In this document: positions 1 through 36,508 of the stretch, in pieces
Layout of the letters: the number at the start of each line of letters is the position of its first letter
Position numbering within the stretch: position 1 is the first letter of the stretch
NCBI GenBank assembly: GCA_001823105.1
Contig: MHTO01000004.1
Location: 1-36,508, forward strand
Length of the DNA: 36,508 nucleotides
Reading direction: 5' to 3'
From: Candidatus Wildermuthbacteria bacterium GWA2_46_15
Lineage (GTDB): Bacteria > Patescibacteriota > Minisyncoccia > Minisyncoccales > GWA2-46-15
The notes under the pieces: generated by a model
What the model was told of the DNA's origin: nothing
The model's input: the letters and a program-made list of their open reading frames with translations, nothing else
The model's database searches: none
Position numbers and translations under genes: made by a program

Positions 1-1090
1 GAGAGTAAACTAATTTGGTTGAAGTCTCTTGTTGTTGCATATTGTTGCAGGGCGTAACCTGAGTAGCGCAGTCGCCCATAAGAGCAGGGACTTTGGATTA
101 GATGCAGCATGACTTCTCTTGAGAGCATCACGAACAATACTTCCCATGGATTCCATGGTGTTATTTGTAGAAGGGAGGCCAAGATCAGGATGTGTTTCAA
201 ATGCTCGATAATAGTCAATGCAGTAGAGGAACTCAAGGACAACAAGGCGCATTCTCCTTGTCCCACAAGAGGTCTCAGTTAGATGCCTCAACCGATCCAG
301 GACATCTTTGAGGGCAAGACCATCGGGCAGGATTAATGCTTTTCTTATCAATAAATATATTTCTTCCCGAACTTTCCCACCCTTGAGCTTACGGTGCAAT
401 CCCCTGCGATGAAATTGGAGCTTGTATATCATATGAAACTGACACAGCTGGAGCACCCAATTGCGCCGCCTTGCTATTAGTTGCATACCTCGAAGATTAT
501 CGGAGACGAGGCCGCAAATGCGCTGGTATGCATGAGTAGGAATCGCTGCAAATACTTGTTCCCAGCGTTTAGCGCCTTCCATGCCGGAGATTAACAATGG
601 GTCAAGAAAAACTGCTTCCTTTCTGTGACATGATTTGAGCGCAGTAAGGTATAAAACCCAGACTTTTCCTGAAAACTTAAAACGCATCCCGTCTGCCAGC
701 AAAATGAGAGGCCCCTGCGGGATTTGATGAACGGGCTTTTGTTTAACAAAGCGTTGGAGTGTTTGCCGGAATCGATATCTAAAAGCCGGGAGCGACAATG
801 TTGGGCGACGTTCAAGCAATTGGCAAAGGGTAAACCGGCGCAATAGCACCTTGTGTAGCACCTCTACGTGAATTCTAGTCTGAGGCCGACCACGCTTTTT
901 GACGCGAATTCGCCAGGTCTGGTGACACTGAGTGCACTGGCGGCGACGTTGACCAAATCTTCTAACGGTGGCACCACAACATGGAGATTTCGCATGTAGA
1001 GTAATCATACATGCGAATTATCCTATATAGAGAGGGGGTAGCTCGACGAAATATTAGTGGTTTGACAGGCAGCTTATCAACCGAATTTCT
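1..1090 (-). mobile_element. Partial insertion sequence (transposase gene plus inner flank). The other end runs off the left window edge.
   Basis: A transposase ORF fills 10-1008. The adjacent ORF6N gene loses its reading frame at about 1091, consistent with insertion. Terminal inverted repeats cannot be defined because only one end is in the window. Confidence 0.4.
10..1008 (-). CDS. DDE-type IS transposase with N-terminal zinc ribbon (IS1595/IS1-like; family uncertain)
   Basis: 332-aa ORF. The N-terminus has CC-x14-CxxC (SPCCGATVRRFGQRRRQCTQCH). Candidate catalytic acidic residues lie in LLADGMRF, GLVSDNLRG and TNNTMESMGSIVRD. The protein is very Arg/Lys-rich. Confidence 0.6.
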   Translation of the reverse strand: MITLHAKSPCCGATVRRFGQRRRQCTQCHQTWRIRVKKRGRPQTRIHVEVLHKVLLRRFTLCQLLERRPTLSLPAFRYRFRQTLQRFVKQKPVHQIPQGPLILLADGMRFKFSGKVWVLYLTALKSCHRKEAVFLDPLLISGMEGAKRWEQVFAAIPTHAYQRICGLVSDNLRGMQLIARRRNWVLQLCQFHMIYKLQFHRRGLHRKLKGGKVREEIYLLIRKALILPDGLALKDVLDRLRHLTETSCGTRRMRLVVLEFLYCIDYYRAFETHPDLGLPSTNNTMESMGSIVRDALKRSHAASNPKSLLLWATALLRLRPATICNNKRLQPN

Positions 1091-1318
1091 TTACCCAACC
1101 CCATTTTGCGACCTTAAAACATTTGTCCCCTCTTCCTTAGTCAATTGCAGCATGAAGTCCGGAGGGAATCTTTTTCGATTTCTTTTTACCTGTTCATTCA
1201 GGCGCTTAGCTTCAATGCCATAAAGCAGTGCCAAGTCACGATCCAGCATAACCTTGTGCCCACGGATTAACAATATCTTAGACTCCAGAACTTCATGCGG
1301 AATAATTTATTTAGACAT
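1091..1318 (-). pseudogene. ORF6N-domain (KilA-N-related DNA-binding) gene remnant with an early nonsense codon and a 3' truncation
   Basis: The translation IIPHEVLESKILLIRGHKVMLDRDLALLYGIEAKRLNEQVKRNRKRFPPDFMLQLTKEE is the classic ORF6N signature. A strong RBS (AAGGGGGGGA) precedes the ATG at 1318, but codon 4 is TAA (1307-1309). The frame is lost after LRSQ, next to the IS. Confidence 0.65.
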
Positions 1319-1652
1319 AATCCCCCCCTTGCCGCATAAATAGCATAGCAGACCAACCCGACAAGGGCGTGTCGAGGTGATTTAGGGATTTTGTGAATTA
1401 AAACGGCCGCCGACTTAGCCCCGGAAGATTCCTGTCGGGTCTTTGTCCACTTCCCGCAGGGAGGGCGGCAGTGCTTTGGCGGGTCTGGCCTCAGCGTAAA
1501 GAAACCAGCGGCCGTTCCCGGCCCGGCAGTAAAGCGTCCAAAGCCCGGCGGCCATTAAGATATCCGCGAGAGAATATAGAGAAGCCTTGGGCAATCGGAC
1601 ACACCCTTGTCCTACCCGGGGTGTAAGATATCTTTATAGAAACGGAGGCACC

Positions 1653-3236
1653 ATGAAAAACAAAAAGACATTCAGCAGCAACCAACAATATCTTTCGGCG
1701 TTCTTTACCTTGGTAGGGATGAAGAAGAGAGGCCCATGGGAAGAGCCCAGTGATCGCCCTGTCCCACCCAGACAAGGCCCCCTCAAACCTCTCGAACTGC
1801 CGGATAACCAGCTTCTTATAGAGGACTTTCAGTTAAAAGTTAAGCGCACGCTCAAGGCTGGCGTTGACCTGCCGCTTGAGCGGCTTGGCAAGAAGCACAA
1901 GCTTTCATTTCCGGAAAAGGCCGTACTGGCCTATTTCGCCGGCACTGAGCTTTACCGCGCTCATGTGGAACTTGGCGGCATGATAGCCACCTTTGAATGC
2001 AAAAGCGTCGCGCCCGCTTTTGAAACAGCACAATTAATATGCCCCGGCTCAACGCTTATAAAGAAAAAACTTGTAATGACCGGCCTGCGCGATTTTCCCG
2101 GCCGCTTCTGCCCCGACGAAGCTTCGCTCGCCGGGAAGATCTTCACCCTTATAACCGGCCTTGAACTTAAGAAGGAACCTAAACCCAAGCGCCAGGCGCC
2201 GGTACAAAGCGCCAGCGCCCCTGCGGTAATTTATGAAAAGCTGGGCGAATATGTGGTTGGGCAGGAGGACGCCAAAAGAGCCATCTCTGCGGGAGTTTAC
2301 CTTCACCTGAAACGCACCAAGCTAAACGCGCACCGGCCCAAGGGACAGAAGCTAGCGAAAAGCAATATCCTTATCATAGGCCCTACCGGGAGCGGCAAGA
2401 CCCATATCTGCCGCACCCTCGCGGACGCGCTTAACCTGCCTTTCCACATAGCCGACGCCACCCAGTACACCGAAACCGGCTTCGTAGGCCGCACAGTAGA
2501 GGAGATGCTGCTGGACCTGCACAAAGGGAAAGACCTTGCCCCGTCCGCGCACGGCATAATCTACATTGACGAGATAGATAAGATAGCGGCCCAAAATATC
2601 GGCAAAGGGCACTCCGGCAACCGCGACGTAAGCGGCAAAAGCGTGCAGGAGGAACTGCTGAAGATCCTGGAGGGCGGAGAAATTACCTGCGAAAGGCAGC
2701 GCGGTCACGAGATGCAGAAAACCATAGACGCCAGCAACGTCTTTTTTATGGCTGGCGGCGCCTTCCAGGGACTGGAGGAAATAATAGCCCAGCGCCTAAA
2801 GAAAAAAGCAATCGGCTTCCGCGGCACCTCCGGAGAAACCCCCATCGAAACCGGCGCTCTGCTGAAGCAGGTGCTGCCGGAAGATCTCATAGCCTACGGC
2901 TTCATGCCGGAATTTATCGGGCGCTTCCCGGTAATAGCGGTGCTTGACCGCCTTACGAAGGTAGACCTTGTAAACATAATAACCGGCACCAAAAACTCCA
3001 TCCTCAACCAATACCGCGCGGTGATAGAGGAAACCGGCATGCCGGTGGAGATTCCGGAGGATATGCCCGAGCGGGTGGCCGAGGCCGCCCTAAAGCGCGA
3101 CCTGGGCGCCCGGGCCATAAAGGGAATAATGGAGAAATGGCTAATGGAGGAAATCTTCCGGCGAACCGGGGCCAGCCCGGCGCATCTCCCCCCCGCGGAA
3201 GAGGCCAGGAAAAAACTTTCTTCCGCCGGGGGCTGA
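1653..3236 (+). CDS. ClpX-family AAA+ unfoldase paralogue with a non-canonical (non zinc-finger) N-terminal domain
   Basis: GGAGG lies 5 nt upstream of the ATG at 1653. Motifs seen: Walker A GPTGSGKT, GFVG pore loop, Walker B IIYIDEIDK, IGF loop (KKAIGFRG), GARAIKGIME sensor region. The N-terminal 200 aa or so lack the CxxC pairs of canonical ClpX. Confidence 0.8.
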   Translation: MKNKKTFSSNQQYLSAFFTLVGMKKRGPWEEPSDRPVPPRQGPLKPLELPDNQLLIEDFQLKVKRTLKAGVDLPLERLGKKHKLSFPEKAVLAYFAGTELYRAHVELGGMIATFECKSVAPAFETAQLICPGSTLIKKKLVMTGLRDFPGRFCPDEASLAGKIFTLITGLELKKEPKPKRQAPVQSASAPAVIYEKLGEYVVGQEDAKRAISAGVYLHLKRTKLNAHRPKGQKLAKSNILIIGPTGSGKTHICRTLADALNLPFHIADATQYTETGFVGRTVEEMLLDLHKGKDLAPSAHGIIYIDEIDKIAAQNIGKGHSGNRDVSGKSVQEELLKILEGGEITCERQRGHEMQKTIDASNVFFMAGGAFQGLEEIIAQRLKKKAIGFRGTSGETPIETGALLKQVLPEDLIAYGFMPEFIGRFPVIAVLDRLTKVDLVNIITGTKNSILNQYRAVIEETGMPVEIPEDMPERVAEAALKRDLGARAIKGIMEKWLMEEIFRRTGASPAHLPPAEEARKKLSSAGG

Positions 3237-3357
3237 GGTGTCGGACACTACAGTTCACATGCAAACCACTACAGGGGTCCCCGTACACGCGCGTATGGTA
3301 GCCTTAATTATAGATAACCGCGTTCGCTTACGCAAAGACCTTATGTCGGACAGGCTC

Positions 3358-3819
3358 CTAGAGTGAATAAGTCCGTCCAAAAGTGTATTCATCCGGGACA
3401 CTTATGTTATTAATATCCCTGTTATACTCTACTGGAACTATGTAAGGACCTTCTTCACTTGGATTCTGTACATCAACTAACAGGTTTTTCTCTTCAGAAA
3501 CCACAATATTGAACGCGTGATTATCAAATGAAGGGGGGCCTCCGTCAACATCTCCAACGACATAGAACGACTTCCTTTTAGACAATGGATGATTCTTTAT
3601 TCTTTTAAAATAATCCATTGCAATCTGAAACAATGCTGATTTCTCCACGCAATCCCCCTGGCCAGATTTTAAGGCCTCTGAAAAATAAATATAACTATTG
3701 GGATCCTGATAACAGTTCTCTCCAAATATCTGTCGCACCGATTTATAAATATCCTCCAAGGTCTCTGACTTCTTTAATGAAGTAAACTCTTGCGAATTCA
3801 AAACATTCTCTAAATCCAC
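3358..3819 (-). CDS. Transglutaminase-like / papain-fold cysteine protease domain protein
   Basis: 153-aa ORF with a GTG start. A Cys-His-Asp arrangement is typical of the transglutaminase core: GQGDCVEKSALF, DNHAFNIV, LLVDVQNP. Confidence 0.45.
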   Translation of the reverse strand: MDLENVLNSQEFTSLKKSETLEDIYKSVRQIFGENCYQDPNSYIYFSEALKSGQGDCVEKSALFQIAMDYFKRIKNHPLSKRKSFYVVGDVDGGPPSFDNHAFNIVVSEEKNLLVDVQNPSEEGPYIVPVEYNRDINNISVPDEYTFGRTYSL

Positions 3820-3941
3820 AATATACCCACCAACATGGTTTTTTTTAGTCTGATTCCTTCTTTTAATTCATTGAACGTCTGCGCATCATCTGCTTCCATG
3901 AGCTCTTCAAGAATGATTTCAAGTTCGTTTGGTTCGTACAT
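3810..3941 (-). CDS. 43-codon leader ORF overlapping the start of the transglutaminase-like gene. It may be the true N-terminus via a frameshift in an A8 run.
   Basis: ATG at 3941. Translation is MYEPNELEIILEELMEADDAQTFNELKEGIRLKKTMLVGILWI. It contains CTA AAA AAA ACC (A8 at 3839-3846). The -1 frame continues without a stop into the 153-aa ORF. Confidence 0.25.
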   Translation of the reverse strand: MYEPNELEIILEELMEADDAQTFNELKEGIRLKKTMLVGILWI

Positions 3942-4045
3942 TTTTGATATCCATTAAGGAGATTAACCTTTAGACTTCGCACCTACCGAGCCAGAGTTAC
4001 AGAGCAATATATACAGAAAAGCTTAATAGACCGTTCAACATCAAA

Positions 4046-5932
4046 CTAAACAACATCTTCATCTGCCTCATCAACCACTTCCAGTGATGCAGCTCCTTGG
4101 TCGCCCACTGTTTTCCAACGATTATTGATCCAGCGTACAAAGTCAGCTCTTCGCGCATCAAATTCCTTACGTGTCCAGTCTGCGAATTTGGAGATTTCAC
4201 GCTCCTGCCTTATGTCAGAGTTACTATAACTAGGGCTCTGTCCAGGCTTCCCTTTTTTACGAGAAAACTCAAAATTACTGTAGCTGGAGTTGTCATGTGT
4301 AAGGACAAGGTTCCCTATGTCATGTATGCAAGTAGTAAAATCGCTTGTAGTCCATACTTCTTTCCAAAGGGAATCCTCTTTCGGAGTCTGCGGGAGAATG
4401 TGCTCAAAAGTTGAGTCGCTCAAATCTTCCCATTTTAGGTGAGGTTGTATGTCTTTACCTTTTGTCGATAAGAGATAGAGTTCATATTCAAACAGGGTAT
4501 ACCTCAGCCGGTGGCGAGTTGCATACCAGTTATCCGGCTTTGCATTTCCACTGATGAACGACTCCTCTGTCGCGTAGGTGCGCGTCAGTTTATGTACATC
4601 ACCAGTCACGTCTTTTAACGTTCTGGCTTGAGTGAAGACTTCGTTACTCCACGGATAAAACTTTGACTTACCGACATCCCCCCTCCGCCCTTTGTAGAGA
4701 AAAACTCGATATGCAAAGCACTCCAGTGCCTTTAAGTGCGCAATGTAATCATTTTCAGAGATATTTCTATTCTCCCGATGTTTCCTGGCAGCCACCATTA
4801 ATGGCAGAAAATTGGCAATATTATTGGTGTGGCGGATTTTAGTAAGCCATAGCAACTCGTCCGCTGAAATTTTATTTTTTTCAGTTGGGTTAATGATGTT
4901 GGCATAATGTCTGGAGATATCTGCTAATCCATCGGCAAAATCAGTTATAAACTTCCGAGTTTCTGCCTGGGTTCGCTTCTCTGTAAAATTTCGCAAGGGA
5001 ATATATGCGTCACCCTTAAACCCGTCATACCCGATCCAGCTCTTCGGAGCGGAGTTGCAATACAGCGTCCACGCAATTCTCAAACACTGACCATCGTCTC
5101 CTGCACATTCACCAAGATTCGTGTAGACATCCTTCCAATTCTTATTTATGAGAGCAGTCATTGTACTTCGCTCCGAAAGGTTGGTCTCGTTACGGGAAAC
5201 CCAGTGCATAAGATAATTCTTAAGCAGTTCCAGCACAGACAGGCCCTTACCCCGCGAATTCATCAGTTCGAATGTCATGCCAATTTCACACTCATCATCA
5301 ATCTCATAAAACGTAAAATGGAGTTTTCGGGTAATAGCATCTAAAAGATCTTTGAGATAGGCAACTCCTTTGTTTTCAAGCTTTTGCATTGTTTCACGCT
5401 TTTGTAGTGTTTCAAGCTTTTCTAATTTATCGCTGATGTGTTGTTGGAACCTGTTGTACGCGGCGATTAGGCGCTTTTCATGTGGAGACCGCGCTGACGT
5501 GTTTGTCCTGCCGGTTTTCAGCAGATCATAAAAAATATTGCCGGTATCATTGTTCAGTGTAAGTTTGCAGATTGCTCCCGTGTAAAGGAAATCAGAAATA
5601 TCATGTTCATAGGCGGTTTCCCCTTTCCTTTGAAGAGCCCGGATGATTACTGATAGATAGAGGCATGAGGTTGTCAGTCGCTGCTGGCCATCCACCACAT
5701 CCACCACTTTCATTTGCCTTGTCCCATAGTCTGCAACCTTGGCATTACGTCCGGCGTAGACAACTACGGTGCCGGTGTAGTGGCTTGTTACCGTTACCTT
5801 ATCCTCCACTAGGGCATCAATGTCCTGAATAAAGTCTTTCCATTGCTTTTCTTCCCACGCATAACCACGTTGGTAGTCAGGAATCTGATAAAGATATTCG
5901 CTAAAAAGACTGGTTAGTGTTTTATTGTTCAT
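4046..5932 (-). CDS. GmrSD-family type IV (modification-dependent) restriction endonuclease, DUF262 + DUF1524 fusion
   Basis: The N-terminus has DYQRGYAW and DGQQRLTT (ParB-like DUF262 NTPase motifs). The C-terminus has FEHILPQ...IGNLVLTHDNSSYSN (His-Me/HNH-like DUF1524). Confidence 0.85.
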   Translation of the reverse strand: MNNKTLTSLFSEYLYQIPDYQRGYAWEEKQWKDFIQDIDALVEDKVTVTSHYTGTVVVYAGRNAKVADYGTRQMKVVDVVDGQQRLTTSCLYLSVIIRALQRKGETAYEHDISDFLYTGAICKLTLNNDTGNIFYDLLKTGRTNTSARSPHEKRLIAAYNRFQQHISDKLEKLETLQKRETMQKLENKGVAYLKDLLDAITRKLHFTFYEIDDECEIGMTFELMNSRGKGLSVLELLKNYLMHWVSRNETNLSERSTMTALINKNWKDVYTNLGECAGDDGQCLRIAWTLYCNSAPKSWIGYDGFKGDAYIPLRNFTEKRTQAETRKFITDFADGLADISRHYANIINPTEKNKISADELLWLTKIRHTNNIANFLPLMVAARKHRENRNISENDYIAHLKALECFAYRVFLYKGRRGDVGKSKFYPWSNEVFTQARTLKDVTGDVHKLTRTYATEESFISGNAKPDNWYATRHRLRYTLFEYELYLLSTKGKDIQPHLKWEDLSDSTFEHILPQTPKEDSLWKEVWTTSDFTTCIHDIGNLVLTHDNSSYSNFEFSRKKGKPGQSPSYSNSDIRQEREISKFADWTRKEFDARRADFVRWINNRWKTVGDQGAASLEVVDEADEDVV

Positions 5933-6345
5933 ATAACATTATTTCTTTCGTTAACAATTTTCATATTAACTCCTGCTTTAGTGCATTAGCCTTTATGTGG
6001 CTTTCATTATTGTCCAATATTGTAAAGACCTCGATACCAGGTTGCCTATTTTTCAAGCTGGGCAGTGCCTTGCGCCTCGGCTGCCTCAGACAGGTCAACT
6101 AAGGTGAAGACTGTAAAACTGAAACCGAGATTGACTCTCTTTGCGACTAAAATGGCCCACCCTACCAAATGAACCACTAGCAAGGCAAAAATGGCTTGCA
6201 ACTTTACAGCCCTGAGCCTGGCCTTAAATATTACTTATCTTCGTCAATATCCGGTTGATCTACTGGTTCATCCCCCTAGGGCATCTTCTTTTCCAAGTCC
6301 TTCCATGAGTTAATCACAATAGAATGAATCGGTTGCCCTATAGTT

Positions 6346-7332
6346 CTAAAGCCTTTTGACTGTAGCAATTAGATTTTTAAATCTTTTTATACTGTTTTCG
6401 AGTACAACAACACACGCCTCTGCTCCGCTTTTCTTATACCGCTCAGATGTTTGCTCCAGTTGCTGCAGAATGCTAAGCAAATTGGCTGCCAGGGTAATCC
6501 GATCCCCTGGATTCATTGTTAGAGTATAGTTCTGTATTTCTCTAACAACTACATTAATATTGCCGCATGCCGTACCAAACTCGGTTTCGGTGCCGTTGAA
6601 ATGGCTTAAGGCTATAATATCGCCATCCAACTGTTTGAGTTTGGATATAGCGCTGTCATTTGCGAACTTCTCTGTTCGTAAGGCGTCCTGTTGTTTCGCT
6701 TCACAAATACGCCTTTCTCTTTCTCGACTCTCTTGCCATTGTTTGGATATTTTTGCGATGACTTTCTTCAGATAGGCAAGCAACTCAGGGGTAAATATTA
6801 CTGCGACTATAACAGCTATTGGCGTGTAATAAACTAAATGCGGATTGCTGCGTGAAAACTCGTTTATGGCTAACTGCAGTAAGTATTTCAAATTATCCAG
6901 TCCTACAAACCACAATATCCCCCAAGTCCCAATTAGAAAACTAATCCCGTACCTAATTCGCGCGGAAAGACTTTTTGATGAATATTTAAGGACATTTAAG
7001 CCATAAATCATCGCAAATACTGCGAGGACAGTTCCGAATAAATTAAATCCGGAGACTGACGCAAAAATAGGATGCAAAAAAGTTTGTGCTTTTAATCCCA
7101 ATTCTCTTAGCCCAGGGAGGCCCCAAAATATCACCAGGCAAGAAACAAGTATAAAAATTCCGAATAAAATCTTCCCGCGGCGATTGACGGGCTCGTCAAA
7201 AAATGCGCTGAGGCATATTACAAATATAACGGATCCCACCTTAATTGTGTCGACCACGCCGTTGACAATAAACAATAATGGCCTAGCAATAATCCCAAAC
7301 AAATATGAAACAGCGCCAAGAAATGTCTGCAT
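6346..7332 (-). CDS. Polytopic membrane protein with cytoplasmic coiled-coil/alpha C-terminal domain, function unknown
   Basis: About six hydrophobic segments fall in the first 190 aa or so, followed by the charged stretch QWQESRERERRICEAKQQ and a soluble tail. The ATG at 7332 lies 4 nt after the upstream stop. The ORF track starts at a TTG at 7344. Confidence 0.55.
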   Translation of the reverse strand: MQTFLGAVSYLFGIIARPLLFIVNGVVDTIKVGSVIFVICLSAFFDEPVNRRGKILFGIFILVSCLVIFWGLPGLRELGLKAQTFLHPIFASVSGFNLFGTVLAVFAMIYGLNVLKYSSKSLSARIRYGISFLIGTWGILWFVGLDNLKYLLQLAINEFSRSNPHLVYYTPIAVIVAVIFTPELLAYLKKVIAKISKQWQESRERERRICEAKQQDALRTEKFANDSAISKLKQLDGDIIALSHFNGTETEFGTACGNINVVVREIQNYTLTMNPGDRITLAANLLSILQQLEQTSERYKKSGAEACVVVLENSIKRFKNLIATVKRL

Positions 7333-7336
7333 TTTA

Positions 7337-7864
7337 CTATTCAAGAAGATTCGTGGATTTCACCATCTCAAGCAGGCCTTGCAGTGCCTTTCGAGGATTA
7401 TCCTCCAAGCTCTTAATTATATTGTCGCTATCAGTCTTGGCTTTATCGCAGCGCATGTTTAGATCATTAATGTGAATCTCTAAATCCGCAATCCGCTGAC
7501 GATAAAACATGGTTTTACCGCTATCTGTTTTTTCACAGAATAGCTGCTCCTGGTACTTATTTTTCTCTTGATCCAAATTTGTAATTTGGGATTTATATAT
7601 TTCAAGCAACTCCTTTCTTCCCTCTATAAAAGAGTCTAACTGCCTATTAGTGAGTTTTTCAACAAGATCAAGGTAGCGCATACAAAAATCATAGCCCAAC
7701 TTTGTTTTGTAAGTTTTGTATTCCATTTCAAGTCGTTTTAGCGCCTTTTCTTTTTCAACCTCAAATAATTTTAGCGCTTTTTCTTTTTCAGCTGAGGCAT
7801 CTGCTTCTAAAACCTTTTGCGCGGCTATGATCACCGCGATAATTACTTTGTCTGAATATTTCAT
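7337..7864 (-). CDS. Coiled-coil protein with N-terminal hydrophobic anchor, function unknown
   Basis: 175 aa. It has an N-terminal VIIAVIIAA segment and heptad-rich Lys/Glu sequence. It is tightly coupled to the downstream membrane protein gene. Confidence 0.5.
   Translation of the reverse strand: MKYSDKVIIAVIIAAQKVLEADASAEKEKALKLFEVEKEKALKRLEMEYKTYKTKLGYDFCMRYLDLVEKLTNRQLDSFIEGRKELLEIYKSQITNLDQEKNKYQEQLFCEKTDSGKTMFYRQRIADLEIHINDLNMRCDKAKTDSDNIIKSLEDNPRKALQGLLEMVKSTNLLE
7736..7790 (-). repeat. In-frame 33-bp tandem duplication inside the coiled-coil gene
   Basis: TTTTAGCGCCTTTTCTTTTTCA (7736-7757) and TTTTAGCGCTTTTTCTTTTTCA (7769-7790) are 22-mers with one mismatch, offset by exactly 33 nt. 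They encode EKEKALKLFEV / EKEKALKRLEM. Confidence 0.8.
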
Positions 7865-8071
7865 AGTGTGCCTTCCTAGCTATACGAATAGTTTCTATCC
7901 TATCTCATAATACAAAAAAAGACCTTTTGGATTGAGTGATAACGGTCACCTATCTTTGGGAATTAAACATATCTTTCATTTCTTTCTCCCAGGCTTTGAA
8001 AGGGTCTGTTTTTCAAAATATTTTCGCCCTTCCTCAATCGTTCAACCTTATCTATTGTCTCTCACTGCCGC

Positions 8072-8830
8072 TTATCGGGAAGTTGGGAGCGCTTCGCGCA
8101 TTAGTGTTGAAAGGTGTATGAAAGTTTCCGGCAGCGGGGGGTTGGGGCGGACGGAAATGTCGGCTGTGAAGGCGGCGAGGGCTGGGGTTGTGAACTTGAA
8201 AGCTTGGAGCCGGCCGTCACAGAACACGGACAGGGCGTCCTTGTCGCCCAGGACGGCCAGGGCGGCGGCCTCGGCGGCCAGCGTGATCTCCTGTACTGCC
8301 TGTCCTACGTCCTCACTTTTAATGAAATAGGCGGCATGAATTATCGCTTCTAGCGCGTGTCGGGCCATGACCTCGCCCAGCTGCGGGAGGTAGGTTATAG
8401 CAGTATAGATGAATATGCGGTCGTAATCGGGGCTGTTGCATATCTCCAGGCCGTTAATTACGCAAGCAAGCCCCTGATCGAGGCCGACCCTATCCAGAAT
8501 GTAGCCGTTTACTTCGACCACGACCTGCACCAGGTTTAGACCGCCCTTTTGCTTGCCCAGGCTCTCCAGTATTTTGCGCCGAAATTTTTTATCAAGACCC
8601 ATCGGCCCCTGCGGTTCCTTATCCCAACCGTAGACCAGGCCCTGTTGCAACTGCCACAAACTGCGCTTACCCCCCTCGCCAGGGTCTGGATCCGGCTTCG
8701 GCAATATGAAAAACGGCAATACAGCCCATGGGCCACTGTAACCCATCGCTTTAGCGAACTCTCCCTCCACAGGGATCCATTCTATAAAGAACTTGTTGCG
8801 CGGCGGCTCAATACTTTTAGTGTTTTCCAT
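8072..8830 (-). CDS. Hypothetical protein (252 aa), last gene of the mini-DnaB-like operon
   Basis: AGGAGG lies 8 nt upstream of the ATG at 8830. It is the longest ORF in a GC-rich stretch and is co-directional with the two ATPase genes, 39 nt after the second one. I recognise no motif. Confidence 0.55.
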   Translation of the reverse strand: MENTKSIEPPRNKFFIEWIPVEGEFAKAMGYSGPWAVLPFFILPKPDPDPGEGGKRSLWQLQQGLVYGWDKEPQGPMGLDKKFRRKILESLGKQKGGLNLVQVVVEVNGYILDRVGLDQGLACVINGLEICNSPDYDRIFIYTAITYLPQLGEVMARHALEAIIHAAYFIKSEDVGQAVQEITLAAEAAALAVLGDKDALSVFCDGRLQAFKFTTPALAAFTADISVRPNPPLPETFIHLSTLMREALPTSR

Positions 8831-8869
8831 GCTGTTTAGCCTCCTACAATGTTCCCGGGCATATTCGGG

Positions 8870-9457
8870 TTACCGTCCTAGCCCTATTAGGCAATCACCC
8901 TCGCCGTCAGTATTTGGGCTATACCTGGATATACCCAGCACAACCGCGGATTTAGTTTCAACCGCCAGTTTCTTCAGCTCGCCGCATATAGTTGCGCCGC
9001 CTTTACCGGCAGGATAGGCGCGCAACAGGTCCCCGTTGTCTATTACCACCAATCCTGGTTTATACTTAATGACGAATTTACGAACCGCTTTAAAGAACTG
9101 CGTAAAGCCAGAAGGCACTATATCGCCGATGTAAAGAGGCGCTTCGGAGAAATCATCCACAGCCTTGATAACCCTGCCCCCTTGGACCAGTGAAAGTCTT
9201 GTTTTTTTACCATCAGCCAGCCTTGTCCTGCCGTATACTTCGACCAACCTGACACCGTCCTCTACCATGGGTTTACGAAGCGGGATGTAAACAGCCGCCT
9301 TGCCGCCCACAACCGCGGCGTCGGCCAGGATTTTCGTGGCCAGGCTTGTCGTATCTGATACGTAGTAGCCGCAAATAACCCAAAGCTTTCCCGGCTTAAA
9401 TTCAGACACTATCCCAACCTCACTCTTCCGTTTTACTGCGCTTTTTTTAATTTTCAT
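8870..9457 (-). CDS. Stand-alone DnaB C-terminal (RecA-fold) like protein with degenerate Walker A
   Basis: It is a paralogue of the upstream gene (FKPGKLWVICG..., LYIGDIVPSGFTQFFKAVRKFV, LVVIDN, ATICGELKKLAVETKSAVV). The P-loop reads GYYVSDTT, so the lysine is lost. AGGAGA RBS. Confidence 0.6.
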   Translation of the reverse strand: MKIKKSAVKRKSEVGIVSEFKPGKLWVICGYYVSDTTSLATKILADAAVVGGKAAVYIPLRKPMVEDGVRLVEVYGRTRLADGKKTRLSLVQGGRVIKAVDDFSEAPLYIGDIVPSGFTQFFKAVRKFVIKYKPGLVVIDNGDLLRAYPAGKGGATICGELKKLAVETKSAVVLGISRYSPNTDGEGDCLIGLGR

Positions 9458-9517
9458 TAATTTTCTCCTATAAAACTACTAAAGAACCCGGCCGCATGAT
9501 GACATAGGCGGCACTGA

Positions 9518-10099
9518 TCAGTTCTGCTTTCCTTTCCGGCAGACGTCTTCCAGTTCAATTACGGCGTCAGCTTGACCGTCCGTCTCCTTGTTATAGCGCG
9601 GGGTGACCATAACTACCGCGGCCTTGATGTCTTTTGCCAGCTTCCGAAGTTCCCCGCATAAGGTTGCCCCGGCCTTGCCGGTGGTCCCCAAGCGCTGCGA
9701 GATTGCGTTGTCTATAACGACAAGCCTAATTTCTTTCCGGGCAAATTTCCGAACCTCCTTAATTAGTTCCGGCAACCCGCTCGGTTCAATATCGCTAAGG
9801 TAAACTGGTGCGCCAGACAGGGCCTTCGCCGCCGCCGCCAGCCGCTCACAGGCAACTTTAGCAGCCTTGGCTGTCCAGGCAGACTGCAGGGGGATACCAC
9901 TGTGAACGTTAGCCATAATAGAAGCGCAGTTCTTGGTGTCTTTATCCAGCGGCATGTACAGCGCGCCCTTGTTTTCGTCAACGGCACAGCCCGCCACCAG
10001 CCCCATGGCGAACCGCGTCTTGCCGGAGCCATTAGGCCCAATTACCACCCAGAGTTTCCCCGGCGGAAAAAGCTTGGTTATCTTTTCTTGTTTTTTCAT
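9518..10099 (-). CDS. Stand-alone DnaB C-terminal (RecA-fold) like ATPase, intact Walker A
   Basis: GGAG RBS then ATG at 10099 (MKKQEK). The P-loop GPNGSGKT is at 10016-10039. DnaB-like blocks are VYLSDIEPSGLPELIKEVRKFA, LVVIDN (Walker B) and ATLCGELRKLAKDIKAAVVMV. At only 193 aa it lacks the DnaB N-domain. Confidence 0.7.
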   Translation of the reverse strand: MKKQEKITKLFPPGKLWVVIGPNGSGKTRFAMGLVAGCAVDENKGALYMPLDKDTKNCASIMANVHSGIPLQSAWTAKAAKVACERLAAAAKALSGAPVYLSDIEPSGLPELIKEVRKFARKEIRLVVIDNAISQRLGTTGKAGATLCGELRKLAKDIKAAVVMVTPRYNKETDGQADAVIELEDVCRKGKQN

Positions 10100-10307
10100 C
10101 GTTTTCTCCATTGACCGACCCATGACCCACGGAACGCCAAAGGCCGGATATCTCCTTCCAGCCTCCAAAACCGGCCCATAAATACATATTAACAGGCTCA
10201 TCAGTCAACGTTGTGTCCGATTGTTTTTTGTCTGTAAAATACCACAACAGTCCCACCTATCCTCTTATAATGTAAAATTGTCTTTCAACGTTTTAGCCGG
10301 GGGTATC
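10100..10307. promoter_or_regulatory. Divergent control region between the mini-DnaB-like operon and the WYL regulator gene
   Basis: There is a perfect TATAAT at 10266-10271. TGTAAAAT repeats at 10233-10240 and 10271-10278. TTGTCT repeats at 10228-10233 and 10278-10283. TCAACGTT, which holds the AACGTT palindrome, occurs at 10205-10212 and 10285-10292. Confidence 0.35.
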
Positions 10308-11291
10308 ATGAAGCCTAAAAAGAGAAAAGTAATAATTTACGTCGGCACTGGCGCCAAGGACCGGCGCTTTGACACCTTTAAGAGAAGGATCATTTATATT
10401 TTTTCGCGCCTGGCGCAGAGGGGCTTTATTACCACAAAGGAACTTGCCGAAAAATTCGAGATGACACCGCGCAACGCCCTGCGCGACCTGTATCCACTGA
10501 GGGAGGAAGGCATCTTAAAGGAAAACATTACCCGCAGCGGCAGGTGGGAATTCGACACGGCGTCCAATTCCTTCATAAAGATGGTGGTTACGGATAATGA
10601 CTCTTCTACCCTGACTTTCCTCTACAATTTCGCCAAGGTTTTTGGCGGCGACATAAACGAGAAGGTGCTCAGCGTGCTGGATAAGGGTTTCCTCAGGGAG
10701 GACCGGGAATACCCGTTCTTTATGATAACCCAGAAGGTAAAGAACCCCGCAGCCAAAATGCCCTGCCACCAGGAGCTTTACGACGCCATACTAAAGCATC
10801 ATAAAATAAATCTTACCTACAGGAAGGCTACAGGGCAGCAGGCGACGGTAAAGGTTTCGCCTTTCTCCATGATAATGTGCGACGGCCTCTGGTACCTGGG
10901 CTATCTCCCTGACGGCAAGGAGAAGGAACTGCGGACAGTGCGCAGCAGCCACATAATTTCGGTGGAGCCTTTGCCGGACGAGGTTTTTGAGCGCCCGGAA
11001 TGGGCCCACAAGGCAATGAAGGAAGCCAAGAACATCTGGTTTGGCCCAGCCAAGACAAAATTCCGGCTAAAAGTCCAAAACACCATTAAGGACTACTTCG
11101 AGATGTCGGAATTCTTCCCCGAGCAGAAAATAAAGGACGAAGGCCCTGAGTATTTTACCATCGAGGCGCGCTACTCGCACTACAACGAGGTGGTGCCCAA
11201 CATCCTGCGCTTCCTGCCAGCCATTACCGTGCTGGAGCCGGCTGAACTAAAGGCCGAAGTGGCATGGCGGGTAAACGCGTACAAACCGTAG
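10308..11291 (+). CDS. WYL-domain transcriptional regulator (wHTH-WYL-WCX; BrxR/CapW/PafBC-like)
   Basis: The N-terminal wHTH is RGFITTKELAEKFEMTPRNALRDLYPLREEGIL. The WYL core is VSPFSMIMCDGLWYLGYLPDGKEKELRTVRSSHIISVEPL, followed by a C-terminal extension. GGGGG RBS before the ATG at 10308. Confidence 0.85.
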   Translation: MKPKKRKVIIYVGTGAKDRRFDTFKRRIIYIFSRLAQRGFITTKELAEKFEMTPRNALRDLYPLREEGILKENITRSGRWEFDTASNSFIKMVVTDNDSSTLTFLYNFAKVFGGDINEKVLSVLDKGFLREDREYPFFMITQKVKNPAAKMPCHQELYDAILKHHKINLTYRKATGQQATVKVSPFSMIMCDGLWYLGYLPDGKEKELRTVRSSHIISVEPLPDEVFERPEWAHKAMKEAKNIWFGPAKTKFRLKVQNTIKDYFEMSEFFPEQKIKDEGPEYFTIEARYSHYNEVVPNILRFLPAITVLEPAELKAEVAWRVNAYKP

Positions 11292-11392
11292 ATGACCTTT
11301 CCCCGTTGTTCAGACCAGTGCTGAGTTGTTAAATAGCAAATCCTCCAGTTTCAACTAGTCACCAGGAATTAAGCTAGAACACATCGACAGCG

Positions 11393-12982
11393 CTATTGGT
11401 TCCATCCGCCAGTGTCGCTATCTCGCCACCTGTCATAACCGCCTAGACTGCCGGGGCCATTTGGATGCAAGATGTGGTGTTCCTTCGCCGTAAGAGGCGT
11501 TAATTTCTGTGGAAATTTATAACAGTAGTACTCGGCCCAGACAATTTTATCTCGCCAGTACGGTTCTGCATACCAAAGACCAGCCTTTTCGCAATCAGCG
11601 CCAAACTCAATGCGCCATTTAGTGATTGTTTTAGTATCGACGCCTTTCCAAGTTGGGGCAGTGTGCCACTCATAGGCGCGCACCGGAATATCTTCCCATT
11701 CTTTTATCGCGTGCCACTCCGCGGCAGTAGCCGCGTCCTCCCCCCAGGCCTTGCGCCAGTCACACACAATTTTAGCCTGCGTGCCAGCCCAATGCGGTAC
11801 TTTATGCCAGATTTCCGTGGTTGCTGCATCCCGCTTAAAGTACTTGCTCCATGCCTCGGCAATAGAAATCCTGTCTTTCCAGTAATCTAATTTAAACCAG
11901 CAATATGCTGTAATCGGTTTTTGACCAAAATGCTGGTGCCAGGCAATTACGTCTTCGCCACAGACATCTTTCCAAAGCTCGCTTTTGTGCCAAAGGGAGG
12001 AATCCCTGGGATACTTCCGCCAATATTCCTGTTTATGCCATTCTATAGCAGCCTGGCAATTGTTCCCCCAGGATTTTCTCCATAAGATCGTTTCAGCTCC
12101 CAGGTTCTCCCAATAGGAGTCCGAGAACCAGGCTAAATTAGCGGCTGCAATGCTATTCCCTTGGCTAGCGGCAAGTTTGGACCAATGCTTTGCATTCTCA
12201 AGATCTTGCGGCACGCCGTCACCGAGGAAATATCTTTCTCCTAAATATTCCTGGGCTGATCCATCCCCTGAATTAGCGGCTTGGATGATTAGTGAAATAC
12301 CCCTTTCTTTGTCTAATCCGACAGCTTCGCCGGTAAAGGTGAGGAAACCAATCCAAAAGACCCCCGATTTTCCAGCAGCCTTAAAGCAGTTAACTGCTTC
12401 TCGATATTCATTTTGAATTGGCAGTCTGCGTGCCCTGTCTTTCTCGAGCAATTCCTGAGCGTTGATCAAGTGCAGTCGGCCTAACTTGATTAGCGCCGGG
12501 GAATATCTTTTGTCTGCCGCTGCCCTATACCAGCGGCCTGCTTTTGCGAAATCTTTTGGGATATCGGCGCTTCCCTCAAAATAAATATCCCCCAAAATCA
12601 TCATTGCCTCTGGATGACCCTGGTTTGCCGCCTTGAGGTATGACTCTAGAGCTTTCTGCAGGTCTTTTTCAGTCCCGCAGCCTTCTTCATACATTATCCC
12701 CAGATTCTTTTGTCCCTCGCTGTCTCCTTGCTTGGCGGCACGCGCATATAATTCAAACGCTAATTGAAGATTTTGTGGTACGCCCTCTCCGGAATTATAA
12801 ATATCCCCGAGTAAGTTGAGAGCTTTTGGGAAACCCTGTTCAGCAGCACGGTTCAGCCAGTAGATGGCCTGCTTTAGGTCCTTTTGTATGTCATGGCCAT
12901 GACAATAACATTCACCTATATGGTATTGAGCCTCTGGATTACCGCCTTCAGCAGATTGAAAGTATTTGTCTGGGATTGTCAT
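11393..12982 (-). CDS. Sel1-repeat (SLR/TPR-like) protein with a C-terminal Trp-periodic repeat domain
   Basis: There are at least five 36-aa Sel1 units, for example GNPEAQYHIGECYCHGHDIQKDLKQAIYWLNRAAEQG and FPKALNLLGDIYNSGEGVPQNLQLAFELYARAAKQG. A W-rich array of about 200 aa follows. Confidence 0.8.
   Translation of the reverse strand: MTIPDKYFQSAEGGNPEAQYHIGECYCHGHDIQKDLKQAIYWLNRAAEQGFPKALNLLGDIYNSGEGVPQNLQLAFELYARAAKQGDSEGQKNLGIMYEEGCGTEKDLQKALESYLKAANQGHPEAMMILGDIYFEGSADIPKDFAKAGRWYRAAADKRYSPALIKLGRLHLINAQELLEKDRARRLPIQNEYREAVNCFKAAGKSGVFWIGFLTFTGEAVGLDKERGISLIIQAANSGDGSAQEYLGERYFLGDGVPQDLENAKHWSKLAASQGNSIAAANLAWFSDSYWENLGAETILWRKSWGNNCQAAIEWHKQEYWRKYPRDSSLWHKSELWKDVCGEDVIAWHQHFGQKPITAYCWFKLDYWKDRISIAEAWSKYFKRDAATTEIWHKVPHWAGTQAKIVCDWRKAWGEDAATAAEWHAIKEWEDIPVRAYEWHTAPTWKGVDTKTITKWRIEFGADCEKAGLWYAEPYWRDKIVWAEYYCYKFPQKLTPLTAKEHHILHPNGPGSLGGYDRWRDSDTGGWNQ
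11522..12130 (-). repeat. Protein-level Trp-periodic repeat array (about 13 units of 14-17 aa)
   Basis: Trp falls at approximately residues 285, 301, 315, 331, 348, 362, 378, 392, 409, 423, 439, 456 and 470. A second Trp often follows 4-6 residues later. Recurrent units resemble WRKAWGEDAATAAE and WHKxxxW. Confidence 0.7.
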
Positions 12983-13251
12983 ATATCAGAGCAGTACAAT
13001 TCTATTTTCGAATCACGAATAATCGGCAATTATTTTAGCGTTATGGGCTCCATTCTATCTACCCCCCCGCTAGCAAAACCGCGGCATGGGAAAAAAGTCA
13101 TTTTATTATTTGCTGAGGCATAAAAAATACCGTTTTGATTTAACATGTGCCTCAACAATACTAAATTCACGCGCTCCGATCTTTATATTACCTGTCCATA
13201 AAGAATAGTTGTCTGTCTCATATTTTTCACGCTTCTTTGCAAAGCCCATAT

Positions 13252-16080
13252 TCAGGGGAGCGCAGGTAGTCTGCTATCACCATTCTCATTTAAGACCGCG
13301 AGTGACCTCCTGCACCTTGAGAGGGCAATCCACAGTTGATAAATATTAAACTCTTCAGAATGCCATATGATCACATCTACAAACTCTTGCCCGAAACATT
13401 GTCCTGGCGAAAAGATCTTTTTTTCCTTATTATATAGCTCATCGGTAAAGAGCGGGATTCCAGTTAATCTTTGTAACTCCTCTCCACGAAATGTAATTAT
13501 AGCGGTGTTGTTTGCTTTTTTAATTGTCTCAAGTAAGGTTTCAGGGCTGGCATTTATAATCTTCACTGAGCCCTCTCTGTCCAATTCCACTGGAGTCTGC
13601 GTATGTTTCCCAGGGTTCTCAATTTTAACGCCCATTTTGTTGTGTTTAATAAAGGCAGCGGCAAAGTCAAACACGGGCGCAGACCACCGCATAACATGCG
13701 ACAGTTTGCCGCCAACAAAACCTTTACTGAATAACTGTTTATCGATGAGTCTTCCGTGAGCATAATCTACCAGCTGCGCTCTCACCGACTCATTCTCACG
13801 CGATGGATCCTGGAAAGGATCTCCGGAAACAGAGTACTTTGCAGTTTTATCGGCGAATCTCTTTACAAATTGAAGCTGCTTGTCCGTTGTTATCTGAAAC
13901 TCATCAATAGCGATATGAGACATTTGATTTAGTGGGATAGACTGGCTCAACACAAAGGCTGCCCACTTCAAATGCTCTTTTGCCGGCACAACTGAAAATT
14001 TCTTTTCAAAGTGCTGCTCCCACAACTCATCCAGAACAACTTGAAACCTTTCAAATCCACTTTGCGCCCCGTCAAAGGAAACCTTGAATTTACGCAGGAG
14101 CTCTTTCATTACATAATTAGAAAATGCTGCGGAGTGTTTCCTGCGAATTTGCTCCTTGAGCATTAGTTTTAGACCAGCTATTTTTTCGGCAGAGATGCTT
14201 CCACTATATCCCACAAACAAATGTTCAGAAATGGCTAGCGCAGAATCTAACACCTCATCATTGAAAATCGCTGTTCCGTAGGCGCTACGGAAGTGGGACT
14301 GCAGCGCCAACGTGAGCTCCATCGAGGCAGCATTATAAATGGCCTCATACATTATACGGCCATGAAACGCTGGCAGAGTACAGAACTCTGCTAATTCTTC
14401 TTGCGTATTAAAGTTAAATTTATTCTCCGGTATCTGACTCTTAATCTTTGAGGCAGACGCAAGATCGCAGATCGCCTTAGCCGCTGCAGAATCAGCATTA
14501 TTATCTACCAAAACAGCTCCCAGAATTCTTTCGGCTAATATTATTTTCAGGATCCTTTCCGCTGCCTCCGGAGTTTTGTCATGCACTATGTTAGCTGCGA
14601 ACTCACGTAGCTCTGCTATATTATTTTTTTCTTTGAGCACTTCTTTAATAAGTGTTTCTGCCTGGTTTTTAACGTCAATTCGCAGAGAACCTAGGAATTC
14701 CTTAATGGCAAGCTCATCCTGCACGATCTTCTCTGGCAGTTGCCTTAATTCTTTAAAAAAAGCGTCCCAACTGGCGGCTAAGGACTGATCGGCAATTAAA
14801 TCAAAATAAGCGTGATCAATGTCTATGGTCAGCCGAGGGTCACTCTTTTTTAAAACATCCTGCATGAACCCATGAAAGCTGTTAACCTGAATGCCAGAAA
14901 TATTAGAGAAATACTCTGATTTTGTGCTCGTTTTCATGTACTCTAGCAAAGATTTTGTTGGAACCAGCAATAGAACCTTGTGCGGTTTCAGTGAACGAGG
15001 ACGCGAGAAATCACAAATCAGGTCGAGCCTATGGAGGAGGATGCTTGTTTTGCCTGTTCCCGGAGAGCCTTCTATAGCAAAATGCGTTAATGTTTCGCCT
15101 TCGTCAGAAATCCCTTCTCGAAAGGCATTATTTTGATTAACAAGAATCGTTCGGCTGATCGCTTGCAGTCCCCTTTCTTCATTTTTAATTGTCTGGCGCC
15201 GTCCATCTTTTGACAGCGTATAAACAGCAACTATCGCCCATTTGGCGAAAAAGATATCACGAAAGGATTCATGTGCATACCGGTTATTTACCAGATTTTG
15301 ACCTTCCGGAGAATTAAATAGAACAAAGCGAGTAGCCTCTGAGGGAAGAGAAACTTTGCATATTTCTGGGCCATAGTGAGTTGGATATGCTCTGTTTGTT
15401 ATAACAGCGTCCCCCAGCATCTGGGAATAAGGGCCTCCCTGTTCGAATAGATCATAATATGCGTTTCGAATGCTTATGCTATGCTTTGATGGGCCTGTGG
15501 ACGCCAACATCCTATTGTTTGAGGCGATTCCTTCTTTCAATACGATCCTAGAATATTCGAGTGGTTCCTGAGGCGTGGCGCTAAGTTTTTCCTTTAGGTC
15601 GTTCCACTTATCCTGCAACTTCCCTTCAAAAAGGCTCAAGTTCTTAGCGGATATTGGACCATTACTCGTGTATCCCTCTGTTATTCGGTCTCTCAATCTC
15701 AAATAATGATCAGCCTCGTCCATGAGGGCATCTGGCAGTTCAGTGTGGATGTAGCTGCTATTAGGAGTATTTTTGGCAAGCCCTTTTGCAGCAGCAACTA
15801 ATCCTGGGAATTCCCGCGTTAGTTTTGAATCTTCCCATAGGTCAGCCGGCCAAGTCAGCGAGTTCCTAACAGAGAACCCGTCCACCTCAACTCCCAACTG
15901 GAGCGCAGGTGATTCTTGGTAAATCGGCAATAACGCAGCTCGGTCATAAAAGATGAATGGGCTACAAGCCTCATTCCTACCAGAACGGAAATAGATATAA
16001 CGAATTTTGTCAGTATCTGTAATAAGCACCGATGCAATTAGTCTCGAGCGTTCAAAGAATTGAACTAATTGAGTTTTCAT
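13252..16080 (-). CDS. HelD/UvrD-like SF1 helicase-family ATPase with a long N-terminal domain of unknown function
   Basis: Motifs seen: Walker A FAIEGSPGTGKTSILLHR, motif II IAIDEFQ, motif III SVSGDPFQ, C-terminal FGQEFVDVII...WIALSRCRRSLAVL (UvrD_C-like). I prefer the ATG at 16080; a GTG at 16107 is also possible. Confidence 0.65.
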   Translation of the reverse strand: MKTQLVQFFERSRLIASVLITDTDKIRYIYFRSGRNEACSPFIFYDRAALLPIYQESPALQLGVEVDGFSVRNSLTWPADLWEDSKLTREFPGLVAAAKGLAKNTPNSSYIHTELPDALMDEADHYLRLRDRITEGYTSNGPISAKNLSLFEGKLQDKWNDLKEKLSATPQEPLEYSRIVLKEGIASNNRMLASTGPSKHSISIRNAYYDLFEQGGPYSQMLGDAVITNRAYPTHYGPEICKVSLPSEATRFVLFNSPEGQNLVNNRYAHESFRDIFFAKWAIVAVYTLSKDGRRQTIKNEERGLQAISRTILVNQNNAFREGISDEGETLTHFAIEGSPGTGKTSILLHRLDLICDFSRPRSLKPHKVLLLVPTKSLLEYMKTSTKSEYFSNISGIQVNSFHGFMQDVLKKSDPRLTIDIDHAYFDLIADQSLAASWDAFFKELRQLPEKIVQDELAIKEFLGSLRIDVKNQAETLIKEVLKEKNNIAELREFAANIVHDKTPEAAERILKIILAERILGAVLVDNNADSAAAKAICDLASASKIKSQIPENKFNFNTQEELAEFCTLPAFHGRIMYEAIYNAASMELTLALQSHFRSAYGTAIFNDEVLDSALAISEHLFVGYSGSISAEKIAGLKLMLKEQIRRKHSAAFSNYVMKELLRKFKVSFDGAQSGFERFQVVLDELWEQHFEKKFSVVPAKEHLKWAAFVLSQSIPLNQMSHIAIDEFQITTDKQLQFVKRFADKTAKYSVSGDPFQDPSRENESVRAQLVDYAHGRLIDKQLFSKGFVGGKLSHVMRWSAPVFDFAAAFIKHNKMGVKIENPGKHTQTPVELDREGSVKIINASPETLLETIKKANNTAIITFRGEELQRLTGIPLFTDELYNKEKKIFSPGQCFGQEFVDVIIWHSEEFNIYQLWIALSRCRRSLAVLNENGDSRLPALP

Positions 16081-16166
16081 TTGTATATGCCTTAATGGTC
16101 TACTCACACAGCAGCGCGCGATTTTAATATTATCTATTATCCAGACAGAACTTTAAATTCTTTGCT

Positions 16167-19100
16167 TTAAATATTCCTCACCCATACACCGTTGCTTAAT
16201 TTCCCGGTCGTGACCTTGCCAAGAATTTTCCCCTCGTTAACAGAATAAACAAAACCATGGCGGCGCTTTACAAGCCCAAATATTTTTTTAGAATCAACAA
16301 TAATAGCGGCAGAATCACTCTCAGGCGCCTTGGTTACGCCAACCACCGTATAATTACCGGCGCCAATAACGCTAGTTAGGGCGGCGAGTACTGGCGCAGT
16401 ATCAATAGCCACCTTCAGCTCACTGGAAGGCTTACTTAACAAGTCAATCAAGGCTTTCAATGAGGGATTTTGCCCAAACAGATAACTGCGCAGAACTGGC
16501 AAGCCGGTCAGCGCACACTGTCCCATATCCTCCGGGTGATAGATCCTTCCGCTCCAGGCACAAGACAAAGCTTCTTTAGGGAGACAATAATTGCCCAAAC
16601 ACGACATAACCGCCTTAGTTTTAAGCATTGGCACCTTTGAGACAGACCCGGTAACCAATAGTTCGAGAAGCGCCCTTTTATGGGTAATAGCGCATTCTCC
16701 TACAAGCTGCGGCACTACCTGTTTATTTGTTACCTCACACTGTCTTAATATCCCTGGCGCCACAAGTTCCCCTGTTATATCGCAGCGCTCTGCCTCATCC
16801 GGCAGGAGCCACTTGCCCGTATGCTGACACCGGATAAATTCGTTCCGGTGCCCACGCGTCAGTGAAATCGCCGAAACCGCAGCCTCGTCGTTCCGGAAAG
16901 ATTTACCTGAAACCTGACTAACCTCAAGTTCTGTATTAAGCACATCGCTGCCAGTGAAAGAGCAGACGCCGAAATAAGAAGGCTCCCCTCGCTTGTGGTT
17001 GATAGGGGAGATCTTCATGGCAGAGATCAACACAGCCCTGCCACTAAGGTCTGAAGTTGCTACCTCCGTGGACAAAACCCGCTTACCAGTTAATGCACAC
17101 TGCACAATATGCTCTGGGAGGGCATACTTAGCAGTATCCTCCGACTTAATAAGCAGATGCCTAAGTGCACGTTTACCTGATACGGCGCAAGCCTGGAAAC
17201 ACGTTGAGGGGGCCCTTGCTCCGCCCTCACCGTAAACCTCCAGCGGCGGGGCGCTTAAAACGGCCCCAGTTTCGTTGTCTATGGACATATCACAGTTGTA
17301 CAGCGGAGAGTCTCCAAGGCGGAATTGCGTCTCAAATTGTATTACTTGCTTTACAGAACCCTTTAAACCGGCAAGGTCCGGCTGCAGCCTGGGGGTAAAG
17401 TCCTCAGTGAGTTTTTTAATTCTTCGCTCATCCCCGGCGGCACTTCTCAATTCTTCGGATAGTCGCTCCATATAGAACCGGCAGAATTCCACAATATCAG
17501 GATCTTTTGCGGCTTCTGAAGCAAGGGCAGGCAAGTCGATTCCAAGCGACTGAGGGGCTATATTTACCAACTCCCGCGCCGCAGCCTGCGCTACGCCGTC
17601 AACAACAGGGCACGACAGCTCCATCAGCTTCTCATAGCTGTCGTGTGCCATGCTAACACGCACGCGCAAAACGGCTTCCCCGGAAAATTTATTAGATACT
17701 GCGGTATCGCGAGCGGTCTCAAATCTACCGCCAAATGATGCCACCCAGCCACCGCAAGCTGCCCGTGCCTCCACCCTTATCTCCGCATTTATCCCTTGCA
17801 CAAAGCATTCGTTTTCTTTTGCGTGTTTACTAACCAAGTTCTCAAATTCCGGCCTGCCGGGAGTATAAATGGTAGGCGGGTGAATCAACCCGGCGGCTCC
17901 TTTTTCATCAAAGACAAATCGATTCTGACGGAATAGCTGGCTCATTACATAGACACCGGGATTTTCCTCTCTGTAAACGACCCCGGCCTGTTTAAAGGCG
18001 TTAAAAACAAAATCCTTTGCACTCATTGACTTTTCCTGGCTGGAGAACTTCGGCGCTCTCGGGCCTTGGGCCTGATTACTGTCCATTGAGCCGAGCAGGC
18101 TATTAATATTCTTCTCTTCCCGCTTCAGCTCTTCCTTGGCCTGGGCTATGCTCGCAGCCTTAAGCTCAGTTTCTTTTTCCACATCTTTGCCCGCCAGGGA
18201 GGCCAGCACAAGCCTGCGCAGCATATCCTCAAACTTGGACTCCTTCTCCCCCTCTTCAAGGCCTGCGGCTTCCAGTAAAGACTCTATATCCCCGATGGCG
18301 TGCGAAGCGAGCTGGAGTTTCTCCATCAGCCGGCCCACTATTTTTTCCTCAAAGGTTCCCTGCAGAATTGCGTTGAAAATAATTACATTCTGATGATTTG
18401 ACCCCAATCTTTGTATGCGTCCTACCCGCTGTTCAACGACCATTGGGTTCCAGGGTAAGTCATAATTGAGCAGAACATTGGCCACCTGCAAATTAACACC
18501 CTCCGCACCAGCTGCCGTAGATATTATCACATTGACTCTGGGAGGGTCAGTTTTAAACCTTGCTATAGCGTCTTGGTTGCGTATAGAAGAATCTCCGTTG
18601 ATAAAGGCACAGGGGACCTGCAAGCGGTCTAAGTACTCACCTATAGCATTCTGGGTTTCACGAAGTTCCGTAAAAATAACCAACCGCCAGTCCCTGGGGC
18701 GCTCCGCCCTTAGCTGCGCTAGCAGAGAGTCTAACCCGCTCAGTTTGGCCGTAATTCCCATCTCTCTGACCACGACAGACACTTTATCCGCTACGTCTTG
18801 TGGGAAGGTCCCTTTGGCCGCCATATTATTTAGCTGGGAGGCCAGCGCCTGCGGGCTGCTGACAAGAGCCTTCGCTATGGATACCTGCGCCAGTCCATTA
18901 AGCTGCTGGATGGGCGCGGCTATCAGCTTGAACAATTTAAGCTCACTCTCAGTCGGAAGCACTTTATGAGAGCGCACAATGCGCTCTGGGAATGTCAATT
19001 GAGCATCTCCACGGCGGACACGGGACATATAGTTGTAGACAATAGACCGGAACTCGGTTTTCCGGTGTGTTTTTAACTGGCGCGCACTGGTGTGTGAGTC

Positions 19101-19865
19101 GGCTATATAGTTGCGGGCAAAACTATCTTCTGAACCGAAAGGATTTGGATGGCCCCTAGCCACAGAGAGCAAGTCTATAAGCGAATAAAGATCCCAGAGA
19201 CGATTCTGTATCGGGGTAGCAGTTAGCATAAGAACATACTTAAAAGTCCTTGCTGCCAGCGACTGCCTGATTCGGGTAGCCCATTCCGGAGATGAGTTGC
19301 CGCCGTAAAGGTTCCGAAGCTTATGCGCCTCATCCAAGATAAGCATATGGAAACCGGCTGCCTCCAACTGATCCATATATCTGCGCACCGAATGGTAAGT
19401 AGTTATCAGGGCGCCCTTCTCCGCTTTCTGCAATTTATTGGCAGCGGTAACTAGTTTGGAACCTACTTCAAGTTCAGAATCAATTCCGAATTTAGTTTTC
19501 AGCTCTTCCTGCCATTGCGGCATCAGCAGTTTGGGACATACAATCAGGACTTTGGACACACGTGAACGGTAAATCAGTTCGCTAAGTATAAGCCCGGCAC
19601 TTATGGTCTTGCCAAGTCCGACATCATCTGCCAGCAGGGTGACCGGTAGTCTTCGGCAAAAAGTTATCAGGTTCTGCACCTGGTGCTTGTAAGGTGTAAC
19701 CAGGTCTACCCACTTTGGCTTGGATTTAAAGTCAGCTTCCCCTTCAAGCACAATGGGATCTAGGAGATCCCACTCCAGGGCGGCCTTATGCAAAGCGTAA
19801 GCCTCTGCGCTAGGCGCAAGCTTAAGGAAGGGAGCCTGTAAGGGCTGAACAATAATGTTCGGCAT
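16167..19865 (-). CDS. SNF2-family helicase/translocase with a C-terminal extension of about 650 aa carrying a 15-residue repeat array
   Basis: Motifs seen: LLADDVGLGKT (I), LILDEAHKLRN (II), MLTATPIQNRLWDLYSLIDLL (III), GAEGVNLQVANVLLNYDLPWNPMVVEQRVGRIQRLGS (V/VI). Confidence 0.9.
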   Translation of the reverse strand: MPNIIVQPLQAPFLKLAPSAEAYALHKAALEWDLLDPIVLEGEADFKSKPKWVDLVTPYKHQVQNLITFCRRLPVTLLADDVGLGKTISAGLILSELIYRSRVSKVLIVCPKLLMPQWQEELKTKFGIDSELEVGSKLVTAANKLQKAEKGALITTYHSVRRYMDQLEAAGFHMLILDEAHKLRNLYGGNSSPEWATRIRQSLAARTFKYVLMLTATPIQNRLWDLYSLIDLLSVARGHPNPFGSEDSFARNYIADSHTSARQLKTHRKTEFRSIVYNYMSRVRRGDAQLTFPERIVRSHKVLPTESELKLFKLIAAPIQQLNGLAQVSIAKALVSSPQALASQLNNMAAKGTFPQDVADKVSVVVREMGITAKLSGLDSLLAQLRAERPRDWRLVIFTELRETQNAIGEYLDRLQVPCAFINGDSSIRNQDAIARFKTDPPRVNVIISTAAGAEGVNLQVANVLLNYDLPWNPMVVEQRVGRIQRLGSNHQNVIIFNAILQGTFEEKIVGRLMEKLQLASHAIGDIESLLEAAGLEEGEKESKFEDMLRRLVLASLAGKDVEKETELKAASIAQAKEELKREEKNINSLLGSMDSNQAQGPRAPKFSSQEKSMSAKDFVFNAFKQAGVVYREENPGVYVMSQLFRQNRFVFDEKGAAGLIHPPTIYTPGRPEFENLVSKHAKENECFVQGINAEIRVEARAACGGWVASFGGRFETARDTAVSNKFSGEAVLRVRVSMAHDSYEKLMELSCPVVDGVAQAAARELVNIAPQSLGIDLPALASEAAKDPDIVEFCRFYMERLSEELRSAAGDERRIKKLTEDFTPRLQPDLAGLKGSVKQVIQFETQFRLGDSPLYNCDMSIDNETGAVLSAPPLEVYGEGGARAPSTCFQACAVSGKRALRHLLIKSEDTAKYALPEHIVQCALTGKRVLSTEVATSDLSGRAVLISAMKISPINHKRGEPSYFGVCSFTGSDVLNTELEVSQVSGKSFRNDEAAVSAISLTRGHRNEFIRCQHTGKWLLPDEAERCDITGELVAPGILRQCEVTNKQVVPQLVGECAITHKRALLELLVTGSVSKVPMLKTKAVMSCLGNYCLPKEALSCAWSGRIYHPEDMGQCALTGLPVLRSYLFGQNPSLKALIDLLSKPSSELKVAIDTAPVLAALTSVIGAGNYTVVGVTKAPESDSAAIIVDSKKIFGLVKRRHGFVYSVNEGKILGKVTTGKLSNGVWVRNI
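16488..17201 (-). repeat. Protein-level 15-residue periodic [C/S]xx[T/S]G repeat array in the SNF2 C-terminal extension
   Basis: The array holds CAVSGKRAL, CALTGKRVL, DLSGRAVL, CSFTGSDVL, SQVSGKSF, CQHTGKWLL, CDITGELV, CEVTNKQV, CAITHKRAL, CAWSGRIY and CALTGLPVL. The Gly positions are spaced 15 or 30 residues apart over about 240 aa. Confidence 0.7.
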
Positions 19866-19912
19866 GATCTATACCTGTTTAAGCACAGTTTTGCGCAGCA
19901 AAGGTGCCTGTA

Positions 19913-22900
19913 TTATTTTTGTAGCCTAGTCACAATTTCACAAAACGGGACTTCCCACTGGTCCACTTGTAGTTTTTCAGTGAATTCCGGTTTGTCGCTG
20001 TCGGTTTTATAGCGCTGGACCATGCCTAAAACGCGTATAGACTCTATATACTCTAATTGCGGCATCCATTGGGCGGAAACCAGTTTCGAAAGTAGTGCAA
20101 CTTGGACTTTATTACTATCAATCAGCCCGACCTTATCTCCGGACTGGATTGCAGTCAGCTTATCACCTGTTTTTAAGTTTGCCAATGCACCATGAAACGG
20201 CCCACCAGGCTCTAACCTGCCGGCATAATCTATAAAAAGGTCTCCAAGGCCAAGCAAAGAATAATCTCTCCTGGGAGTATCGCCATCAATGGCAGATGTT
20301 TCTGCCCTATAGATAAAGCACTCCCCTTTCAATTCAGGCGAAAAGATGTTTTTTGTGTCCTGTCTGTCAAAAATCGCAAGACTATTTTGCGCGCGGGTCA
20401 TTCCTACATAAAATACGCGGCGTTGCTCCTCTATAGGAGTGTCCCGATTAATATCATACCCCCAATCTCCGCAGAGCAATACATGCGGGAACTCCTTACC
20501 TTTAGCTGCATGCACAGTTGATAAAACAACTCCCTCACCAACACTTTCATCCTTACGCAATTGGTGCAAGGACTCATAAATAAAGTCTACAAACAGTTTA
20601 ACCGGAGTCTTCTCATTTTGAGTCTCAGCACGCCAATCATCAAGTAAGTCACTAAGAAGGCGAAACCATATATTGCCGTCTGGTTGTTTCTGCTCCAGGC
20701 CAAGCATTGCTGCAAACTCATCTGCATTTGCAATTAAATTCTCATCTATACTCAGAGTATCTAAAGCACGCCGAATCTCTCGAATCCTATGCAGTGGAGG
20801 CATTTTCTTCCCGTCTATAGGCCAGGAGACCGGCACTGATAAGGCTTCCGCTCGACTTCGAATATAAGAGAGGTCCACATGGTTTCTAGCCAGTATAGCG
20901 ATACTGTCCCATCTTTCTATCCCCAGCGACTTTAAGCGCACAGCCTCTTTAATTGCAGCCTCGGCCTGCCCAAGAATATCATTAACCTTAACAACAGATA
21001 CCTTACCCTTAGTCAAAGCATCAATATCCCCGAATTGGCCACCAGGCGACTGCATTGATCGGAATTTATTGATCCGAATTGGACGATCCTTCTTCATTCT
21101 GTCTTTATTGTGTTCAATAAGAGTGTTTGAGGCATCTATTATATTGCCACTAGAGCGATAATTCTCAATAAGCTCTTTTACATCTGCGCCATAATCGATT
21201 TGGAACTGCTTAATAAATTTAACGTTGGACCCACGAAATCCGTAAATACCCTGATCATCATCTCCCACCGCAAGTATAGAGAGCTTTCTATCACTTTCAC
21301 TATCCTTAAGCTTTCTTCCAGCAATAGCGCTTATCATGGCATACTGCTTTTCATCTATGTCCTGATACTCATCTACTAGAATATGCTCAAATCCAGCCAA
21401 TAACCTATCGCGAACCTCATCAGCCTCCAGGCCGGCAACTGTTTTGGTTCCGTTAAGAACCTCAACAACATCAGAAATCATGTTCTCAAAAAAGTTCTCT
21501 GCCTTTCGCGCTTCTTCCATCATATCCGCAACGGATAAGCCCAAAATGCGCAAAGCCAGAGCATGGTAAGTTTGCACTGTCACTCCACGAGCATCTGCCC
21601 CCACCAAATCCGTAAGCCTACGCCGAATCTCGATGGCAGCTTTATGTGTAAAACAGCAAATCAAAATGCTCTGCGCTTTAACACGCTTAATGCGCAGCAA
21701 ATACGCACAGCGGTGAACAACAGCGCGTGTTTTCCCAGAGCCAGGCCCAGCTAGAATCAGCATTGGTTTAGTTGTGGGGGCTGTAACTATCTGCTCCTGC
21801 GCTCTATTCTCGAGCTTTTCGACTATCTTGTCATAAGAGTTGGCTGTCGTAGCCATCTCCAATAAAGCCTTTTGCTTAGCAAAGAACTTGGCAACAAAAG
21901 ATTCCTTGCTCATGATAAAATAAGCAAGAACCAAATGAAGAGCGTCCTGTATTCGGCTTATCCCAAGATTGGCATACTCATTCATTACATGTACCTGAAA
22001 AACTCTTTCTTTGTAATGATGATGAACCCTTTCATAATTCTCTGCAGAGTATTGCTTCCCTTGTCCCTCTGGCAGAACCTTAATAGTCATAGCAGTGCGG
22101 AAGATTGAAAGCCCCTTCTGTAAAACTATCACTTGCTGCTCATGCAGGAACAGCAAAGCTTGTTCTATCGCAGCATTCCAATCTTTTACGGCTTGCTTTA
22201 AATCTGGATCCTTCTGTGCGACTTGTACCAGGTCTTCATAAGTGAACTCCACTAATAAGTCGCGCGCAGCCTGCGCTTTCTCTGGAGCACAAGCCAGAAG
22301 CTTAGCGAGAACAACTTCAGCAACCCTCAACTTATTATTAATATTTTCTGTAACCTTGCCCCACCCACCGGTTATCTTAACCCTGTAGATATCACGGCCA
22401 GTAGAACGAAGGGTTATTTCCCCCTCATGCGCATTAAAGATATGACTATCAGCCTTAAAACTCTTCATAAGCTGCCGCAACAAGGGCAATGAACAATCAA
22501 AATCTCGATTGCGCAGTTCCTGGTTGAGCTTTTTCAGATCAAGCGGCACATAACCATTAGGATCTGGGTCATATTCACCTAGTGTTTTAACAATCTCTCT
22601 ATTTAAAACGGCAATACGTTCTGCTCTTTTTATAGAGCTATCCTCAATTTTGTAACGCAAATAGGCGCTAAGAAGAGTACTCTTCTGCAGTACTCCGGCG
22701 CCTACCATGGCGTCTAATGTCTTAAACACCTTAGAACTGAGATATTCGCAGCCTCCACGATCCCTAACAAACTCTTGTGGAAAATCATCTTTAGAGATTT
22801 TTGCATAAGCAGCAAATTCCGGCAGACCTGCAAGATCATCAATTCTGATAGAATCATTCGCAGGGGTTGAAAAAATATACTGAAGAATAGCCAACCAAAG

Positions 22901-25126
22901 TCGGCTTTCGCCCTCTGAAATCCCAAGACTTTTCAGTTTGATTTTAGCCTCTTGTATAGAATTAACAAGAGGTTTAGCTTGCAGCACATTAGTAAGGTTT
23001 TCATTGCGCTCCAAAAAACCTTCTCTCTCAAGCCAGGCGATCGCTGTACGCACCTTTGTATCTGCATTTGCGTCGCCAGCTTGAAAATTTACCTCAACAT
23101 CTTCATCTCTTAACAACTCCCCGGTAGTAATAACAATCTCGTCAGTATGGCGCTGTATTGCCGCTTTTCTCAGACCGCGCAAAATCTGTGCTATATCCCT
23201 TCTGCTAAGTTCGGAAAGCGCGCTAAGCCGGAACTGCTGTTCGCAATCTTCTTCGTTGTAGAGCAGAATACAGTCGGCCTCCTCCTGATCCCGACCTGCA
23301 CGCCCGGCTTCTTGCAAATAGTTTTCAAGCGAAGCCGGTGTATCTCCATGTATGACAAGGCGAATATCTTGTTTATCTACGCCCATGCCGAAGGCATTTG
23401 TGGCACATATTACTTGAATGTCTCCAGCAAGGAACAAGTCTTGAACTTCTTTTTTCTCCGACACAGTAAGCCCGGCATGGAAATGACGAGCACGCCACCC
23501 TTGCTTTGAAAGGAACCTAGCCGTATCCTCTGTGTCTGCACGTTTAGCGCGAAAAACAACAGCATAAGCCTTAGCATCCTTCCCAAGGCGCTCTCCAAGC
23601 AAATCATTTATTCTAGGAAGCTTGATCATTGCAGGGACCATCTGCACTTCAAATTTAAGGTTGGTGCGTTCAACTCCTCCCTCAAAAAGAGACATCTCTG
23701 TCCCAGTTTCGTTTTTAAAGTAAGCTTGAACGTCTTCAATGACATCCTTCTTGGCGGTAGCGGTAAAACAAGCTATTGGCGGCACAGGGCAATTCTGCTC
23801 CATGGCTATTTTCTTTATGACCCGCCCTGAATAAAGATAATCGGGGCGGAAATCGTGCCCCCATTTAGAAAGACAATGTGCCTCATCCACTACCCAGCAG
23901 CCGATTTCCCGTGACAGAAGCGCTTTGTACACCGCTCGGCTACGCAACTGTTCAGGGGAAAGATAAAGCAGTGCAATGGAACCGGATCTGATGCTCTTCA
24001 GCACATCTGCCCTTTCAGGCAGAGTTAGTATGCCGCAAAGCGCGGCACAGTTATGAAGACCTTGGCGCTGTAGACTGTCCACCTGGTCCTTCATTAAAGC
24101 CTGCAACGGGGAAATAACAACTGTCAGGTAGCCTCTTCTTGCATTCCGGACAAGTGCCGGCAATTGAAAGCCCAAGGATTTGCCACCACCTGTGGGCATT
24201 ATAGCCAGCAAAGACTCTCCGCGCATGCCAGCATTAACAATTTCTAATTGCAGGCTATTACCATTTGTATGTTTAGGTTCATCACGAAACTTATCAAAGC
24301 CAAAATACTGCTTAAGTTGCTCCCCAGAATTATGGGCTTTGGTGCAATAAGAACAAAGAGGATCCGAGCAGGGGACATCTCTTAATTCGCTTAAAAAAGA
24401 GGTTATTGTAGGATAATGCAGCCTAACCCAAGGCTGCAGCACTGAGTCTGTGCGGGAAATGCTAAGCAACCGTACTGAATAAGCCATAAGCCAGCGGGAG
24501 TTTTCTGTGGCTATGTTTGCGTAAGCCACCTTCTTGGCTGCGGTTTTACAAGAGAACTCGCCAAGAATGCTTTGGATACTCTCAATAATATCTTTCGGGA
24601 GTTTAACCGTAGGTGCCGCTTCGTCTAAGACCGCGTGCATCCCCTTAGAAAGCAAAGACTCTTCTTTCGGGTTACAAATCAATTCTTTTAATACGGCATA
24701 CAACTCGGGAGATGTTGATGCCAGTTCACGCAACTTAGATATTTCGTCTATTAAGAGCTTTTGTGCCTGTTTGCAATCCGAAACAGGATCATTCATGGCA
24801 GCTGGAACCAGCTTATAGTCTTTTATAAGATGGTGATATGGATTAGCAGGGAAGCAGAGAGGCGACAGTAAGAGGGTATCAATAATAGGCAGCCTTAGAA
24901 TCTTTGCTTCCGGAAAAGACTGTTTAATCATTCCTAAGTCATGCTTTAAAATATTATGTCCCGATACAAACTGTGCCCCGGCAGCAAAAGCATCAAGTTG
25001 GCGCAAAGCCTCTGCTTGATTAAATTTACCAGAGCAAAAGAATGTCTTTTCACCTATGACAGCACCAATCTTAAATATTTTGCCGGTTTGGTTAGTCTCA
25101 AGGTCTAGAAATAGAATGTTTTGCAT
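19913..25126 (-). CDS. Triple-fusion nucleic-acid enzyme: DnaQ/DEDD-like exonuclease + RecQ-family helicase + UvrD/PcrA-family helicase (1737 aa)
   Basis: Exonuclease: FLDLETN, SGHNILKHDL, IIDTLLLS. RecQ: MPTGGGKS, VVDEAHCLSKWGHDFRPDY, CFTATA, ATNAFGMGVDKQDIRLVIH, QEAGRAGRD. UvrD: LAGPGSGKT, LVDEYQD, AVGDDDQGIYGFRG, ENYRSS, VHAAKGKEF, FYVGMTRAQ. Confidence 0.85.
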   Translation of the reverse strand: MQNILFLDLETNQTGKIFKIGAVIGEKTFFCSGKFNQAEALRQLDAFAAGAQFVSGHNILKHDLGMIKQSFPEAKILRLPIIDTLLLSPLCFPANPYHHLIKDYKLVPAAMNDPVSDCKQAQKLLIDEISKLRELASTSPELYAVLKELICNPKEESLLSKGMHAVLDEAAPTVKLPKDIIESIQSILGEFSCKTAAKKVAYANIATENSRWLMAYSVRLLSISRTDSVLQPWVRLHYPTITSFLSELRDVPCSDPLCSYCTKAHNSGEQLKQYFGFDKFRDEPKHTNGNSLQLEIVNAGMRGESLLAIMPTGGGKSLGFQLPALVRNARRGYLTVVISPLQALMKDQVDSLQRQGLHNCAALCGILTLPERADVLKSIRSGSIALLYLSPEQLRSRAVYKALLSREIGCWVVDEAHCLSKWGHDFRPDYLYSGRVIKKIAMEQNCPVPPIACFTATAKKDVIEDVQAYFKNETGTEMSLFEGGVERTNLKFEVQMVPAMIKLPRINDLLGERLGKDAKAYAVVFRAKRADTEDTARFLSKQGWRARHFHAGLTVSEKKEVQDLFLAGDIQVICATNAFGMGVDKQDIRLVIHGDTPASLENYLQEAGRAGRDQEEADCILLYNEEDCEQQFRLSALSELSRRDIAQILRGLRKAAIQRHTDEIVITTGELLRDEDVEVNFQAGDANADTKVRTAIAWLEREGFLERNENLTNVLQAKPLVNSIQEAKIKLKSLGISEGESRLWLAILQYIFSTPANDSIRIDDLAGLPEFAAYAKISKDDFPQEFVRDRGGCEYLSSKVFKTLDAMVGAGVLQKSTLLSAYLRYKIEDSSIKRAERIAVLNREIVKTLGEYDPDPNGYVPLDLKKLNQELRNRDFDCSLPLLRQLMKSFKADSHIFNAHEGEITLRSTGRDIYRVKITGGWGKVTENINNKLRVAEVVLAKLLACAPEKAQAARDLLVEFTYEDLVQVAQKDPDLKQAVKDWNAAIEQALLFLHEQQVIVLQKGLSIFRTAMTIKVLPEGQGKQYSAENYERVHHHYKERVFQVHVMNEYANLGISRIQDALHLVLAYFIMSKESFVAKFFAKQKALLEMATTANSYDKIVEKLENRAQEQIVTAPTTKPMLILAGPGSGKTRAVVHRCAYLLRIKRVKAQSILICCFTHKAAIEIRRRLTDLVGADARGVTVQTYHALALRILGLSVADMMEEARKAENFFENMISDVVEVLNGTKTVAGLEADEVRDRLLAGFEHILVDEYQDIDEKQYAMISAIAGRKLKDSESDRKLSILAVGDDDQGIYGFRGSNVKFIKQFQIDYGADVKELIENYRSSGNIIDASNTLIEHNKDRMKKDRPIRINKFRSMQSPGGQFGDIDALTKGKVSVVKVNDILGQAEAAIKEAVRLKSLGIERWDSIAILARNHVDLSYIRSRAEALSVPVSWPIDGKKMPPLHRIREIRRALDTLSIDENLIANADEFAAMLGLEQKQPDGNIWFRLLSDLLDDWRAETQNEKTPVKLFVDFIYESLHQLRKDESVGEGVVLSTVHAAKGKEFPHVLLCGDWGYDINRDTPIEEQRRVFYVGMTRAQNSLAIFDRQDTKNIFSPELKGECFIYRAETSAIDGDTPRRDYSLLGLGDLFIDYAGRLEPGGPFHGALANLKTGDKLTAIQSGDKVGLIDSNKVQVALLSKLVSAQWMPQLEYIESIRVLGMVQRYKTDSDKPEFTEKLQVDQWEVPFCEIVTRLQK

Positions 25127-25145
25127 TTAAGTAGCCTTAGGCTAA

Positions 25146-26606
25146 CTAACTCATTGGTCTTTGAAAAACATCAGAAAGTGCATTAACAACTTCTCCGGCA
25201 TCTGATGACATTGGGACTGAAACTATAACTATTTCAACTACTCTTGAGCCTGAGTTTACACAAGTGCGCACAACAACCTGGTTCCGTTCTAGCAGGGACT
25301 GAAAAGTCTCCATTCGGCATGGATAAACAAGGCATGCCACAACCCTAGGCGTATCAAACAAAGAAGAGTAGGCAACTACCTGTAAAAGATCCTTACGGTG
25401 GCGCTCCCGAATTTCCTCTTCAACATTGCCCCAACCACAAGACTGGATCTCTTCAGCATGCGCTTTATATTTAGCATCCAGAACCATTGTAACGTCGCCA
25501 CGTTCCAGCACAACGTCTGGGATGAAGGCCTTCTGGGAGCCAGAATAGGAAGGTTTCCAATCTAAACTCACCTTTGTTTGACCCAGGCGACCAACTCGCA
25601 AAGAAGCCCCACATTTTTTAGATACCAATTCACCTATTGTTTCAACCCAGGCCTCGAAAAACGATTCCATATCCATCTGCCAAGACAAACCAGCCAGCTC
25701 ATTTAAGCCAGCTAGGCCCCGTTCTTCTATAGTCCACTCTATAGCCTGCAGACCATCCTTAACATCCTTAGGAAGCAAGGCTCGACTTTGCCACGTTTTG
25801 ATCTGCCGCACATTCGGACGCCGTGGCGTATTACTGTTAACACGTGCTATTAGCTCATTGCATAGAGCCAGCAGTTTCAAAACAACAACCCCAGCAGTCC
25901 GCTGCGCCAGCAGTGAGGATGAATGCTCTTTTAATACGAAGTGTATAGCAGCCCTTAAATCGAAATCATCCCTAAGATCAGGGAAGGTGCATGGCACCGA
26001 CAAGTGCTTAGCGTGGGGTATCTTACGAATGATGTAGGAATCCCAATCAACCGCACCTTTTGGCATAGAAACATCTTCTTCTATAACGGTAAACTTCCTG
26101 GACAACTTATCCAGCATGCCCTTAATTCTTAAAAGGACAATAGAAGACAAAACCCAAGGCGGTATTTTCCTGTCAGATTGTGGGAGCTCAGCGTAAGGCA
26201 GCAACTTAGGCACTACACGGAACCCTGTAGCAGTCAAAACCTCACCAATAGACGTCCAGGCAAAACGTGGCTCTATAATAAGCCCCAGGTCATATTTACC
26301 CGTTGCTGGGGACACTAATGGTAAAGCACCTATTCTGCTTGAGCTGTGAAAGGAAAGGAACGCCTTGCTGTCACGTCGCACCACATCAGAAGATATGTGG
26401 AACTCACGCAGTATATTACTGTTCGTCTTAAGAAGAGCCTCAGCTTGCCGTTCAGCATGCGATTCTTGATCCCGTACTGCAGACCCACCAAACCAGTTCT
26501 TAGCCTCAATCAGCGCGTGACTTGTGTCGAAAATACGCTGACATCGCCCTATAGAGCGAGTAGGCATGGGCCGCCTGGCCGTAATTATTGGTCTGCGTGG
26601 GGGCAT
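25146..26606 (-). CDS. mcrC: McrC-like PD-(D/E)xK nuclease subunit of a McrBC-type restriction system
   Basis: FIPDVVLERGDVTMVLDAKYK is the McrC catalytic D...D-x-K signature. There is an N-terminal RIGALPL...LGLIIEPRF block. The gene starts 4 nt after the mcrB stop. Confidence 0.8.
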   Translation of the reverse strand: MPPRRPIITARRPMPTRSIGRCQRIFDTSHALIEAKNWFGGSAVRDQESHAERQAEALLKTNSNILREFHISSDVVRRDSKAFLSFHSSSRIGALPLVSPATGKYDLGLIIEPRFAWTSIGEVLTATGFRVVPKLLPYAELPQSDRKIPPWVLSSIVLLRIKGMLDKLSRKFTVIEEDVSMPKGAVDWDSYIIRKIPHAKHLSVPCTFPDLRDDFDLRAAIHFVLKEHSSSLLAQRTAGVVVLKLLALCNELIARVNSNTPRRPNVRQIKTWQSRALLPKDVKDGLQAIEWTIEERGLAGLNELAGLSWQMDMESFFEAWVETIGELVSKKCGASLRVGRLGQTKVSLDWKPSYSGSQKAFIPDVVLERGDVTMVLDAKYKAHAEEIQSCGWGNVEEEIRERHRKDLLQVVAYSSLFDTPRVVACLVYPCRMETFQSLLERNQVVVRTCVNSGSRVVEIVIVSVPMSSDAGEVVNALSDVFQRPMS

Positions 26607-26610
26607 AAGG

Positions 26611-28068
26611 TTATTCTGTTAGATCAAGCCATTCAATATATGCGCGTATTGAATCCGAAAAGCCAGAAACGTAACCCTGAAGCAAATACTCATTCAGCAA
26701 AGGCTTAAGCCCAGCATTAAGGATGCTTTTAGTGTTACTACCCCCATCTAGGAAGTATGCATGCCCAGGCATAAGTGAAAATGCCTCATTCGTGGCCTCT
26801 TCCATAAATATAAAGAATAATCTCTGGAAAGCATCCTTCATCCGCTGACTAGCGCCCATACTTTGTAAAACATTTACATCTGGCCATAAGGAGATGAATG
26901 AAAACCTGCGCCTAACCGCTATATCCAGAATTGCAATACTTCTATCCGCACTATTCATGGTCCCAAGTATATGCAAATTGCCTGGCAGCTTAACCTTTTT
27001 GTCAAAAGGGACCCCGAAATCATGAAAGACTTTAATCTCACGGTCCGGCTCTGTCGGCTCAAAGAGGAATATCGCCTCTCCGAGCACTTTTGCCAGGTCT
27101 GCACGGTTAATCTCATCTATATGCAACAAATAATTTTTATCTGGATTTTTAGAGGCTTCTGCGGCCGCGTCCATCAGATGTCCCCGCCGAGGAGTGAACT
27201 GCAGTCCAGTATTGTTCGCGCCCTGTGAAGGAGCTAAGCCACCAATAAAAGTTTCATAGGTGGTCCCAGGGTGGAATTGGATGCTGGCGCCTTTCCCTTC
27301 ATAAGGTCCTGTAATTAACTTCTCGGCTAATCTTGTTTTGCCGGTACCAGGAGGGCCCTCAATAATAACAAAGCGCCTCAAATTCAAGAGTGCAGACACT
27401 TCTGCTTCTGTCGTATTCGGCATTGCTTTAGATACCCACTCATCCGTAGCGGCTTTTTTCTCCGGCTGGAATGGGGTAAGTGGCTCAAGGCCACGCTCTT
27501 CTGCAAATACATCACAGAAGGTATGGGCTCCCTTTTCAATTAAAGACAACGCCGCTGGATCATCAGAAATAAACATCGCGTATAAAACCTTTTCATATTT
27601 ATCAGTCGCTGTTTTATAGTTATTTAGCCGACCAGAAACATACTTAGGCATGCCCAGATCAATGCGGACCGGGTCCGGCTTAGCCCATGTAATATCTTTT
27701 CTAGCTAGATGGCTTAACCACCTGGAAATAGCCAGAACCTTCCTTGCATGGCCAGGCCGGCTTAATGCCTGCTCGTCAGGACTTAGTCCATTAGTGCCAA
27801 TTCCCAGGCAAATAAGCGCCGGGGCATCTTTGGAAGGGAATATAACAAAACTCATCCCGCCATATGGGCCACTTTTAGGTTGGCCAGCGGGGATAAATGC
27901 CGCGAATGGTGCAGCATCTTCATTCGTTTCCCCATTTACGCGTATTTGAATCTTTTTATCCCATTTCGCCCCATATCGTTCCCGTGCAAATCTCTCAAGA
28001 TCTGCTTTTGCAGAATCTGCCCAGGACCCATCCAATCTTTTAACAATCAATTCAGATAATGCCGACAT
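26611..28068 (-). CDS. mcrB: McrB-like GTP-specific AAA+ motor subunit with an unassigned N-terminal (presumed DNA-reader) domain of about 225 aa
   Basis: Motifs seen: FVIIEGPPGTGKT, IQFHPGTTYETFIGG, LLHIDEINRADLAKVLGEAIFLFE, ILGTMNSADRSIAILDIAVRRRFSF. GGAGG RBS 7 nt upstream of the ATG. Confidence 0.9.
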   Translation of the reverse strand: MSALSELIVKRLDGSWADSAKADLERFARERYGAKWDKKIQIRVNGETNEDAAPFAAFIPAGQPKSGPYGGMSFVIFPSKDAPALICLGIGTNGLSPDEQALSRPGHARKVLAISRWLSHLARKDITWAKPDPVRIDLGMPKYVSGRLNNYKTATDKYEKVLYAMFISDDPAALSLIEKGAHTFCDVFAEERGLEPLTPFQPEKKAATDEWVSKAMPNTTEAEVSALLNLRRFVIIEGPPGTGKTRLAEKLITGPYEGKGASIQFHPGTTYETFIGGLAPSQGANNTGLQFTPRRGHLMDAAAEASKNPDKNYLLHIDEINRADLAKVLGEAIFLFEPTEPDREIKVFHDFGVPFDKKVKLPGNLHILGTMNSADRSIAILDIAVRRRFSFISLWPDVNVLQSMGASQRMKDAFQRLFFIFMEEATNEAFSLMPGHAYFLDGGSNTKSILNAGLKPLLNEYLLQGYVSGFSDSIRAYIEWLDLTE

Positions 28069-28092
28069 AAAGTGCCTCCGTTCTAGTTAAAA

Positions 28093-28121
28093 ATTACAGA
28101 TATCAAACATATTTAAAACAA
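28093..28121 (-). promoter_or_regulatory. Putative sigma70-type promoter for mcrBC
   Basis: On the minus strand, TTGTTT (28121-28116) is followed by a 17-nt spacer and TGTAAT (28098-28093). It sits in the 72-nt AT-rich gap upstream of the mcrB RBS. Confidence 0.3.
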
Positions 28122-28140
28122 ATTACTCCCCTAAGCTTAA

Positions 28141-30411
28141 TTATGGCAGAATTCTGGGCGGGGTTAAATCCATCTCCCACCCGTATTCTTTGGTATCTTC
28201 AATCGACTTTGGTGAAGGAAAGCCCTCACTCTCTGCGATTGCCTGAACAAATGCCCCAAGTTGCTTCTCCCCTAGTATAAAATCCTTATATGCTTGCCTT
28301 TGCTTTGCATATCTCCATATCCTATCATCATAGCCCCCAGGGTACTTAAGTAGCTCCATAGTTATATCAGTGCCTTTAACAAGGTCTCGGTAAATACGGC
28401 CGGTCCGTTGCTCAATAACAGTGGGATTCCAATGCAGGTCATGGTGAATTACGTTGCTGCAAGCTTTTTGCATATCCAGACCTTCCCCGCCAATCTGACT
28501 CACAAGCAGAATATGTGGTGGGACCCCTGTGGAGTTGAAGGCCTCTAAAACCCTAGTCCTCCGCGCCCTGGAGCTTTCACCTGTAAATTTCTCGACTATT
28601 CCATATTGTCTAAAAGGTAATCTCCCTATTAGCTTATTATACTTAGGAGTGTTTTCTGGCTTACTAATGAAACCGCGAAGCCTGGCGCGCATCTGCCTTA
28701 CAGAAATTCTTTCCCCACCTTCTCGAGTAAAGTCTTCAGAGATTCTCTTTAATACTTCCTTCCAGTGTTTGATTAAATCTGGGTAGCCACTTCCTCTAAA
28801 CCGCATGATTCCACGAACAAGTGCGTCATGTATGCATACTCTTTCTTCGAATTCCAATCCCTCGCAATCTTTAACAAACATTTCTTCTAAAGACTGCAAG
28901 TTTATCCCAGCGTCATTAAGTATGCGTTGTGCCTTTCTCCACACCTTATTGTTTTTGATAGGCTTTTTTTTGCCCGCTAATAGGGGCTTCCCTTCAAATT
29001 CACAAACAATTCCATTTCTTTTTTCCAATAAGGTTTTCTGTGCTTTCGCTATAGTCGACAAGTGATTAAAGAAAACAACTACCTTCTGTGATTGCTTCCC
29101 ATTGCCCAACAATAAGCATCTAACTCTTTCAATCAAGACGCGCACCTTGGCGTGCGTCCAACCTGAAAACAATTCATCCACTTTTCCTTCCTTCAGATTA
29201 AATCTTTTAATTATCTTTTTATGAGGATGCGCCTGGGCAGCCTGGAACTTGCCCCGATGCAACGCAGCATGTGCCGAGCAAAGCCTGCTATAACCATTTG
29301 GGAGAAATTTCCCACCGGGAGGCGGCTCATCATCAAACTGCCCATACTTTGCATGGGCATTTTGCCGGAGGTAGGCACGCCCAAAGAGATATAAAGCTGT
29401 ATCTGCTGCCTCAAGCTTAAACGATGGAGTATGCTCCTCAACTTTTGGTTTGGTATTTCTTATTACCAGAGCGCGCAAATACTCATCAAGACCATCCTGC
29501 GCACGGTGCCCAACTTCAACGCCAAAAGTGCGGCCAGTGGGATCTAATGGCGCGTCAAAGTTTATATCAATGCAATTCAGGAGTTCTTTAAACTCTTGTT
29601 TTATAGTGCGGGGATCCCCGTCTTTAATCAATTTATCTAATTCCGTATCAAGAAGCTTAAGGCTATATTTGATTGCGTTAACAATAGAGGGCTGAAGAGG
29701 CATTTTCCCGCCTGCTTTAAGGTCTGAGATAAGTTCAAAATCAGGCTCATATTTTAAGTCTAGGAAATGCAATAAATGAATAAGCTCCTGCCGACTATCA
29801 CACTGGAATGGCGTCGCAGATAAAAAAAGGAAAGGGCAGGTTTTTTTATTGTCACGTATACGCTGAAGGGCCCTGGAAAGTTGTGTGGAACATTTACGTG
29901 CCTTGTGGGCCTCGTCCAACACAAGCAAATCTAGTTTTGAAACCCATCCTGGCAATTTGCCTCTTGTAAGCTTTCCCGCTTTACTTGTAGGAAACAAGCG
30001 TATACTTGATTTTTCCCCATCTGCAGCTCGCCCCATGGCTTTTAAAACCTTTTTAAGGGGTGTATTACCTTTAATGCCGGGCATTGCTGCCTTACAGAAT
30101 AAACGAATTTCTTCTTGCCATTTCTGAATAAGGCCTGGGGGAAGAAGAAATGCGGCGCGGCGGCCTGTTGTGTGGCTAGCAAGATAAAGCGCTGCCGTTG
30201 CCAAAGCCTCCCATGTTTTCCCCATTCCAACTTCGTCCGCCAGTAAAGCTCCGGCTCGCCCCGACATTAGCCGGGGGCCCTCCCCTTTAAGGGCCTGCAA
30301 TGCGGCCGCCACAGCCCGACCTTGATGCGGTCGAAGAACAGTCTTCCCTTTCTTGGGAAAAGCCCAAAAAGAAGGTCCACCCCACCGTAATGGCTTTTGC
30401 CGGCGGCTCAT
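28141..30411 (-). CDS. SNF2-like SF2 helicase (756 aa from the coupled ATG)
   Basis: Motifs seen: LLADEVGMGKT (I), LLVLDEAHKARK (II), FLSATPFQ (III), GGEGLDMQKACSNVIHHDLHWNPTVIEQRTGRIYR (V/VI). The ATG at 30411 overlaps the PLD gene TGA stop (ATGA). The longer track ORF is an upstream in-frame extension. Confidence 0.8.
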   Translation of the reverse strand: MSRRQKPLRWGGPSFWAFPKKGKTVLRPHQGRAVAAALQALKGEGPRLMSGRAGALLADEVGMGKTWEALATAALYLASHTTGRRAAFLLPPGLIQKWQEEIRLFCKAAMPGIKGNTPLKKVLKAMGRAADGEKSSIRLFPTSKAGKLTRGKLPGWVSKLDLLVLDEAHKARKCSTQLSRALQRIRDNKKTCPFLFLSATPFQCDSRQELIHLLHFLDLKYEPDFELISDLKAGGKMPLQPSIVNAIKYSLKLLDTELDKLIKDGDPRTIKQEFKELLNCIDINFDAPLDPTGRTFGVEVGHRAQDGLDEYLRALVIRNTKPKVEEHTPSFKLEAADTALYLFGRAYLRQNAHAKYGQFDDEPPPGGKFLPNGYSRLCSAHAALHRGKFQAAQAHPHKKIIKRFNLKEGKVDELFSGWTHAKVRVLIERVRCLLLGNGKQSQKVVVFFNHLSTIAKAQKTLLEKRNGIVCEFEGKPLLAGKKKPIKNNKVWRKAQRILNDAGINLQSLEEMFVKDCEGLEFEERVCIHDALVRGIMRFRGSGYPDLIKHWKEVLKRISEDFTREGGERISVRQMRARLRGFISKPENTPKYNKLIGRLPFRQYGIVEKFTGESSRARRTRVLEAFNSTGVPPHILLVSQIGGEGLDMQKACSNVIHHDLHWNPTVIEQRTGRIYRDLVKGTDITMELLKYPGGYDDRIWRYAKQRQAYKDFILGEKQLGAFVQAIAESEGFPSPKSIEDTKEYGWEMDLTPPRILP

Positions 30412-32252
30412 GAGTGCCTCCTTTTCATGACTTTTTCTTTTATTCTGGGGACATATTCTGTTTGACCTTCTATCCACATTCCGCTTTGGGCCCATCGCCC
30501 TAGCTGTTTTATAATGCGGGAATCTTTTTTAAAAATATCGCCACGCCAAGCGGAAAAGCCTTTCCTAATCTGCCTAAAGATATTCGGCTCATTCTCTCCA
30601 ATCTTATCTGAGTTGCTTTGTACAGCAAGTAGCCGAGTAGCTAGAAACAAATAGCAGCCCGTGCGCACTTTCTCCGGTATTACATCAGAGAGACAATCTA
30701 AATGCATCTTTTCTCGCCATAATTCTTCCAGTAATCCCATATGAGAGGGGTAAGGGTTTTTAAGATCTTCACCAATAGCCTTGCAAACACTTAAGGATCG
30801 CCGCTCATACTCATCTAACTCAGCGTAAACGCCTCCCTCCTGTGAGACGCCATCCCCCGGCTTCCCCCCAGGCCTAGGTTTTTGATGGACACCAGTCCCT
30901 AAATTAGGATTTCCTCCCCATAAAGACTCCGCGCCCTCTGGTTCAGGATCAATAGTTTCAAGTAAGGTCAACTGGCCTTTTAATCCACCCCAGACAACTG
31001 TCACACGCGCCTCATTTCTTAAAGCAGCTTCTACTTTTCCTCTTTGGTTTTCTGGCAATTGATACAGCCCTGGCCCTTTCTTTGTGGAATAGCTGTTAAG
31101 ATTAAACCGCTTTTTATTAATTTCCAGAAAAGGAAGCATGGCAGGAAGCTCCGCAGAGGACTGCGCCCAAATCTCAACGGTTCCACTTGCCGGCATGTAC
31201 CAGGCAATGAGTCCCTCTGTTTCTATCTCAACCTCTCCATCTTCCGGCTTATCCCAGGTCAGGGTATCGTCTGATGGAAGCTTTTGCGTAGGGACTGAAT
31301 AGTAGAATTCTCTAAATCCTTTTTTTGATACTGGGAGAGCAATCATACATTCAGCACGATGCCGGGATAAGCTTCCGGCTTTCTTGAAAAGCCCTGGCTC
31401 AGTAGCATTGGCAGAGCCGGTAACAAGAAGCCCCCCTCCGTTAAAACACTCAAAGGCTAAGACCTTAGAATGAGGAAACTGTGAAACCAACTTACCCTTG
31501 GCTATATAAAGACGGTCTTTCCATTTTTTCATCCCCTGAAGGATCCGCTTTGATTTATGCTCCATTGCAGGAACAACTATTTTAATCTGACTGCGAGAAA
31601 GTGAAAACTTATCAACCAAGCCGTCCACCGCCACGCTAGAAAGATATGGAGAGAAAACCGTAAGACTTTTGACTGGTTTCCCCTTAAGCAACCTTTTGAT
31701 TCCATCTGCTATGGATTCATTATCATTATCTAACCACCGGGGCTCATCCTGCCCGGGGCGGTTATGCAAGCCAGCCTCAAGTTGGCTAAGTCTTTTTATC
31801 CAGGTAGGATCCACATGCCAAGGGAGTTTGGCAAAACGGTTTTTAAGCCACCTAACTGCACCTAAAACCAAATGCTGCGAGGGTTGCGCAATTAGACTGA
31901 ATATCTCAAGATTATCCCCACCGAAACCAGGTGCTGTTAAGTTTGCACTGGAAACAGAAAGGGCGACTCCGGTTGTTCCACGGGAAAGCACTATTTTCCC
32001 ATGTATTCCATTAGAAGGATCCGCAAAGACCGTTCTAAAGCTTTTATTCTGAGACACTTTATGTCGGGCGCCTGTTTTATCACTAAGTATAAGAAGCTGC
32101 CCCAGATTAAGATCTTCGCTTCTAACTAAGTCATCAATATGGTTTTCATTAAACTCATAAGTGGTTGCGATGGACCATTTTGCCCCACCAATTTCTTCGG
32201 CAGCTTTTGAAATAGCGTCAACTGGATCTTTGAATAAGTGATTAGCAGGCAT
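30408..32252 (-). CDS. Phospholipase D-superfamily nuclease with two HKD motifs and a C-terminal region of about 300 aa with no recognised motif
   Basis: HKD-1 is IHGKIVLSRGTTGVALSVSSANLT (31941-32003). HKD-2 is PHSKVLAFECFNGGGLLVTGSANAT (31407-31472). GGAGAA RBS. Confidence 0.8.
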   Translation of the reverse strand: MPANHLFKDPVDAISKAAEEIGGAKWSIATTYEFNENHIDDLVRSEDLNLGQLLILSDKTGARHKVSQNKSFRTVFADPSNGIHGKIVLSRGTTGVALSVSSANLTAPGFGGDNLEIFSLIAQPSQHLVLGAVRWLKNRFAKLPWHVDPTWIKRLSQLEAGLHNRPGQDEPRWLDNDNESIADGIKRLLKGKPVKSLTVFSPYLSSVAVDGLVDKFSLSRSQIKIVVPAMEHKSKRILQGMKKWKDRLYIAKGKLVSQFPHSKVLAFECFNGGGLLVTGSANATEPGLFKKAGSLSRHRAECMIALPVSKKGFREFYYSVPTQKLPSDDTLTWDKPEDGEVEIETEGLIAWYMPASGTVEIWAQSSAELPAMLPFLEINKKRFNLNSYSTKKGPGLYQLPENQRGKVEAALRNEARVTVVWGGLKGQLTLLETIDPEPEGAESLWGGNPNLGTGVHQKPRPGGKPGDGVSQEGGVYAELDEYERRSLSVCKAIGEDLKNPYPSHMGLLEELWREKMHLDCLSDVIPEKVRTGCYLFLATRLLAVQSNSDKIGENEPNIFRQIRKGFSAWRGDIFKKDSRIIKQLGRWAQSGMWIEGQTEYVPRIKEKVMKRRHS

Positions 32253-33501
32253 TTCTGTTCTCCAGTGAAACCTTTAGGTCTCTCCCAAAGCGCCATGCTT
32301 GCTGAAGACGCAATGACCCAGCATAATTGCCAGAAAAACTATTAAAAAGATCCTTATCACCTACTACCATCGAGCTGCCATAGCCGGAAACATAACCTTT
32401 CCCAGCTTTACGGGCACATTCTTTAGCATATTCAGTCAGATCTTCTCGGGAATTAATTCCAGAAAGAAGTTGTGCAAGTTTTAGTGGTGTACCACTATCA
32501 GCGCAATGACCATCCACCTCTATTAGGGCCGCTTTGTCGTCAGGCTGATTTTGCAGCAAGCCCTTAACTCTTTGTATTAACTTATATGGGTCTATCTGAT
32601 GAAGATGATTGGGCTTAGTCGGGACATCTTCTTTTAATTTATGAAAAGCCCAATCATATAATGACCGCGTTGCCGCAAACACCAAAGCGCGCCCTAATGC
32701 AGCACGATATAATCTTCTCTTGGTGTGCTGCGCGGGCTGCGGGTGTTTGTATAAGAAATCGTGGGTCCATGTGTCAGGGCTAGGAAGATGTGAGGCTGCA
32801 GCTACTGAAAACAGAGTGTCCTTTAAATAGCCGGAGTGGAGATTGTGCCCTAAACCGCTTTTAGGGAGAGGCTGGTTTGCTAAACAAGCAGCCAATTCCC
32901 TAAATAAATGTAGCCGGCTGCCATCCAGGGATAAGACTTTATTTATGCGACTTTCTCGTAAAAGACTAGGTGTATTGCCCCTGGCTATCTTTGTTAAGGT
33001 TGCGCGCGTGTTTTGGAAACCAGAAAGGTATTTTTCAGGGGCCCTTGCTTTTATTTTTTCGGGCAAAGAATCCCACAGCCGTGCGTAGCGTTCCCGCGGT
33101 CCAAGTACAACCAGGCTTGAGATCCCGGTTTCCCAGCCGGCTGGCTTAGGTTTTTTTATAGGCAATCCGGCAAGAGTCCTAAGACCATAAAGCACAAACT
33201 TCTTTTTCAACCGGGCGGGGTAATTCGCCCAAGCATGCTGCCATACAAGCCTAGTATAAGCAGAATCTTCATCTTTTCCAGCTACACTTTTTGAGAAAGA
33301 CTCAGCCCACCCATGAAACACAAGATACATTAGGTGGTCTGTCTGTGAGGTCAGGCCCGGGCCAGAAGAATTTGAAGAGCGAAAAAGATCATCAGCCATT
33401 GAGTCAAGAATTACTTGAGCCCGTAGAGGGTCCCTACGACCTTCATCATCGTTTTGAAGCTCATGTTCAGTTGACCAAAAAATCGGCAAATATTCTTTCA
33501 T
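32242..33501 (-). CDS. Hypothetical protein (419 aa), first large gene of the PLD/SNF2-like operon
   Basis: AAGGGGA RBS. Its 3' end overlaps the PLD gene start by 11 nt. I recognise no catalytic motif. The N-terminus has a conserved-looking block RDPLRAQVILDSMADDLF...GPGLTSQTDHLMYLVFHGW. Confidence 0.6.
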   Translation of the reverse strand: MKEYLPIFWSTEHELQNDDEGRRDPLRAQVILDSMADDLFRSSNSSGPGLTSQTDHLMYLVFHGWAESFSKSVAGKDEDSAYTRLVWQHAWANYPARLKKKFVLYGLRTLAGLPIKKPKPAGWETGISSLVVLGPRERYARLWDSLPEKIKARAPEKYLSGFQNTRATLTKIARGNTPSLLRESRINKVLSLDGSRLHLFRELAACLANQPLPKSGLGHNLHSGYLKDTLFSVAAASHLPSPDTWTHDFLYKHPQPAQHTKRRLYRAALGRALVFAATRSLYDWAFHKLKEDVPTKPNHLHQIDPYKLIQRVKGLLQNQPDDKAALIEVDGHCADSGTPLKLAQLLSGINSREDLTEYAKECARKAGKGYVSGYGSSMVVGDKDLFNSFSGNYAGSLRLQQAWRFGRDLKVSLENRNAC

Positions 33502-33520
33502 GCGTCCCCTTGCTGCACTT

Positions 33521-33976
33521 CTATTTAGCTGCCCCGAGAAAATCCGGTAATTTATCTATTTTAATACGCGCTAACTCTGCGGGTTTCTCTTTCCCCAGGG
33601 CGGCCAGATTTAGATACCCCTTATACCGCGTATCTGGAGATACCTGAATTAAAGATGCCGTTTCTTTTGTTATAAAGAAAATCCCTGGTTTTTTAGTTGC
33701 ATATGTGACTGCGAGGATTAATATATAGTTATCTCTAAAATCGCTAGGACACAGCAATTTATTAAAATCTGAACCATAACTGTCACGTATTGTTTTAATT
33801 TGAATATCAAAATACTTAAGCCGGCCATCTTCCGCAAAACGCAGTATCGCATCTATGCCCTGATCATCTGCTATCGTTAGATATAGGTCGAACCCTGACT
33901 TCATCAAATCAAATATCACCTCCATTTCACTGATTTTCCCTTTACGAGCAGTTTCCATTTCTTCCCATTTCAACAT
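33521..33976 (-). CDS. Small PD-(D/E)xK-fold (restriction endonuclease / Hjc / DUF4365-like) protein
   Basis: KISEMEVIFDLMKSGFDLYL..DDQGIDAILRF..KYFDIQIKT matches the E...D-GID...Q-x-K layout. The gene ends 19 nt upstream of the 419-aa gene. Confidence 0.5.
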   Translation of the reverse strand: MLKWEEMETARKGKISEMEVIFDLMKSGFDLYLTIADDQGIDAILRFAEDGRLKYFDIQIKTIRDSYGSDFNKLLCPSDFRDNYILILAVTYATKKPGIFFITKETASLIQVSPDTRYKGYLNLAALGKEKPAELARIKIDKLPDFLGAAK

Positions 33977-34076
33977 ACATATACCTTTTCCATTTGTTTA
34001 TTTGCTTAAAACAACCAAAGGCGCTTCCCTATTACCTCTTTTCATTTTTAAGGGGCCACTTATCTATTATTTACTC

Positions 34077-34742
34077 TCACCTTCTAATATCTAAAGGGAC
34101 ATATGCATCTGTATTAATATACTCTGAGTTTATACATATCATCCGTGACCCCTCGCGTGGGTCGAACCTTATAGGCCCACTACCTTGTGGCTTAAACACT
34201 ACAAGCAAGGCCTGCATATCAACCTGAATTTTATCGCCATAGAATTCAGTCGCCCTATGAAAAAAATCTTTTAAGATAGAAAACAACACGGTGCCCTGCC
34301 TCAAAGGATTTTGCAACCCTAATGCCCGTGTAATTTCTTCTAGATATCCTTCTATTCCTTCTCCCCTATGTTGCGCCCACACATTAAGGAGTCTAGTTAA
34401 AACGTTAACTCGTACAATTTCCTGATTGTGATTTAGAGAGATCCTTCTATTTCTGGCGGGGCCTTTAATTTCATCTGAATGATCCCATTTGCTTTCACCG
34501 ACAATCCAATAGCCTTTTTGTTTATCCTTGGTTTTAGCGAATATTATAAAGTCCGGCTCACCAACCTGAGCCCTCCCAAAACTTGGACGGTAAAATGTTA
34601 CAGTTGTACCTTTTCCTAATGTAATAGGCGAAGGCAGAACTAGCTCTCTTTGTAACTGATTAGATAGCCGACTAAGCTTAGTCGGTGATATTAGATATGA
34701 AAGCGTTAACGCATCTTCCCCGTAACCAATTACCTCTGCCAT
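34077..34742 (-). CDS. Hypothetical protein with a PD-x(n)-E-x-K nuclease-like motif
   Basis: VGEPDFIIFAKTKDKQKGYWIVGESKWDH gives a PD...ESK pattern. GGGGGA RBS. Confidence 0.4.
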   Translation of the reverse strand: MAEVIGYGEDALTLSYLISPTKLSRLSNQLQRELVLPSPITLGKGTTVTFYRPSFGRAQVGEPDFIIFAKTKDKQKGYWIVGESKWDHSDEIKGPARNRRISLNHNQEIVRVNVLTRLLNVWAQHRGEGIEGYLEEITRALGLQNPLRQGTVLFSILKDFFHRATEFYGDKIQVDMQALLVVFKPQGSGPIRFDPREGSRMICINSEYINTDAYVPLDIRR

Positions 34743-34791
34743 CGTCTATCCCCCTAATAATTCCGATAAACCTTATCTAACCCAAATCCAG

Positions 34792-35220
34792 TCACAACAA
34801 ATGTGTCGATTTAAAATTATTGATATCCGGCCGAAGCAAGTTTTTAAAGGCTTTGCGGTTATTAGGGCCTTTCTGTGCCTGGCCCCGCCATTTCTTCATT
34901 AGATTGCGCCATGGGCTTGTAGGTGTTAATGCTTGAAAACAATCCCTTGGCAAATGACCCTTCAAATCATTTAAGGCATAACAAACCAGCTGAAAATGTA
35001 TCCTGCTACCGGGAGAAATATGATCTACCGCCGCATAAAGGGGATGACAGCCCTTCCCCCCTTGTACGGGAGTACCTTTCTTCTTATCGAAAACCATTTT
35101 CACCTGGGATAAGGCACAGCGCCCCTTCTGCCGTATCACCAGAGTGCGTAGGGCACTGGGAGGCAGTCCTTGTTTCTTTTTAGACGCCCATGCCTTTTGT
35201 GTCCTGCTCAGCTTATACAC
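34792..35220 (-). CDS. HNH endonuclease domain protein
   Basis: GRCALS...HPLYAAVDHISPGS...LVCYALNDLKGH fits the Cys...DH...N...N-x-x-K-G HNH layout. GGAGG lies 5 nt upstream of the GTG start. Confidence 0.7.
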   Translation of the reverse strand: MYKLSRTQKAWASKKKQGLPPSALRTLVIRQKGRCALSQVKMVFDKKKGTPVQGGKGCHPLYAAVDHISPGSRIHFQLVCYALNDLKGHLPRDCFQALTPTSPWRNLMKKWRGQAQKGPNNRKAFKNLLRPDINNFKSTHLL

Positions 35221-35255
35221 ATAACCTCCAAAAGGTTCTGCAATGTCGTGGATTA

Positions 35256-36508
35256 TTATTGATATAAGTATTTTTGGAAATCAATAAATGTTCTACGGAT
35301 ATCCTGAACATCTCCTAACAATACAGTCGCATCATCAATTTCGTGATATTTCAATTTAAGGAGTGCAGGGATTTTTTCTTGATCCAGCTCCTCAACACCG
35401 GTTTCGATATATTTAGTCAGCACAAAATCAAGAAACTCATGCTGCCGTGAGGTTAAGCCGATAAACATCTTTGCTTTTGCCTGCTCTGCACGTTCTGCAC
35501 GTGTTATGGGCTTAATAGCGAAAGAAACATATTCCAGCACATCAAAGAGATCGCTTTTTTCTGCTGCTATTAATTTCTGCAGCATGGACAGATCATCGTG
35601 GTTATAGCCGGCCGCTGCTAACTTTTCAAGGAAGGCATGACGTGTTATTGGGTTGGCCCATATATTTCTAAGTTCCGCTTCATCTTTAAAGAATTTCGGC
35701 AATTCCCCATATAACCCGGCTACGAATTCTTCGACAGACATTGGTTTCCCATCTGCCCCATAGAACGATGTGGTAATCATATGCTGAATCACTAGCTCTT
35801 TCCCCGGCGCAAGCTTGATTTTTATTTTCTTAAGGCATACACATGGGCTTTGCCCGCACTTCGGGCAAACTGGCTTCGGGCAAATGCAAGGTCTTTGGCC
35901 GCATACCGGGCAGGGGTTCGGCGGTTCTTTTACGCAAACACATGGTTTCTGCCCACAGGTTTCGCAGGTCTCAGGTTCTGGCTCACCGTCCCAATCTTTA
36001 TCGGAAAAGTGATGGCAGGCTCCTACAAAGTCGTAGATCGTGAAGTAATACTTGCCCTCAAACAAGCGCGTGCCGCGGCCGATAATCTGTTTAAACTCAA
36101 CCATGGACTTAATAGACCGCATCAGGACAATATTGCGTATATTGCGGGCATCAATTCCTGTGGATAACTTCTGAGAGGTTGTAAGTATGGTCGGGATAGT
36201 CTTGTCATTATCCTGGAAGTCTCTTAAATGTTGTTCCCCCAGTTCGCCGTCATTAGCCGTGACACGCTGGCAATAGTTCGGATCCGGGTTCTTCTTGTAC
36301 TGATTTATTAAATCACGTACTAGTGCTGCATGACCTTGGTTGGCGCAGAAGATCAGAGTCTTCTCGTTTTGGTTTATTTCAGAAAGAAGTATTTTTACCC
36401 GTTCGGCTTCTCGTTCTTTTATCTCAATAGTCCAGTTGAAATCAGGCTCGGCATAAACCCTGCCTGCCTCGACATCCCCTTCTATCACTTTGTCGTCTGG
36501 GACATAAA
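35256..36508 (-). CDS. hsdR: Type I restriction enzyme R subunit, C-terminal part (5' end lies beyond the right window edge)
   Basis: The frame is open to the window end. Helicase C-lobe motifs are TTSQKLSTGIDARNIRNIVLMR and QIIGRGTRL. An EcoEI-R C-terminal-type domain is present (NIWANPITRHAFLEKL...SDLFDVLEYVSFAIKPITRAERA...FLDFVLTKYIETGVEEL). Confidence 0.8.
   Translation of the reverse strand, partial: YVPDDKVIEGDVEAGRVYAEPDFNWTIEIKEREAERVKILLSEINQNEKTLIFCANQGHAALVRDLINQYKKNPDPNYCQRVTANDGELGEQHLRDFQDNDKTIPTILTTSQKLSTGIDARNIRNIVLMRSIKSMVEFKQIIGRGTRLFEGKYYFTIYDFVGACHHFSDKDWDGEPEPETCETCGQKPCVCVKEPPNPCPVCGQRPCICPKPVCPKCGQSPCVCLKKIKIKLAPGKELVIQHMITTSFYGADGKPMSVEEFVAGLYGELPKFFKDEAELRNIWANPITRHAFLEKLAAAGYNHDDLSMLQKLIAAEKSDLFDVLEYVSFAIKPITRAERAEQAKAKMFIGLTSRQHEFLDFVLTKYIETGVEELDQEKIPALLKLKYHEIDDATVLLGDVQDIRRTFIDFQKYLYQ
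35835..35966 (-). repeat. Three tandem CxxCGQxPCxC cysteine knuckles (33-nt units) inserted in hsdR
   Basis: The units are CETCGQKPCVC, CPVCGQRPCIC and CPKCGQSPCVC. They lie between the helicase core and the C-terminal domain and give 12 Cys in 44 residues. Confidence 0.85.

What the first reader, a model, noticed from the sequence alone, without database searches (positions are those of the whole stretch)
8072..11291. WYL regulator divergently paired with two stand-alone DnaB-C-terminal-like ATPases (one active, one dead P-loop) and an unknown 252-aa protein
Seen in sequence: two paralogous genes of about 194 aa encode only a DnaB C-terminal/RecA-like fold. The first has GPNGSGKT. The second has GYYVSDTT at the same place, so the Walker A lysine is lost, yet it keeps LVVIDN and the downstream DnaB-like blocks. 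A 252-aa protein with a strong AGGAGG RBS follows. A wHTH-WYL regulator is transcribed divergently from a 208-nt region with repeated motifs. Established: WYL regulators of the BrxR/CapW type repress defence operons and respond to DNA damage or ligands, and active/inactive ATPase pairs typically form hetero-oligomeric rings. Inference: this may be a WYL-controlled three-gene module of unknown function, a defence or mobile-element replication-interference candidate. The alternative is a remnant replication module of an integrated element.
Basis: partly seen in the sequence, partly recalled or inferred. Interest (0 to 1): 0.65.

Follow-up and report, generated by a model that had tools for sequence, protein, structure and literature searches.

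The report
WYL-gated minimal DnaB-like ATPase cassette
A rare four-gene cassette in a bacterial anti-phage island encodes a WYL regulator facing an active and a dead mini-ATPase plus an orphan helical-repeat protein; the genes are real and under selection, but the trio is not a fixed unit outside one lineage and its function is unknown.

Summary
Genes A (9518-10099, GPNGSGKT) and B (8870-9457, GYYVSDTT) are 40% identical paralogs of the DnaB RecA-like domain. C (8072-8830) follows an AGGAGG site. An HTH-WYL-WCX regulator (10308-11291) is divergent across 208 nt.

- **Not helicases.** A and B are truncated cores. They lack the DnaB N-domain, linker and arginine-finger C-terminus. B has also lost the Walker A lysine and the catalytic acid, yet is as constrained as A (dN/dS 0.28 vs 0.34).
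- **C is an orphan.** Only 5 cluster representatives appear among 1.84 billion. It has a TPR-like helical-repeat body and no conserved catalytic residues.
- **Discrete cassette.** Window 8086-11292 sits at the same hotspot in three related strains whose neighbouring restriction genes differ.
- **Trio not conserved.** Relatives of A at 51-56% identity pair with a UvrD-like helicase. C occurs without the ATPases. A WYL ortholog carries other cargo.
- **Conserved control site.** CGGACWCAACGYTG lies where the cargo promoter's -35 is inferred. A look-alike precedes a ClpX-like gene at 1596.

Best reading: a WYL-gated, swappable cargo module that is a candidate defence or DNA-stress system. No replication-module context was found. 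Function is unproven.

The parts
10308..11291 (+). HTH-WYL-WCX transcription regulator, 327 aa
   Evidence: Pfam WYL 1.8e-8, WCX 2.2e-7, HTH_DeoR 1.3e-4. PADLOC WYL models reach 1.5e-21. Orthologs are 93% (L001), 58% (L009) and 87% (L023) identical. dN/dS is 0.16.
10100..10307 (.). Divergent control region, 208 nt
   Evidence: Read directly. A perfect TATAAT at 10266-10271 faces the WYL gene. The leader of about 100 nt to A has a GGAG site before the ATG at 10099.
10203..10222 (-). Operator-like box 1, CGGACACAACGTTGACTG on the - strand. It overlaps a TTGACT hexamer that I read as the -35 of the A-B-C promoter; that promoter is my own inference and the consensus scan did not call it.
   Evidence: The core CGGACWCAACGYTG is exact in the window, L001, L021, L023, L009 and L010. 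It is the only conserved island in otherwise unalignable intergenic DNA. In L009 and L010 it is a palindrome, CGGAC-N8-GTCCG.
10282..10296 (+). Box 2, a second TCAACGTT copy between the WYL -10 element and the WYL start codon
   Evidence: Repeat family D1. Conserved in L001, degenerate in L023 and deleted in L009.
9518..10099 (-). A: minimal DnaB-C-terminal/RecA-fold ATPase, 193 aa. The Walker A motif (GPNGSGKT), H1a acid (D52) and Walker B motif (VVIDN) are intact.
   Evidence: Pfam DnaB_C 7.9e-14. PDB sequence hits are DnaB proteins. The AF2 model (pLDDT 61) matches the DnaB C-terminal domain best, then Twinkle, G40P and KaiC.
8870..9457 (-). B: paralog of A with a dead active site, 195 aa. 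GYYVSDTT replaces the P-loop and R replaces the catalytic acid.
   Evidence: 40% identical to A, E=1e-36. dN/dS 0.28. The dead P-loop drifts between strains: GYYVSDTT, GYYVSDMT and GYYVSNTT.
8072..8830 (-). C: orphan 252-aa protein. It has a conserved N-terminal region of about 80 aa followed by an all-alpha helical-repeat domain.
   Evidence: No hit in Pfam, PADLOC, NCBIfam, PHROGs or PDB sequences. Only 5 representatives among 1.84 billion proteins. In the AF2 model, blocks from residue 131 on have pLDDT 84-96, residues 81-130 have 61-72, and residues 1-79 are below 50. Foldseek gives only weak TPR/14-3-3-like hits.
1594..1612 (+). Tentative second operator, ATCGGACACACCCTTGTCC, about 40 nt before the start of the ClpX-like gene
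   Evidence: The pattern CGGAC-N8-GWCY occurs 3 times in the window against 0.35 expected. This site aligns without gaps to the cargo promoter through the -10-like ATATNTTT. It is not tested in other strains.
1653..3236 (+). ClpX paralog, 527 aa. It is the conserved neighbour of the cassette in all three related islands and a tentative regulon member.
   Evidence: ClpX AAA+ module, E=6.7e-74 over residues 190-503. An IGF tripeptide is present. It is 94-96% identical at the nucleotide level in L001 and L081.

Best explanation
This is a self-contained, WYL-controlled cargo cassette sitting at a variable defence hotspot of an uncultured groundwater bacterium. The closest named relative of the regulator is in an Elusimicrobiota MAG.

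Proposed mechanism:
- The WYL dimer binds the conserved CGGAC-N8-GnCnG site. That site overlaps a TTGACT hexamer that I read as the -35 of the A-B-C promoter. A second box lies downstream of the regulator's own -10 element.
- This binding sets transcription of A-B-C and of the regulator itself. A look-alike site suggests it may also control a ClpX paralog 7 kb away.
- A nucleic-acid-type ligand produced during phage attack or DNA damage binds the WYL domain and switches the operon on.
- A is the only catalytic subunit. B is a pseudo-ATPase kept for its fold, and most likely pairs with A into an asymmetric ATP-driven switch.
- The A/B pair is not a translocating helicase ring, because both proteins lack the DnaB N-domain, linker and arginine finger.
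- C is a non-enzymatic helical-repeat adaptor or sensor that links the pair to a target.
- The most likely biological role is anti-phage or anti-mobile-element defence.

Shown: the gene structures, the paralogy, the dead site, purifying selection, the cassette boundaries, the conserved motif and the modular reshuffling. Inferred: repression or activation by WYL, the A-B complex, the adaptor role of C, and the defence function.
For: - Discrete cassette with sharp homology boundaries in three strains whose flanks differ.
- Cassette GC content of 50-54% against 38-42% in the genes below it.
- Surrounding genes are restriction or defence genes. The window has GmrSD, McrBC-like, SNF2/BrxH-like and PLD genes. 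L001 has two GmrSD genes and an HNH gene. L081 has an Mrr gene. L002 has Vsr, Dcm and two restriction enzymes.
- The 14-nt operator-like core is exact in six sequence-distinct loci (the window plus L001, L021, L023, L009, L010) and lies 96-107 nt upstream of A or A'.
- The WYL-plus-promoter head is kept while the cargo is swapped in L023.
- WYL and A stay paired at 58% and 54% identity in L009.
- dN/dS is 0.16-0.34 for all four genes.
- A is DnaB-like but truncated.
- C has no conserved catalytic residues among its 14 invariant columns.
- BrxR-family WYL regulators are known to sit beside diverse defence systems and to bind promoter repeats (PMC9122601).
Against: - No protein matches any PADLOC defence model beyond a P-loop-only hit to mad8.
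- No recognisable effector such as a nuclease, membrane protein or NADase is present.
- B and C are not found with A outside one lineage.
- C also occurs in non-defence settings.
- One copy of B is destroyed by an IS21 element.
- All three A-B-C loci are the same hotspot in related strains. They are not independent acquisitions.
- The WYL protein shows no sequence match to solved BrxR, CapW, DriD or PafBC structures.
- The A structure model has low confidence (pLDDT 61).
- No expression data exist. Only DNA metagenome runs hold the sequence.
Confidence: 0.45

Rival explanations
1. This is a DNA-damage or ssDNA-responsive repair or stress module, not a defence module. The WYL protein acts as a DriD/PafBC-type activator that senses ssDNA. 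A, with its pseudo-ATPase partner B, works as a RecA/Rad51-paralog-like accessory factor on DNA together with helicase-nucleases.
For: - The nearest A relatives overlap the start of a UvrD/AddA-like SF1 helicase gene by 28 nt.
- In L009 and L010 the palindrome sits where a -35 element should be, and the -35 itself is poor (CTGTCC). That is the geometry described for activator-type WYL proteins (DriD and PafBC papers listed).
- Active/dead RecA-fold pairs are typical of recombination mediators (established knowledge).
Against: - A and B lack the DNA-binding loop region of DnaB.
- The cassette sits in a hypervariable restriction-gene hotspot.
- It is extremely rare and patchy, and once IS-disrupted. 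That is unlike core repair genes.
- In the window, the hexamer I read as the cargo -35 (TTGACT) is close to consensus, which suits repression.
Confidence: 0.22
2. This is a substrate-delivery or regulatory module for the neighbouring ClpX paralog. WYL co-regulates A-B-C and the ClpX-like unfoldase. C (helical repeats) and A/B select or prepare substrates for ClpXP-type degradation during stress or infection.
For: - An operator look-alike with the same spacing to a -10-like element precedes the ClpX-like gene.
- The ClpX-like gene is the one other gene kept next to the cassette in all three islands.
- It keeps an IGF tripeptide and has a non-canonical N-domain of about 185 aa.
Against: - The second site has modest statistical support: 2 of 100 shuffles reach the observed count.
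- It could not be checked in other strains because the contigs end.
- Synteny may only reflect a shared hotspot border.
- L009, L010 and L023 are too short to show a ClpX-like gene.
Confidence: 0.1
3. This is a remnant or domesticated piece of a mobile-element replication module, that is, a truncated DnaB-type helicase that was duplicated.
For: The best family matches are DnaB_C and phage DnaB or primase-helicase PHROGs. The structural neighbours are replicative helicases.
Against: - There is no primase, Rep, integrase, tRNA or origin-like repeats in 36.5 kb.
- tblastn finds nothing in 50,697 phage records and only two weak DnaB-like hits in plasmids.
- The one viral-contig hit is a full-length 423-aa DnaB.
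- The short length of 193-197 aa is conserved down to 51% identity.
- dN/dS of about 0.3 argues against decay.
Confidence: 0.06

Closest known systems
BrxR/CapW-type WYL regulators of defence islands (Picton et al. 2022, PMC9122601; Luyten et al. 2022; Blankenchip et al. 2022)
   Same: It has the HTH-WYL-WCX architecture and sits in a defence island. It lies next to a promoter that carries a (pseudo)palindromic site. The regulator stays constant while the cargo varies. Its orientation is divergent, as for CapW.
   Different: There is no detectable sequence match to solved WYL regulators. The cargo is not a known system. Repressor versus activator logic is undetermined.
DriD / PafBC / SiwR WYL activators of SOS-independent DNA-damage responses
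   Same: It has a WYL sensor domain. Its binding site overlaps the -35 region. In relatives there is a link to a UvrD-like helicase.
   Different: The genomic context is restriction and defence genes. No ssDNA-binding test was possible.
DnaB/SF4 replicative helicases (DnaB, G40P, T7 gp4, Twinkle)
   Same: It has a RecA-like core with a Walker A motif (H1), H1a acid, Walker B motif (H2) and an H3-equivalent strand. These are the best sequence and structure matches.
   Different: A and B have only 193-195 aa. They have no N-terminal domain or linker helix, and they lack the C-terminal third that carries the arginine finger. The H4 loop is at best vestigial. B is catalytically dead.
Active/inactive RecA-fold pairs (Rad51 paralog dimers, archaeal RadB, the Shu complex Csm2-Psy3, KaiC CI/CII)
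   Same: Core-only RecA-fold proteins occur as an active member with a degenerate paralog encoded side by side.
   Different: This is an analogy only. There is no specific sequence relationship (RadB hit E=0.075, KaiC hit 7e-4).
TPR / Sel1 / 14-3-3-type helical-repeat adaptors
   Same: The C-terminal two-thirds of C is predicted as stacked helical hairpins.
   Different: The Foldseek E-values are all 0.1 or higher. There is no repeat-family Pfam hit, and the N-terminal 80 aa are unique.

Membership tests
DnaB-family replicative helicase | N-terminal domain plus linker helix preceding the ATPase domain | tested here: not met
   A and B are 193 and 195 aa. Alignment to DnaB starts at residue 187 of about 434. 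NCBIfam DnaB equivalog scores are 42 and 23 bits against a cutoff of 385.
DnaB-family replicative helicase | Complete RecA-like domain including the H4 DNA-binding loop and the arginine finger | tested here: not met
   Only Pfam DnaB_C positions 6-176 of 255 are matched. A ends opposite residue 373 of 434 in 4nmn.
DnaB-family replicative helicase | Walker A GxxxxGK[ST] motif and catalytic H1a glutamate | tested here: inconclusive
   Met in A, which has GPNGSGKT and D or E at the SLEM-equivalent position. Not met in B, which has GYYVSDTT and R or H there.
DnaB_C domain (Pfam PF03796) | Score above the gathering threshold of 27 bits | tested here: met
   A scores 52.1 bits. B scores 27.4 bits, which is borderline.
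BrxR/CapW-type WYL defence regulator | HTH + WYL + WCX domain architecture | tested here: met
   Pfam HTH_DeoR, WYL and WCX all score above their cutoffs.
BrxR/CapW-type WYL defence regulator | Adjacent to and controlling a recognised defence system | tested here: inconclusive
   It lies in a defence island, but the immediate cargo matches no PADLOC system.
BrxR/CapW-type WYL defence regulator | Binds inverted repeats in the promoter and represses transcription | not testable with these tools
   A conserved pseudo-palindromic site was found. Binding and the direction of regulation need EMSA and reporter assays.
Any catalogued anti-phage system (PADLOC-DB v2.0.0) | Component proteins match system models | tested here: not met
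   B and C have no hits. A matches only the P-loop stretch of mad8 and mad3.
Phage or plasmid replication module | Neighbouring primase, initiator, integrase or origin; homologues in phages or plasmids | tested here: not met
   None is present in the window or in L001, L009, L010, L021 or L081. The phage search found nothing, and the plasmid search found two weak hits.

The most novel reading that the evidence does not exclude
A-B-C, possibly together with the co-regulated ClpX paralog, is a new WYL-gated anti-phage system. In this reading a DnaB C-terminal-domain mimic pair, one live subunit and one dead, acts as a decoy or poison for an invader's replicative helicase or helicase loader. The helical-repeat protein C recognises the target or hands it to the unfoldase.
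Probability: 0.1. Interest if true: 0.8.

Novelty: new variant of a known kind. Interest (0 to 1): 0.45.

Why it matters
If functional in defence, this would add a system with no recognisable effector. It would be built from a stripped-down replicative-helicase ATPase domain and its pseudo-enzyme paralog, which points to interference with replisome proteins rather than nucleic-acid cleavage.

Independently of function, the locus gives a clean natural example of a portable 'WYL regulator + operator + promoter' head driving interchangeable cargo: A-B-C, A'-helicase, or two unrelated small genes. That makes the regulator's signal and operator directly testable.

The value is limited by extreme rarity, since only a handful of metagenomic contigs carry it, and by the lack of any experimental or expression data.

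Tried and rejected
- The genome-contig scan with the A-family alignment found no relatives.
- The metagenome-contig scan returned only SufC-like ABC ATPases, which are false positives.
- The viral-contig scans gave one hit for A/B, which is a full-length 423-aa DnaB, and nothing for C.
- The PADLOC mad8 and mad3 hits cover only the P-loop and were discarded.
- The 156-aa gene that precedes C in L011 and L012 is not a diverged B (E=1.6) and has no Pfam hit.
- The L009 helicase is not related to the window's own UvrD-like genes beyond generic SF1 motifs.
- The distant WYL loci L024-L080 (20-27% identity, mostly Firmicutes) hold no A, B or C homologues.
- Foldseek of C against PDB and BFVD found nothing below E=0.1.
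- Rfam found no RNA family in the window.
- The consensus promoter scan called none of the promoter elements I read in the intergenic region.
- No RNA-seq runs hold the sequence, so expression could not be examined.
- Literature searches for DnaB-like plus WYL plus defence, and for PF03796 plus defence, returned nothing.


Full report
**1. What is there**

The region holds four genes.
- C lies at 8072-8830 on the minus strand and encodes 252 aa.
- B lies at 8870-9457 on the minus strand and encodes 195 aa.
- A lies at 9518-10099 on the minus strand and encodes 193 aa. The longer ORF to 10201 is not supported. A GGAG site precedes the ATG at 10099, homologues start there, and gene callers on identical contigs give 193 aa.
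- The regulator lies at 10308-11291 on the plus strand and encodes 327 aa.

C is preceded by AGGAGG and B by AGGAG. The 208-nt gap is 10100-10307.

**2. The two ATPases**

A and B are paralogs, 40% identical with E=1e-36. Both match Pfam DnaB_C. A scores 52 bits and B scores 27.4 bits, just at the cutoff. The closest solved sequences are DnaB proteins. An AlphaFold model of A has low confidence (pLDDT 61). It matches DnaB C-terminal domains first (E about 1e-7), then Twinkle, G40P and KaiC.

These are truncated cores, not helicases.
- Only profile positions 6-176 of 255 are covered.
- A ends opposite residue 373 of the 434-residue Aquifex DnaB.
- The DnaB N-domain and linker are absent, and so is the C-terminal part that carries the arginine finger (role of that part from established DnaB literature). 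The H4 loop lies at or just past the point where A ends.
- NCBIfam DnaB equivalog scores are tenfold below cutoff.

A keeps GPNGSGKT, an acidic residue at the SLEM-equivalent position (D, or E in L001) and VVIDN. B has GYYVSDTT and R or H at the acid position. B is therefore doubly dead. The dead loop itself drifts between strains: DTT, DMT and NTT. Overall, though, B is as constrained as A. Against L001, dN/dS is 0.28 for B, 0.34 for A, 0.33 for C and 0.16 for WYL, at dS of about 0.25. B is a maintained pseudo-enzyme, not a pseudogene.

**3. Protein C**

C has no hit in Pfam, PADLOC, NCBIfam, PHROGs or PDB sequences. A word-index search of 5.8 billion clusters found 5 clusters. A full HMMER profile search of 1.84 billion representatives also found 5.

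In the AlphaFold model, 10-residue blocks from residue 131 on have pLDDT 84-96. Residues 81-130 have 61-72, and the sequence-conserved first 79 residues are below 50. The modelled body is an all-alpha helical-repeat domain. Foldseek gives only weak TPR, 14-3-3 and Sel1-like resemblance. The 14 invariant columns are W, G, P, L, N and I, with no catalytic-looking set. C looks like an adaptor or sensor rather than an enzyme.

**4. Rarity and host**

- The A family has 4 clusters and the B family has 3.
- There are no relatives in 185,579 species genomes.
- There are none in phages and only two weak DnaB-like hits in plasmids.
- All carriers are metagenomic contigs, mostly from groundwater.
- The nearest named sequence is a WYL ortholog, 87% identical, in an Elusimicrobiota MAG. 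The host assignment is an inference from that single hit.

**5. Is the arrangement conserved?**

*Same lineage.* L001 and L081 carry WYL/A/B/C at 89-91% nucleotide identity. Homology begins and ends at window 8086 and 11292/11337. All three contigs also share a ClpX-like gene a few kb away at 94-96% identity, so this is one hotspot in related strains. Between the cassette and that gene the content differs:
- the window has a 175-aa gene, a 332-aa gene, GmrSD and a 153-aa gene;
- L001 has two GmrSD-family genes;
- L081 has an Mrr gene.

On the other side the content also differs:
- the window has Sel1 and helicase genes;
- L001 has an HNH gene and unknown genes;
- L081 has unknown genes and an ankyrin-repeat protein.

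The cassette is thus a discrete unit. Its GC content (50-54%) is higher than the genes below it (38-42%). In L021, B is cut after about 100 codons by an IS21 element.

*More distant relatives.*
- A' at 51-56% identity in L009 and L010 is followed by a UvrD/GajB-like SF1 helicase gene that overlaps it by 28 nt. There is no B and no C.
- L009 keeps the divergent WYL gene at 58% identity. L010 does not.
- C at 55% identity follows a Zn-ribbon gene and an unrelated 156-aa gene in L011-L013.
- C precedes Vsr, Dcm and two restriction enzymes in L002.
- More distant C homologues stand next to a cyclase fragment, a Tex-like gene or an ABC-F ATPase.

*Cargo swapped.* L023 keeps the WYL gene and the intergenic DNA down to window 10144. 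Its cargo is two unrelated small genes.

So the stable unit is the regulator with its control region, and the next most stable pairing is WYL with A. The A-B-C trio is lineage-specific.

**6. Control region**

The intergenic DNA of L009 and L010 is otherwise unalignable with the window's. Across all loci one block survives: CGGAC(A/T)CAACG(T/C)TG. It is exact in the window (10206-10219), L001, L021, L023, L009 and L010. It always lies 96-107 nt upstream of the A or A' start.

In L009 and L010 it is a clean palindrome, CGGAC-N8-GTCCG. In the window it overlaps a TTGACT hexamer, and a conserved ATATATTT block follows 15-18 nt later. I read these as the -35 and -10 of the cargo promoter. The consensus promoter scan did not call them.

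A perfect TATAAT at 10266-10271 faces the WYL gene. A second TCAACGTT box (10285-10292) lies between it and the start codon. That box is a plausible autoregulatory site, but it is not conserved in L009.

A repressor (BrxR/CapW-like) fits the window's good -35 hexamer. An activator (DriD/PafBC-like) fits the poor -35 in L009 and L010. The data cannot decide between them. The protein has the HTH-WYL-WCX architecture but no sequence match to solved WYL regulators.

**7. A possible second target**

ATCGGACACACCCTTGTCC at 1594-1612 lies about 40 nt before the called start of the ClpX-like gene (1653). Its first 10 nt match box 1 exactly. It aligns without gaps through a -10-like TATCTTTAT.

The degenerate pattern occurs 3 times in the window against 0.35 expected, and 2 of 100 shuffles reach that count. 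The gene encodes a ClpX AAA+ module (E=7e-74), an IGF tripeptide and an unrelated N-domain of about 185 aa. This suggests a small regulon that brackets the variable restriction-gene segment. The support is modest, and the site could not be checked in other strains.

**8. Interpretation**

Most likely (about 0.45) this is a WYL-gated cargo module of a defence hotspot. A acts as the ATP-hydrolysing subunit, B as its structural partner and C as an adaptor or sensor. The evidence for defence is contextual only. No known system matches, and no effector domain is present.

Rival explanations:
- A DNA-damage or ssDNA-responsive module (0.22), favoured by the A'-helicase coupling and by the known biology of WYL activators.
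- A ClpX-paralog substrate-delivery module (0.10).
- A replication-module remnant (0.06), which context, selection and database searches argue against.

It could not be tested here because no multimer prediction was available.

**9. Novelty and score**

The WYL-regulator-with-variable-cargo pattern is known (PMC9122601). The cargo, a live/dead pair of minimal DnaB-domain proteins plus an orphan helical-repeat protein, is not described in any library or paper searched. I rate it a new variant of a known kind. Interest is 0.45. It is a real and unusual feature, but it is extremely rare, lineage-restricted and without functional evidence.

Noticed in passing
window 1653-3236 (+), with site at 1594-1612: A ClpX paralog carries a ClpX AAA+ module (E=7e-74), an IGF tripeptide and an unrelated N-terminal domain of about 185 aa in place of the zinc-binding domain. 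No clpP gene is nearby. It is preceded by a look-alike of the WYL operator and is conserved beside the cassette in L001 and L081.
   Followed up: partly
window 7337-7864 and 6346-7344 (-): A low-GC (38-42%) gene pair matches no library at a significant level. One gene encodes a 175-aa lysine/glutamate-rich protein and the other a 332-aa protein with a hydrophobic N-terminal half. The pair is absent from L001 and L081, so it is separate cargo and possibly a small two-gene defence system.
   Followed up: partly
window 11393-12982 (-); L081 6096-7523: A 529-aa protein has N-terminal Sel1 repeats and a tryptophan-rich repetitive C-terminal half (W-H-K / Y-W motifs). It is convergent with the WYL gene. 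In L081 the same position holds a 475-aa ankyrin-repeat protein.
   Followed up: no
window 13252-33501 (-): A dense run of helicase-based defence genes: a UvrD-like protein with a 340-aa N-extension (951 aa), an SNF2 protein resembling BrxH/DrmD (1232 aa), a 1737-aa DEAD+UvrD fusion, a McrC-like plus AAA_5 McrB-like pair, and an SNF2 (784 aa) plus PLD (614 aa) pair followed by a 419-aa unknown. Which known systems these form was not resolved.
   Followed up: partly
window 35256-36488 (-): This ORF encodes only the C-terminal part of a type I restriction R subunit (Helicase_C + EcoEI_R_C, 410 aa). It starts 20 nt from the window edge. It may be truncated or frameshifted, or its true start may be masked by the window end.
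   Followed up: no
L021 2619-3032, and the 5669-nt sister contig: An IS21-family element (IstA/IstB) is inserted into gene B after about codon 100 in one strain.
   Followed up: yes
L009 1513-2937; L010 1422-1574: A UvrD/AddA-like SF1 helicase gene overlaps the end of the A-type ATPase gene by 28 nt. This is an alternative two-gene cargo under the same operator. Both contigs end inside the helicase gene.
   Followed up: partly
L011 180-1746; L012 143-1391: In other organisms C homologues (55% identity) follow a 104-aa double zinc-ribbon protein and a 156-aa protein of unknown family. This is a different three-gene arrangement around C.
   Followed up: partly
window 10107-10145 (- strand leader of A): The leader of A, about 100 nt long, contains an inverted repeat (GGCCGG ... 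CCGGCC) that is conserved in L001 and L021. In L023 the homology with the window ends at 10144, at the far arm of this repeat. Its significance is unknown.
   Followed up: no

Follow-up and report, generated by a model that had tools for sequence, protein, structure and literature searches.

Organization of the locus

The window, by which we mean the whole 36,508-nucleotide stretch of DNA analysed, holds genes for GmrSD, McrBC, a PLD and SNF2 pair and HsdR, together with a single intact open reading frame of 1737 amino acids on the minus strand (19913-25126). This reading frame begins with ATG, on the strand that also carries mcrC and 19 nt beyond that gene, and ends at a stop codon at 19913-19915 (minus strand). 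Our scan found no terminator between the genes of this run; over the window, promoter-like sites fell below the shuffle mean and terminator-like sites about 1.7 sd above it, at or near shuffle expectation. The gene probably shares a transcript with McrBC and two more helicase genes of the window. Scans of the window for tRNAs and Rfam families found nothing.

The encoded protein has six parts: a DEDD exonuclease domain, a helical module with four cysteines (Cys4), a RecQ core, a linker, a UvrD-like motor and a C-terminal tail. Pfam, NCBIfam and fold searches all indicate that three enzyme modules are joined in one genuine polypeptide, as the original prediction had proposed with arithmetically correct coordinates for the exonuclease, RecQ and UvrD modules. 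Judged from the sequence, a 1737-amino-acid reading frame with such domain scores far exceeds what could be expected from a chance origin. The Cys4 module, linker and tail, which together make up about 40% of the protein, are without relatives in Pfam or the PDB, and the family is currently annotated only as "RecQ family helicase". We found no description of an exonuclease-RecQ-UvrD fusion in the searchable literature, with an earlier description elsewhere being possible, and we know of no characterised protein that joins SF2 and SF1 motors and an exonuclease in one chain.

The N-terminal domain has a DEDD exonuclease fold with a non-canonical third motif

Residues 1-138 (24713-25126, minus strand) have a DnaQ-like (DEDD) 3'-5' exonuclease fold, according to an AlphaFold2 model and a Foldseek search. 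This assignment came from the fold search alone, because the sequence libraries were all silent: single-sequence and profile searches of Pfam and the PDB for an N-terminal exonuclease returned nothing significant, no Pfam model (RNase_T, PF00929, included) matched the N-terminus of the window protein even at E ≤ 10, and RNase_T matched one of 32 family members, with an E-value of 0.19. The model of residues 1-265 has a pLDDT of 92, and its best PDB matches were nearly all DEDD exonucleases, most with a Foldseek probability of 1.00, in agreement with the fold that had been proposed. These matches include the exonuclease domain of E. coli Pol II, the TREX1 homologue Plex9.1, S. aureus DinG, RNase T, Orn and Cap18, with E-values of only about 1e-3 and TMq values of 0.36-0.45.

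We located Exo I at D8/E10, Exo II at H57-N58...H62-D63, followed by D83-T-L, and Exo III at N112...D117 (N112-D-P-V-S-D117), which aligns to H162...D167 of DnaQ. In the hhalign alignment, D8/E10, D63 and D117 correspond to DnaQ D12/E14, D103 and D167; the global score against DnaQ, RNase T and ExoX was weak (probability 1.4, E 0.015), and the residue mapping combines the alignment with the fold match. The segment HHLIKD, earlier put forward as a candidate for Exo III, is the preceding helix, and the third motif is NDPVSD. A family signature, FPxNPYHxLxKDYKL, occupies residues 92-106.

Comparison of 167 family members showed that the four carboxylates D8, E10, D63 and D117 are invariant; H57, N58, Y97 and H98 are also invariant in the family. 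The canonical histidine, however, is absent: the DEDDh position (DnaQ H162), five residues before D117, is occupied by N112 and is Asn in 160/165 members and Ser in 5/165. There is no tyrosine at -4 from D117, as in DEDDy enzymes, the invariant Y97 and H98 sitting elsewhere. Since the general-base histidine is replaced by Asn or Ser, nuclease activity is in doubt, and the earlier suspicion that the exonuclease may be inactive stands for this reason, rather than for the uncertainty over the third motif on which it had been based. Going by these residues, the N-terminal nuclease may be slow, use another catalytic mechanism or lack catalysis altogether.

Rather than being a processive nuclease, the domain might be a DNA-binding sensor, either directed at 3' ends or dependent on metal, or a very slow nuclease, within a protein that is mainly a dual-motor translocase or remodeller. 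The replaced histidine is consistent with such a role, as is the compactness of the domain (about 135 amino acids), which was missed by all exonuclease sequence models. However, DEDD domains that have degenerated and no longer catalyse usually lack the carboxylates, whereas here the four metal-binding carboxylates are strictly invariant; moreover, the invariant H57, N58, Y97 and H98 could provide an alternative general base. We regard a purely sensory or near-inert domain as unlikely.

The RecQ-type motor is flanked by family-specific modules

Immediately upstream of the RecQ core lies an all-helical module (residues 139-268; 24323-24712, minus strand), delimited from the secondary structure of the model, that contains a cluster of four cysteines (C193, C253, C258 and C261), invariant both in alignment A1 and in the 167 members, with a mostly conserved H265 beside it. 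The cluster is presumably a zinc site. The module has no sequence match in Pfam or the PDB.

The RecQ-family SF2 motor core, recognised by Pfam and NCBIfam, spans residues 269-627 (23246-24322, minus strand), with Pfam placing DEAD at residues 291-464 and Helicase_C at 516-613. RecQ motifs 0-VI are all present, among them GGGKS (K316), DEAH (414-417), WGHDFRPDY and QEAGRAGRD, and K316, D414/E415/H417, R609 and R612 are invariant in the 167 members. The score for the NCBIfam family model recQ_fam (TIGR00614; 293.7 bits, cut-off 219.8) places the core in the RecQ family, and that for the RecQ equivalog (TIGR01389; 319.9 bits, cut-off 640.2) falls short of orthology with bacterial RecQ. BLAST gave 37% identity to residues 17-344 of E. 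coli RecQ, with the alignment ending at residue 344. Hence, the motifs expected of a RecQ module are confirmed, but the similarity is limited to the two RecA-like lobes of the motor and does not extend to the zinc, winged-helix and HRDC region. No Pfam match to RQC, RecQ_Zn_bind or HRDC was found anywhere in the fusion, and hhalign of the linker against E. coli RecQ 345-609 gave a probability of 0.0. On the structural model, a structurally divergent winged helix after the RecQ core is possible.

The linker between the two motors (residues 628-1104; 21815-23245, minus strand) is conserved and family-specific, with a mean column identity of 65% (alignment A2). These approximately 480 amino acids had been noted as lacking a recognised motif, and our searches of Pfam and the PDB likewise turned up no relatives; nor did we find any resemblance to the RQC region of RecQ. 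The AlphaFold2 model (pLDDT 73, pTM 0.51) predicts a succession of winged-helix-like modules, about four in number and each helix-helix-helix-strand-strand, and then a long helix. Foldseek returned no significant match for this model, and the weak matches that recurred were winged-helix proteins. We tentatively suggest that the linker may be a series of tandem winged helices. We searched the linker for a divergent RQC/HRDC region and for internal sequence repeats; neither gave a signal, and both were rejected.

The UvrD-type motor and a conserved C-terminal tail

Residues 1105-1590 (20357-21814, minus strand) form a UvrD/Rep/PcrA-like SF1A motor, as shown by Pfam and BLAST. The prediction of UvrD motifs I-VI holds, with all SF1A motifs found and conserved: GSGKT (K1132), DEYQD (1252-1256), GDDDQ, NYRS and TRA are present, K1132, DEYQ, Q1292 and R1324 are invariant, and the motif VI arginine, R1578, is kept in 164/167 members. 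The Pfam UvrD-helicase match starts at residue 1107 (E 1.8e-43) and the UvrD_C match extends to 1585, with AAA_19 and UvrD_C_2 also matching; scores of 149.7 bits for PF00580 (cut-off 23) and 72.8 bits for PF13361 (cut-off 25.6) assign the motor to the UvrD family. Scores for the equivalogs lie far below their cut-offs (uvrD, 187 vs 1144; pcrA, 202 vs 911; rep, 158 vs 951; helicase IV, 128 vs 543). BLAST matched residues 11-98 and 214-625 of E. coli UvrD, with a shortened 1B region. The two motors of the fusion share nominal polarity.

The tail (residues 1591-1737; 19916-20356, minus strand) is conserved and ends in an invariant W-E-x-P-x-x-E; R1705, W1724, P1727 and E1730 are invariant (alignment A4). 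It has no Pfam match and no PDB profile match, and no similarity to a UvrD or RecQ C-terminal domain was detected, so that assignment of the tail to either was rejected.

The fusion defines a widespread, patchily distributed family

We scanned for the family using the N-terminal signature, since peptides from the whole protein were poorly specific and matched mostly ordinary recQ genes. The signature was found in at least 581 of 185,579 species representatives, with a patchy distribution across many phyla, and most matches lie on chromosomal contigs. The phyletic profile of the fusion is thus one of a single-frame architecture in at least 581 species-level genomes. Wherever the contig permits, the 80 species-level loci all have the full-length, single-frame architecture, and among the best 150 of 386 cluster representatives (E ≤ 1e-30) there was no alternative architecture. 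Candidate stand-alone or differently arranged N-terminal domains proved to be short database entries that are contig-end fragments or frameshift artefacts. The possibility that the fusion is an assembly artefact, which had been raised with the original prediction, is contradicted by these data: the protein is full-length in all family loci with sufficient contig and on plasmids of cultured strains, and such full-length relatives, complete plasmids included, rule out a chimera or frameshift as the source of the fusion.

Catalytic residues were compared across 167 distinct members that share 37-75% identity, with about 50% identity across phyla. Loss of catalytic residues throughout the family had been named as an observation that would count against the three-module reading; we found instead that the carboxylates and both ATPase sites are kept family-wide. 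Retention of catalytic residues in the 167 members implies selection on all three activities.

The family occurs on 26 plasmid records, including complete plasmids of cultured bacteria, and on large rhizobial and Paracoccus replicons; culturable carriers include Allochromatium (WP_223295316.1 in A. vinosum DSM 180), Thiothrix (WP_207249163.1), Rhizobium and Paracoccus. The full-length protein was absent from 50,697 phage records, and PADLOC 2023 has no full-length model of the family.

Genomic contexts are variable and often carry defence or mobile-element genes

Approximately 10 of 13 inspected contexts, a raw count that includes the window, carry marks of defence or mobile elements. Other contexts combine TIR, Hachiman and PIN; a PLD-helicase, nSTAND and caspase; HEPN, EVE and McrBC; or SIR2-HerA and NERD. 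On plasmids, the family gene lies with a type I R-M system, HNH and an integrase on pALVIN01, and with CRISPR I-D on pTfr153. Further contexts contain HipA, or integrases or transposases; integrase/excisionase pairs and RadC/SSB adjoin the family gene in some loci. Some family loci are in plain housekeeping surroundings, and 138 flanking ORFs from a random sample mixed housekeeping genes with defence and mobile-element genes. There is no conserved neighbour, with no flanking gene family present in more than 5 of 79 loci, and we found no link to a particular replicon, relaxase or integrase family. No component for self/non-self discrimination is evident. A defence role is suggested through guilt by association, the contexts being mostly defence islands, plasmids and integrated elements.

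Because of the position of the fusion gene directly after mcrC, it had been suggested that the protein acts on ends generated by McrBC. In such a scheme the fusion would be a downstream effector that loads on cut modified DNA and degrades or unwinds the fragments. The 19-nt same-strand spacing and the lack of an intervening terminator are as expected for this scheme, and two relatives have McrBC upstream: in L166 (75% identical) it is orthologous (67-70% identity), and in L175 (54% identical) it belongs to an unrelated lineage. However, an additional, unrelated gene separates mcrC from the fusion in both cases (a 352-amino-acid gene in L166 and a different one in L175), and both the other 75%-identical relative (L164) and a 60%-identical relative are without McrBC. 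Of 92 family loci, L166 and L175 alone were matched by the McrB and McrC HMMs, and McrBC is near the gene in approximately 3/93 loci overall; with these HMMs none of the 80 species-level loci had McrBC, nor did any other sampled context, and tblastn gave 0/82 loci. The proposed action on McrBC-generated ends is thus unsupported, and a role as McrBC effector is highly improbable. Since linkage to mcrB and mcrC is not conserved, we reject an obligate partnership. Occasional adjacency is to be expected because McrBC is common in defence islands, and the arrangement in the window is a local accident of the island. The case warns against inferring function from one operon-like adjacency inside a defence island.

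A second explanation is that the fusion serves host-chromosome or megaplasmid repair, recombination or fork processing, as an accessory analogue of the RecQ and UvrD pathways with a proofreading-type nuclease. Genome maintenance is the classical role of RecQ, UvrD and DnaQ-like exonucleases, and the lack of a partner for self/non-self discrimination would suit such a role. Consistent with this explanation, some loci lie among housekeeping genes or on the large rhizobial and Paracoccus replicons, conservation across phyla is high, at about 50% identity, and DinG, the closest structural match by TM-score, is tied to replication stress. By contrast, the spread is patchy, with at least 581 of 185,579 species representatives in many phyla, the insertion sites are variable, and integrases, transposases and defence systems are near most inspected loci. 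Patchy spread and variable sites form the pattern of an accessory mobile gene rather than of core repair, and we consider a repair function doubtful.

The same contexts could also be read as signs of a selfish function, namely plasmid or ICE establishment, anti-defence or competition between elements, rather than host immunity. The 26 plasmid records and the adjoining integrase/excisionase pairs, RadC/SSB and transposases are consistent with this reading; the absence of the full-length protein from the phage records, the lack of a tie to any replicon, relaxase or integrase family and the predominance of chromosomal matches argue against it. We judge it very unlikely.

A proposed model for DNA resection by a single polypeptide

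DNA repair relies heavily on helicase-nuclease machines, as do many newly discovered anti-phage systems. The suggestion that the fusion is a DNA-degrading or DNA-unwinding machine is a reasonable one in the form of helicase-coupled DNA processing, because each of the three modules keeps its catalytic residues throughout the family. The specific reading that we prefer, to which we give an even chance, is that the fusion, a member of an uncharacterised family, is a horizontally mobile, stand-alone helicase-exonuclease that resects foreign DNA in defence against mobile elements. Loading would take place at a nick, a gap or a 3' tail of foreign DNA, whether from a phage, a plasmid or a replication intermediate, with the winged-helix and zinc modules perhaps recognising the site. 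Both motors, going by their families, would translocate 3'-5' on single-stranded DNA. Duplex unwinding would be driven by ATP, and as the strand with the 3' end is displaced it would be degraded by the N-terminal exonuclease. The outcome would be a one-polypeptide DNA-resection effector against mobile elements.

A more ambitious and distinctly speculative proposal is that the family represents a new class of single-protein immune effector in which SF2 and SF1A motors cooperate, with a non-canonical DEDD exonuclease and structure-specific recognition by the winged-helix and Cys4 modules. At a nick or gap, for example, the motors might bind the two antiparallel strands, leading to bidirectional unwinding or loop formation. 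If this is true, the fusion would be the first characterised enzyme in which RecQ-type SF2 and UvrD-type SF1A motors act jointly in one chain. Characterisation of the fusion could explain the coordination of two motors in cis, could show whether a DEDD nuclease works without the canonical His or Tyr, and may uncover a new one-gene defence system, in a family that spans hundreds of species and several phyla behind a generic RecQ label.

Comparison with known systems

DinG of Gram-positive bacteria (S. aureus, B. subtilis) resembles the fusion in having a DEDD 3'-5' exonuclease N-terminal to an SF2 helicase in one polypeptide, and by TM-score it is the structure closest to our model of the N-terminus (8zef/9ii8, TMq 0.45). 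Unlike the fusion, DinG has an XPD-like Fe-S 5'-3' motor and is without an SF1 motor, winged-helix linker or Cys4 module, and the fusion family has Asn where the canonical Exo III histidine would be expected. One report links DinG of S. aureus and B. subtilis to replication stress (PMC12525004).

In WRN, as in the fusion, a 3'-5' exonuclease precedes a RecQ-family motor of 3'-5' polarity, an order that couples degradation of the 3' strand to the helicase, so the likeness to WRN that had been noted is correct as regards module order; it is a likeness of architecture only, and we saw no sign of common descent. In WRN the exonuclease belongs to the RNase D/DEDDy type and the RQC and HRDC regions are kept, whereas the fusion has a DnaQ/epsilon-like nuclease with Asn, undetectable RQC and HRDC, and an added UvrD-type motor.

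Among PADLOC models, the best matches to the RecQ core were DpdF (340 bits) and PsyrT (269 bits), covering the motor core only (model positions 8-357 of 610 and 9-377 of 689, respectively); the score for NCBIfam DpdF (NF041063), 170.9 bits, is below the cut-off of 550 and does not indicate Dpd membership. RqlH is described as a RecQ-like motor without HRDC and with non-canonical accessory domains (PMC3378886). Unlike RqlH, PsyrT and DpdF, the fusion has no ComF/PRTase-like domain and no conserved antitoxin or dpd neighbours. GajB models of Gabija match the UvrD-type motor with E-values of about 1e-48, again in the motor core only; the fusion differs from GajB and from UvrD, PcrA and Rep in its shortened 1B region, its different C-terminal domain and its lack of a GajA/OLD nuclease partner. 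Membership in ARMADA, DISARM, Dpd, Gabija and PsyrTA was rejected, as similarity is confined to motor cores, the partners are absent and the scores are under the curated cut-offs.

RecBCD, AddAB and AdnAB, like the fusion, combine two helicase-type motors with a nuclease, in their case for the processing of DNA ends, and RecBCD also acts against foreign linear DNA. These enzymes are multi-subunit complexes with SF1 motors only, of opposite polarities in RecBCD, and with PD-(D/E)xK nucleases. By contrast, the fusion is a single chain in which an SF2 motor and an SF1A motor, nominally with the same polarity, are joined to a DEDD exonuclease.

Three enzyme modules in a single polypeptide

The gene at positions 19913-25126 (minus strand) is, as originally predicted, one uninterrupted open reading frame. 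It spans 1737 codons and begins with ATG, and the boundaries drawn for its exonuclease, RecQ and UvrD modules were correct. Pfam assigned a DEAD/Helicase_C pair to residues 291-613, and UvrD-helicase, AAA_19, UvrD_C and UvrD_C_2 to residues 1107-1585 (E down to 1.8e-43). Residues 1-270, 630-1105 and 1585-1737 had no Pfam family match, even at E ≤ 10, and about 40% of the chain consists of folds not assigned to known ones. The protein passed TIGR00614, the NCBIfam RecQ-family model (293.7 bits; cut-off 219.8), and scored far below every cut-off of the NCBIfam equivalog models for RecQ, UvrD, PcrA, Rep, helicase IV and DpdF. The RecQ-like part is 37% identical to residues 17-344 of E. coli RecQ and includes both RecA-like lobes with motifs 0-VI; nothing in the protein aligns with the zinc, winged-helix or HRDC regions of E. 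coli RecQ. The UvrD-like part aligns with residues 11-98 and 214-625 of UvrD, with a shortened 1B region, and no UvrD counterpart was found for the last ~150 residues.

Sequence methods did not recognise the N-terminal region as an exonuclease. An AlphaFold2 model of residues 1-265, computed from 32 diverse family members, was confident (mean pLDDT 92, pTM 0.89), and its best Foldseek matches in the PDB were almost all DnaQ-like DEDD 3'-5' exonucleases, including the E. coli Pol II exonuclease domain, the TREX1 homologue Plex9.1, S. aureus DinG, RNase T, REXO2/Orn and Cap18. Foldseek probability was 1.00 for most of these matches, with E-values of only ~1e-3 because roughly half of the model is exonuclease core. 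When E. coli DnaQ, RNase T and ExoX were aligned by profile, the global score was weak (probability 1.4, E 0.015), and the alignment was used only to map motifs, in combination with the fold match. This placed Exo I at D8 and E10 (DnaQ D12 and E14), Exo II at H57-N58...H62-D63 (DnaQ HNAAFD103), the conserved D-[ST]-L at D83-T-L (DnaQ D129-S-L) and Exo III at N112-D-P-V-S-D117 (DnaQ H162-G-A-L-L-D167). The sequence HHLIKD (98-103), previously proposed as Exo III, instead corresponds to the helix preceding it, equivalent to DnaQ 'NSLDALCARY'.

In 167 distinct family proteins, which share 37-75% identity with the window protein, D8, E10, D63 and D117 were invariant, as were H57, N58, D83, Y97 and H98, and the position of the DEDDh general-base histidine was occupied by Asn in 160 proteins and by Ser in 5. 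This pattern, together with the model, indicates a DEDD fold with a predicted intact metal site and a non-canonical fifth residue, for which Y97/H98 or H62 may stand in. In the two motors, the Walker A lysines (K316, K1132), Walker B motifs (DEAH, DEYQ), RecQ arginine fingers (R609, R612) and UvrD residues Q1292 and R1324 were 100% conserved in the same 167 members, and R1578 of UvrD motif VI in 164. No module has thus lost its catalytic residues across the family, an outcome that would have undermined the original prediction, and their retention points to purifying selection on all three catalytic centres.

The segments between and beyond these centres are also conserved. Residues 139-268 are helical and contain four strictly invariant cysteines (C193, C253, C258, C261), with H265 kept in 157 of the 167 members. 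The Cys4 set is most simply read as a putative zinc site; it precedes the helicase core, whereas the zinc subdomain of RecQ follows it. The 477-residue linker has a mean column identity of 65%, and we found for it no PDB sequence relatives, no internal repeat at the sequence level and no similarity to the RecQ RQC. Its model was of moderate quality (pLDDT 73, pTM 0.51) and comprised about four helix-helix-helix-strand-strand units plus a long terminal helix. Foldseek returned no significant match; the weak recurring ones were winged-helix proteins (RPC62/C82, PadR/MarR-type regulators, TFIIE, ESCRT-II, RTP), so that tandem winged helices are a tentative reading of the linker model. The C-terminal tail carries an invariant W-E-x-P-x-x-E near its end (alignment A4) and matched nothing in Pfam, PDB profiles, or the UvrD and RecQ C-termini.

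The fusion family is widespread

A search of 5.8 billion protein clusters identified at least 120 clusters of 1596-1790 aa with 49-75% identity, nearly all at 97-100% query coverage; named clusters carried only the label "RecQ family ATP-dependent DNA helicase". Two family-specific peptides, [CA]FPENPYH and [RH]L[VI]KDYKLV, used to scan a single genome for each of 185,579 species, gave at least 581 confirmed loci. Among the 80 best, every locus on a long enough contig had the complete 1-1732 architecture, in a single frame in almost all and with a single frame break in a few MAG contigs. Full-length homologues (36-38% identity) also occurred on 26 plasmid records, including complete plasmids of the cultured hosts Allochromatium vinosum DSM 180, Thiothrix fructosivorans ATCC 49748, Rhizobium, Paracoccus and Cereibacter, and on none of the phage records searched. 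The recurrence of one architecture in clusters, species genomes and plasmids of cultured strains establishes that the predicted fusion is genuine, with three enzymes in one chain. Hosts include Verrucomicrobiota, Kiritimatiellia, Lentisphaerae, Desulfobacterota, Alpha- and Gammaproteobacteria, Planctomycetota, Methylomirabilota, Acidobacteriota and one Bathyarchaeota MAG; this patchy spread suggests horizontal transfer.

An exhaustive HMM search with the N-terminal profile against 1.84 billion cluster representatives gave 1522 matches at E ≤ 1e-3; 1060 of them reached E ≤ 1e-10, and 386 reached E ≤ 1e-30. Among the best 150, 60 were full length, 47 were colinear fragments stopping at contig ends and 42 were colinear before low-complexity tails typical of frameshifts. 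No other architecture was seen among these 150, and the domain appears confined to this fusion among its close relatives.

Linkage of the fusion gene to McrBC is not conserved

In the window, the fusion gene lies in a minus-strand run of five genes: mcrB-like (26611-28068), mcrC-like (25146-26606), the fusion gene, and, directly downstream, a 1232-aa DrmD/BrxH-like SNF2 helicase (16167-19865) followed by a UvrD-like protein (951 aa; 13252-16107) whose domain 1A contains a large insertion. The gaps along the run are 4, 19, 47 and 59 nt, and a terminator scan found no terminator-like site between the genes, making local co-transcription plausible. A 529-aa Sel1-repeat protein is also encoded downstream (within 11393-19865, minus strand).

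The original prediction suggested that the fusion protein acts on McrBC-generated ends. With the window neighbours as tblastn queries, McrB and McrC were found at none of 82 family loci, and the SNF2 helicase recurred at one. HMMs for McrB and McrC, each built from three proteins, matched only two of 92 loci. In the first (L166, a 75%-identical relative), McrBC is orthologous (67-70% identity) and a 352-aa ORF separates it from the fusion gene. In the second (L175, 54% identical), McrB is only 29% identical to that of the window, BLAST barely detects McrC, and the ORF that intervenes is a different one, of 277 aa. Clustering all flanking ORFs within 6 kb revealed no neighbour family in more than 5 of 79 loci, those few being housekeeping genes common to close relatives, and among 138 flanking ORFs drawn at random and surveyed with Pfam and PADLOC the most frequent family, HNH_2, accounted for 4. 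The proposed coupling is therefore unsupported, and dependence on McrBC is highly improbable. With no conserved linkage, the fusion gene is an autonomous unit.

In 3-4 of ~79 loci, a gene for an HNH_2 endonuclease (328 aa; L134:7353-8339; PADLOC 'HNH' up to 8.7e-127) precedes the fusion gene by a few hundred bases; this is the commonest neighbour family yet a rare one. The Allochromatium and Thiothrix plasmids each have, within 2-9 kb of the fusion gene, a small gene annotated separately as '3'-5' exonuclease' (L170:22608-23106; L171:15664-16245).

Fusion genes often reside in defence islands or mobile elements

At the inspected loci, the surroundings were often defence islands or mobile elements. 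The window itself encodes GmrSD, a WYL regulator, KaiC/DnaB-like ATPases, McrBC, PLD+SNF2 (ZacB/ZacC-like) and an HsdR fragment. Other loci contain TIR, Hachiman, PIN and Fic (the 60%-identical relative P0004); PLD-helicase/DUF3427, nSTAND and caspase (L164); HEPN, NucS/EVE, McrBC and transposase (L166); SIR2-HerA, NERD and RadC/SSB (L176); type I R-M, HNH and integrase (L170, pALVIN01); CRISPR type I-D and WYL (L171, pTfr153); HipA (L172); integrase/excisionase (L001, L175); or transposase (L173). Ordinary metabolic genes surround L002/L003 and L174.

Upstream of mcrB, three overlapping or adjacent minus-strand genes (28141-33501) encode a 784-aa SNF2 helicase (PADLOC ZacC 1.9e-22, among DrmD and DpdE matches), a 614-aa PLD-domain protein (PADLOC ZacB 8.3e-09) and a 419-aa protein without matches; the trio is a possible defence system of the Azaca-like or PLD-helicase kind. 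Regions 1-11291 and 35256-36488 are also defence-like, with GmrSD type IV restriction (4046-5932), a WYL/WCX regulator (10221-11291, plus strand) divergent from two KaiC/DnaB_C-like ATPases (8870-10201), and, at the window edge, the C-terminal portion of a type I HsdR (EcoEI_R_C). A ClpB-like AAA_2 ATPase (1587-3236, plus strand) lies in a segment where GC content is higher (0.55) and AT skew is strong (0.25 at 2001-3000). tRNA and Rfam scans of the whole window gave no match.

Elsewhere, a second giant gene (L176:4545-9764; 1739 aa, no Pfam match at all) lies immediately upstream of the homologue P0026, sharing its island with SIR2-HerA, NERD, RadC and SSB. Upstream of the homologue P0010, within an integrase-bounded element, L001:2178-9971 encodes a protein with PKD repeats, a Tubulin_2 (PF13809) protein and two large proteins that match no Pfam family.

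A model for fusion protein activity

[quoted passage not shown] In the simplest model, which resembles WRN or Gram-positive DinG, the fusion protein would load at a 3' tail, nick or gap and move into the duplex, and its exonuclease would degrade the 3'-ended strand behind or beside the motor. Substrate recognition would come from the winged-helix/Cys4 parts. The two motors of like polarity may work in tandem on one strand, or on opposite strands, unwinding divergently from an internal entry site. Alternatively, one may be a double-stranded DNA translocase or, by analogy with UvrD, a protein-displacing 'wire stripper'. Because the gene is mobile, partner-less and resident in defence islands, we favour a role against mobile elements, to which we give an even chance; its main rival, a role in repair or recombination, seems rather unlikely.

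Comparison with known systems

Among the closest analogues are Gram-positive DinG, which joins a DEDD exonuclease to an SF2 helicase, and WRN, which joins an exonuclease to RecQ. For the motor cores, RqlH/PsyrT, DpdF and GajB are closest (PADLOC; PMC3378886). Membership in any of these families was rejected because coverage was partial, scores fell below threshold, and partner genes or accessory domains were missing. The SNF2 and UvrD-like pair downstream of the fusion gene recalls ArmA and ArmD of ARMADA II (PMC13463889), but there is no methyltransferase or DUF1998 helicase. The proteins that make up ARMADA II are SNF2, methyltransferase, YprA-DUF1998 and UvrD-like (PMC13463889), with no exonuclease-RecQ-UvrD fusion among them, and we found no description of such a protein in the literature searched, of which coverage was incomplete. 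The fusion proteins are a new variation on the helicase-nuclease theme: in this large and conserved family, which has no name of its own, an SF2 motor, an SF1 motor and a non-canonical DEDD exonuclease share one chain.

What the first reader, a model, noticed from the sequence alone, without database searches (positions are those of the whole stretch)
28141..33976. Translationally coupled operon: small PD-(D/E)xK protein, unknown 419-aa protein, long two-HKD PLD nuclease, SNF2-like helicase
Seen in sequence: the 151-aa nuclease-fold gene ends 19 nt before the 419-aa gene. The 419-aa gene overlaps the PLD gene by 11 nt. The PLD stop and the helicase start share ATGA (30408-30411). Established: PLD nuclease plus SF2 helicase is the core of SauUSI-type type IV restriction (fused there). 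It also occurs as DrmC/DrmD in DISARM, and I recall the Azaca system as helicase + PLD + an unknown protein. Inference: no methyltransferase and no DUF1998 protein are present here. The PLD protein is 614 aa with an unassigned C-terminal half of 300 aa. The 419-aa partner has no motif I recognise. The module is therefore either a divergent member of one of those systems or a new split helicase-PLD system.
Basis: partly seen in the sequence, partly recalled or inferred. Interest (0 to 1): 0.75.

Follow-up and report, generated by a model that had tools for sequence, protein, structure and literature searches.

The report
Rare Azaca-like PLD nuclease–SNF2 helicase cassette
Three tightly coupled genes (an unknown all-helical protein, a phospholipase-D-type nuclease and an SNF2 motor) form a rare, very divergent relative of the known Azaca anti-phage system. 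The small nuclease-like gene in front of them is only a neighbour.

Summary

The conserved unit has three genes, not four:
- A: 419 aa.
- B: 614 aa, a two-HKD PLD nuclease.
- C: 756 aa, an SNF2 ATPase.

Every relative of A with downstream DNA is followed by B, and by C where the contig reaches far enough. This held in about ten lineages at 30-60% identity and 43-64% GC. Only IS-truncated copies lack them. None of these loci carries the 151-aa gene or the McrBC-like genes.

The family is rare. It has 11 representatives among 1.84 billion protein clusters and none in 185,579 species genomes.

A matches no Pfam, PADLOC or NCBIfam model. Its confident all-helical model has no fold match in PDB or BFVD.

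Profile comparison links A, B and C, in the same order, to a much larger A-B-C superfamily. Members of that superfamily weakly match the Azaca (ZacA/B/C) and PDC-M27 models. DISARM, SauUSI and Mokosh membership tests fail.

Most likely this is a compact, unrecognised branch of Azaca-like defence: a three-protein complex in which an ATP-driven SNF2 motor licenses PLD cleavage of foreign DNA. I rate it a new variant of a known kind, of moderate interest.

The parts
32242..33501 (-). Gene A: 419-aa all-alpha subunit, the founding member of a rare family. Conserved motifs: FW..H....DDEG.RDPLR (residues 8-27), TDHLxYLxFHGWA (54-66) and AGSLRLxQAWRFGRDL (394-409).
   Evidence: No Pfam, PADLOC or NCBIfam hit, even at E<=10. 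Only 11 representatives among 1.84e9 clusters. AF2 model has pLDDT 77 and pTM 0.79 and is all helices. No fold match in PDB or BFVD. hhalign to the gene-A family of the large A-B-C superfamily gives E 4.6e-8 (global) and 2.4e-4 (local), while controls give E >= 0.06.
30408..32252 (-). Gene B: 614-aa single-chain two-HKD PLD-family nuclease. After the PLD region come a beta-rich middle region, a Gly/Pro-rich linker and a helical C-terminal domain.
   Evidence: Pfam PLDc_2 at E 3.3e-7. PADLOC ZacB at E 8.3e-9, partial, and PDC-M27B at E 1.1e-3. hhalign to superfamily B proteins gives probability 99.6%, E 1.1e-23, over residues 22-390. The C-terminal tail is only colinear, E 0.16. The AF2 model is unusable, pLDDT 40.
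31941..32003 (-). First HKD core of B (H84-G-K86 ... S102-A-N104).
   Evidence: Invariant in four family members.
31407..31472 (-). Second HKD core of B (H261-S-K263 ... G279-S-A-N282).
   Evidence: Invariant in four family members.
28141..30411 (-). Gene C: 756-aa SNF2-family ATPase. It has a long insertion (about residues 220-600) between the two RecA lobes.
   Evidence: Pfam SNF2-rel_dom, Helicase_C and ResIII. PADLOC DrmD 6e-24, ZacC 1.6e-22, PDC-M27C 2.4e-16, all partial. NCBIfam DrmD scores 103 bits against a cut-off of 610. PDB relatives are Rad54, INO80 and RapA.
30214..30237 (-). Walker A / motif I of C (DEVGMGKT, residues 59-66).
   Evidence: Invariant in the family alignment.
29905..29916 (-). 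Walker B / motif II of C (DEAH, residues 166-169).
28387..28410 (-). Motif VI of C (QRTGRIYR, residues 668-675).
33521..33976 (-). Adjacent 151-aa PD-(D/E)xK-like gene. It is probably co-transcribed here but is NOT part of the conserved cassette.
   Evidence: Weak Pfam hits to PD-(D/E)xK clan families. Absent from all other cassette loci. Its only detected relative is stand-alone in a Dissulfurispiraceae MAG.

Best explanation
Window 28141-33501 (minus strand) encodes a three-gene nuclease-helicase cassette that acts against phages and mobile elements. It is a rare, compact and strongly diverged branch of the Azaca / PDC-M27 kind of system.

Proposed mechanism, by analogy with Azaca and inferred rather than shown here:
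- A, B and C are made in fixed proportion from overlapping genes and assemble into one complex.
- The SNF2 subunit C binds and translocates on double-stranded DNA using ATP.
- This licenses subunit B to cut DNA. B's two HKD halves fold into one PLD active site, which cuts through a metal-independent phosphohistidine intermediate.
- Subunit A is an all-helical protein. Its most conserved N-terminal segment is predicted disordered on its own. A probably acts as the obligatory scaffold or specificity subunit.
- No methyltransferase belongs to the unit. Self/non-self discrimination is therefore most likely modification-dependent or cue-dependent (type IV-like), not protection by methylation.

The upstream 151-aa PD-(D/E)xK-like gene and the downstream McrBC-like pair are independent neighbours in a large defence island.
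For: Shown here:
1. Junctions and motifs are intact.
2. A-B-C synteny is strict. All relatives of A with downstream sequence are followed by B, and by C where the contig reaches: L004/L005/L100, a JGI contig with genes of 414, 585 and 732 aa, L014, L015, L016, L099, L101-L105 and L108-L110. These span 28-63% identity and 43-64% GC, mostly with 4-17-nt overlaps.
3. The surroundings differ from locus to locus and are defence or mobile-element genes: type I R-M, GmrSD, McrBC, a HerA-like ATPase by sequence reading, AddAB-like genes, an integrase, and type II R-M with Vsr.
4. 80 distant SNF2 relatives in genomes of many phyla were fetched. In 75 of them a PLD ORF of mostly 620-840 aa matched the B profile, and in most of these a further ORF, typically about 430-450 aa, precedes it, often with 4-nt overlaps.
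5. Component-wise homology to that superfamily: B at probability 99.6%, E 1e-23. C at 26-46% identity in the best segment, spanning roughly residues 50-740 in most loci. A at E 4.6e-8 global and 2.4e-4 local, against E >= 0.06 in reversed, shuffled and unrelated controls, with a shared N-terminal motif.
6. Superfamily members match the ZacB, ZacC and PDC-M27B/C models. Of 43 gene-A proteins, 6 match the PDC-M27A model and 2 match the ZacA model.

From the literature: Azaca consists of ZacA (DUF6361), ZacB (PLD) and ZacC (SF2 helicase). All three are needed to cleave T4 DNA in vitro. The PLD site and the ZacC Walker A motif are essential. Protection against T4 exceeds 10^6-fold (bioRxiv 10.1101/2025.07.10.664194).
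Against: - No component reaches a full-length or curated-threshold match to Azaca, PDC-M27 or DISARM models.
- A and its eight relatives do not match DUF6361 or the ZacA model at all. The 43 superfamily gene-A proteins do not match Pfam DUF6361 either. The link to genuine ZacA is therefore indirect, in two steps, and rests on 2 of 43 weak model hits.
- No genuine ZacA sequence or structure was available for direct comparison.
- The local hhalign signal for A covers only about the first 110 residues.
- Nothing here demonstrates defence, complex formation or nuclease activity.
- The B model was too poor (pLDDT 40) to check the active-site geometry.
Confidence: 0.6

Rival explanations
1. The unit is the four-gene operon the first reader proposed. 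The 151-aa PD-(D/E)xK protein would be a functional fourth subunit, for example a second nuclease.
For: Only a 19-nt gap separates it from gene A, and it is on the same strand. It has a weak PD-(D/E)xK signature. In two other loci the gene upstream of A also carries a PD-(D/E)xK-type domain: NERD-UvrD in L001 and AddA-like in L014.
Against: tblastn finds no 151-aa homologue in any other cassette locus. Upstream neighbours elsewhere are unrelated to it and to each other: an ion channel, a HerA-like ATPase, C5 methyltransferases and unknown proteins. Its one relative is stand-alone.
Confidence: 0.08
2. The cassette is the restriction half of a DISARM-like or R-M-like system that depends on a DNA methyltransferase for self-protection. 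Candidates are the type I HsdM next to the window, or a C5 methyltransferase as in the sister clade.
For: In the L016 sister clade, 8 of 8 loci with at least 1.5 kb of upstream DNA carry a same-strand C5-cytosine methyltransferase 0.25-4 kb upstream. Only 1 of 80 superfamily loci has one. DISARM also pairs a PLD protein and an SNF2 helicase with a methyltransferase. hsdM, hsdS and hsdR lie about 1.3 kb upstream of the 151-aa gene.
Against: Those methyltransferases are only 24-36% identical to one another, while the adjacent A proteins are 79-99% identical. Each methyltransferase is tightly coupled to its own different small ORF, and to Vsr in two loci, so they look like self-contained type II R-M modules. 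The window, L004/L005 and L014 have no C5 methyltransferase. No DUF1998 or DrmA gene is present. The DrmD model scores 103 bits against a cut-off of 610.
Confidence: 0.12
3. The cassette is part of a larger composite system with the downstream McrB-like GTPase, the McrC-like nuclease and the 1737-aa RecQ/UvrD fusion. All are co-oriented with short gaps.
For: There is only a 72-nt gap after the helicase stop, and a similar GGAGGCACT Shine-Dalgarno context precedes both C and the McrB-like gene. No convincing terminator lies between them. The block of genes is identical on several contigs.
Against: Those contigs all come from one lineage, with 100%-identical PLD. None of the other cassette loci has McrB or McrC homologues. 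McrBC pairs are autonomous type IV systems by established knowledge.
Confidence: 0.07
4. The cassette is not a defence system. It could be a DNA repair, recombination or mobile-element maintenance module.
For: No experimental data exist for this family. SNF2 and PLD domains also occur in non-defence proteins. Some copies sit next to an integrase or IS elements.
Against: It is consistently embedded in variable defence islands. Its distribution is patchy across 43-64% GC. Copies decay through IS insertion. Its architecture is homologous to the experimentally validated Azaca system.
Confidence: 0.08

Closest known systems
Azaca (ZacA-ZacB-ZacC; Millman et al. 2022; biochemistry in bioRxiv 10.1101/2025.07.10.664194)
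   Same: Three genes in the order unknown protein, two-HKD PLD nuclease, SF2 helicase. They are tightly coupled and sit in defence islands with no methyltransferase. ZacB is the best PADLOC match of B (E 8e-9 for the window protein, 1e-10 for the L004 homologue). ZacC is among the top matches of C (E 1.6e-22). A is linked through an intermediate family to proteins that match the ZacA model.
   Different: A does not match DUF6361 or the ZacA model. The B match covers only the PLD cores, 73 of 586 profile positions in the best stretch. C has 756 aa against a ZacC model length of 1019, and it scores slightly better on DrmD. PADLOC-type rules would not call this locus Azaca.
PDC-M27 (PADLOC candidate system, genes A, B and C)
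   Same: It has the same three-gene logic. PDC-M27B (E 1e-3 for the window protein, 2.7e-7 for L004) and PDC-M27C (E 2.4e-16) are hit. For the large superfamily that bridges to this cassette, PDC-M27C is the best model match of the helicases tested and PDC-M27A the most frequent match of gene A.
   Different: A gives no hit. The B and C matches are partial and weak. PDC-M27 itself is uncharacterised, and no paper mentioning it was found.
DISARM (DrmA, DrmB, DrmC with DrmD and DrmMI, or DrmE and DrmMII)
   Same: It combines a PLD protein and an SNF2 helicase. DrmD models are the top hit of C.
   Different: There is no DrmA, no DUF1998 (DrmB) and no dedicated methyltransferase. DrmC models are about 150-270 positions long, whereas B has 614 aa with two HKD motifs. 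The DrmD equivalog score is 103 bits against a cut-off of 610.
SauUSI-type type IV restriction enzymes (fused PLD-helicase, PDB 7CLG)
   Same: PLD nuclease chemistry is coupled to an SF2 ATPase. 7CLG is the best PDB sequence match of the superfamily B profile. Both probably work without a methyltransferase.
   Different: SauUSI is a single polypeptide with one HKD per chain, which dimerises, and it has a C-terminal target-recognition domain. Here there are three separate proteins, two HKD motifs in one chain and an extra A subunit.

Membership tests
Azaca | The ZacA subunit carries a DUF6361 domain or matches the ZacA model. | tested here: not met
   Pfam and PADLOC scans of the 419-aa protein and eight relatives at E<=10 gave no DUF6361 or ZacA hit.
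Azaca | Remote homology of subunit A to ZacA-like proteins. | tested here: inconclusive
   hhalign to the gene-A family of the large A-B-C superfamily gives E 4.6e-8 global and 2.4e-4 local, against controls at E >= 0.06. Only 2 of 43 proteins of that family match the ZacA model and 6 of 43 match PDC-M27A. None match Pfam DUF6361. No genuine ZacA sequence was available.
Azaca | ZacB: a PLD-family nuclease matching the ZacB model. | tested here: inconclusive
   ZacB is the best PADLOC hit, but at E 8.3e-9 and with a best stretch covering profile positions 268-340 of 586. Both HKD cores are intact.
Azaca | ZacC: an SF2 helicase matching the ZacC model. | tested here: inconclusive
   ZacC scores E 1.6e-22, but only over profile positions 835-898 of 1019. 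DrmD scores higher.
Azaca | Gene order A-B-C as one tightly coupled operon without a methyltransferase. | tested here: met
   Overlaps of 11 nt and 4 nt in the window. The same order holds in all related loci.
Azaca | All three proteins and helicase ATPase activity are required for DNA cleavage and phage protection. | not testable with these tools
   This needs cloning and biochemistry.
DISARM | Core DrmA helicase plus DrmB (DUF1998). | tested here: not met
   No DUF1998 hit in any of the 23 window ORFs submitted to Pfam.
DISARM | A dedicated methyltransferase (DrmMI or DrmMII) in the operon. | tested here: not met
   No methyltransferase lies within or next to the cassette in the window, L004/L005 or L014. 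The C5 methyltransferases of the sister clade do not co-evolve with the cassette.
DISARM | DrmD equivalog (NCBIfam NF038317 or NF038318). | tested here: not met
   103 bits against a cut-off of 610, and 84 bits against a cut-off of 950.
SauUSI-type type IV restriction | PLD, SF2 helicase and target-recognition domain fused in one polypeptide. | tested here: not met
   PLD and helicase are separate genes. The PADLOC PLD_Helicase and NCBIfam phospholipD_antiphage models match only the helicase part of C.
PDC-M27 | Matches to the PDC-M27A, B and C models. | tested here: not met
   A gives none. B scores E 1.1e-3. C scores E 2.4e-16, partial.
Mokosh | MkoA-type SF1/RNA helicase with a PLD nuclease. 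| tested here: not met
   C is SNF2 (SF2), and no Mko model hits A, B or C. MkoA hits only the Walker A region of the neighbouring McrB-like protein.

The most novel reading that the evidence does not exclude
Subunit A is a new, fold-level-unassigned sensor module that gives this clade a target specificity different from Azaca, for example recognition of another DNA hypermodification or a phage protein cue. A second possibility comes from the sister clade, where the cassette always sits next to ever-changing C5-cytosine methyltransferase modules. That pattern could reflect a real functional coupling: a minimal PLD/SNF2 restriction engine that reads or tolerates m5C patterns. Either case would make it a distinct defence system rather than a mere Azaca variant.
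Probability: 0.15. Interest if true: 0.7.

Novelty: new variant of a known kind. Interest (0 to 1): 0.45.

Why it matters
Azaca is one of the strongest known defences against T-even phages, yet its mechanism and the role of ZacA are unresolved.

This work suggests that Azaca and PDC-M27 are the annotated tips of a much larger A-B-C superfamily (helical protein, two-HKD PLD nuclease, SNF2 helicase). That superfamily was found here in at least 75 species genomes of Acidobacteriota, Planctomycetota, Verrucomicrobiota, Myxococcota and other phyla. Current models barely detect it.

The window's cassette is a minimal, highly diverged member, with proteins of 419, 614 and 756 aa. Such a compact version is a good subject for structural work on how an SNF2 motor licenses a PLD nuclease. 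The few residues shared across the whole superfamily point to what is essential in the enigmatic A subunit: the N-terminal (E/D)G..DPL...AD.L..PG.T segment and the C-terminal R...W/F..DL segment.

In practice, defence-system annotation tools miss this locus.

Tried and rejected
- The word-index homologue searches with A, with B and with a B profile found almost nothing beyond self. They even missed the 56%-identical A protein of L004.
- Genome scans of 185,579 species with A and B patterns found no relatives. An IMG/VR scan found none either.
- PDB sequence searches with A, with B and with the gene-A superfamily profile found nothing.
- Foldseek of the A model against PDB and BFVD gave only noise, with best E 0.45-0.54 and TM about 0.1.
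- AF2 of B with a two-sequence alignment failed (pLDDT 40). No fold search of the B C-terminal half was therefore possible.
- hhalign of the B C-terminal 235 residues against the superfamily gave only a colinear, non-significant match, E 0.16.
- tblastn against plasmids was used to try to fetch an annotated Azaca locus with a 'DUF6361' neighbour. It returned only loci annotated as hypothetical proteins.
- The supplement of the Azaca biochemistry preprint is not held, so no genuine ZacA sequence could be obtained.
- The promoter and terminator scan was at chance level and did not define operon boundaries.
- P0014, the nearest extra PLD hit, sits in an unrelated context on a conjugative element.
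- I rejected the idea that a nuclease or helicase gene upstream of A is a conserved partner. The upstream proteins of different loci share no similarity with each other or with the 151-aa protein.
Full report
**Observation**

The region 28141-33976 carries four co-oriented minus-strand ORFs of 151, 419, 614 and 756 aa. I read all three junctions directly:
- A 19-nt spacer separates the 151-aa stop from the 419-aa ATG.
- The 419-aa gene and the PLD gene overlap by 11 nt.
- ATGA at 30411-30408 joins the PLD stop to the helicase start and is preceded by AGGAGG.

The mechanical ORF list extends the helicase to 30495. The MSRR start at 30411 is the one conserved in a 59%-identical homologue and the one gene callers chose on eight contigs. 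The PLD protein has two invariant H-x-K...S-x-N cores at residues 84-104 and 261-282. The helicase has intact SNF2 motifs I, II, III and VI.

**What the conserved unit is**

The 419-aa protein (A) has no Pfam, PADLOC or NCBIfam match, even at E<=10. An exhaustive HMMER scan of 1.84 billion cluster representatives found only 11 relatives.

Wherever DNA downstream of a relative is available, a homologue of the PLD protein (B) follows, and then a homologue of the SNF2 protein (C) where the contig reaches far enough:
- L004/L005/L100, at 56%, 49% and 59% identity for A, B and C.
- A JGI contig with genes of 414, 585 and 732 aa near an integrase gene about 5 kb upstream.
- L014, L015, L016, L099, L101-L105 and L108-L110.

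These loci range from 43 to 64% GC. Their flanks are completely different: type I R-M, GmrSD, a HerA-like ATPase, AddAB-like genes and type II R-M. Most keep 4-17-nt overlaps between the three genes.

The only copies without B and C are truncated by an ISL3-type transposase (L001/L002). L014 is decayed: its B gene is frameshifted and its C gene is truncated at an adjacent ISL3-type transposase gene.

tblastn with the 151-aa, 221-aa, 142-aa, McrB-like and McrC-like proteins found none of them in any other cassette locus. The single detectable relative of the 151-aa protein is a stand-alone gene in a Dissulfurispiraceae MAG.

The unit is therefore A-B-C. The 151-aa PD-(D/E)xK-like gene is only weakly supported as such (Pfam E 0.018 and 0.17) and is a neighbour. 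So is the McrBC-like pair, which starts 72 nt downstream.

**Relation to known systems**

PADLOC gives only partial matches:
- B matches ZacB at E 8e-9, over the PLD core only, and PDC-M27B at E 1e-3.
- C matches DrmD at 6e-24, ZacC at 1.6e-22 and PDC-M27C at 2.4e-16.

NCBIfam's DrmD equivalog scores 103 bits against a cut-off of 610.

I scanned 185,579 species genomes with a helicase alignment and fetched 80 distant relatives of C, at 26-46% identity in the best segment and mostly spanning about residues 50-740. In 75 of them a PLD ORF of mostly 620-840 aa precedes the helicase and matches the B profile. In most of those a further ORF, typically about 430-450 aa, precedes the PLD gene, often with 4-nt overlaps. 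This is a large A-B-C superfamily.

Profile-profile comparison links each component:
- B: probability 99.6%, E 1.1e-23, over residues 22-390.
- A: E 4.6e-8 in global mode and 2.4e-4 in local mode. Reversed, column-shuffled and unrelated-family controls give E >= 0.06.
- The Brocadia-type gene-A proteins share a recognisable N-terminal motif with A: FWT..DLEND...RDPL....A..L..PGLT..T...YL.

In that superfamily, all seven B proteins tested match ZacB best (E 1e-12 to 1e-21), and all three C proteins tested match PDC-M27C best (about 1e-36 to 1e-39), with ZacC next or close behind. Of 43 gene-A proteins, 6 match PDC-M27A and 2 match ZacA. None match Pfam DUF6361.

According to the literature, Azaca is ZacA (DUF6361) + ZacB (PLD) + ZacC (SF2 helicase). 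All three are required to cut T4 DNA, the ZacC Walker A motif is essential, and protection against T4 exceeds 10^6-fold.

So the window's cassette is homologous in order to a superfamily that includes or borders Azaca and PDC-M27. It fails a strict membership test for either. It clearly fails the tests for DISARM (no DrmA, no DUF1998, no methyltransferase), SauUSI (not fused) and Mokosh.

**Structure**

AF2 of A with an 11-sequence alignment gives a confident all-helical model (pLDDT 77, pTM 0.79). It has a disordered basic loop at residues 97-133. Its N-terminus (1-21) is disordered yet holds part of the most conserved motif. From this I infer a partner-docking segment.

Foldseek finds no similar fold in PDB or BFVD. 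AF2 of B failed for lack of alignment depth.

**Mechanism**

This part is inferred. By analogy with Azaca and with SauUSI-type enzymes, the overlapping genes produce a ternary complex. The SNF2 motor's ATPase licenses the single-chain PLD pseudo-dimer to cleave foreign DNA. A acts as scaffold or specificity subunit. No methyltransferase belongs to the unit, so discrimination is probably modification-dependent or cue-dependent.

My confidence that this is a defence cassette is about 0.75. My confidence in the Azaca-like mechanism is about 0.6.

**Rivals**

- A four-gene unit including the 151-aa protein (0.08).
- A methyltransferase-dependent, DISARM-like system (0.12).
- A composite system with McrBC and the 1737-aa helicase (0.07).
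- A non-defence role (0.08).

The second rival draws on an unexpected finding. In the sister clade (L016, L101-L110), all 8 loci with enough upstream DNA carry a same-strand C5-cytosine methyltransferase. Only 1 of 80 superfamily loci has one. However, those methyltransferases are only 24-36% identical, while the adjacent A proteins are 79-99% identical. Each methyltransferase is coupled to its own small partner ORF, or to Vsr. This looks like swapping of type II R-M modules at a hot spot rather than a cognate methyltransferase.

**Verdict**

The feature is real.

It is a rare, compact, previously unrecognised variant of the Azaca/PDC-M27 kind of PLD-SNF2 three-gene system, embedded in a very large defence island.

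Interest is moderate (0.45). The architecture is known, but current models do not recognise this family. Its A subunit has no known fold match. The analysis also exposes a large, poorly annotated superfamily.

Noticed in passing
L101-L106, L108, L110 (for example L105:1902-2942, L108:5265-6563, L102:665-1987 with Vsr at L102:3148-3582): In the sister clade of the cassette, the A proteins are 79-99% identical. Every locus with enough upstream DNA (8 of 8) has a same-strand C5-cytosine DNA methyltransferase 0.25-4 kb upstream. These methyltransferases are only 24-36% identical to one another, and each is coupled to a different small ORF. Only 1 of 80 superfamily loci has one, and the window has none. 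This could be a hot spot for swapping type II m5C R-M modules, or a functional link.
   Followed up: partly
L018-L097 (80 genome loci): A large superfamily of three-gene cassettes occurs in Acidobacteriota, Planctomycetota, Verrucomicrobiota, Myxococcota, Actinomycetota and other phyla. Each has a helical protein of about 430-450 aa, a two-HKD PLD protein of about 700 aa and an SNF2 helicase of about 910-1200 aa. It only weakly matches the Azaca and PDC-M27 models. PGAP annotates the one example checked, on a Methylocystis plasmid (L112), as hypothetical proteins.
   Followed up: partly
window 25146-28068 (-): A McrBC-like pair starts 72 nt after the helicase. It consists of a 485-aa AAA_5 protein with an unassigned N-terminal domain of about 215 aa, and a 486-aa protein with a McrBC-family (PF10117) match. 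It is probably an independent type IV restriction system.
   Followed up: partly
window 19913-25126 (-): A 1737-aa giant protein fuses a RecQ-like DEAD/Helicase_C module with a UvrD/REP helicase, and its first ~260 residues are unassigned. It strongly matches the DpdF and PsyrT models (E 7e-102 and 1.5e-80) and also GajB models (E 1.6e-48). It starts 19 nt after the McrC-like gene.
   Followed up: no
window 11393-19865 (-): Three co-oriented genes may form another helicase-based defence module: an SNF2 protein of 1232 aa (16167-19865), a UvrD-like protein of 951 aa (13252-16107) and a Sel1-repeat protein of 529 aa (11393-12982).
   Followed up: no
window 4046-5932 (-); 8870-10201 (-); 10221-11291 (+); 1587-3236 (+): Further island content: a GmrSD type IV restriction enzyme, two small DnaB_C/KaiC-like ATPases next to a divergently transcribed WYL/HTH regulator, and a ClpB-like AAA_2 ATPase.
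   Followed up: no
window 34077-35220 (-): Two orphan ORFs lie between the type I hsdR gene and the 151-aa gene. One has 221 aa, with an 'EPDF...GESKW' pattern that may be PD-(D/E)xK-like by eye. The other has 142 aa, with an HNH-like 'AVDHISP...N' pattern by eye. Neither has any family hit. The 142-aa ORF is not called on one contig (L003/L011) and is called shorter on another (L008).
   Followed up: no
L001:4558-5082, L014:9521-10573, L014:6607-8492: Two copies of the cassette are decaying. In L001, ISL3-type transposase genes abut a truncated A gene. In L014 they abut a truncated C gene, and the PLD gene of L014 is also frameshifted.
   Followed up: partly
L004:14199-16703: L004 carries a second, N-terminally truncated copy of the SNF2 gene (58% identical to window C residues 121-756) after a partial SprT-like gene. 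This segment is absent from the otherwise syntenic L005.
   Followed up: no
L017 (Sphingobium plasmid pSF1, record 48380-57368): A different co-oriented four-gene block: an SNF2-related protein, two hypothetical proteins, and an 822-aa hypothetical protein with weak PLD similarity to B (24% identity, E 0.8). It may be another uncharacterised SNF2-PLD arrangement.
   Followed up: no
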